Below, piece after piece: positions 1 to 64,000 of a stretch of 64,000 nt of DNA. Position numbers and translations under genes: made by a program. The notes beneath the pieces are model-generated. The model searched no databases. It was not told the DNA's origin and saw only the letters and a program-made list of their open reading frames with translations. Within the stretch, counting starts at the first letter, position 1. Each line of letters opens with the position of its first letter. The DNA is from Nemertoderma westbladi (taxonomy: Eukaryota > Animalia > Xenacoelomorpha): assembly GCA_032718475.1 (NCBI GenBank), contig JAUCBJ010000166.1, forward strand, positions 15,264 through 79,263, given 5' to 3'.

Positions 1-60
1 ACAAAGACCCAAGACCCTCTGTACAAAACAAAGACCCAAGACCCTCTGTACAAAACAAAG
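1..60. repeat. End of a 27-bp tandem repeat (acaaaacaaagacccaagaccctctgt)
   Basis: About two units visible at the window edge; related motifs recur at 63460-63650. Confidence 0.6.
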
Positions 61-714
61 AGGTAAACTCGCTTTAGGCCCCAAAGAGCGTTAGGTCCCA
101 TTGCCATTTAAAGAAGCAGGTTACAGAGGCCTGTTGGGGGAACCAAAACAATTAACGAAAGTTTTGTACAGCTCTTGAGTCTTTGTTTTGTACTCACCCT
201 TAATTTGGGTTTCTTCAAGTTAGTATAGAAGCAATAATTATTTAAGTATTGTTGTATATATCGACAGACCTGAGACTGGAACGAAACAAACCCCAATAAT
301 TAAATTAATAATAAAGTAATGTTATTCGATAACATTTGTTTTACTTATATCAATAAACCAGAATTCAACTGTTCTGTCCGAATGTATTGAGTTCTACACG
401 AGTGTGAGGTGAGTGTGCTGGGTTTAGCCATCGAATTAGTTATCACTATTTTAGGTCGGATCTTGTTATATCCTATCACGGTATATTGGAAGATATTATG
501 ATAATTGGAGTTCCAGAGATCCTTAAAAATGTTACTTTCACTCACTAACATAAACACTAATCATCTTTCTTTCAGCTAACATAAATAACAACTATCGATT
601 CATATCGATACATTGTTAGCCCTTATTCAGTAATTCAGTCGGGTTATGAAAAAACGAGTGCGGAAAATATGCATTGGCACGAACAATAATATGTTTGCTC
701 AATGTTAAATTATA

Positions 715-860
715 AATTTATGGAAAGGAGCAGCTAACAGTGGCACTTTATTATAACCAAATCAATAAATCAATGTCAATGGAACTTGTAACAGTTTTAT
801 TTTTGCGAGTAATCTTATTTGCGTAAATTTTCCCTTTTTGAGGATTATGAATTTCCTATC
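715..860 (+). repeat. Dispersed repeat, diverged second copy at about 15438-15600
   Basis: Shared colinear blocks ggaaaggagcagc..acagtggcac..taaccaaa..caataaa..acagttttatttttg.gagtaatc..ttatttgcgt..gaattt. Confidence 0.65.
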
Positions 861-1949
861 TGCCCAACGATTGATTGCGTTGATTTGATATAAAATAATA
901 ATTATTTTTAATACAAATGGGAAATTGTACGATTGAGTCATCGTATTAGGTAGATAATCTTTGTTACAATTTGTATTTTTTATATAAAGAGTGGCACGTT
1001 TTTGCTGACCCTAAGGCGCGCTCCTCGTCGGCATTAAGGATAATCGCAGTGGCTAAACGGCATCCATAATAATAATTAATTCGAGAGAATTGTGAAAAAT
1101 AGTTAAATATTAACAATACATTTTGAGACTAGACATAATTTATATGTATTAATACGAATAGTGTGATGGTAATAATAAAGTCAGGAAGACAAAATGAGAA
1201 AGTAATTAGAGCAATAATGTTGTAATAGACCTATATTATAAGACCACCGTGATGTAACTGCTATAGGCAGTGTTATATAGCCAGTTACTTTAAGTGCTAA
1301 TAATAGTTTAGTTAACATTGCGAGTTGACTATCAACTATAATGTTTGTTGCTAAGCAACACTTGGTTTCCATTGGCAGGTTATTAAGACATTGCTTCTGG
1401 AGGCCAATTCAGTTGTTTCAACAAACCACCTGAAATGTAATTGAAATATCGTAAAATAAAGTGAATGAATAATCATTTTATTTATACTAAACTAATTAAA
1501 TATATAACTAATTTATTTATCTATGGTATAATACTCATAATAGGCATTTCTAATTTATAAATATGTACTGTACTGTAATTATAAATTTTTAAACAACTTC
1601 TATAATAATTTGACGTTATTGCAATTGATATAACTGATCCCACCTCTTTTATCAGTATTTAGTACTACAGATACGGGTTACTATCAGCCCCACTCCTAAA
1701 TTTACAGACTGATATTATTATAACATTACGACACTTTTACTTGGATTTTTGTGTGATTTTGGTTTAGGAATGTTTCGCCAGATCCGAATCATAATAAATA
1801 AATAATATAATTAAAATTTCGGCACTCTGTAATCCCAGAAGTCCAGACGTTTTTTCGACAGTGTTTTTCATTCGTTTACCAATTTAAATTTTAAGGTGAT
1901 TCCGAATTTTAAATCAGTTTTTCGATAAGTTATTTTTGAGTTATGGCAA

Positions 1950-2627
1950 CATTTGTAATTTTCACCCAGAATTTTGTAATTTTGGTGCAGCACTACTTTT
2001 GATTCCAAAAAACACCATCAAACACCCAACAAATTCGAAATATTTTACTCAGTTATAATCACGTGATTGCTTTTTGGGGACATCTTCTCTATATACTCTT
2101 TAACTACTCAACGATTTTCGATCTGTTTGATGAATTATGTAGAGAAACATTGCGCACAAAACATGATTTGATATATTTTTGAATTTTTGTTTCAAAAAAA
2201 GTTATGGCAATATATGTGTGAAAAATAGGTACACTTTCAAAGTTTTTTGATTTTTGGGTACTTTTAAAACGAAAAATGCAATTCCTTTTTTTAAACAAGA
2301 TTATTTCTCTACATAATTCTGCAAAGAGAACGAATATCGGTTGAGTAGTTAAAAAGTAGATAGAGAAAGTGTCCCAAAAAGGCATCGCGAGAGAAATGAC
2401 AATAAAAATGACTCGTGATTACATACAACTGACCAAACATGCACAAAAAGTGAAGACATTCAATTTTTTCAAAATATTATATTCTTTTATTGTTTTCATA
2501 CCAATAGGCTAATTTTTAGCGCTGATTCCGAAAATAGCAAAATATTTCATGTGTTTAATTACCTTTTTTGGTGTCAAAAGTGGTTCCCCAAAATTACAAT
2601 TTTTAAAATTGTTGGTGAAATTACAAC
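1950..2627. mobile_element. Degenerate foldback/MITE-like remnant
   Basis: Imperfect inverted repeats: ttgtaattttggtgcagcactacttttgattccaaaaaa (~1975-2012) versus ttttttggtgtcaaaagtggttccccaaaattacaa (~2565-2600). Confidence 0.4.
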
Positions 2628-4849
2628 TTGGAGTAATAATTTATGCTCCATATATTATTTATATCTATGGTAGATATTTTGCTTGAGGCTTATTCATCGT
2701 GTAAATATATCTACGTTCTCACATTAATATATATCTGTAACGTCCGGTAATACCACCAACCTCTCGGTCTTGCACCGTATCCACCGTATTTATCCAATAT
2801 ATAGTTTCTATGTCCAGACCTCCAACCAACCATTCCGGCTTCCGTTCTCGGTACTGGGATTGGTGATGGGTCTACCTTCAAATATCTAGACGAGTAATGT
2901 AATAGAAAAACATCTAACCTAAACTTAACTCGTCTCAATTTTGGCTTAAGGATGGAAATGTTTATCGGCGTTGATGACTGTCTATTAATCATTCAATTTC
3001 CTTTGTTCACAATAATACTCAATTGGGTAAAAAAACATTAAACTTTGCGGGGTAAAAAGCGCAGTTGTAAAATCTACGTGACACAGAAAACTTCAGATGA
3101 CAACACTACCGTATAGTATGGTAGGCCTAAACAATAATCAAACTGGATCATCAAGCTCTTGACTTTTGTTTATTTTTTTGGTTAGGATACCCCGCCGTTG
3201 TAACCATACACATTTCCATTCCACTTCTAGGTTGTTGGCTGTAGGTATGTAGTCTGCAGTAGTATATTCCTAATTGTTGGGGCTGTAAATCTGAATGAAT
3301 GTCGCGCAAATGTAATGTTATCTTTGTAAAGACCTACACCACGTTTAGGGATACCACAAATTGTAATTTAAATAATTGTAGAGTAACGTTGTACGGTTAC
3401 TAACCTAGAAATTGGAGTAACTGGTTTCACTTTTAGCCCAGGAGCCAAATCGTTGAGGGATTCTCGTTTCTTCAAAGCGTTTGGGAATTCATCTTTGATA
3501 AGTTCGCGCCACGGAGTGCATAGGAAACTCCAGTCGTCGTACCACCGCGTCGCACTTCGAACCTCGTTCCTGACGTAATCTCTCCTAAGTAATTAATGTT
3601 TCCATGAATAATATGTTGGTATCGGTTTCGCAATTTTGAGGCCTGCTCTTATAAATGATTTTATAAGAATACCCTATTATAGCCCTATTATTACAAAAAA
3701 CACAAACCGTATCAACCTACTTAAAGTATAATAACTTTTTTTGCGTTCTGAACCCGAGTGTGATAAAAACAAACGAGCATCACCCGCTCCAACAAGTTAC
3801 AACTTCTAAAAGTATGTTTGTAATTTTATGACTTTCGTTAAATTTTTGCTGCATGCTTGAAATTTGAAAATTTTTAAAATTAAAAATAATTTTTTATTAC
3901 ATGAGGGAAAAAGTATAATTTTTCACTTTTCTCGAGGCATTTTATTTACCGAGCGTTTGCGAGGCAAATTTCTAGACATTTTTAGAAAATATTTAATTAA
4001 AAAAACGTTCTAGAATAATATAAATCTGTTCTTGAATTACTTTCTTTAAATAATAAGAAACATTTACTAGATTACTAATCATACCAAAAACTAGCTATGC
4101 GTATGATCAACGTTTTATAAAAGTTCTAGAAAACCTCAAAATTCGGAAGTACCAGGAACTTATGGACCGGGTCTACCTCATCCACCAGACAGTCTCGTGC
4201 TGGGAGCCGAGGGCCGTGGCCCGGGCCGTCCCTGTCCTGAAACATCCGAGTTCCTTAAGAAGGACGGGCTCCATTCCGCCACCCAAGAGCCCCGATCTCA
4301 CCGCTTCCTCCTGCTGGGGCTGGCCATCACCATCCATAATAATTTACTAAATATTTTAGGCTATAGGATCTTTTAGTTCTTAAAAACATCGATCTATAAA
4401 ATTAAATTATGCGGTTACATTGAATTTCATGTTTGTTTTCTTAACAACATGGATTTTACATAGCAACAAGGTAAACCATTATTGGTATCGTCTCCCAAAT
4501 TTTGTACAGACTATCTTAGTACACAATGACTATCGATTGACTAAATTATGTACTTCCACATAAAGTTACCAATTTAGTTTTTTAATTTATTAGTTTTAAA
4601 ATTTATTTATTTATTTGTCTAATAATTTGTAATTGTTTATTAAATTAACCATTTTATTACCATTTTGGTTGGTACAATGTAACTTGCATTGGAGTTTATT
4701 CTAAATGTTTTTGGAAATTTTGGTGGGAAATTTTATTGGGTTAAATAATCCGACTGATGCCCAGTAATAAATTTACAGTTGAAAACGAACAAATGGTATG
4801 ATTCAATTACAATTAATATTACATCACCAGAATCCCCATCTTATCCATT

Positions 4850-5820
4850 TTATGACAAATTTCATTTCATCACTATACTACAACTACTAGGTCGAGCGAA
4901 CTCGGACAGTGGAAATGAGATCCTTCCAGGCTTCCCGATTCTCCATAGTTGTCGCAATTTCGTTTCTCCCAAGTTCAGTATCCCTTTCAAGTTGATCTAT
5001 GTTATGGCAGGTCGTCCACGACTACGCTTTCCATGAGTTGGTTGCCAGAGAAGTAGATCTGGTATGACCTCGTCTTTACTTCGCCAGCAGTGTCCACTGA
5101 ATCTTAATCTGCGTTCACGGAGGGTGGTTGATACAGGTGGTATTGTACCATAAAGCTCGGCGTTTGTCATGTGTTGTCTCCAGCTGATGTTTAGGGCTGC
5201 CCTTAGTAGTCTTGTGTAGCAACCATCAATTCGTTGTTCAAGTGATTTAGTCAGTGTCCAGGTCTCACCCCCGTATAAAAATACACTTTCCACTGTGGTT
5301 CGAAAGAACTTAGTCTTCAGGTGCCTGGAGAGATCTGATTTCCAGATGGTATCCATTTTTGATAGAGCTACCCAAGCCTTTGCTTTCCTAATTTCTATGT
5401 CCTTTTTGCTACTCTCTATCCATGACCATCAGCCAAGGTACTGGAAGTCATCGACCTTCCTTAGTTGATTATTATCAATGGTTGTCAAGTTTCCATCAAC
5501 ATTAAAGGTCATGAATTCGGTCTTGGTAGCATTTATATGCAATCCAACCTCCTTAGCAGCCCTCTCCACTTTATTTAGTAGAAGCTGTGCATCTGCTAGC
5601 GTATTAGAGAGCAGGGCGATGTCATCCGCAAAGTCGGTGTCTGTTACTGTAGTTGCCAGATATCTACTACTTCTGCGTTCTTGAAGTGTGAATCCCAGAT
5701 CTTTGTGGCCGTCCTCATTGCGTAATCCAGCACAATTACAAATAGTAATGGTGCTATTGTGTCACCGTGCAGTACGCCAGCCAGGATTGAGAAAAACTCA
5801 GTTTCACCATCTGGTGAGAG
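4850..5820 (-). mobile_element. 5'-truncated RTE-type non-LTR retrotransposon fragment (RT C-terminal part)
   Basis: Minus strand encodes GVLHGDT and DFADDIALL (RT core), VDDFQYLG, and the RTE-typical tail ESVFLYGGETWTL...RRLRFSGHCWR...RGRP (ORF 4997-5356); frameshifted. Confidence 0.85.
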
Positions 5821-6418
5821 TAACTCTTAATTCCTAATTTCCTAGTAAGACTTAATTCCTTCAATCAGTCTCCGTAGTGCAAGTATCTGAGCTATTGTTG
5901 ATCTACTTGGTTCATCACTATAAGGTTGGAAATTATCAGCGGGAGCCACTTTTTGTAAACGTTTGTAGCTAAAGAATCAGAGTAAAAGTACGAATATTGG
6001 TTCACCTACTAAGGATAAGGAGGAGGGAGGTGAAACTGTGTTGAAACTGATGTTTATAACAAATTTCATGCAATCTCATTAAGATTTGTAGAAAGATTTG
6101 GGGAGGGGGGGCCGGTCCCTGAATAAGAATAACGACACTATATTCCAGGATATTTTGTATGGGGGGGGGGGGGGGGGGGGGGGGTGCCTTTTCCGCGGCT
6201 GGTAGAAATTCCTTATTACGATTTATATAAAAATTTGTGGGCGAGGGGTGGGGGTTGGCACCGGAATAAAGACTCTTTATTCTAGGACATGTTGTAATCA
6301 ATAGCTATTCACTGTCTTATTTATTTTTATATTATTACATATTTATTATATAGCCGCCAAGGTAACCTATTCTCGAAAAACTCACCAACACAATATTTAA
6401 TAAATCAATATCGGTGGG

Positions 6419-6734
6419 TACTACTGTGTTTTGGGGCTCAAAACATTAGAAAAAATTTGATGGGAGGTGTGCCCAAAATTTGCACACAACCCCCACCAAA
6501 TTTTTATGCTAGCTAGTTTTTGTTACTTTTGTCTATTCAATTTTGTTTTTCTCTAGATCAAATAATTGTTGTTCTAGAACATTTTAAATTAATTAGGTTT
6601 TTTGTTGTTTTCCTCGCAAGTTTTTGTTAAAAGTGTTTGTTTTTGTTTCTTTTATTAAAATGTTCTAGAACATTAACACGAATTGACGAGGGAAGAGAAC
6701 ATTGACGAGGGGTGTGCCCAAAAACACTGTAGTA
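6419..6734. mobile_element. Small MITE-like element
   Basis: Terminal inverted repeats tactactgtgttttggggc / gcccaaaaacactgtagta around a ~300-bp noncoding interior. Confidence 0.45.
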
Positions 6735-7521
6735 CCGTATCGATGGGCACATATCAGTACCTGTAACAACATTATGTAGTTTCTACACATTTAATACACA
6801 GATACATTTTGTAACTGTTGTATGTACCGGTATTTACATTTCAATTAATTAAAAAAATAATGTTATAGTAAGGAGATGATTGGAAAGTGAACACTATATA
6901 GTGTATACCCTCCTCCAATTTGTATACTTGCTAGTATTTGATACGCTACTTTGTGTGTAGAAAACCTTATATGGTAGACATTTTGAAAACATATTATTGT
7001 TCCAGAAGAAATGTTTTTCTTCCAGAAGATATATTTTTGTTCCAGAACCTGTAACCTTAACCCTACGTTCGAGGCAATATTCGTTGAATTTTGGTGGGAT
7101 TTATAACATGTTATAGCCTCACAACTTAGGATTACGGATACTTGAAAGATTCAATTTCTCTTTGTGACCCAATTCTGATTTCTACGTGTTTCTGTAACCT
7201 TCAAATTAAGGTATACGATCAGACTGATGGATAGTCACATTAACTACCATATTAACTACCTAACATAACCAAAATACTACTATTAACCATAGTAACAAAA
7301 TGCCTTTTATCCAATTTGATTGGGGAACGCAAAAATATTTCTAAGACAAAAGATATTTGTAATAGAAAATAAAATATATTCTATAAACAAACTAAAAAGT
7401 TTGGGACTAGGTAGTATAAAATATTTTGAAAAGGGCGTTTGAACACTCCTTATAATAATGATATATGATTATTATTTAGACTGCTCTATATTCAATCACA
7501 GTACTGCTGATAACTCTGATA

Positions 7522-8646
7522 ATGGCTATTTATCTAAAAACATTCACCGCCTTACTAGCCAGACAGAAACCTAACAATGCTGTAAAGCCTGGTATTAGCC
7601 GACCATGGATGAAAGTGAATCTGAGCAATTATTTTTCAAGTCAAGCACCAAAAACATCATTTAACGTGTCTGAAATTGTAAACTTGGAAGAATGCGTACC
7701 GTTAGCTGTGGAGGGGTGTGGAAGTACAACCAGTAGGGAGTTTACAAATACGCATACAATTCATACAGAATGGCTTCATGAATTGCATCGTGGGCGGACA
7801 ATCGCAGCGTACGGAGGAGAACTCGTCGGTCAGGCCCTAATGGCAGCTTACAGAACATTCGACACTGATTTAGACAGCCCGGATGCGTTGCTATGCAACA
7901 GTTTCTCATTCACATTGATTAGGGCCGTGGATCCCCGGAAAACTGTCATTTACGGCGTAGAAACTACAAAAAATGGAAGTAGGTTCAAATCCCGTTTGAT
8001 TCGTGGCTTTCAAAATAATAAACCTGTGATGTTCATGATGGCAAATTTCAACATTAATGAACCTGTGCATAAGGAAAAAGAATTGAGTTATGCTCTACCC
8101 CAGGGTGTTTCCATGCCAGATCGCTTAAGTAACTACAATGCCTGCGTTGATAAATTGGCTAATGGTATAGTTTTCGAAAAATTGTGCACCGAATGTTTAA
8201 AATCATCATTTATGTTTGAAACAGAACGTGTTTTAGATATGAAACCTTGCGAACCCGATAAATCTTTCTTTTCTGAGTTAATACCAGCTCGGCGGTCGGT
8301 GTGGCTGCGTGTTCCTATGGTAACCATGGATGTGGTGGCACGACCAGCATGGGGACAACTATACTTTTCACTCTGGTCAGACTACTTCTTGATGATGACT
8401 GGATTGCTACCGGTACACGACCAGTACACACAGTTAGACCGTGTGGTCTCCCTCGATCACGCCATCTGGTTCCATCGACCTTTCAATTTCAACGAGTATT
8501 GTCTTTATGAAATGTTTAGTCCGGTTGCTAGAGGGTCTAGACTATTTGCACAAGGGCGGCTGTGGTCGAGCTCTGGTTATCTCATTGCTTCGGTATGCCA
8601 AGAAAGTTTCTATTCCACTAGACCCGTTGGTGAATTAGTAAGATAA
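7522..8646 (+). CDS. Acyl-CoA thioesterase II (TesB/ACOT8-like, double hotdog fold), single coding exon
   Basis: 374-aa ORF with family motifs YGGELVGQALMAA, KNGSRFKSR, WSDY (catalytic Asp region), VSLDHAIWFH, SPVARGSR.FAQGRLW...G.LIASVCQE. Confidence 0.9.
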   Translation: MAIYLKTFTALLARQKPNNAVKPGISRPWMKVNLSNYFSSQAPKTSFNVSEIVNLEECVPLAVEGCGSTTSREFTNTHTIHTEWLHELHRGRTIAAYGGELVGQALMAAYRTFDTDLDSPDALLCNSFSFTLIRAVDPRKTVIYGVETTKNGSRFKSRLIRGFQNNKPVMFMMANFNINEPVHKEKELSYALPQGVSMPDRLSNYNACVDKLANGIVFEKLCTECLKSSFMFETERVLDMKPCEPDKSFFSELIPARRSVWLRVPMVTMDVVARPAWGQLYFSLWSDYFLMMTGLLPVHDQYTQLDRVVSLDHAIWFHRPFNFNEYCLYEMFSPVARGSRLFAQGRLWSSSGYLIASVCQESFYSTRPVGELVR

Positions 8647-9380
8647 ACAACAACGAAAATAAACGTCACTTTTAGTAAATATGATATTATGATATGATAT
8701 TAAATGAAATTATTGGTTTATAGAAGCCCTTCTATTATATGATCAAAAGTGTTATACCAATTTTTTGATGAGTGACTGGTTTCATGGCACAGGTTGGCAA
8801 ATTCAATACCAATTGACTAACATGCATTAACGAACTGGTGACCCCCGGGTTGGAAGTCTAGCGCTCTAACCATTCCGACAGAGGCTCTTCAACTTACGTC
8901 AAATTGTCATTCCTTCTATCAATACTAATTAAAAAAAAATACTAATGTGTTAATCTGTATGGTCTGTTCAGGCGGCCAATGGGTCGTAAATTGCGGATAT
9001 ACAAGGTATCCCTGTAGTATTTCCAGGTCTATATTTTATCTGACCTGCAATGGTTCGAGAGCCAGACTTTCAATCTGGGGTTTCACCAGTTCATTCCCAT
9101 CTGGGCGTCTCAATGCCGATGCTAAGCTTTGTCCAACGCACATTGTTATTCTATACAGGCCCTATGATAAATAATTTATCAGAACTGATAGCGATGACAT
9201 TGTGTCATGCAATTATGTTTCAACTTAGAATATCCCCATTATCTTTGTGATTGTGGGGCGTCAGGCGTGCCTCAATAATGGCAAAATAATCGCCACAGTA
9301 ATCGAATGCAGTTTAACAGAAACTAAGTTCTTCTTTCATGTCAGAATAATGTCGTTACATCGTTTGTGAATCACATGGTT

Positions 9381-9534
9381 ACACGTTCGTGGGGACTTCG
9401 CGCAGCACGAGGCCTAGTTATTATATACAAATTAAAATGCAGCGACTGTATCACAAAATCAGGTTTTGAGAAATTTACCCACACCACCAATCAATCAAAG
9501 AAAGGTGGACAGTACGTGTTCACCCCTTTTAATC

Positions 9535-9578
<44 letters not shown>

Positions 9579-10964
9579 ACCCTTCCCAACCACCAATACA
9601 TAACCGCGACATCTACCACCCACGGAAGGGTAGCACGAACTTATTTCCAATCGCACGTGAAATATGCAAAGCCAGGTGGTTTATAGGAATATAATAAACG
9701 CAGTACTCGTTTTCATTATAAGCCTCTTTGCGTTCGTCCTGTTTTGTATTTAAATATATTTCTTAAACGCAAGCTAGGACGATCTTTATAATAATAATAA
9801 CTAGGGATGCGATCAATATGTGAAGCCAGGTGGTTTATATAATAATTTAGTCAACGCAGTACTCGTCTTCATTATATGCCTCGTTGCGCTCGTCGCTTGT
9901 CCTGTTTTGTCATAAAATATTTTTCCTAAACGCAGACTGACGATCTTTATACAGTTATAACTATGCGAAGTTTCGAAACTGTGCGAGTAACTGTTGATAC
10001 ATCTATGTGGAGATGTGTGATATGTGGAGATGTGTGATACAACGCCAACGCATCTTATGCCGATGTAGTAATATGGGTATTGAAATAATATTAAATCAAT
10101 GTACACTCTTAAAGCTGCAGCGAAAAAATGTAGCTAATTTCCTAGGTTACATATAAAATAATAATATTATTTCAAGAACATTAATTTTACTACTTTGCAA
10201 AAATTCAATTAAAAAATAACCAGACATATACATTGTGGAATAAACTATTTCAGAAGCGCTACAACAGCCATGCCATGGATTGTATTTATGTTATTATATC
10301 TGTCATTTAACTGAGATAGCAATAGTAGTAATAGTCGAACGGTTATGCGGCCCGTCCAGCCTATAATAAACACAATTCAGTGATTGGGCTGGAATAGCAA
10401 TACTGGTTGCCTCTATTACAATTCCTCTCAGGTTAGTCTACAGCCACAACTCCCAGCAGCTAGCTCCACACCAGCAGAGACTTGACCAATAATGGGAAGG
10501 ATTAAATTTGTACTCAATAATTGTGCGGTTTAATTACGTTTAGATCAATTAAAGACACATTTATTAAAGCAAATCACTTAAACTAATTAAAAACTATAAT
10601 AGAATGGCGTATGGGGATTATATCTGTATAATTTTTAAGTATAATTATTTAAATCTTATACTGTAAAACAATTAATTTCCTTTAAAAGGAAGGTTGAAAA
10701 TGGCGTTTTCACCGCAATCAACTTAATTAACTAATTAACTGCTATTATCTTAGCTTCTCGAAGGCCACACGGAAATTCTACTTGGAAAAATTTCTAAACT
10801 TTTGCCAAACAACATGTGTACCAAGTTTGGATAGATTTCATCAAAGATTGGCCGAGTTATTAACGTTTAAAATTGAACACGACAGAACGACAGAACGACA
10901 GAACGACAGGTTGATTAATGGTACCACTACGCTAAGGCTCACTCACTTCGTGGCTCGCCCCACA
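9381..10964 (+). mobile_element. Non-autonomous element, conserved-end family (Helentron/HINE-like), copy 1
   Basis: Left end acacgttcgtggggacttcgcgcagcacgag, right end cttcgtggctcgccccaca, (cgacagaa)n microsatellite near right end; same termini recur elsewhere in the window. Confidence 0.7.
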
Positions 10965-11689
10965 GTAATCTTATTTGGTCATTCTTTCTGCGTGATGTAG
11001 GCCTACACACCGTACCGTAGGAAGAGTTGTTTATGTCAAGTAGATATGGTAAGGAAATAGCAGGTAAGGCATGTAGCGTAATAGTAAGCCTACGTTCGTC
11101 TTCAAAGGACGTAATTGGCTATATACCGCCACTGCTGCTGCTTGTGTGTGTGGTGATTGAGCCTCTAATAATATTTACTATGTTTGTTTCCTTTGGGGAT
11201 ATAATTAGTCCACCTCGATAATACAAGGATACAAAATGATTAAAATGCTCTTAGTAACGTAATCTATATCAGATTTCTTATCTTTTTTTTTCCCTTTCTC
11301 CTATTTAGGATTGTTTTCTTTCAGTTTACGACATAATCCAGTTAATTGGAAATTATTAAATTTTCTAAATGTAATCGCACTTTGTTCAGCCTTTTCCATA
11401 CATAAACCATCGTCTCATACATATGGCGCATAATCAGCGAATGATAACAATAATTGTAATTTATTTATTATATAGCGCCAAATCTAAAGTTTACTAAAAG
11501 TTGATGATATAAATATTTCTAAATCAATCAATATTGTACACACAGTCTAATTATATATGTAGTACATGGAAAAAAGGTGAACTTTTTCATTATTCTGTTT
11601 ATTTCATTATTCCAATATTGTGTTTTATTTACCGATAATTATGAGTTTGAGATATAAAATTAATTTGAAATTATTATAAATTATAAATA

Positions 11690-11900
11690 TATTATAAATT
11701 AAAAAAATTAATATTAAAATAAAATAAATTATAAATTAAAAAAATTAATATTAAAATAAAATAAATTATAAATTAAAAAAATTAATATTAAAATAAAATA
11801 AATTATAAATTAAAAAAATTAATATTAAAATAAAATAAATTATAAATTAAAAAAATTAATATTAAAATAAAATAAATTATATTATTATAAATTATAAATT
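11690..11900. repeat. 37-bp A/T-only tandem repeat, about 5 copies
   Basis: Unit aaaaaaattaatattaaaataaaataaattataaatt; another unit follows the palindrome at ~12185-12225. Confidence 0.8.
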
Positions 11901-11943
11901 AATTATGTATATGTGTTTAACATCCATAGATTGTATAAATTAT

Positions 11944-12172
11944 TAAGTAATTAAACAGGACTAAGGATGATCCAATTCTATAGCAAATGGAGCGGAAAAA
12001 ATGAATTCGCCACCAGCGGGGATCGAACCCGCGTCTCCCGATAAACGTTCAGGTATGCTAAACCTGAACGTTTATCGGGAGACGCGGGTTCGATCCCCGC
12101 TGGTGGCGAATTCATTTTTTCCGCTCCATTTGCTATAGAGTTGGATCATCCTTAGTCCTGTTTAATTACTTA
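11944..12172. repeat. Near-perfect palindrome (~111-bp arms, 7-nt loop) of a tRNA-like SINE head
   Basis: 11944-12054 is the reverse complement of 12062-12172 with one visible mismatch; arms carry B-box-like GGGTTCGATCCCC. Confidence 0.85.
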
Positions 12173-12289
12173 TTAATAAATTAATTATAAATTAAAAAAA
12201 TTAAAATTAAAATAAAATAAATTATATTAGGCCTATTATAAATTATAAAATGAATGTTATACGTTTTTCAGGATAGTACTTAAGTCATA

Positions 12290-12440
12290 TCTGAACCTAT
12301 CTGAACCCAATCTGGACCCAATCTCGAGAATTATACCAAATCTGAACCCAATCTGGACCCAATCTCGAGAATTATACCAAATCTGAACCCAATCTGGACC
12401 CAAGCTCGAGAATTATACCAAATCTGGACCCAATCTGAAT
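12290..12440. repeat. 41-bp tandem repeat, about 3 copies
   Basis: Unit aatctgaacccaatctggacccaatctcgagaattatacca. Confidence 0.75.
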
Positions 12441-12467
12441 CGGAAATAGAAAGAGATAGCAATGAAC

Positions 12468-13354
12468 TGTGGGGCGAGCCACGAAGTGAGTGAGCCTTAG
12501 CGTAGTGGTACCATTAATCAACCTGTCGTTCTGTCGTTCTGTCGTTCTGTCGTGTTCAATTTTAAACGTTAATAACTCGGCCAATCTTTGATGAAATCTA
12601 TCCAAACTTGGTACACATGTTGTTTGGCAAAAGTTTAGAAATTTTCCAAGTAGAATTTCAGTGTGGCCTTCGAGAAGCTAAGATAATAGCAGTTAATTAG
12701 TTAATTAAGTTATTACGGTAAAAACACCATTTTCAACCTGCCTTTTAAAGGAAATTAATTGTTTTACAGTATAAGATTTAAATAATTATAATTAAAAACT
12801 ATACAGATGTAATCCCCATACGCCATTCTATTATAGTTTTTAATTAGTTCAAGTGATTTGCTTTAATAATTGTGTCTTTAATTGATCTAAAGTAATTAAA
12901 ACGGCAAAAAAAATTTATTCTCATTAAATACTGCTCATTTATTGGCCAACATGCTGGTACATAGATGGGATGTGTGTGTCATTCCCAGTTGCTGGGAATG
13001 ATTATTGGTCAAGTCTCTGCTGCTGGCTGGGAGTTGTTGCTAAGACTAACCAGAGAGGAATAGTAATAGACAACCAGTATTGCTATTCCAGCCCAGACAG
13101 CATTCTTTAAATTCACTATAAATGTTGTATTGCTATCTCAGGTGAATCGACAGATATCATAACATAAATACTATCCATGGCATGGCTGTTGTGTAGGCTT
13201 CTGAAATAGTTTATTCCACAATGTATATGTCTGGTTATTTTTTAATTGAATTTTTGCAAAGTAGTAAAATTAATGTTCTTAAAAATAATATTATTATTTT
13301 ATATGTAACCTAGGAAATTAGCTACATTTTTTCGCTGCAGCTTTAAGAGTGTAC
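12468..13354 (-). mobile_element. Inverted copy of the right module (10101-10964) of the conserved-end element
   Basis: Reverse complement match; ORFs 10782-11000(+) and 12372-12605(-) give the same peptide. Confidence 0.85.
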
Positions 13355-14225
13355 ACGTTCGTGGGGCCTTCGCGCAGCACGAGGCCCAGTTATGAGATAC
13401 AAATTAAAATTGTGCGACTGTATCACAAAATCAGGTTATGAGAGATTAACCAACACCACCAATTAGGGGCCGTCCAAGTATGACGTCAGCACTTTAGGGG
13501 GGGGGAGGGGGGTTGGGAAAATCTGATGACGTGCTGATGAGGGGAGGGGAGGGGGTCAGCCAAAATCTGACGTCAGCATGTTCATTTATAGGTGCTAGAA
13601 GAGATATAGCAGACGAGTAAATAGCTTGCTATTTTAATTGTTTCAGTTAATTGTTTAACTGTTTCAGTTACCAGTCACCATGTTGCAGTGATTAGGACGC
13701 GTGCTACTGGGGTACTGCGGTACTGGGGTTCGCCTGAAAATGAAACATCTTCATAATAAAAAAAAATAAAATAAAAAATTTTCGTAATAAACTATTAAGT
13801 TTATTACAAATTTTTTTTAATCTGATTTAGGGGGGGGGGGGGGGTCAACGCCTATCTGATGACATCTGATTTAGGGGAGGGAGGGGGTCAAAATTTTCGG
13901 GAAAAGTGCAGACGTCATACTTGGACGGCCCCTTAATCAAAGAAAGGGGGACAGTACGTGTTCACCCCTTTTAATCTGCACCCCCCCCCCCCCCCTCCCT
14001 TCCCACCCACCAATACATAACCGCGACATCTACCACCCACGGAAGGGTAGCACGAACTTATTTCCAAACGCACGTTCAATATGCAAAGCCAGGTGGTTTA
14101 TAGGAATATAATCAATGCAGTACTCGTCTTCATTATAAGCCTCTTTGCGTTCGACCTGTTTTGTATTAAAATATATTTATTAAACGCAGGCTGACGCTCT
14201 TTATAATAATAATACCTAGGGATGC
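13353..14225 (+). mobile_element. Left module of the conserved-end element (matches 9381-9810), interrupted by a MITE
   Basis: Begins acacgttcgtggggccttcgcgcagcacgaggcc and is colinear with copy 1 either side of the insertion. Confidence 0.8.
13466..13932. mobile_element. PIF/Harbinger-type MITE (467 bp)
   Basis: 30-bp TIR ggggccgtccaagtatgacgtc(a/t)gcacttt, TTA on both flanks; the insertion is absent from sibling copies at ~9490 and ~18015. Confidence 0.85.
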
Positions 14226-15869
14226 CAGCTTCCAGACTTTCAATCTTTACTGCCGCGCAAACCCCGCAGAGGAAGTTTTGGTTTGAGAGATCAAGCCCAT
14301 CGGGCGATTATTGAAAAATGGTCACACTTCACATCAAAAAATTAACATCCCCATCACCAAAAATGGTTTCCATATCCTAAAAGTATGGTATCTAAAGTGT
14401 AGGAAATGGGTATGGATGAGTAAATATTTGATCGCTTAGAAAAAATACTGGGATGTAAAGTCTGCTGAAAATTGATAACATAATTATCCTAATAATTTAC
14501 GTTTTTAAAAGTAATTTAAAAATATTATGGTATACATTACCATGCAAAATGCATGCATATTTTGGAAGCACCACTGCAGTAAACCATTTCACAAAAATAA
14601 TTATTGGATTTCAGTAAGCCATCTTACGGAAACAAATGATTTGCTCACTAGTGCTGGAAATTCCGTCAGTCACAGAAATTAGCAGTAAAGTTTAGTTATT
14701 CTGAAACAGAAAGGCTTTCTGGCAAACTTTCTTATCCACAAATTCAGATATTCTCCTGACCACAATGCATGACAAGGACTTTGCTGTGAAATTAGCGTAG
14801 GCTGACTGGTGACTGATGAATTATCAAATATTATATTTTCCATGAATGCAGGGTCCATATTTAAAAGAAGATGACTAGATTTTCGTAAAGAATTTAATTG
14901 AAACAGTATTTAATAATAAATAAATTAATTATCGCTCGAGTTCCTGCAGCTTTTATTCGTGGCAGGAATGTTTGAACGCTAATAAGTCGGTCAATCATGG
15001 ATGAAATGGAACCAAACTTGGTACACTTGTAGTCTTAAAAAAATTTAGAAATTCTACACACAGACAGACTTCTACAGTTCCCCGGTCTGCCGCTAGGGGG
15101 CGAATTAACAGAAACGTAAAAATAGCTGTAATTATAGAACCAACGATCAGATTCATCTGAAATTTAGTAGTAGTTACCTAAGAGCATTGCTTAATTAGAA
15201 ATTCTACAGAGACTTTTACAGTTCCTGTCTGCCGCTAGTGGGGAATTGTTAGAGCTCCAGTTCAACGTGCTTAGCACGGTTTAATAAACAATCAATTAAT
15301 TATTTTATTCAATACAGTAATTATAACAGTAAAATGCAATGTATTCTATTTTTTAGTGAAATCAAGAGATAGGAGGGGGGTGGGACTGGACGCAAATCCC
15401 ATCTTGGCGAATTAATATCCCGCCTCAATATTAATTTCTAAATTTTGGGAAAGGAGCAGCGTCTACAGTGGCACGTTATTTTAACCAAAACAATAAAGTA
15501 AACACAATAGAACAGGTTACAGTTTTATTTTTGAGAGTAATCAGCTGTTGTTATTTGCGTCCAATTTCCCCTGGAGAGGGATGAATTTTTACTATCTTGA
15601 AATCAAATACCAAAAATATATTTATTATATGAACAATCTATTTGGAAATTGTAAGTTCGGCCTATCTCTTTACCATAAGCTCAGTATCTTTATTGGTGTG
15701 TTTTTATTATTTTACCAATTATTTAATATGTTTGATAGAATTGAACAACACCGCCCAACACAACCAACTCTCTATCCGCCTCGAGCATCGAGAATACGAG
15801 AAACTCGATCGAAATACCTGCTTATCCCAGTAGTATCCGTCCGTAGTCTAGTCACCGGACCGCTGCGGT

Positions 15870-16350
15870 TTACTCCCGTAGAACAGTAGAATTCCCGCAG
15901 CTTCCGACCCAATTCGACAACGAATTCGCTTCACACTTCCGCGTCACAGAGAACGTAATCCAGTGCGATAACGTCTGCCCAACGTTCAACCATTTCCCCC
16001 AGGCGATCCCAGGATCCGGGCCGCCGCTAAACCCAGATCGCAATCCTCGTCGATTCGTCCAGTCGTCGACGTAAGTCAGTAAGTGGGACTCTTCCCACCG
16101 CACTCCAAGGTGGGTGACCGGAGTGAGGCATGATGAACTTGGCAGTGGCCCGCATTACGATCTGACCGACCGCCGTATTCCCAGTGTCTGAGTGTAGTAA
16201 ATACCCAAATAGAATCGTACTGACAAACAAGCAATTCCGTAGTATTCCCCCGTTAATCACCTCTTGAAGCAACTCGGCTGCTCGGGTCCAGATACATCGG
16301 ACTGTCGGGAGCGTTTCAGACATCAGACAGTAATGGAGCGGCATTTGCGA
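15870..16350 (-). mobile_element. Possible decayed 3' end of an L1/Tx1-type LINE ORF2
   Basis: GC-richer island; minus-strand peptides ET..PTVRCIW...ILFG...AKFI and AWGKW resemble the region after the zf-RVT motif. Resemblance only. Confidence 0.35.
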
Positions 16351-17189
16351 ATATTTCCAATGGTTTTATAATAAATAAGGGGATTCAACAGTTCAATGCT
16401 AAAACAAATGGATTATTCCTAACCCCACCCCAATACAGCAATATACCTAACAGTATATAGCTTAGGTACCACAGTCTGACTAGCTTTAAATATTAGAGTA
16501 TGAAAATTATTATAGGACCCTCATGGAAACGAGGTATATACCTCATGAGGCTATCCTTACACCAGAACCCTTTATTTAAGTAAATAAACATTTTATAAGT
16601 TGACTATCTACATAAATCAGTATTGGTGCTCCTAAATATCTAGTGTTATTAGGCCTACTTGTACTGTAGGCCTAATATCGTAACGTAATCTTTATAAATG
16701 TATTATTGTGAATTTTAAAAGGTTTAATTATGTGTAAAAAACAATCAATCAATCAAACCATAATCAGCACAGTCAGCCTACGCATGGGTGGTACCTACGG
16801 TGCGCACTACAACGGCTGAACGGCAGTACAGCAATACGGTGTACCGTGCCAATGACTGAATGATTAGCGGTAACTACTGAACTATCTAAACTATTATATT
16901 ATTATTACCGGTACTAGGCTAATTAGGCCTAAACTATAATCACCGCAAGGGTTTCCGGGGCCATGTTTAGATTACATGATATGGCATGTCTGCAGTGTAT
17001 GGTACCGGCTGACCTGTATTACAGCCTGACAGTACCGGTACAAATGGTACATGCAGATTGGCAGACAGCCCCTATGTTTTGCAAAATTTGTCAGAAAACC
17101 AGCTGATTTATCCTACAGTAATAATAATTTAACGCATGTTAATTTTGGATAAATAAATATATTATAACTACAATAACAGTTACACTGAT

Positions 17190-18129
17190 GCTGCACGAAG
17201 GCCCCACGCAAATTCTACTTGGAAAATTTTCAAACTTTTGCCAAACAACATGTGTACCAAGTTTGGATAGATTTCATCAAGGATTGGCCGAGTTATTAAC
17301 GTTTAAAATAAAATACTGAAAAAAAACGCGACAGAACGACAGAACGACAGAACGACAGAACGACAGAACGACAGAACGACAGGTTGATTAATGGTACCAC
17401 TACGCTAAGGCTCTCTCACTTCGTGGCTCGCCCCACATTAATTTAATATTATTTCAATACCCATATTACTACATCGGCATAAGATGCGTTGGCGTTGTAT
17501 CACACATCTCCACATATCACACATATCCACATAGATGTATCAACAGTTACTGGCACAGTTTCGAAATTTCGCATAGTTATAACTGTATAAAGATCGTCAG
17601 TCTGCGTTTAGGAAAAATATTTTATAACAAAACAGGACAAGCGACGAGCGCAACGAGGCATATAATGAAGACGAGTACTGCGTTGACTAAATTATTATAT
17701 AAACCACCTGGCTTCACATATTGATCGCATCCCTAGTTATTATTATTATAAAGAACGTCCTAGCCTGCGTTTAAGAAATATATTTAAATACAAAACAGGA
17801 CGAACGCAACGAGGCTTATAATGAATACGAGTACTGCGTTTATTATATTCCTATAAACCACCTGGCTTTGCATATTGAACGTGCGATTGGAAATAAGTTC
17901 GTGCTACCCTTCCGTGGGTGGTAGATGTCGCGGTTATGTATTGGTGGTTGGGAAGGGTGGGGGGGGGGGGGGGGGGATTAAAAGGGGTGAACACGTACTG
18001 TCCCCCTTTCTTTGATTGATTGGTGGTGTGGGTAAATTTCTCAAAACCTGATTTTGTGATACAGTCGCTCAATTTTAATTTGTATCTTATAACTGGGCCT
18101 CGTGCTGCGCGAAGGCCCCACGAACGTGT
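17190..18129 (-). mobile_element. Rearranged copy of conserved-end element: right-end piece (+, 17190-17437) abutting inverted left module (-, 17438-18129)
   Basis: 17210-17437 matches ~10773-10964; 17438-18129 is the reverse complement of 9381-10100. Confidence 0.8.
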
Positions 18130-20329
18130 ACTATCCCGTCTTTCACTCGTGTAATGCATAATATTGTATTCTTAATTTGGTAATTTTTGTGATTTTATTC
18201 TATAATATTATATAATAGCTCTTTTACTTTTCAAGTTATAACCATTTCCATTTAGGGAGACCTATTTAAATAACTATTACTATGAATAATGAAAGGTCTA
18301 TTATATCAATATTTCTTTTATGAAATCATCAACATCAAAACCCTACTACTTCTACAATTTTTGAGCAATTTGCCTGAAAATTTCTGTGAGTGTCTACATA
18401 GCCACCCTGCATAAAAGTATTAGTCAACGTCTTAACATATTTGGTTTATAAAATTTAATACTATTTATAACAAACCCAAAAATTAGCATAAATTTGCAGC
18501 GCCACCTAGCCGTGCAGGTTCATTTTCACAAAATTTCGCCTGATGTTATGCAGCCCCATCCTTGAACTATCATTTTTAACACTTTCATGTGATTAAAGTT
18601 AAAACTGTAAAAGCCTTAGGATTTTAAGCGCAACCTGTTAACCTGTATTTCCTTGTTAAGTAGTATTAACTAATATTAAATAACATTTTTCTGACCTGTA
18701 ATCTATAATAGCATCTTAGGTAGGCCTACCTATATGCCAAATTATAGCCAAAACCAAACAATTTTGAAACGCCTGGGAGTGATAAATCGAAGAGTTGTCA
18801 AAAATGATGCACCCCCCCCCCCCCCCCCCCCTAGTATAAATTGTACTATATGTTGAACTCTTTCTGTAATTTAAATTTTATTTTTAATGTAATTTAAATT
18901 AATTGGTGTATCTATTTTGTCTTAATTCCTATAAATAAGCTTAATAAGTTTAATTGTTGTGTATTTTACGCTGATAACAATATAACTGTTCATCATATAT
19001 TTAATTATTTTGATTATTACATATATCTAAAATTGCACGAGATATTAAAGTATTTTCATGCAGAAATATATCTATCTGTTCGGATAAATTGGGAATTAGT
19101 TTTGGGTTTGCTAAACGTTTTCAAAGATTAACTGGTTGAAATAATAAAAAATGAAAAACATGTACCGAAAAAGTTAAGAGTAAAGGGGAGGAGTGACTTT
19201 ACTAAAATGTTATTACGGACTGCGGCAGGCGAGCAACACGGGGGAGTGTGCATATTACACGTCCACCGGAAACAACCGCGGAAACAATAAGAGATTGTGA
19301 GAGAGAAGGGTTGCCCACGCTGTCAGCCATACAAGTTAGATCCCCAACGAAATACTCAGATAGGGTTGTCATTGAGAAGCCCATAAATGTAGGTAAAACT
19401 CTTCGGCTTACAATCCCCATATATAAAAAAGTATATTATAACAACAATGTTATATGAAATATTTTTCGGATATTTGTAGCACTAAAGCTGAGCTGGGAAC
19501 AGGATGGGATTGGGTTGAGCGGGTGTTCTCTCCGTTGTTGCTATTAAATGGAGTTTCATTTTGGTTGGTTGTTATGTCCCTGTCCCAATTCAATTGTTTT
19601 TGTTTTTTATATCACATTATCATATAAATTAATTTCATCGATATTATTACCAAAACCACGAAAGTACAGATACTGAGTTGTAGCCGTAATTATATTTTTA
19701 TTCCTTTACGGAGTCAATGTCTTTTATAATCGGTGCATTCTGGTTACTAAGCTACGCCACGCCTTAAAACCTTCTGACAGAAACAGAGTTGGTTCTTAGT
19801 TAGTTGGGCTGACATCAGTTCTCATAGAACAATACATTTATTGTGCTCTTCTACCCCATATAAATAAGGATAACCGCGCCCTGGAAACATTTCACGACCT
19901 ACGAAAATATTATTTTATGATGTTTATAAATAAAAATTAAAAATTCAAATAAATTTTTTTTTATAGAAAATTAACTTTCTCCCGTTGAATTTTTTCAAAA
20001 CCAGTGAAAAAAAATAATTTTCAGTCAATAGTATTACTTTCTTGCACTTAATTTAGTGATAGAAAGACTTTACATAGCTGTTTAATTATTTAATTTTGTT
20101 ATGATAAAAACGTTTTAATTTTATTAAAGTTGTTTATTTACTTTTCATATAATATAGAGCCCTATACAAAAGGCACTAAAAGAAGGCGTTCCAGTTTTAG
20201 TAAATTTAAAAACGAACCTTCGAATTGAATCCCCACAACTAAGCAGCAGTGGTATTCGCTAAATCAGACCTTTGGACTTGAAACTAAATAAACACCTTGG
20301 AATTTTGAATCCCCAATCACATTCCGATC

Positions 20330-21785
20330 TGCAACTCAATCCCCAATTACAATCAGTAGCAACTCAATCCCCATCTACAGACCGTAGCAATCCTCAGCTA
20401 CAGACCGTAGCAACTCAATCCCCAATGACAAGTAGTAGCAACTCAATCCCCATCTACAGACCGTAGCAACTCAATCCCCAATGACAGACAAGTACTAGCA
20501 ACTCAATGCCCACCTACAAGCTGTAGCAACTCAATCCCCAACTAGAGACCGTAGCAACTCAATCCCCAATGACAAGTAGTAGCAACTCAATGCCCACCTA
20601 CAAGCTGTAGCAACTCAATCCCCAACTAGAGACCGTAGCAACTCAATCCCCAACTACAGACCGTAGCAACTCAATCCCCAACTAGAGACCGTAGCAACTC
20701 AATCCCCAATGACAAGTAGTAGCAACTCAATGCCCCCCTACAAGCTGTAGCAACTCAATCCCCAACTAGAGACCGTAGCAACTCTATCCCCAATGACAAG
20801 TAGTAGCAACTCAATGCCCACCTGTAAGTAGTAGCAACTCAATCCCCAACTAGAGACCGTAGCAACTCAAACCCCAATGACAAGTAATAGCAACTCAATG
20901 CCCACCTACAAGCTGTAGCAACTCAATCCCCAACTAGATAACGTAGCAACTCAATCCCCAATGACAAGTAGTAGCAACTCAATGCCCACCTACAAGCTGT
21001 AGCAACTCAATCCCCAACTAGAGACCGTAGCAACTCAATCCCCAATGACAAGTAGTAGCAACTCAATGCCCACCTACAAGTAGTAGCAACTCAATCCCCA
21101 TCTACAGACCGTAGCAACTCAATCCCCAATGACAGACAAGTAGTAGCAACTCAATGCCCACCTACAAGCTGTAGCAACTCAATCCCCAACTAGAGACCGT
21201 AGCAACTCAATCCCCAATGACAAGTAGTAGCAACTCAATGCCCACCTACAAGCTTTAGCTACTCAATCCCCAACTAGAGACCGTAGCAACTCAATCCCCA
21301 ACTACAGACCGTAGCAACTCAATGCCACCTACAAGCAGTAGCAACTCAATCCCCAACTAGAGACCGTAGCAACTCAATCCCCAATGACAAGTAGTAGCAA
21401 CTCAATCCCCATCTACAGGCCGTAGCAACTCAATCCCCAATGACAAGTAGTAGCAACTCAATCCCCATCTACAGACCGTAGCAACTCTATCCCCAATGAC
21501 AAGTAGTAGCAACTCAATGCCACCTACAAGCAGTAGCAACTCAATCCCCAACTAGAGACCGTAGCAACTCAATCCCCAATGACAAGTAGTAGCAACTCAA
21601 TCCCCATCTACAGACCGTAGCAACTCAATCCCCAATGACAAGTAGTAGCAACTAATCCCCATCTACAGACCGTAGCAACTCAATCCCCAATGACAAGTAG
21701 TAGCAACTCAATGCCCACCTACAAGCAGTAGCAACTCACTGCTCAACTACAGACCGTAGCAACTCAATTCCCACCTCTACAGACA
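20330..21785. repeat. 28-bp minisatellite (~50 copies) with partial 84-bp higher-order period
   Basis: Core gtagcaactcaat(c/g)ccca; three variants (agacc-, aagta-, aagct-) cycle in order. Confidence 0.9.
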
Positions 21786-22713
21786 TTAGCATATGTATTC
21801 ATAAAAACTTTTACTCACCATATCTGATTCTGAGCGACCATATCCAGACTACGGCTTACTCTTTTGTCGTCACCCATTATTTTAGTATCATTTATTCATG
21901 AATTAAAATTACGTACAATATTAGATTGCGTCACAAATAATGTTGAGTATTAAAATTTCTATAATTCTACTAATTCCTAATTAAAATAATTACAAGAGTC
22001 TTCCCTGGCTGTTTGTACCAGGCCACAAAATTATAATGTGATGGGTAGCAGTAATAATTGTATGTCAATAGACCTAAGAAAATCATTATTAATTACTTGG
22101 CTAATAGTGGTCTTGCAAGGGCGACGACTAAACGCAGTTTAATCTCGTAATGTAACCCATTTTATTTGCAGCGGATTAGCGGGCTTAAATAATTGTATAT
22201 CGATCTCTAATATTTTGTGTACATCGGTTGCTATGAGATAGCTCAAGAGGATGCCATGCCATTCATCCATAAGATAGGAGGAGGGGGATGATTTCTATTT
22301 ATATGTTTATTAATATCTGAATGGGATTCAAATTGGCGGACAAGCGGAATATCCAAGGAGTTCAACCGATACCTTTCGTAACAACGGACAAAATGCAGTT
22401 AATAAATTATTGAATAAATGAATTATTATTTAAATTATTATGTTACATGGTTATAATATGAATTAAATATTTATCAGTTAATAATTAAAACATGAAATAC
22501 TAAAAGACGAATAAATAATTAATTAAATTACAAATATAATTAGGCTTATGGCAACCGCAGTCAGTTAGTTATTGATGGTTTTGTTAATATTATATAATAT
22601 AGATACAAACAACTGGTTCAATAGATGTGGCATTGGAAAATATGAAAACAAACTTATTTGAAGCGAAGGATAGAAAAATCATTTGGTTAATAAAACGGTA
22701 AATATTTCGAAAA

Positions 22714-24786
22714 ATGGTGGATACTGTTAATACGCCTGAAACAATTGCCCGGGATGTTGAGGAATTTACACAACTTGGAAACAGGGAGCTCATTAAAGGA
22801 GAGAACAATAAGGCATTAGAAGCTTTCAAGTTCGCTTACGAGTATTCATTGAAACTCAATAAACCCGCGACCCAACAAATGTGCGCCTTTAATTATGGAG
22901 TTGTTTGTAATATTCTTGGATTGCCTGAAAAGGCACTGGAACTTCTTTACTTGGCTCTTCCGCAAGGTAAGAGGACAACGAATTACGATAATATTTCGGA
23001 CACCTATTTCAATATCGCCCAAGCCTATGACAACCTGACAAACCAGGAGTCATCAATAACATACTACAAACTTGCTCTAAAGTCTTATACAAAACAAGGG
23101 GACTGTAAAATTGAGAAAGCGGATTGTCATATGAAGTTAGGGCGACTATATTTGAATAAAAATATGACTCTTGAAGCTCTTACTTCGTATACAGAGGCGG
23201 CTAAATTATATGAGAACTGCCTAATTTACTACGAAACCGTCGGCGCTTTGATTAGTCTTGCTCAAGTGAACTTAACTTGCGGCAATAAACGGGAATGTAG
23301 CGAGTTGTTACACAAATGTTTAGAGATTAGTAAACTTAAGCTAAAAGAAGATAAACTATCAAAAGTCTACAATCTTATAGGCATCACATGGACACGAACT
23401 AAAGATTATGACGCTGCCATACAGTGTTTTATTAACGCGTTGAAATTATGTCAAGGAAAGAATAACCTCCCAATAGAGGCGGTTTTGAACCAGAACTTGG
23501 GTGCGGTTTACAACACACTTGGACGCTATAAAAGAGCTATTAATTACCACACTGTCAGCGCTGAAATGTATCACGTACTGGATAATGCTAAATCAGAAGG
23601 AAGGTGTTACTGCAATCTCGCTTACGCTTATAGTAAATTAGCAAATTATGATGAAACAGAAGAAAGTTTCAAGAAGGCTTTGGAGACAACCGAAGTCGAC
23701 ATGGACAATATCACATCGTGGATCGCCCACGAAGGGCTGGGCGATTTATATATCCGCAAGTCGCAACCACAAGATGGAGTTCAGCACTTCACACAAGCTC
23801 TTTATGCGCATTCATTGTCAACAAACTCCAGTGGAGCTGTACGAGAAGTTTTAGTTAAGAAATTAACTAAGGCTCTTCAACAATATCCGAGTTTAAATTC
23901 CAGTACTCGAGAAGCAGAAAAAATAAAAGGTGAAAAGTATGAGAGCAATGTTTCTGAGAGTAAAGTATTGGAAAGACAAAAACAACAGTTAACCAACAAC
24001 AGTGTAAGTTACAATCACGAACAAAATAATATTGAGTTGACGCCAATTGATGATCCGGAAATTCATCAAAAACTCTTAAATCGGTTAGAAGATTTAGGTA
24101 GTTCTAACCAAGAGCCTTTATACACTGCTACGAAATCTAAAACGGGAGAAAAGGGTTTTGGTGATTCTCTTAATCATACATATTTGCAACCTTCAGATGC
24201 GGGTGGGATGGCAGCTGCCGCTGCTGATGAAATAGATGAGTTTGAAAATATGTACGAAACCCTAAAAAATCTACAGGGGAATCAATGTGCATCTTGCCAA
24301 TACGAACAACAAGAAAAATTAATGGGTGAATTTATAGAGGTAATGGATGCGAGGCGTGGTCGTGTGGCATGTCACAAATCGAGTGGCTTGCCGACGCAGG
24401 TCACCTGGGAAGATGATGTCATTTCGAGGGATATTAGCGCTATGCCACCCCCATTACCACCACGACGGTACCAAGTAGGGACTACAAGAGAGGTTCAGCA
24501 GGTCTCTCAGTTAGAAACTCAGACAGCCTCTCTGCCAGACACACATCCAGACCCTCAACCAGACACTCAGTCTGAACAACCTACTGTGGAGGAGGATGAT
24601 GAACTCACCGATTCAAGCCCCGTTAGAATAATTTCTTCCGAATTTCTAGGTTTGAACCGTCAAGAAATAGAAGCCAAGCTGCACAAATACCACGTTGATA
24701 TGTTGAATAGAAGAGATAAGTTTACTAACCGACAGCGAAAAAACTCTAATTCGTATTCACGCTCTCATACATGTGTGATTCTCTAA
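22714..24786 (+). CDS. TPR-repeat protein (TTC24/TTC28-like repeats) with low-complexity tail and C-terminal CaaX (CVIL); single coding exon
   Basis: 690-aa ORF; about 8 TPR-like units (YFNIAQAY, HMKLGRLY, YNLIGITW, NQNLGAVY, YCNLAYAY, HEGLGDLY); AATAAA overlaps the stop codon. Confidence 0.88.
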   Translation: MVDTVNTPETIARDVEEFTQLGNRELIKGENNKALEAFKFAYEYSLKLNKPATQQMCAFNYGVVCNILGLPEKALELLYLALPQGKRTTNYDNISDTYFNIAQAYDNLTNQESSITYYKLALKSYTKQGDCKIEKADCHMKLGRLYLNKNMTLEALTSYTEAAKLYENCLIYYETVGALISLAQVNLTCGNKRECSELLHKCLEISKLKLKEDKLSKVYNLIGITWTRTKDYDAAIQCFINALKLCQGKNNLPIEAVLNQNLGAVYNTLGRYKRAINYHTVSAEMYHVLDNAKSEGRCYCNLAYAYSKLANYDETEESFKKALETTEVDMDNITSWIAHEGLGDLYIRKSQPQDGVQHFTQALYAHSLSTNSSGAVREVLVKKLTKALQQYPSLNSSTREAEKIKGEKYESNVSESKVLERQKQQLTNNSVSYNHEQNNIELTPIDDPEIHQKLLNRLEDLGSSNQEPLYTATKSKTGEKGFGDSLNHTYLQPSDAGGMAAAAADEIDEFENMYETLKNLQGNQCASCQYEQQEKLMGEFIEVMDARRGRVACHKSSGLPTQVTWEDDVISRDISAMPPPLPPRRYQVGTTREVQQVSQLETQTASLPDTHPDPQPDTQSEQPTVEEDDELTDSSPVRIISSEFLGLNRQEIEAKLHKYHVDMLNRRDKFTNRQRKNSNSYSRSHTCVIL

Positions 24787-26200
24787 TAAAAAATAAAATG
24801 GCTTGTCATAATAATTATTTGTATAATTATTTTTGTAATTTGTCAATTATAAATCTTCGCTTAATCTTACCTTCATACTTTATATTGTGCTGTGAAATGA
24901 TTATAAAGTCACTAAAAACTTCAGGTCAACAAAAGGCAAAAATTGTAAGTAGATTTATTCGATACATGTAACAACTGGGAGTTCAGGGAAAATAGCTAGC
25001 AATCGCACAGCGACCGAATGATATATGTAATGTTGTAATCATCTAACAAATTTAAAAGCTGTTGTGATTATAGAAGATAGAGAGCAGTTAGCGAAATGAT
25101 TATTTTGTTCTATCGGATAGAGTAGTCAGAGAGGAGTCGAGGTGTCAATTGATTAATAATAATAACAGCAGTTGTCATGAATTCAATACAATCGCGCACA
25201 AGATGTGATAAGACAAATTCGTTCTTATTTTTTTAATAAATAAAACAAGTTGAGATGTTTCAATGTAAACCGCGATTAACAATTTACACTGTTCAATGTA
25301 AACCACGATATTAATTAAATACAACAATTATATTATTATTATAACTATTTCAAACTATAATGTTAGCCTTATGGAGAATCATTATGAGGCTGAGTAAACA
25401 TTCAGCCTTATAAGCATACAGCCTCCACAGTATTAATGTTGGCACAAAGATTTCAAAATAAAACAATAATTAGATGAGAGCACCGTGCAATCAATAGTAG
25501 CCAACACCCTGTGTAACTAACAGTTATTTAGCTTGCACGAAAATTAACATAGCAGAGTGAGTAACCTTGTACATTTTCCCATAGGATGTATTGGGAAGTG
25601 TTATTCAGCTGAGACTGTAATTGCCAGCTAAACCAGTTAATGTCTGCTTACTGTCTGGGTTGTAGAGTAGAGTGATAATACTTGGCACAGAAAGTACTTC
25701 TTTGTTAGTTGGCCTTCCTATTGAATGCATTACCAGGCCACCTCTATAAATTTTTCATGAGTGCCAGCTGGTGTTTTTATCATTGCGCCTATGGCAATTT
25801 TCGTGTTTTGGGGCTATTTTACGAAATAAAGCAAGTTGAGATGTTTCAATTTAAACCGCGATTTCACAAGTACACATAGAAATCTATTTCCAGGGTTCAT
25901 GCAAAATTTCATCGAAATCGTTTGCTTTAGGTCAGTAGTCAATAGTCAATAGTCAGTAGCCAGTAGCTTTTTTTTTCTTACAGTAATCAAGTCTAACGAC
26001 TTGCTAATAATCCTGTTACTGTACAGTAGTATTAACAACATTTTTTAACGGGGGTTGAACCAGCGCTATACGTACGTTTCAGCCTATCAGGCATCATCAG
26101 TAGCGCTAACCAGTATAGCCACTTGCCCCTGACATTTACTCTCCAACCTAATCCACTTCTATTGAACAGGCAGTCTTAAGTTGCATCACACATTACAGGT

Positions 26201-26356
26201 CTGGGGCGAGCCACGAAAGTAAGCGAGACACAAATTAGAGAACTATTATGAAAGGGGGGGGGGGGGGGGGGTGGCTGGGTGTGGGTGTGATGGAATCACT
26301 CAAATTTGTTCTCTCATAACTGAGCCTTGTGCTGCGAGGAAGACTCACGAACGTGT
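26201..26356 (-). mobile_element. Minimal (~155 bp) member of conserved-end element family
   Basis: tggggcgagccacgaa at one end and gtgctgcgaggaagactcacgaacgtgt at the other are reverse complements of the family termini. Confidence 0.6.
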
Positions 26357-26684
26357 GTATTCGATATTCATAGATCTAGCTACGCGAGTGACATAATATG
26401 TAATATGACATAATACTAGGGATGGTATTCAAGCAAGCTAGTGAAAATCAATTAGTCAACTAAAGGTAAAGAATATTTACAGATACAGTGACATGATACA
26501 TGAAAGCAGCAATTACTTTGCTTACGGGGAAAGGGAGTAACGCTGCTGTGTTGCCTTTCATTTGGATTGTGATGGATGGTATTGTTGAAGCTTTTATAAT
26601 TCTTTGTTTATTACTCAATATATAGTGTTTAGTTTCTGTTCACGTGTGTATGGAGCTTGGGATAATTAGTCAAGCCAGGAAACG

Positions 26685-28150
26685 TTGCATATCATTAAAA
26701 ACTGTAGCATTCACTTTGATTATAAATATAATCGTATATTATTTAGTATAAGAACGCTAATATGGTGTCACACACATCAACGAAACAATCTGGAATTAGA
26801 TACAACCCTAATTGAAAGATTGCAGGCTTCACAATTTGCCATTGATAAAACTTTACAACTGTGGACAATAGATGTCTTAGAAACAAGTAAAAACAAAGAT
26901 AATTTAGAGTTGCTGAAGTTGATGATGGGTGACAGACAGGCAACCATGGGAAGGCTCATTGCTACGAAAGTGAAACAAAGTGAAGATCGCCATCAAATAT
27001 GTGAAAAAAGGTTAAAAAATGCATAGGCAATTACAGATAATCCTCAGGCTGCATTACCAGACATTGACACTTCCATGGATGAAAGCTGCAATGAGGAATG
27101 TACTGCCACATATAATGACCAACCAAGCAGTAGCACTACCATTTGGGGATGGCAGTCTCACAACAAGTTCACTGGAACACAAGCTTGTATCCCTCATGAT
27201 AACCTGAAATCGACAAAAATTGTTTCAGGAGGTGATAAGACAAGAATCTCAATATCATATGCAGCGGTTAATAAAGCCTGTAGAACAGTATTATCCGAAA
27301 TTTGCTTCTCTCCATTGGGATAGATACCAAGCTCCCACCAACACTACAAAACAGTTATGATGCAGAAGGGCGACTTGCTGTCTATGTTGGTACATCATAC
27401 AAAACTGCTTGGTGTACCGGCATTCAAACCTGCGACAGATAAAACCGCTGGTGATATTTATTATATCTGAGAAAACAGGTGAACTGTTAAACAAATGGGA
27501 GTGTACGGAATCCATTGTCAACCTCTTCGTTGACGCAACATCTAGTAACACTGGCCACAATTATGCAGCTTGTATATCTGTTCAGCAAAGACTCGATCGG
27601 TGTATAATGATTTATACATTGAGGTATCCCAATCTCCAGAGTATTGTAGGGAAGACTTTGATGAGTTTGCTCAACTTTGTAAAGTTTTTCATGGAAATGA
27701 TCAGGATAAACCAAATTAGTTCAAATATGCTGGTGCAATGCACAAACCTAAATGAATGAGCAAGTTGCTGTATAATCTGAAGATGTGTTTGATGGAAAAA
27801 CAGATAAATCTTCTACCAAAGGGAAACCATCGCATCCAAATTGTTGATGATTAATCGTGAATTTACTAACTTTGTCACTTTTATATATAGCAGCTGGTGG
27901 TTTTCATTTGGACATACGATTGAAGATACCAGAGGTGTCTGCTATTCAGTGCATTGAAAGCACTGAATAGACACCTCTGGTACCTTACTGAAGATTTGTA
28001 CCATTGGCTCTGTTATGTAGTAAACTGACTACTCCCGAGAAACGTGATCGTGCAGTTGGAAATCATACTTAAAGAGCTACCCAATGTTCTACTGAATTGG
28101 ACCAGGTTATGGGAAACCCATTTTTCCAGACATTTGACCCTGATCCACCC
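26685..28150 (+). mobile_element. Decayed DNA transposase (hAT superfamily-like, possibly hATm)
   Basis: Broken frames give DATSSNTG...AAC, FKYAGAMHKPK*MSKLLYNLK and ALNRHLWYLTED, motifs I recognise from this transposase group; many stops and shifts. Confidence 0.6.
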
Positions 28151-28207
28151 CAAATAGTGGCAATACGCAATAGGCTTCGCCTACTACGTGGCTATATCCC
28201 CACGAGG

Positions 28208-28360
28208 GAACTAAATTCGTACCCATTGGATCTAAATTCGCATCCATTGGAACTAAATTCGCATGCATTGGATCTAAATTCGCATCCATTGGAACTAAGT
28301 TCGTTTTGATATTCTGGGATTGGAACTAAGTTCGCCTCGATTGGAACTAAGTTCGCTTTG
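28208..28360. repeat. 21-bp short tandem repeat
   Basis: Unit gga(a/t)ctaaattcgcatccatt, about 4 copies plus variants. Confidence 0.7.
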
Positions 28361-28719
28361 TAAAATTTATTAACATTACCATTAATTAACATTCTAATGA
28401 AGCTATGCAGGTATTGTTGAAATGCGCTCATTTTATAAATATAATCACAGGATTTGTTGCGTCATATATCTTCAAGGGGGGGGGGGGGGGGGGGGGGGCT
28501 GAGCCCTCCCCTTGGCTACGCCACTGGGAAGAAGTAGAGTGGAAATAAATAAATGACACAGAGACAGACTGTTGTGAACTTATCCTGTTATGATTAGCAT
28601 TGTGAGCTTCTATATATATTAGTTTGTAGTTCATTTAGTAATGTAATCTCTGCAACCTAAATTTTGAGTTTACTTTTAGCATAATCGAATTAAATTTCAT
28701 TAAAAGGAACCATTTTACA

Positions 28720-29220
28720 GAGGTACAAGACAATCCATAAACGTTTTGAAAACCACGGCGCAAAAAATGGACCCTAATGGATATGGATAAGATATCATAC
28801 CAGCAACTTCAATAAGCTGCTTCATAAACACAATATTTAAAAGATATTATTACTGTCTTCAACAGTTTTTAACGAGTTCGAATATTTTGGCTATATTTTT
28901 GATAAGCCGAAATTTGTGAATACCAGGCTCATCAAAAATCTGGGCGAGGTAATTTTACAAACGCGAGTAATCCACTCGAATCTGATGACTATCGCGCCAT
29001 GAAGGAGAAGGTATTATTACGTTACGATGGTCCTCCAAAACTATTCAGCAGGTTATATTGTTCTTGGTACGCATCTGGGTCCTCGTCCTGGTTATGCGAT
29101 GAGACAGATTACATATGGCGACATCAATGTGCGGGAGGATAGTGGTAACCATGGCCCTAAGTATCTGGAATTAACTGAAAGAAAAATAAAAACTCCACAA
29201 CTATTACCCGGCATTTAGTT
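28720..29220 (+). mobile_element. Crypton/DUF3504-like tyrosine recombinase remnant
   Basis: Peptide HLGPRPG...RQITYGDI...D.G...YLELTERKIKT resembles the DUF3504 pattern G.Rg..e...L.wGDi...YL...ER..KT. Confidence 0.5.
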
Positions 29221-30059
29221 GGAGGATAAAATTATTTGCCCTATTTACATCCCAGATTTTTACATGTCGAAGGGTTTCCAAAAATAATTAATAATCAATA
29301 ATTATAAAACTTAAAAAAAGATAATGTTTAAAATAGTTTAAAACAACAAGAGGTCAAAAATCGGAATTATAATATAATTCATATAAAGAAACCATTGAAA
29401 AAAAAATAAAGGGTATAATTAAATAAAATTAAATAATTTCAAATATAATACCAAATTAACATATAATTAGCACAATACACAATTGATTATTACAATTGCT
29501 CATTTGGTGTTTTAATTGATGTAATTAATTCTAATGTTTCTTGATTATTTTTCTTGGAGGGGGGGAGGGGAGTGGTAAAAATGCACTGCAATTGATTAAG
29601 TCATTAATACTCCATCCCATATACCTTGCATTACAGCTTATCACTTGAGAACGAACCCATTACATCACATACGAGTTGGAAGTTAACAAAAACGCACTAA
29701 AAGTACCTACGGTACTTTATTTAATGTAATTTTGCATGTTATTAAAAAAAACAGGGAAATATAAAATAGTATTTATTGCCCCTAAAATCATTGAGAACGC
29801 GGTGAGAAAGCTGACAAAGTGCGTTTAAAGTGCGTCGTAAAACTACTATCCCTAGACCAGGACTTACCTTATTTGTATTTCTTTATCTTCTCATCCCCAA
29901 TGCTGCGGAATTAATTAATATATTAATTAATAAAAGCATCGTATTAATTAATTACAAACCGTAAAGAAGAAACCTATAGTCTATTGGACTTCAGACCTTT
30001 TGTGTGGCAGGATGCGAGGCGTTAAATGTCCGATTGTGAATAAATGCGATAAAGAAAGT

Positions 30060-30070
30060 TAATCTGATTA
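30060..30070. promoter_or_regulatory. P3-type paired-homeodomain dimer site TAATCTGATTA
   Basis: Exact TAAT-N3-ATTA palindrome ~490 bp upstream of the homeobox gene ATG. Confidence 0.4.
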
Positions 30071-30555
30071 GATTATGTAGATGGCAGCTGGTTAGACGAA
30101 TTCTCCCATTCAGTCCACAATCAAAAGGGCCATATCACTGGTCACACGAGGCAGCACTACCGCACACAATGACATGGCTGGTTAATGTGGCTAATCTTTA
30201 TAGTGTGTGTACTGTAAGTATGTATAGTCCCCTACTGCATGTCGTAGATTATACTCCACGACTCTGATTGAAAGGAAGGTAAGATTCAATTAAATAAATA
30301 ATGAGTTTCTCTACTAATTGGTCTCTATTAGGCTGCTAAATTGGGTTTAAATTGCTTATTGCACAGTTATATATAAAAGTCTATTAATTTTATGGGAATA
30401 AATTAAACATTCAAGTGGCGGAGTATACTATTCGTTACGCTTATAAACCATTTTGTAAAACATTTCTTTGTTCTAAATATTAAAACAACTCTTCAGTTTT
30501 CAAAAGGAGGCCACCATACATAGGTTTTTTTCTATTACGCTTTTTCATTAACACA

Positions 30556-30646
30556 ATGGCTCTCAATTACTCTATCGATTACTTGTTAGGTAACCAGGAA
30601 GACGTTCAATTTCCCTGTTATAAGACAAGTAGTAATAATAATAACG
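30556..30646 (+). CDS. Paired-class homeobox gene, coding exon 1 (MALNYSIDYLLG..., eh1/octapeptide-like)
   Basis: ATG in acaATGg context; YSIDYLL matches eh1 (F/Y)SIxxIL; donor G|GTTAGT at 30647, phase 1, compatible with exon at 41344. Confidence 0.8.
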
Positions 30647-33600
30647 GTTAGTAGTAGTAATAATAATAACGGTTAGTATTGGTAATAATAATAACGGTTA
30701 GTATTGGTAATAATAATAACGGTTAGTATTGGTAATAATAATAACGGTTAGTATTGGTAATAATAATAACGGTTAGTATTGGTAATAATAATAACGGTTA
30801 GTAGTGGTAATAATAATAACGGTTAATAGTGGTAATAATAATACCGGTTAGTAGTGGTAATAATAATAATGGTTAGTATTGGTAATAATAATAACGTTTA
30901 GTATTGGTAATAATAATAACGTTTAGTAGTGGTAATAATAATAACGGTTAATAGTGGTAATAATAATAACGGTTAGTAGTGGTAATAATAATAATGGTTA
31001 GTATTGGTAATAATAATAACGGTTAGTATTGGTAATAATAATAACGGTTAGTAGTGGTAATAATAATAACGGTTAATAGTGGTAATAATAATAACGGTTA
31101 GTAGTGGTAATAATAATAACGGTTAATAGTGGTAATAATAATACCGGTTAGTAGTGGTAATAATAATAATGGTTAGTATTGGTAATAATAATAACGGTTA
31201 GTATTGGTAATAATAATAACGGTTAGTAGTGGTAATAATAATAACGGTTAGTATTGGTAATAATAATAACGGTTAGTATTGGTAATAATAATAACGGTTA
31301 GTATTGGTAATAATAATAACGTTTAGTAGTGGTAATAATAATAACTATAAGTATTGTTAATAATAATAACGGTTAGTAGTGGTCATAATAATAACGGTTA
31401 GTAGTGGTAATAATAATAACGATTAGTATTGGTAATAATAATAACGTTTAGTAGTGGTAATAATAATAACTATTAGTATTGGTAATAATAATAACGGTTA
31501 GTAGTGGTCATAATAATAACGGTTAGTATTGGTAATAATAATAACGTTTAGTAGTGGTAATAATAATAACTATTAGTATTGGTAATAATAATAACGGTTA
31601 GTAGTGGTCATAATAATAACGGTTAGTAGTGGTAATAATAATAACGGTTAGTATTGGTAATAATAATAACGGTTAATAGTGGTAATAATAATAACGGTTA
31701 GTAGTGGTAATAATAATAACGGTTAGTATTGCTAATAATAATAACGTTTAGTAGTGGTAATAATAATAACTATTAGTATTGGTAATAATAATAACGGTTA
31801 GTAGTGGTCATAATAATAACGGTTAGTAGTGGTAATTATAATAACGGTTAGTATTGGTAGTAATAATAACGGTTAATAGTGGTAATAATAATAACGGTTA
31901 GTAGTGGTAATAATAATAACGGTTAGTATTGCTAATAATAATAACGTTTAGTAGTGGTAATAATAATAACTATTAGTATTGGTAATAATAATAACGGTTA
32001 GTAGTGGTCATAATAATAACGGTTAGTAGTGGTAATAATAATAACGGTTAGTATTGCTAATAATAATAACGTTTAGTAGTGGTAATAATAATAACTATTA
32101 GTATTGGTAATAATAATAACGGTTAGTATTGCTAATAATAATAACGGTTAGTAGTGGTCATAATAATAACGGTTAGTAGTGGTCATAATAATAACGGTTA
32201 GTAGTGGTAATAATAATAACTATTAGTATTGGTAATAATAATAACGGTTAGTAGTGGTCATAATAATAACGGTTAGTATTGGTAATAATAATAACGGTTA
32301 GTATTGGTAATAATAATAACTATTAGTATTGGTAATAATAATAACGGTTAGTAGTGGTCATAATAATAACGGTTAGTAGTGGTCATAATAATAACGGTTA
32401 GTAGTGGTCATAATAATAACGGTTAGTAGTGGTAATAATAATAACTATTAGTATTGGTAATAATAATAACGGTTAGTAGTGGTCATAATAATAACGGTTA
32501 GTATTGGTAATAATAATAACGGTTAGTATTGGTAATAATAATAACTATTAGTATTGGTAATAATAATAACGGTTAGTAGTGGTAATAATAATAACGGTTA
32601 GTATTGCTAATAATAATAACGTTTAGTAGTGGTAATAATAATAACTATTAGTATTGGTAATAATAATAACGGTTAGTAGTGGTCATAATAATAACGGTTA
32701 GTAGTGGTAATAATAATAACGGTTAGTATTGCTAATAATAATAACGTTTAGTAGTGGTAATAATAATAACTATTAGTATTGGTAATAATAATAACGGTTA
32801 GTATTGCTAATAATAATAACGGTTAGTAGTGGTCATAATAATAACGGTTAGTAGTGGTCATAATAATAACGGTTAGTAGTGGTAATAATAATAACTATTA
32901 GTATTGGTAATAATAATAACGGTTAGTAGTGGTCATAATAATAACGGTTAGTATTGGTAATAATAATAACGGTTAGTATTGGTAATAATAATAACTATTA
33001 GTATTGGTAATAATAATAACGGTTAGTAGTGGTCATAATAATAACGGTTAGTAGTGGTCATAATAATAACGGTTAGTAGTGGTCATAATAATAACGGTTA
33101 GTAGTGGTAATAATAATAACTATTAGTATTGGTAATAATAATAACGGTTAGTAGTGGTCATAATAATAACGGTTAGTATTGGTAATAATAATAACGGTTA
33201 GTATTGGTAATAATAATAACTATTAGTATTGGTAATAATAATAACGGTTAGTAGTGGTCATAATAATAACGGTTAGTAGTGGTAATAATAATAACGGTTA
33301 GTAATGGTAATAATAATAACTATTAGTATTGGTAATAATAATAACGGTTAGTAGTGGTAATAATAATAACGGTTAGTATTGGTAATAATAATAACGGTTA
33401 GTATTGGTAATAATAATAACTATTAGTATTGGTAATAATAATAACGGTTAGTAGTGGTCATAATAATAACGGTTAGTAGTGGTAATAATAATAACGGTTA
33501 GTAGTGGTAATAATAATAACGGTTAGTATTGGTAATAATAATAACGGTTAGTATTGGTAATAATAATAACTATTAGTATTGGTAATAATAATAACGGTTA

Positions 33601-36600
33601 GTAGTGGTCATAATAATAACGGTTAGTAGTGGTAATAATAATAACGGTTAGTAGTGGTAATAATAATAACGGTTAGTAGTGGTAATAATAATAACGGTTA
33701 GTATTGGTAATAATAATAACGGTTAGTAGTGGTAATAATAATAACGGTTAGTATTGGTAATAATAATAACGGTTAGTAGTGGTCATAATAATAACGGTTA
33801 GTATTGGTAATAATAATAACGGTTAGTATTGCTAATAATAATAACGGTTAGTAGTGGTAATAATAATAACGTTTAGTAGTGGTAATAATAATAACGGTTA
33901 GTAGTGGTAATAATAATAACGGTTAATAGTGGTAATAATAATAACGGTTAGTATTGGTAATAATAATAACGGTTAGTATTGCTAATAATAATAACGGTTA
34001 GTAGTGGTAATAATAATAACGGTTAGTAGTGGTAATAATAATAACGGTTAGTATTGGTAATAATAATAACGGTTAGTATTGCTAATAATAATAACGGTTA
34101 GTAGTGGTAATAATAATAACGGTTAGTAGTGGTAATAATAATAACGGTTAGTATTGGTAATAATAATAACGGTTAGTAGTGGTAATAATAATAACTATTA
34201 GTATTGGTAATAATAATAACGGTTAGTATTGGTAATAATAATAACGGTTAGTATTGGTAATAATAATAACGGTTAGTATTGGTAATAATAATAACGGTTA
34301 GTATTGGTAATAATAATAACGGTTAGTATTGGTAATAATAATAACTATTAGTATTGGTAATAATAATAACGGTTAGTATTGGTAATAATAATAACGGTTA
34401 GTATTGGTAATAATAATAACGGTTAGTATTGGTAATAATAATAACGGTTAGTAGTGGTAATAATAATAACGGTTAGTATTGGTAATAATAATAACGGTTA
34501 GTATTGGTAATAATAATAACGGTTAGTATTGGTAATAATAATAACGGTTAGTATTGGTAATAATAATAACGGTTAGTATTGGTAATAATAATAACGGTTA
34601 GTATTGGTAATAATAATAACGGTTAGTAGTGGTAATAATAATAACGGTTAGTAGTGGTAATAATAATAACGTTTAGTAGTGGTAATAATAATAACGGTTA
34701 GTAGTGGTAATAATAATAACGGTTAATAGTGGTAATAATAATAACGGTTAGTATTGGTAATAATAATAACGGTTAGTATTGCTAATAATAATAACGGTTA
34801 GTAGTGGTAATAATAATAACGGTTAGTAGTGGTAATAATAATAACGGTTAGTATTGGTAATAATAATAACGGTTAGTATTGCTAATAATAATAACGGTTA
34901 GTAGTGGTAATAATAATAACGGTTAGTAGTGGTAATAATAATAACGGTTAGTATTGGTAATAATAATAACGGTTAGTAGTGGTAATAATAATAACTATTA
35001 GTATTGGTAATAATAATAACGGTTAGTATTGGTAATAATAATAACGGTTAGTATTGGTAATAATAATAACGGTTAGTATTGGTAATAATAATAACGGTTA
35101 GTATTGGTAATAATAATAACGGTTAGTATTGGTAATAATAATAACTATTAGTATTGGTAATAATAATAACGGTTAGTATTGGTAATAATAATAACGGTTA
35201 GTATTGGTAATAATAATAACGGTTAGTATTGGTAATAATAATAACGGTTAGTAGTGGTAATAATAATAACGGTTAGTATTGGTAATAATAATAACGGTTA
35301 GTATTGGTAATAATAATAACGGTTAGTATTGGTAATAATAATAACGGTTAGTATTGGTAATAATAATAACGGTTAGTATTGGTAATAATAATAACGGTTA
35401 GTAGTGGTAATAATAATAACGGTTAGTATTGGTAATAATAATAACGGTTAATAGTGGTAATAATAATAACGGTTAGTAGTGGTAATAATAATAACGGTTA
35501 ATAGTGGTAATAATAATAACGGTTAATAGTGGTAATAATAATAACTATTAGTATTGGTAATAATAATAACGGCTAGTAGTGGTAATAATAATAACGGTTA
35601 ATAGTGGTAATAATAATAACGGTTAGTAGTGGTAATAATAATAACGGTTAATAGTGGTAATAATAATAACGGTTAATAGTGGTAATAATAATAACTATTA
35701 GTATTGGTAATAATAATAACGGCTAGTAGTGGTAATAATAATAACGGTTAGTAGTGGTAATAATAATAACGGTTAGTAGTGGTAATAATAATAACGGTTA
35801 ATAGTGGTAATAATAATAACGGTTAGTAGTGGTAATAATAATAACGGTTAGTAGTGGTAATAATAATAACGGTTAGTAATGGTAATAATAATAACGGCTA
35901 GTAGTGGTAATAATAATAACGGTTAGTAGTGGTAATAATAATAACGGTTAATAGTGGTAATAATAATAACGGTTAATAGTGGTAATAATAATAACTATTA
36001 GTATTGGTAATAATAATAACGGCTAGTAGTGGTAATAATAATAACGGTTAATAGTGGTAATAATAATAACGGTTAATAGTGGTAATAATAATAACGGCTA
36101 GTAGTGGTAATAATAATAACGGTTAGTAGTGGTAATAATAATAACGGTTAATAGTGGTAATAATAATAACGGTTAATAGTGGTAATAATAATAACTATTA
36201 GTATTGGTAATAATAATAACGGCTAGTAGTGGTAATAATAATAACGGTTAATAGTGGTAATAATAATAACGGTTAATAGTGGTAATAATAATAACGGTTA
36301 GTATTGGTAATAATAATAACGGTTAGTATTGGTAATAATAATAACGGTTAGTAGTGGTAATAATAATAACGGTTAATAGTGGTAATAATAATAACGGTTA
36401 ATAGTGGTAATAATAATAACTATTAGTATTGGTAATAATAATAACGGCTAGTAGTGGTAATAATAATAACGGTTAATAGTGGTAATAATAATAACGGTTA
36501 ATAGTGGTAATAATAATAACGGTTAATAGTGGTAATAATAATAACTATTAGTATTGGTAATAATAATAACGGCTAGTAGTGGTAATAATAATAACGGTTA

Positions 36601-37261
36601 ATAGTGGTAATAATAATAACGGTTAATAGTGGTAATAATAATAACGGTTAATAGTGGTAATAATAATAACTATTAGTATTGGTAATAATAATAACGGCTA
36701 GTAGTGGTAATAATAATAACGGTTAATAGTGGTAATAATAATAACGGTTAATAGTGGTAATAATAATAACGGTTAATAGTGGTAATAATAATAACTATTA
36801 GTATTGGTAATAATAATAACGGTTAGTAGTGGTAATTATAATAACGGTTAGTAGTGGTAATAATAATAACGGTTAGTATTGGTAATAATAATAACGGTTA
36901 GTAGTGGTAATAATAATAACGGTTAGTATTGGTAATAATAATAACGGTTAGTATTGGTAATAATAATAACGGTTAGTAGTGGTAATTATAATAACGGTTA
37001 GTAGTGGTAATAATAATAACGGTTAGTATTGGTAATAATAATAACGGTTAGTAGTGGTAATAATAATAACGGTTAGTATTGGTAATAATAATAACGGTTA
37101 GTATTGGTAATAATAATAACGGTTAGTATTGGTAATAATAATAACGGTTAGTAGTGGTAATAATAATAACGGTTAGTATTGGTAATAATAATAACGGTTA
37201 ATAGTGGTAATAATAATAACGGTTAGTATTGGTAATAATAATAACGGTTAGTAGTGGTAAT
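30628..37261. repeat. 25-bp minisatellite, about 265 copies, unit spans exon-1 end and donor
   Basis: Unit aataataataacG|GTTAGTa(g/t)tggt; first unit overlaps the exon. Confidence 0.95.
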
Positions 37262-37356
37262 CTTGCGGTTTTTATTAATTAAGAAGATTTAGAAGAATAA
37301 TTTTTATTCTCATTATATAATTTTTAATTAAGTTGGTGAATAAACTAATTTTGTAG

Positions 37357-40300
37357 AAACGTACAGAGTTAATGTCGGATGGCGAGTGTGGATGTGTTAA
37401 GTACCAGGTTAGGTTTACTATGAAACGTACAGAGTTAATGTCGGATGGCGAGTGTGGATGTGTTAAGTACCAGGTTAGGTTTACTATGAAACGTACAGAG
37501 TTAATGGCGGATGGCGAGTGTGGATGTGTTAAGTGCCAGGTTAGGTTTACTATGAAACGTACAGAGTTAATGGCGGATGGCGAGTGTGGATGTGTTAAGT
37601 ACCAGGTTAGGTTTACTATGAAACGTACAGAGTTAATGGCGGATGGCGAGTGTGGATGTGTTAAGTACCAGGTTAGGTTTACTATGAAACGTACAGAGTT
37701 AATGGTGGATGGCGAGTGTGGATGTGTTAAGTACCAGGTTAGGTTTACTATGAAACGTACAGAGTTAATGTCGGATGGCGAGTGTGGATGTGTTAAGTAC
37801 CAGGTTAGGTTTACTATGAAACGTACAGAGTTAATGTCGGATGGCGAGTGTGGATGTGTTAAGTACCAGGTTAGGTTTACTATGAAACGTACAGAGTTAA
37901 TGGCGGATGGCGAGTGTGGATGTGTTAAGTACCAGGTTAGGTTTACTATGAAACGTACAGAGTTAATGGTGGATGGCGAGTGTGGATGTGTTAAGTACCA
38001 GGTTAGGTTTACTATGAAACGTACAGAGTTAATGTCGGATGGCGAGTGTGGATGTGTTAAGTACCAGGTTAGGTTTACTATGAAACGTACAGAGTTAATG
38101 TCGGATGGCGAGTGTGGATGTGTTAAGTACCAGGTTAGGTTTACTATGAAACGTACAGAGTTAATGTCGGATGGCGAGTGTGGATGTGTTAAGTACCAGG
38201 TTAGGTTTACTATGAAACGTACAGAGTTAATGTCGGATGGCGAGTGTGGATGTGTTAAGTACCAGGTTAGGTTTACTATGAAACGTACAGAGTTAATGTC
38301 GGATGGCGAGTGTGGATGTGTTAAGTACCAGGTTAGGTTTACTATGAAACGTACAGAGTTAATGGCGGATGGCGAGTGTGGATGTGTTAAGTGCCAGGTT
38401 AGGTTTACTATGAAACGTACAGAGTTAATGGCGGATGGCGAGTGTGGATGTGTTAAGTACCAGGTTAGGTTTACTATGAAACGTACAGAGTTAATGGCGG
38501 ATGGCGAGTGTGGATGTGTTAAGTACCAGGTTAGGTTTACTATGAAACGTACAGAGTTAATGGTGGATGGCGAGTGTGGATGTGTTAAGTACCAGGTTAG
38601 GTTTACTATGAAACGTACAGAGTTAATGTCGGATGGCGAGTGTGGATGTGTTAAGTACCAGGTTAGGTTTACTATGAAACGTACAGAGTTAATGTCGGAT
38701 GGCGAGTGTGGATGTGTTAAGTACCAGGTTAGGTTTACTATGAAACGTACAGAGTTAATGGCGGATGGCGAGTGTGGATGTGTTAAGTGCCAGGTTAGGT
38801 TTACTATGAAACGTACAGAGTTAATGGCGGATGGCGAGTGTGGATGTGTTAAGTACCAGGTTAGGTTTACTATGAAACGTACAGAGTTAATGGCGGATGG
38901 CGAGTGTGGATGTGTTAAGTACCAGGTAGGTTTACTATGAAACGTACAGAGTTAATGGCGGATGGCGAGTGTGGATGTGTTAAGTACCAGGTAGGTTTAC
39001 TATGAAACGTACAGAGTTAATGGCGGATGGCGAGTGTGGATGTGTTAAGTACCAGGTTAGGTTTACTATGAAACGTACAGAGTTAATGGCGGATGGCGAG
39101 TGTGGATGTGTTAAGTGCCAGGTTAGGTTTACTATGAAACGTACAGAGTTAATGGCGGATGGCGAGTGTGGATGTGTTAAGTACCAGGTTAGGTTTACTA
39201 TGAAACGTACAGAGTTAATGGCGGATGGCGAGTGTGGATGTGTTAAGTACCAGGTTAGGTTTACTATGAAACGTACAGAGTTAATGGCGGATGGCGAGTG
39301 TGGATGTGTTAAGTGCCAGGTTAGGTTTACTATGAAACGTACAGAGTTAATGGCGGATGGCGAGTGTGGATGTGTTAAGTACCAGGTTAGGTTTACTATG
39401 AAACGTACAGAGTTAATGGCGGATGGCGAGTGTGGATGTGTTAAGTGCCAGGTTAGGTTTACTATGAAACGTACAGAGTTAATGGCGGATGGCGAGTGTG
39501 GATGTGTTAAGTACCAGGTTAGGTTTACTATGAAACGTACAGAGTTAATGGCGGATGGCGAGTGTGGATGTGTTAAGTACCAGGTTAGGTTTACTATGAA
39601 ACGTACAGAGTTAATGGCGGATGGCGAGTGTGGATGTGTTAAGTGCCAGGTTAGGTTTACTATGAAACGTACAGAGTTAATGGCGGATGGCGAGTGTGGA
39701 TGTGTTAAGTACCAGGTTAGGTTTACTATGAAACGTACAGAGTTAATGGCGGATGGCGAGTGTGGATGTGTTAAGTGCCAGGTTAGGTTTACTATGAAAC
39801 GTACAGAGTTAATGGCGGATGGCGAGTGTGGATGTGTTAAGTGCCAGGTTAGGTTTACTATGAAACGTACAGAGTTAATGGCGGATGGCGAGTGTGGATG
39901 TGTTAAGTACCAGGTTAGGTTTACTATGAAACGTACAGAGTTAATGGCGGATGGCGAGTGTGGATGTGTTAAGTACCAGGTTAGGTTTACTATGAAACGT
40001 TCAGAGTTAATGGCGGATGGCGAGTGTGGATGTGTTAAGTACCAGGTTAGGTTTACTATGAAACGTACAGAGTTAATGGCGGATGGCGAGTGTGGATGTG
40101 TTAAGTACCAGGTTAGGTTTACTATGAAACGTACAGAGTTAATGGCGGATGGCGAGTGTGGATGTGTTAAGTACCAGGTAGGTTTACTATGAAACGTACA
40201 GAGTTAATGGCGGATGGCGAGTGTGGATGTGTTAAGTGCCAGGTTAGGTTTACTATGAAACGTACAGAGTTAATGGCGGATGGCGAGTGTGGATGTGTTA

Positions 40301-41312
40301 AGTACCAGGTTAGGTTTACTATGAAACGTACAGAGTTAATGGCGGATCGCGAGTGTGGATGTGTTAAGTACCAGGTTAGGTTTACTATGAAACGTACAGA
40401 GTTAATGGCGGATGGCGAGTGTGGATGTGTTAAGTGCCAGGTTAGGTTTCCTATGAAACGTACCGAGTTAATGGCGGATGGCGAGTGTGGATATGTTAAG
40501 TACCAGGTTAGGTTTACTATGAAACGTACAGAGTTAATGGCGGATGGCGAGTGCGGATGTGTTAAGTACCAGGTTAGGTTTACTATGAAACGCTCAGAGT
40601 TAATGGCGGATAGCGAGTGTGGATGTGTTAAGTACCAGGTTAGGTTTACTATGAAACGTACAGAGTTAATGGCGGATGGCGAGTGCGGATGTGTTAAGCA
40701 CCAGGTTAGGTTTACTATGAAACGCACAGAGTTAATGGCGGATGGCGAGTGTGGATGTGTTAAGTACCAGGTTAGGTTTACTATGAAACGTACAGAGTTA
40801 ATGGCGGATGGCGAGTGTGGATGTGTTAAGTACCAGGTTAGGTTTACTATGAAACGTACAGAGTTAATGGCGGATGGCGAGTGTGGATGTGTTAAGTACC
40901 AGGTTAGGTTTACTATGAAACGTTCAGAGTTAATGGCGGATGGCGAGTGTGGATGTGTTAAGTACCAGGTTAGGTTTACTATGAAACGTTCAGAGTTAAT
41001 GGCGGATGGCGAGTGTGGATGTGTTAAGTACCAGGTTAGGTTTACTATGAAACGCACAGAGTTAATGGCGGATGACGAGTGTGGATGTGTTAAGTACCAG
41101 GTTAGGTTTACTATGAAACGTACAGAGTTAATGGCGGATGGCGAGTGTGGATGTGTTAAGTACCAGGTTAGGTTTACTATGAAACGTACAGAGTTAATGG
41201 CGGATGGCGAGTGTGGATGTGTTAAGCACCAGGTTAGGTTTACTATGAAACGTACAGAGTTAATGGCGGATGGCGAGTGTGGATGTGTTAAGTACCAGGT
41301 TAGGTTTACTAT
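37357..41312. repeat. 66-bp minisatellite, about 60 copies (51-nt exon-like segment plus GT donor)
   Basis: Starts exactly after ttttgtAG; unit aaacgtacag...gtaccag|GTTAGGtttactatg; three units are 65 bp. Confidence 0.95.
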
Positions 41313-41343
41313 TGCGTAGAAAACATTTTGTTAACTTTTACAG

Positions 41344-41438
41344 ATTCCAGTTGCGATGATGGCGACTGTATTGAAATTTGTCACATTAGAAACAAAAAAC
41401 CGCGACACAGAACAACCTTTAGCTCGTGGCAACTTCAG
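41344..41438 (+). CDS. Paired-class homeobox gene exon (acidic linker plus homeodomain residues 1-14, KPRHRTTFSSWQLQ)
   Basis: Acceptor ttttacAG, donor CAG|GTAAGT; phase 1 in, phase 0 out. Confidence 0.9.
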
Positions 41439-42178
41439 GTAAGTAATACGTCAGAGAACAATATATACGTCACAGAACAATATATACGTCACAGAACAAT
41501 ATTATACGTCAGAGAACAATATTATACGTCACAGAACAATATTATACGTCACAGAACAACCTTTACCTCGTGGCAACTTCAGGTAAGTAATACGTCACAG
41601 AACAACCTTTACCTTGTGGCAACTTCAGGTAAGTAATACGTCACAGAACAACCTTTACCTCGTGGCAACTTTAGGTAAGTAATACATCACAGAACAACCT
41701 TTACCTCGTGGCAACTTCAGGTAAGTAATACGTCACAGAACAACCTTTACCTCGTGGCAACTTCAGGTAAGTAATACGTCACAGAACAACCTTTACCTCG
41801 TGGCAACTTCAGGTAAGTAATACGTCACAGAACACTATTAGGCCTATACGTCACAGACCAATATAAACGTCACAGAATAATATTATACGACACAGAACAA
41901 TATATACGTCACAGAACAATATATACGTCACAGAACAATATATACGACACAGAACAATATATACGTCACAGAACAATATTATACGTCACAGAACAATATT
42001 ATACGTCACAGAACAATATTATACGTCGCAGAACAATATTATACGTCACAGAACAATATATACGTCACAGAACAAAATATACGTCACAGAACAATATTAT
42101 ACGTCAGAGAACAATATTATACGTCACAGAACAATATATACATCACAGTACAATATATACGTCACAGAACAATATATA
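41407..42178. repeat. 46-bp repeats of the exon-end/donor junction (6 extra copies, 41551-41826) within 19-20-bp repeats
   Basis: Unit acagaacaacctttacctcgtggcaacttcag|GTAAGTaatacgtc; flanking unit acagaacaatat(t)atacgtc. Confidence 0.9.
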
Positions 42179-43039
42179 TATAACACATCAAATTAAATTG
42201 ATCTCATAAATATCTTCAGGTAGTAATTATTATAGCCTGTTGTTACATTGCATTCGTAGCATTGGCCTTAAGACTGTATTTGTTTTTCAATATCAGTAAA
42301 TAGGTGTGGTGTGTATGAACTGCTTCAACTCGATTTCTTTACAATCAATTTTAAGGAATAAAGAGTACATTCAATTTAATTCAGTTCAATAATTTAAACC
42401 CACTACAATCAATGGTTCGGGCAACGGCTTATCACTAGATAACATGAACGTAGTAGTGAGTGAGTGCGAATACATTCTGGAATAGGAAAAGGAATAAAAA
42501 CAAACTTGAACATTTCTAAGTGAATGTTAACAAAAAACCTACGTATTAATATCTTTTTGTTCGAGCGAATATGCAATAAATATTTCAAGGTATAATCATT
42601 TAAACCCCACATAATTAATAATACCCACATAATTCAACCCCAAGGAGTTAATGAAGGTAATCGGCTTTCACTAAGAAGCAGTGCCGGCCGCTGGACCGAT
42701 TAACTTAGTGCCCCCATATCTTGTTGTCAGCCATGCAATTTCCCAGTTCATCCCTATTCTCACCAGCAGCCGGCTGCCTAAGCACAATGTTGTGTACAGG
42801 TTGATCCTACCGGCGGAAACATTGTCCAGGAGGCTTCTTCAGGCGGTGTCTCTACAGGGTGATGCTGGGTCTTAGCAGTGAGATGCCAAAGTTGTATAAC
42901 ACCTCATTGCTTATGTATAAATAATAGGCAATGTTGTCTAACCGGCACAGCATGCTGGTATTTGTACCATCCATAGGCCTGGTGTCTTCAGCAGTTAGCG
43001 CCATGGACTACCTGCTTCAGTCTACGTGCTAATCCACGT

Positions 43040-43165
43040 GAATGAGCACGTGGATGACTTCTGGTACTTGGGATCATGGATCCGAAAGTCAGAGACTTTC
43101 GGATACGTAACGGGAATACATGGGCAGCGTTAAATAGTCTGTCCGGGATTTGGAAGTCCCATAGA
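43040..43165 (+). mobile_element. Short RTE-like retrotransposon fragment
   Basis: Encodes VDDFWYLGSWI and WAALNSLSGIWKS, similar to the RTE fragment at ~5340-5460. Confidence 0.5.
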
Positions 43166-43991
43166 ATAAAGTAGACAGGAATTCTGTAGGCAGAATTCCG
43201 CTGCTATATGCGCGGCTAAATTTATCTATCCCATTTATTACTGGAGGGTTTCACGTTGCAGTACTAATGGGATCGCCACAACATAAATAACTGCGCTATA
43301 TAATTTTTTATTCAAAACCAAATATAATTGTGTAAATTGATCTTAAGATATTTATGGTAAATCGTTAAATCCATGACGACATTATTAGTAATCCATTAGA
43401 ATCTATATCCATTTATGTCTCATAATAATGTAGTCAAAGTAAATTATAGCACCAATATACTACCGGTATGCTGCATTGCAGCTGCACATTGAGACGATAT
43501 GCGGGCTTAACAATAAATTTGTGCTACAGGCGTTACTACAGTTCTACTCTCCGATGCGGCAGGGAATAGCGTCGACGGTCAAAGCTCTGTACTCTATAAA
43601 AAAAAACAAAGATCGAAGGGGCCAAATGAAATTGTCTTGTAACCCCTACCCAGCCGCTTGATTAACTATAATTATGGCTATACTGTACTGTATGTATACA
43701 TACATACGTACATATATACAGTTCGAGTTATACTGCTTAGAGGCTGATATTTTCATAACAGAAAGTATCACCTATGGGCAACATAATTGAAGAATCTCAA
43801 CTTCTGACGACTAGCCAATGGCATTATAGGATGTCTTACGTAGCACAAAGTACCATGACGTCATTAAACTTGAAGTACGAGGAATTGTCAGCCTTGTAAA
43901 CCCGTTAATAGTGAATTTCAAGGGCTGACAAAATTACATTTGATAAACATTAAACAACCACTGATCTCTTACATATTGAACCATATACAAT

Positions 43992-44546
43992 ACACGAAGT
44001 GGGGACTTCGCGCAGCACGAAGTTGGCAGAGCCTTAGCGAATTGACACTGTTAGGGGGTAGGTCAATTTATGCAAATAGTCACGTTGGCCCTCTAGCGGC
44101 AGACTGGAGAACTGCAGATGGATTCGCCTCCTTTGAAAGTCACAGCTAATGGTCTAATACATATCTGCCAAGTTTCAGCTTAAACGGATTAAAAGCAAAG
44201 AAATGGGAGGGCATTTAAAGTTTAGACATGTGGCCCTCTAGCGGGAGACCATTGCACTGATGGTGTCTGAAAGTCTCTCAAAAATCTCAACTTTTGCTCA
44301 TATTGATACCTACAAATTTTCAACTTGGCAGCTTTAAATCCGACAAAGTTATTAGCATGTCAAAATCGTAACGACGACGACGACGACGACAACGACGACG
44401 ACGACGACAACGACGACGACGACGACAACGACGACGACGACGACGACAACGACGACGACGACGACGACAACTATTTGCATAAATTGACCCACCCCCTAAC
44501 AGTGTCAATTCGCTAAGGCTCCGCCAACTTCGTGGCTCGCCTCACA
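43992..44546 (+). mobile_element. Conserved-end family element with ~63-bp internal inverted repeats and (GAC/AAC)n microsatellite
   Basis: Family termini present; 44018-44080 is the inverse of 44470-44533; microsatellite 44371-44471. Confidence 0.75.
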
Positions 44547-45269
44547 ATCGAACGAGGCTTAGACACAGTAAAAAATAACTGTTTTATTTTATATCACATA
44601 TGATACACAATGCTAACGTGGGGAAACAAAAACTGACTACTTGAACAATTTAAGGGTTGGTCCCTTATTTGGTTGATACGCTACCATCGATATGTGCCAG
44701 ATGTTCAATTTCGGTCGCGATGGTGTGGGGGTTATTTTTAATTTCTTTGAGATAGGCATTTTTTCCCTACAACAGTTTCTGCAACAGTTATCTGTAGTAT
44801 TGTAGCAAAAAAATAGCTGTGATGCAGGATTCCAGAACTTTTAAATTTTAAAACAGCAAAAATAATGTACTTGTCATCAATGGCATCTAAGCATTGTGGA
44901 GAATTCAAGTTTAACATGAAATTGTCCGCTATCATTTTATGACAGTGATTGCAAAAATGGCAAAATTGCAAAAATTGCAAATCATTTTATAGAGGTAAAA
45001 AAAGTGTAGCTTTTTTTGCCTTGAAATATTTATTACAATAATACAGGTAGATTTCTATTATTTTTCTTAAAAACCACCAAAAGCATTAAGATCTAATTTG
45101 ATGTCAAATTTGAATTGATGTAAATTGAAAGCTTTTGGAGTTATTAAGTTTTTTCAATTTTTCTCATTTGTGAATTTTTTGTCATTCAGCATGACACTCT
45201 CTGGTACATGTGCCGTTAGGTTAGGTTACAGATTAAAAGGGGGTTGAAAGGGCACAGTGGAATAATTAA

Positions 45270-53650
<8,381 letters not shown>

Positions 53651-54149
53651 TAGTATTGGGTATGTTTCATTTTTCTTAGATTTTTTTACATTTGGAAGGG
53701 AAGAATTATCTGTTTTGAAAAAAAATATATCTGGGCTCAATTATTTTTAAAATGGAAATAATTACTTATGACCATAGTTTCCTAATAATACAATTATTGC
53801 TCGGTGAAATTTCTACAAATTTGGTAAATATTATGCACATTCTATTCTATCTATTCGTATCCAGAAAGATACAGTTTTATGGAAAAAATTCCAAAATTAA
53901 TTGTTTATTTGCCAAACATACATAGCATAATAATTTATATTAATAAAATTAATATAATTGCAATATACTGCAGTATTTTGTGCACCGGTATATACTAACT
54001 ACTGGATTAACTGTACAGGCCTAACTGACACGGACCGGTTTTAGCTTATGTTTACATGCAAATACGCTAATACATTTTTAATAAAGAAGAAATCAACGCG
54101 CCACTAATGGGAATTAATTCTTCTTCCATTATTGAATTATGCGAACCCA

Positions 54150-57100
54150 CCCACGGGAAATCGAATGGAAATTGAGGAAATCGAGGAAATGGTTGGCTTA
54201 ATGACAACGCCATCGACGCGGTTCTCAGTTCTTTCACCAGTGCTCGCAATGATGTCAATGCGCTCTACCATTTCATTGACTGCTACTCAGCTAACAATGG
54301 CGGGTATGAATTGGTGAAACGATGGACGAGGAATATAAACATCTTCACGTTCACCGTGAACGGTACGTAAACCGTGAACGTAAACGGTACACACTGGGCT
54401 CTCATAGTCTTCTACCCTAAACGGGGCAACATCGCCTATCTACTGTAAATTCACTGGCAAAAACGAACATGGTAGCAGTAAATATAGTAAAAGAATGGGC
54501 TAAACTAGAAGTGGATACACTAAACATCTCGCCTCCAAATATTACTATAACCCACCCTTGGACCGCCGACAATTTAACTCACACAAGTGTGGTGTTTATC
54601 TGTCATTTTGCCAAAATGTGCATTGAGGGAGGTTCTCTGGTGGAATTAAAACGGTGAGACTGTGCAGCTTTTCATGGAGTCACTATTGGAAGAGATTTAA
54701 TCTCTAATCAGGGACTCTACGAACACCACCCCAAATCACCACAACTACACCACCTCGACAGCCGCCCACGATGCACAACACATCGATGGGATCATCACAA
54801 AGCCAAGGAACATCGAACTGTGTGTCCTGTCACAATTAACGCCAATGTTTCCCTGCGAGTTCACGGTCCTACTGCCAGTAGATGTCTGGGTTCTGGCAAC
54901 CCCAGACCAAGAGACACATCAGAAGAGTCAACTGCAGAAGTTCTGCTTGCTGAATCTAGCAGTATAGATGTTGAAACCATAGTTAAATTAATATTCACCA
55001 ACCAGGCAAAACAACTAAAATATGTCCCCAAGGCTTCGAGGGCCAACTTCGCTTACCGACTTGTCCGACATATTAATGGAAATTGTTTCAGACCCACAGT
55101 AGTCAGTGGGAAGTTGGACCAAGCTCCTCTTGATAGGTCACCGATGCTGTGGAAAGCACCATCAGCGTTCACTGGCTTCACAGGTGAACAAGAACATTTC
55201 CACCTTCCGTACTACTTCTCAATTCAGCATCACACCAACCACTAAGAAGAGCAACTACCCAACTAGACAACAGCCGAATCGGGAGAACATTCGCTTTGAC
55301 ACCGCAGTATCTGAAAATATTGAGGATGGGGACATTAAGGGGGCCATACTCATGGCCTCATCAAAGGATACAATCGCCTCCAACAACCCAGAGACACTCG
55401 AAGCCCTGAAAGTAAAACACCCACCCTGTCTTCCAGATAGACGAGCATCACCCCCTCCAGTGGAAACAGCTACAACCCCCTGTTATCTCCAAGTGGTTAA
55501 GAAGCTTATTGCCTCATTCCCAAGTGGTAGTGTAGGATGGCCAGATGGCATATGGCCCCAAATCCTTAAGGATTTGATCGCCACAACAGACAGGGAGCAA
55601 GCAAAAAGGCTTCCTACTTCACTTTGTAAGTTGGCATATGGCCCCAAATCCATAAGGATTTGATCACCACAACAAATGGGGAGCAAGCAAAAAGGCTTCT
55701 TACTTCAGTTTGTTGATATGGTGGTTGCGGGAAAAATCCCTAAAGATATCCACCCTATTTTCTTCGGCGCAAATTTGTTCGCCTTCACTAAGAGCTCAGG
55801 TGGAATCCGACCAATAGCAGTGGGAATGACCTTACGGTGTCTCTGTTCGAAGTTTACAGGCTCGATTGCGAAAGAGGAGTGATCCACATCTTACGGAACA
55901 ATCCAACTTGGAATCGGGACTAGAAACAGTGGGATAGCTGATGCCCATGCCACCCGGTCTCTTGTTGAAAGCGAGCAGGACAATAGCACTGTCCTACTGA
56001 AGGTAGATTTCAGTAATGCTTTTAATACACTCTGCAGGGACTCCTTCTTAGAGACTATCCATCAGAACCACCCAACTATATATAATTATACTAGGGCTGC
56101 ATATGGAGACTACAGTTTCATTATTCATGGGGAAACTGTACTCCACTCTGAAGAGGGACCATAGCAGGGAGATCAGAAGGTCCGACAATATTCAGGGATA
56201 CCACTAATAAACTCAATCACTCCATGATATCGAAATTTAACATATGGTACCTTGATGATGGTAATGTGGTAGATAGATCGGAAGTTATCCTGTAAGACCC
56301 CAGGACAATCAAAGAGGGGGGAAATAAGTGCGGCCTCACACTAAACATGAGGATGTATGAACTCTTCTTCCTCGGTAATCCTTCTACAGATGACTATGAC
56401 CGCAACCACAGTGAATTTGAGGCTATATGTGAGGGTATCTTAGTTCCATACCTCGCCAACCTCACCATGCTTGGTGCACCAATAAGAAGCTAAGCCTTGG
56501 AATCCTGTTTGGAATCAAAGGTGGCAGACCTAGGAGACCTTTAGCGGCCGACTGTCTCTTAAAGATAGCCACCACAACCTCTTCCTCCTTAAGAACTCCA
56601 TTGCGATCCCCCGCCTCCTCTACTTCCTCCGCTTCACTCCCTGCTTCGAGCTCCCACTAATCCTGGAGTGATACGACCAGCTCTTCCGGACCCAGGCCTA
56701 TCTCCCGTCCCAAATGGGAGGTCCAGCAGCTCGCACCATCCACCTATCTGGCTTCAGTGGCTGCTTGTAGACCTCTCTCAATCCTCATCTACAATCCGGT
56801 TCGTCCTGCTCTCCCACCATCCCTGCTCCCACCATCCCACCAGTAGACCTCCCTCCCTGCAGTGACCCGATTGCACTGAGTGCCCTGGACCTGTGTCAGT
56901 CCCAGACACCACTTAGCCAACCAATGGGAAGCCGAGTTCCTGGACAGCGCCCATCCACCAGAGGAACCTCGCCTCCCTCTGGGAATCCGCAGTTACTTCC
57001 ATCGACCTCGCCTGGCTCAACTCCCTGGAGGACCCAACTCCTAGCTGCTGGATTGATGCAATCCCAATATCATCTCTTGGGCTTAAACTACAGATGCCAA

Positions 57101-57760
57101 GCTCCGCATCTCCGTGGCAACTCGGCTGTTAATTGTGTCCGCTGCAGTAAAATGGTGAACACTGACGGCCTCTACAGACTCTTCTGCCAGAAGAGCGCCA
57201 GTCATCACACCCACCACATCATGTTGAACAACATTATGCGCCAATCATTAACCAGCTGTGGAGTCCCATTGGTGCTGGAGCTACCAGGTCTTTGCTGGAC
57301 GACGGGAAATGGGTGGACGGAGTAATCTTGGTTCCCTGGAGCGAGGCTGGACCCTGGCAAGGGATGCCACTCTGGTCGACGCACTCACTCCCAGCCACCT
57401 CCCCACGAGCCAAACTGAAGGTGGCCATGTAGCCGAGCAGCAGGAGGCCCATAAGATAGGCAAATACTGTGAGCTCATCAACCGGGGCTACCAGTTTACC
57501 CCGGTCGCCTTTCGAGACATTCGGCTGCCCTGGTCCCAAAACGGCTGAGTTTCTTGGGGAACGGGGAAGGAGGATTGCCTCCCAGAAGCAGGAACCGTGC
57601 TCCCACCATTTTCTACTGCAGCGGATCCTCATCGCGATCCTAATTGGGAACACCGCATCCATGCTGGGATCCTATATGACTATATGACATTCTGGAGGGA
57701 TAGAGTCTCTAGCATTCGAAGGACTATATGACATTCTGGAGGGGTAGAGTCTCTCTAACT
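54150..57760 (+). mobile_element. Decayed CRE-like non-LTR retrotransposon (Ulp1 protease, zinc-finger-like, RT, restriction-like endonuclease), intronic
   Basis: Broken frames: WLND, GYELVKRWT, THWALIV, QFNSHKCG (Ulp1/SENP); LRVHGP...C.GS; FGANLFAFTKSSGGIRPIAVG; LLKVDFSNAFN; WYLDDG; C..C...H...C, DATLVD, FETFG (REL end). Boundaries approximate. Confidence 0.85.
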
Positions 57761-58463
57761 GGTGCGATCTTCTTCACGCTGCATTTTTAAATACTTTTTA
57801 TCTACCAGTAACCCTATCTTTTTAATTATCATTGTTTTTACTTTCTTATGGAAGGAAGTAAGAATAATTTTAACAATTTTATCGTACTGTACTCTTCCAG
57901 GGTATCTCTCTACTGTACCTAATCTAATCTACTACCTAATCTGTACCTAATCTAATCTAATCTGTACCCTAGCAACCCCTTCTGATCAGCTGTGCGTAGT
58001 TATTTTTATTTTATCAACTTTCCAAAATTAATATATGTTTACTTACTATACATGCATAACAACGAAGGTTTTACATAGCAACCATAAAGTTGTTCATAGT
58101 ATCAGCGGGTATTCCAACCATAAAAAATTTCCTTCACTAGTGTCAAGCTTTCCCTAGCAATGGTGGGTTTTGCATAGCAACGGCAATGGCGAATTTACCA
58201 CAGCAACTGGGTGCTTTTCTTAGCAACGCAAGGGAGGCAATATTTCCTTATCAATGGCGATTTTTGCATAGCCCTCGCCTCTCCATTTCATGGAACCGTA
58301 GAAAACTGGTTTGCAATCAGAAAAACGGCCAACCATAGAAATAATGTGTTTGGGGAAGACGCTGACCAGACTGCAGAGTGCAGACTGCATGAAAACCTGC
58401 TGATACTTTACGTCTCGTTTATTAACTATCATATTAAAGTATATTTTGTATTTTATTTTGTAG

Positions 58464-58633
58464 AGCTATACAATGAAGCATTGATTAAATACTGCAAATT
58501 AACACCAGTTGTTATTGGAGAGCAAACAGCAGTTGCTGCAAGTCTCGCTAATGATGGTAAAGAACCAGTGTTGACTCTTGAACATGATAGTTCAGATTAT
58601 GGTATCACAATCGAATCGAAAAATGATGAATGA
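58464..58633 (+). CDS. Paired-class homeobox gene, probable last coding exon
   Basis: Strong acceptor ttttgtattttattttgtAG; phase 1 matches previous donor; open to TGA (LYNEALIKYCK...ESKNDE*). No recognisable motif, so supported by splice logic only. Confidence 0.65.
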
Positions 58634-59073
58634 GAAGTCACGCAATTTTTATTTGAAAAACTACGTATTCTACTGCAGCTATAACATTTTATTACATTTT
58701 AACTGATTCATATTAACAACTTATATAAGAATTAATTATTATCATAACATATTAAATATTAGTAATTAATTATATAAAATATTAATATTAAAAGTAAGAA
58801 AATATGTGGGGTCACTATGGTCACAAAATAATAAAAAGGAGAAATTTTGACACAAATAAAAAAGGAAATTAGTCTGTTATTCTAAATCATTGGGGGAATA
58901 CAATGAGGGAATAAGCAATAGCCATACAAGGCCACAAGCATGATGACAGGGAAGGGAATTCAATAGAGAACATTGAATTACACATCGGATGGTGGGTACT
59001 ATGTGAACCAATAGCGAAGCAGGACCCCCCTGTTCTGAGTTTTTAGGATCTATCACCCCTGAGTCTTTATCGC

Positions 59074-60183
59074 GGGTAAATCTTTTCGACCTACGCGTAG
59101 GCCTACGCGTAGCTACGCGTAGTTTGTAACTTCCATTCCTGTCATTTACCGGCAGGGCCAGACTTACTGCCTTTTTAACAACTACGCGTAGGTGTTTTAA
59201 AACTACGCGTAGTTATTTTGGAACTACGCGTAGGTATTTTGAAACTACGCGTAGGTGCTACGCGTAGCAGTCCTGATAACAATGATTTTTCATTTCAGGT
59301 CCGGTAGGGTTGAGTTGTTAGGCAAGTATCGGTATATGTCAGGTATCTGATTATCAGACAAATGTAATAACAGAATCGGAAACTCATATCTCTACATACA
59401 GCACTGGTAATAAATAATATTCGGCTCTTTCACATACAAACACAGAGGATGAATAAAAAATAAACTTGAAATTCACGTCTCATGATTCAAGTATCTTTGT
59501 TTCCATTGGATTATTTAAATATTGAACAGTAGTAAATAAAGCGACCAGTCTACCGGTGAAGAGGTTAAGCGAAAGCTGATAAATACTGCATATAATCAAA
59601 TTGTTTGGTCAAATGACAAGTGCAACCAATCATGGTAGACAATTTATTCTCCCCCTTCCCTTGTCAAGGGGTTAACATATTAAATACAGTATATCCTTGC
59701 CCTATCGTGAACAAAGGCAATAAAAAGCATAGAGAATCGATAAGAACCATCGGCCTATTTCCTTTGTAAACTATTTTTGAACTCTAAACATTAATTATTA
59801 ACACATTTTACCGCCCGCAACGCATGAAGTGAAGAATATGTAGTTTTCGCGTATTCCTCTATATAGAGTATACAGGTATAGGATACATTACTGTTGAAAG
59901 CATTTTATGGTTGTGGGTTGTATATTGAACATACCGTATTGTGTCTTATTTTAGTACTGACTCGCTTGGAATACGTAAGCCTACTAATGATAAACGACGT
60001 ACTGACGTATAGGCATAGTTATGGGTAGCACCTATGCGTAGGTCGCGTAGGACCTACGCGTAGCACCTACGCGTAGTTATTGTTAAAACTCTGAAACTGG
60101 TGATATATGACCCAATGTTGCGAACTACGCGTAGCTACGCGTAGCTACGCGTAGGCCTACGCGTAGATCGAAAAGATTTACCC
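59074..60183. mobile_element. Non-autonomous DNA transposon (1110 bp) with ~45-bp TIRs and 8-bp TSD
   Basis: TIR gggtaaatcttttcga(c/t)ctacgcgtaggcctacgcgtag; tttatcgc on both flanks; many subterminal CTACGCGTAG palindromes. Confidence 0.85.
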
Positions 60184-61953
60184 TTTATCGCCTCTGGTTC
60201 TTTATCGCCCCTGAGCCTTTATCGCCTCTGGTCCTTTATCACCCCTGATCCTTTATTGCCTCTGGTCCTTTATCGTGCATATACATATTCCCTCAACTTT
60301 CCCATACTTCCTCTAAGCCAAACAATTTAGTTATAGTGTACGTACAGCTATATTTATACTCAAATAGTTTCAGTTATCGGAGGCGGTGTCCAGACAATTG
60401 CGACCCAGACAATTATTGCGACCCCTCATTTTAGATAAATTTGCTCAGTCGCAAATGCCCTGAATTAGAAATAGAGATATGAAATGGCCTTAAAACCTAA
60501 ATATTACATGTATGACAAATCTATGTTAAATATATATTAAATGGCCTTTTATTGCCAATTGGCAATAATTGGTCTACATAATAATTATCTTCATTCATTT
60601 TTTAATAACTTTACTGCAAATGTGGAATTCATTTAACCCTATCTCTGTGAATTGTGCAATAATCAATTTCAATCTCTCCGGTATTGAAATGCTTAAAAAG
60701 AGGCTTCGCTTCGCGCTTCTTTCAATGTAAATTTAATTGTATAATTATAAATTATTTAAATATAATTATATACAAAATAAAAGTACTTTTTCTTTATAAG
60801 CGATTAATTTCAATCAAAAGAATTTTAATTATTTAACTCAGTTAAATAATTGAAATTAAAATTGAAATAATTGAAATTAGTTCGATTTGCCCCTGGGCAC
60901 TCCACCCCCTTGGTCCGCCCCTGTGGGACTGCACTTTTCACACAAATTATTTCACATACGTTATCAATCTCTGTATGGTATCTATGGAGCCATTATGATA
61001 GAATTTGATGAAAATGCAATGATGGATGGAGCTGGTGTTATTGGTTGATGCAGATGGTGTGACTGAAATTCCATGCCCATCTTATGAAGCAACCAATAAT
61101 GGTGAACTACTTTTAATTCTGAATGATTCTCACAACATGACACAATGGAACTGAGAGCACTCCGCAACTGAGAGCACTCCGCAACTGAGAGCACTCAGCA
61201 ACTGAGACCACTCAGCAACATCAACAAGGAAACGTTGTATGACATGAAGGTGAACAAGGTCGTGATGCTGATAATATAATAGATGCAGTGTTCGCTATAA
61301 TAAAGTCCTAGAGGGAAATTAGATATTTCATACTGTGGCTTGACAATTGTACTAGTCAAGATAAGAACTGGTACATACCTCTTGTGTGAATATAGTCAAT
61401 AGTAACAGTGGACCACATATTATCATCTTGAAATAAATGACCAAAATAGTCATACACTACACACATGTTGGCCGACTCATTCATGGTTACATCGAGCAAA
61501 ATAACGTCATATGATATTGATAACCTGAATAATCTTATTGCGACATCGCGTAAGAATGCTACGATCCTCCATCGTCCTATGCCATATATGTGGCAGCATA
61601 AAAAATCAAACGCAAAATCAATGCACTCACCCTATCTAAAAGATGTTATTGAAGTTAAGTTTCAAAAGGGTGTTCGACATAATATGGTCTTTATAACTGA
61701 GTTAGATCAACCAATGCATACATAAAAACTTCCTACAATGGAAAGTTACTGTTGAGGATTTCCCGAAATTGAAAGTAGTATCCAGTGGTCTGCAAACTGT
61801 AAAGAAAACACATAGTCGGGAAGTTGGTTCCAATCATGCCTCTTAATAGTAATTGTAAATATAAGAGAGATTAATAAGGGATCCTAAAGATACAATTCCA
61901 GCACTTGGTCACAGTATTTACATAGCACATATAGATCTTTGCAAGAGAACAAT

Positions 61954-62952
61954 ACACGTTCGTGGGGACTTCGCGCAGCACGAGAGTGCATACGTACAAA
62001 TTTTGGTTTAATTTAATCTGCAATTGCCCGACTTATTTCGGTTTTTATAAAAAGTCTGAAACCACCGGTACCGACTGACCTATTTTTGACCAATCTTCAG
62101 ATACTTTCCAAACTTTTAATGGACTGCATACGTACAAGTTTGGTTTAATTCATCATTTGATTGAACGACTTATTTCAGTTTTTATCAAAAGTCTGAAACT
62201 ACCGGTACCGAGTGTCCGACAGTCTTATTTTGATAAAAACTCAGATTATTTCTAAATTTCTAATAGACTGCATGATGTAATAAAAGTTGGTTTAATTCTA
62301 GTAATTGTTGTTGGCTTTAAAGAATTTAATATAAAAAACGTGCAAAATAAGTTTGCCAGAGATATGATTCGAACCAGCGCGAGAAGATCCCATTGGATGG
62401 CTAGTCCAACGCCTTATCCACTCAGCCAACACCGCTCGAGGTAACGAGCGGGCCAATGAAGGTATTAAAGTTTTATACTGCAATTTCGTAATCACTACTG
62501 ATAAGTACAGCAGTAGGCCTACCGTACCGGTAGGCCTATGTCATTACTTCGGAGTCTCTAGCGGATCCCCAATTAAATGTCTTAACTTTTCAATTTCGTA
62601 AAAGATAGACTTCATGATTCTCTACAAGCAACCAAAATTTCAGCTCAGGAAAATGAGGCGTTCCCGAGAAATTTAACATTTTCTAAAAACCACATAATCT
62701 GTCGTAGCTGACGTCAGACTGCATGATTTTTCACCAAACTTTACAAACTTTCTAAACTTTCTCTCTACTACTTACCTACTAAGTTTGGTTCAATTCCGAA
62801 CCAGCGATGCCGAGAAATTCGCGTTCAAACATTTACCAGACAGACGGACGGACAGACAGACAGACGGACAGACAGACAGACAGACGGACATGCCCCATTT
62901 GCCCTATATGAACCGTATGCCAAGGCTCGCCGACTACGTGTCTCGCCCCACA
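61954..62952 (+). mobile_element. Conserved-end family element with unrelated interior and (GACA/GACG)n microsatellite
   Basis: Left end acacgttcgtggggacttcgcgcagcacgag; right end cgtgtctcgccccaca; microsatellite 62838-62890. Confidence 0.7.
62354..62435 (-). pseudogene. tRNA-Ser-derived pseudogene
   Basis: Minus strand gcggtgttggctgagtggataaggcgttggactagccatccaatgggatcttctcgcgctggttcgaatc follows the animal tRNA-Ser layout (long variable arm); acceptor stem broken and anticodon loop altered. Confidence 0.7.
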
Positions 62953-63459
62953 TTAAGAGAATCAAATTGTAACTTGCTATTAAAATAGTCGTTTGCACGG
63001 AATTTACTAGAGATCAGGCAACTTAGCAGGGCATGAGCTTCTGTCTGTATCTACTGTTTATCGCAGATAAACAAGTATGGTGGCCGACTGCTGCCACATG
63101 AACAATTCATGTCAAATAAATATAAATGGGAAAAAATATCTAAAAACATAAATGGGAAAAAAAAATAAAAAAAATAACGGAAAAAAATCAGTAAAAAAAT
63201 GAAATAAAATTTTGTAAAAAAATAACTGAAAAAAATTAATGGAAATAAATTACTAAAAATAGTTATTAAAAAGAAAGTAAAATTTTTTTAAAACCACCTT
63301 GGCCTACTGCTGCCAGACATTCATTTAATACTAACCACTGTAGTTATATTATATAGGAGGCATTACTCGGCCTCGGCCACCGCGAATAGAAATTAAATTA
63401 CTGTACAAAGCAAAATTTAATGATACCAAGTAGCCAACTGCTGCCAAACACCGGGTGTG

Positions 63460-63650
63460 TACAAAACAAAGACCTAAGACCCATGACCCTACAAAAGTAA
63501 GACCCCCCTGGTACAAAAGTAAGACCCCCCCCAGGTACAAAAGTAAGACCCCCCAGGTACAAAAGTAACACACCCAAGTACAAAAGTAAGACGCCCCTGG
63601 TACAAAAGTAAGACACCATACCCCCTGGCACAAAAGTAAGACCCAAAACA
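63460..63650. repeat. Degenerate ~21-24-bp tandem repeat (ggtacaaaagtaagaccccc)
   Basis: About 8 variable units. Confidence 0.75.
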
Positions 63651-64000
63651 AAAACATCCAAAAACAGTATGCATGAAAGCACAATTTTAAAGGACTATGT
63701 TAAATGTAGCAAGCAAGCAAAAGCAAAAGGAAACAGTCGGTCGAAGCCGGAGGCGACCCGAAGGCTCCTCTTTCGATAGCTGCTACCCGAGGGTAGGGGT
63801 GGGCTCTACTCCTATCCCAATCCTATGTTAAATGTAGTTGTCAATCATTCAAGTATAATGCAATGTGTAAACATAGCTTCTGTGTTGCCGAATTAGAGGG
63901 AATGTTACGAAAGCATGTCGATCATTTAATTCATGATCAAAATAAACAAAGAAAGCGTGGTAGTTCCCGTAAATAACATACTACGAAACTATGTTGGTGG

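Follow-up and report, generated by a model that had tools for sequence, protein, structure and literature searches.

Minisatellite arrays at the intron ends of a Repo homeobox gene in Nemertoderma westbladi

The Repo homeobox gene of Nemertoderma westbladi carries tandem arrays at five of its six intron ends, three of them spanning donor splice sites and two stopping just before acceptors; the acceptor of intron 3, at exon 4, is the only intron end without an array. Called with TRF, the arrays occupy 19,544 of 28,078 bases, counted from the start codon through the stop codon (~70%), and are the main cause of the length of the gene, whose open frame measures 528 bases. An earlier note on this DNA had estimated ~19 kb of arrays in a 28-kb gene with 528 coding bases and had interpreted them as a form of intron expansion; the estimate holds. 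The phenomenon itself has already been described in amphioxus and human; what is new here, to judge from the literature searched, is the lineage, the occupation of five of six intron ends, and the scale. Coordinates refer to the window, the whole 64-kb stretch of DNA analysed, and all features lie on its + strand.

Gene structure and family assignment

The gene is composed of four exons separated by GT-AG introns. The coding part of exon 1 (30556..30646, 91 nt) encodes an octapeptide-like N-terminal motif and ends at a phase-1 donor, G/GTTAGT, where the slash marks the junction. Exon 2 (41344..41438, 95 nt) contains the start of the homeodomain and ends at a phase-0 donor, CAG/GTAAGT, while exon 3 (53303..53474, 172 nt) covers positions 14-57 of PF00046 and ends at a phase-1 donor, A/GTAAGT; the coding part of exon 4 (58464..58633, 170 nt) runs to the TGA. 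The three junctions originally proposed from the letters of the DNA (30646/41344, 41438/53303, and 53474/58464) agree with a published N. westbladi transcript open reading frame (ORF), Locus_18856, which its authors labelled Repo (PMC6125248 supplement). In a by-eye comparison, 174 of 175 residues were equal between the four-exon model and this ORF (PMC6125248), and the model is, as judged from this match, correct. At the protein level, the first (exon-side) donor is used in all three introns of this one assembled transcript. The transcript support consists of a single assembled ORF from a supplement, as distinct from reads, so isoform proportions and any minor use of other donors may escape it.

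The sole difference in 175 residues concerns residue 57, which is Ser in exon 2 of the window and Thr in Locus_18856. The residue is Thr-coding in six of six copies of a 46-mer repeat described below and is Ser in the Meara orthologue (PMC6125248), and the difference may represent either a plain polymorphism or an exchange of sequence between exon and array.

The closest homologues of the gene carry the homeodomain signature APYPD, which denotes Repo in two published alignments and is common to beetle, fly, lancelet, and Nematostella Repo in the supplementary material of these studies (PMC5322547, PMC6125248). Homeodomain identity ranges from 38 to 44 of 57 residues against 12 fetched homologues. 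On these features, the predicted protein belongs to the Repo (reversed polarity) family of PRD-class homeobox proteins; CG11294, considered as a family name, was dropped in favour of Repo. The N. westbladi protein shares the APYPD signature with the family but is short (175 aa). It also differs in gene structure, as intron 2, which lies between homeodomain Gln and Glu codons, is absent from all seven intron-bearing homologous loci. Of 80 loci fetched for this comparison, 13 carry the family motif. Two of the seven intron-bearing loci have identical sequence around the match, while the remaining six motif loci, possibly transcripts, lack an intron at this position. Intron 2 may therefore be a lineage-specific gain. 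A protein-level search for close relatives found none: an exact look-up returned no hit (0/3), the best TPR match was at 35%, and the thioesterase match at ~30%.

Tandem arrays at donors and acceptors

Every donor of the gene is covered by an array that spans the authentic exon-intron boundary. At the first donor, a 25-mer array (30628..37261; 265.4 copies, 265 in-register units) repeats the end of exon 1 together with its donor. The GT is kept in 212 of 265 units and G/GTTAG in 177, and each downstream 25-mer donor brings an in-frame TAG. In their match to U1, 90 of the 265 donors reach 8 of 11 positions, against 7 of 11 for the real donor. With respect to possible selection against decoy donors, variants occur at -1, +1, +2, +3, and +5, as well as at eight other positions, and stem from few events.

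The second donor is followed by a compound array (41446..42180) in which 19/20-mer units, each a fusion of the intron start with a piece of exon 2, surround six copies of a 46-mer. The latter (41544..41834; 6.3 copies) joins 33 exon-2 bases to 13 intron bases, and its donors, located after positions 41582, 41628, 41674, 41720, 41766, and 41812, keep GTAAGT in six of six copies. The donor at 41582, the second of intron 2, is in frame; it would add 144 bases without a stop (48 residues) and rebuild the homeodomain start, and this insertion is absent from the Locus_18856 ORF. Further downstream, the segment 42214..42227 probably derives from the exon-2 donor in decayed form (14 of 15 aligned bases); of 2,930 window segments compared, it gives the highest-scoring match other than self, a resemblance that is weak alone. 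Together, the 46-mer, the 19/20-mer, and the relic at 42214 represent repeats of two ages at one donor.

Two repeat ages are likewise found at the third donor (53459..53653). A 22-mer of 16 exon-3 and 6 intron bases, present in 5.0 identical copies (53459..53568; signal intact in 5/5), is followed by an older 37-mer of 31 exon and 6 intron bases at 85% matches (53547..53653; 2.9 copies), which spans the same donor and had gone unmentioned before. Downstream donors in this intron read through a stop. The earlier note had stated that only the outermost copy preserves the reading frame; this is borne out in introns 1 and 3, where stops lie downstream, but does not hold for intron 2, whose donor at 41582 continues the frame without a stop.

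The acceptor-side arrays adjoin their junctions and do not span them, so the strict definition of a mirage, a spanned boundary, excludes them. In intron 1, a unique AT-rich spacer (37262..37356) ends in the acceptor-like CTAATTTTGTAG, and the 66-mer array that follows (37356..41312; 60.0 copies) ends 31 nt before exon 2. CAG/GT is present in 60 of 60 units and CAG/GTTAGG in 57. Within the first unit, an AG (37355-37356) and a donor (37408) bound a 51-nt exon-like segment (37357-37407). As a normal coding exon this segment was rejected: the phase 1 set by exon 1 encounters a stop, the open phase-0 frame cannot join exon 2, and the segment is absent from the Locus_18856 ORF. The proposal that the 66-mer is anchored on a splice signal of the gene is not supported, as its AG and donor are unused in the transcript ORF and the array stays 31 bases short of exon 2. 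Its likeness to the start of exon 2 is also weak, the score being reached by 43 of 3000 shuffles and 19 of 2206 window segments, and does not suffice to identify it as an old acceptor mirage.

The 35-mer array of intron 2 (45263..53285; 229.2 copies, 229 units) ends 17 nt before exon 3. CTAAT occurs in 176 of 229 units and TAATCAG, which brings an AG, in 205, compared with 7% of random 35-mers of the window for CTAAY; the unit contains no pyrimidine tract, and the real acceptor lies outside the array. The last CTAAT (53279-53283) is, as a best guess, the likely branch point of intron 2, and the claim that the array ends on a branch point can be retained in this qualified form for a motif close to an acceptor 17 bases beyond the array. 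The broader claim that five arrays each sit on a splice signal thus applies to the 25-mer, 46-mer, and 22/37-mer, which span real donors, and not to the 35-mer and 66-mer. Similarly, most copies carry a signal but not all of them, the exceptions being 25-mer units without GT and 35-mer units without CTAAT. The proposed copy numbers (~265, ~60, and ~229) are matched by those from TRF.

All units consist of local sequence, each restricted to its own intron end, and apart from local relics none of the five recurs elsewhere in the 64-kb window. Within this window, the result does not fit introners or transposon-derived units, of which dispersed copies and terminal repeats would be expected. A MITE-like end motif of the window had no matches in a metagenome scan.

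Internally, 22, at least 14, and 39 unit variants are arranged in ordered blocks, with 8 and 22 variants in single copy and almost no indels; the 25-mer accounts for 22 variants among 265 units and the 35-mer for 39 among 229. The variant maps form blocks of blocks, in which the longest exact repeated run covers 29 of 265 units (25-mer) or 18 of 229 (35-mer). The left edges are distinct, the first two units of both the 25-mer and the 35-mer being single-copy variants, while the right edges are not. These block-like maps show concerted evolution from which edge units are excluded, a further property of mirages. Such ordered heterogeneity has the look of real minisatellites, and the copy numbers are given as assembled.

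Parallels in amphioxus and human genes

The term mirage reportedly originates from Canestro et al. 2002. It denotes the tandem duplication of an exon-intron boundary, described in amphioxus for Adh3, BflGb6/BflGb9, troponin C, and PGBD5, which leaves splicing undisturbed and whose mechanism has been called unclear in the available accounts (PMC3087553, PMC3902484; for the mechanism, PMC3087553). The N. westbladi arrays share with these cases boundary-spanning units of a size within the reported 10-160 bases, splice signals in many but not all copies, normal splicing, more than one array per gene (two in PGBD5), and edge units that escape homogenisation (PMC3087553, PMC3902484). Regular splicing is likewise undisturbed in N. 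westbladi Repo, as far as one assembled ORF with 174 of 175 equal residues can indicate. The differences concern the phylum (Xenacoelomorpha), the involvement of every donor of the gene, and the copy number, which is 60-265 in N. westbladi versus 2-7 in the amphioxus globin and PGBD5 cases as described. Furthermore, no acceptor is spanned in N. westbladi, where two arrays stop short, whereas BflGb6 spans one; general purging of acceptor copies would agree with N. westbladi Repo (0/3 spanned) but not with BflGb6, and is not proposed.

In human genes, variable number tandem repeats (VNTRs) spanning donors have been described in F7 intron 7 (IVS7; 37 bp in 5-9 copies), 6-16 (25 pseudo-sites), CBS IVS13 (15-20), LMNB2 (10-15), and PDGF (16-18) (PMC1557585). 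In these F7-type repeats, the authentic donor lies in the first unit and identical pseudo-donors follow, as in N. westbladi; the most upstream donor is used even if a later one is in frame (PMC1557585), and the outcome in the N. westbladi ORF is alike. For F7, the upstream-first choice was shown by mutation in mammalian cells (PMC1557585), an experimental demonstration of donor scanning, whereas the N. westbladi case is known from sequence and one ORF. The human genes also carry one array each with no more than ~25 copies, whereas in N. westbladi three donors are affected and the number of intact copies rises to 212. Internal tandem repeats at exon-intron boundaries are additionally known from human segmental duplications (PMC2812944). 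There, too, minisatellite expansion lengthens introns at exon-intron boundaries, but the genes are young paralogues in which the repeats are frequently included in the mRNA or give rise to new introns (PMC2812944), while N. westbladi Repo is a conserved homeobox gene with an assembled ORF free of arrays. A dispersed minisatellite reported near alternative exons (PMC4039745) represents a different phenomenon.

A literature search in which most subscription papers were outside reach yielded no report of such arrays in Nemertoderma. In the main text of the genome paper of the species, supplements aside, 'splice' has no matches and 'satellite' has one, in the references (PMC10565955).

Array placement, intron history, and origin

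When five arrays are placed uniformly on the collapsed gene of 8,728 bases, the probability that all three donors are spanned is 5.5e-6; with introns of 206, 300, and 940 bases (the last two being estimates) and purely exonic duplications forbidden, it is 8.3e-4, and 4e-6 for the five-end pattern, while introns of 110 bases give 0.03 and 0.0014, respectively, all of these values being uncorrected for the selection of this one gene for the feature. Short-intron geometry takes away two orders of magnitude and not the whole effect, and the placement of arrays at intron ends is above chance in this one gene. To this extent, and for this gene only, a link between arrays and splice junctions, whether by nucleation or by retention, is supported. 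The window contains 18 arrays, at a density of 0.57 per kb (collapsed) in the gene versus 0.39 outside; their position is unusual, their number is not.

The introns of Repo were probably short in the past. With its arrays collapsed, intron 1 measures 206 bases (110+51+45). In intron 2, decayed relatives of the 35-mer (42375..42650) scored at levels that shuffled sequences reached once and never in 2000 trials each. They are separated by 2.6 kb from the start of today's array downstream, which suggests that ~2.6 kb entered the intron after the unit existed and hence that intron 2 was once short. Intron 3 consists mostly of a decayed retroelement-like insertion (54060..57970, with approximate ends taken from a GC shift), in which an RVT_1 match has an E of 0.045 and does not reach the cut-off.

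The account considered rather probable combines slippage in once-short introns, tolerance through use of the exon-side signals, and neutral growth by unequal exchange. Seeding would have occurred by short slippage duplications, to which near-matches of 6-11 bases at both array edges point in four of six unit types (25-, 46-, 37-, and 35-mer; none for the 66-mer and 22-mer); these may instead be remnants of later deletions. In short introns whose exons are under purifying selection, the DNA left for surviving duplications would be junction-proximal, and the exon side may shield arrays from erosion, as deletions on that side would be purged. The most upstream donor would win and the downstream copies be spliced out, an outcome seen in one ORF and a mechanism proposed by analogy with F7. 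Each junction would see several rounds of array expansion and turnover, as nested variant blocks and the coexistence of old and young units suggest, and growth would be neutral, by repeated unequal exchange. The arrays are likely harmless to the gene.

Several observations weigh against this combined account. Even under geometry alone, P remains 8e-4 for three donors and 4e-6 for five ends, so added bias is needed; since short introns do not suffice for the full pattern, some junction bias, in retention or in origin, has to be placed within it. In addition, one third or so of the 25-mer donors (90/265) beat the real donor in U1 match, and some downstream donors are active in human 6-16 and CBS (PMC1557585). 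For introns 1 and 3, an upstream-first choice would look no different from the removal of stop-containing products by decay; intron 2 alone argues for such a choice through the in-frame donor at 41582, unused in one assembled ORF. This unused donor, the best evidence here, suggests that donor choice in intron 2 depends on position and is not explained by decay of faulty products alone. A far-reaching reading, in which nemertodermatid junctions generate tandem duplications as a main genome-wide route of intron growth, accompanied by exchange of sequence between exon and array, is regarded as doubtful.

The junction bias could also be purely mutational. Splice junctions would then be hot spots at which co-transcriptional splicing, through pausing, RNA-DNA hybrids, or nicks, starts duplications whatever selection follows. 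Arrays at five of six intron ends, with a P of 4e-6 even for short introns, and the repeated rise of independent units at the same donor speak for such hot spots, but the case rests on one gene and retention yields the same end state. Moreover, Repo is not known as a germline-expressed gene, which counts against this explanation. It is accordingly held to be possible but improbable.

Considerably less probable is the preservation of the arrays by selection as regulators of splicing or expression, whether as spare U1 sites that protect long introns, as recursive-splicing points (the AG/GT motif of the 46-mer and 66-mer provides candidate sites), through a 51-nt exon whose stop would allow control by decay, or through an isoform with 48 additional residues. 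The universal CAG/GT of the 66-mer (60/60) and GTAAGT of the 46-mer (6/6) would fit regulation, as would the in-frame donor at 41582 that rebuilds the homeodomain start, yet young repeats are expected to be highly identical anyway. Moreover, GT is lost in 53 of 265 25-mers, in variants that have themselves multiplied as blocks, the 8-kb 35-mer array has no donor, and neither alternative (the 48 residues or the 51-nt unit) appears in the Locus_18856 ORF. Protection from poly(A) signals was also rejected as a function, with only one poly(A) hexamer in 18.6 kb of array.

Comparably small is the probability that the junction-spanning units are real while amplification or assembly has exaggerated their very large copy numbers. 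For a published N. westbladi genome, which may not be the assembly of the window, the DNA was PCR-amplified and reads averaged 6.6 kb (PMC10565955), a length below that of the array blocks of 10.7 kb and 8 kb. Ordered variant blocks, single-copy variants, and the near-absence of indels speak against inflation, and an assembler cannot produce diverged relics or an 85% 37-mer. Least probable of all is mere coincidence, with splice sites irrelevant in a genome of tiny introns and abundant minisatellites: array density is close inside and outside the gene, and P rises to 0.03 with 110-base introns in a gene chosen for the feature, but all three donors are spanned, the reconstructed introns 2 and 3 exceed 110 bases, and lancelets show the same pattern.

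With the N. westbladi gene, the known range of mirage-type repeats comes to include Xenacoelomorpha, a group remote from chordates. It also provides a natural test of splice-site choice, with more than 200 intact copies of one donor, many of which equal or exceed the real donor in U1 match, and with an in-frame, perfect-consensus rival donor in intron 2 that decay cannot hide. Such arrays can mislead gene prediction, as illustrated by open frames of 376-522 codons that run through the 66-mer array. If arrays proved to be enriched at intron ends genome-wide, this species could serve to separate the origin of such repeats from their retention.

Intron positions and codon 57 of Repo

The intron that interrupts the homeodomain of Repo (41438/53303) occupies a position at which none of the seven intron-bearing Repo-like loci compared (the fetched homologs L002, L033, L035, L038, L039, L040 and L044) carries an intron. 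In six of these seven loci, an acceptor is found approximately 10 codons upstream of this position, at an Arg, whose counterpart in the Repo gene of the window lies at 41406-41411, where the exon-derived part of the 46-mer begins. Within intron 1, an upstream AG at 41319/41320 would extend exon 2 by eight in-frame codons, and it is unused as an acceptor in the transcript ORF. Codon 57, located in exon 2 (41422-41424), encodes Ser, whereas the published transcript carries Thr, the residue also present at the corresponding position in all six 46-mer copies (41560-41803). This mismatch may reflect either a polymorphism or gene conversion between the array and the exon.

Mobile-element-like sequences and a non-junction array

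Intron 3 contains a decayed, putatively reverse-transcriptase-bearing element on the forward strand (54060-57970, ends approximate), in which RVT_1 is matched only at E 0.045, below the cut-off. The element features an internal duplication of 86 bases at 55543-55713 and a CTAAT-rich tail at 57919-57968. Elsewhere in the window, a MITE-like family sharing one end motif is represented at 9380-18130, 26303-26356, 43995-44545 and 61953-61984, and some of its members enclose GACAGA or ACG microsatellites. Nested inverted copies of this family form long inverted arms across 9.4-18.1 kb, a region that includes a 239-base palindrome at 11939-12177. A large 28-mer array (51 copies, 75% matches; 20331-21773), situated 0.9 kb upstream of a tetratricopeptide repeat (TPR) ORF, adjoins no recognised splice site and does not fit the placement of arrays at Repo intron ends, unless an untranslated exon is present there.

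Intronless ORFs

Two intronless ORFs lie on the forward strand. The first encodes an acyl-CoA thioesterase II (7522-8646), with top sequence matches approximately 30% identical, those bearing names being bacterial, and with closest atlas clusters that are mostly eukaryotic; it may have arisen as a retrogene, by intron loss or by transfer. The second is the TPR ORF (22714-24786, 690 aa), whose nearest named matches are TTC24 (30-34%) and which terminates in CVIL, resembling a CaaX prenylation signal.

Open frames within the 66-mer array

The 66-mer array contains open frames of 522, 396 and 376 codons (within 37372-41319), which consist of a Cys-containing 22-residue repeat. The N. westbladi genome paper describes a model with more than 1200 exons that was discarded as an artefact (PMC10565955); arrays of this kind might conceivably lie behind that model. 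The open frames of the 66-mer array constitute a trap for gene prediction.
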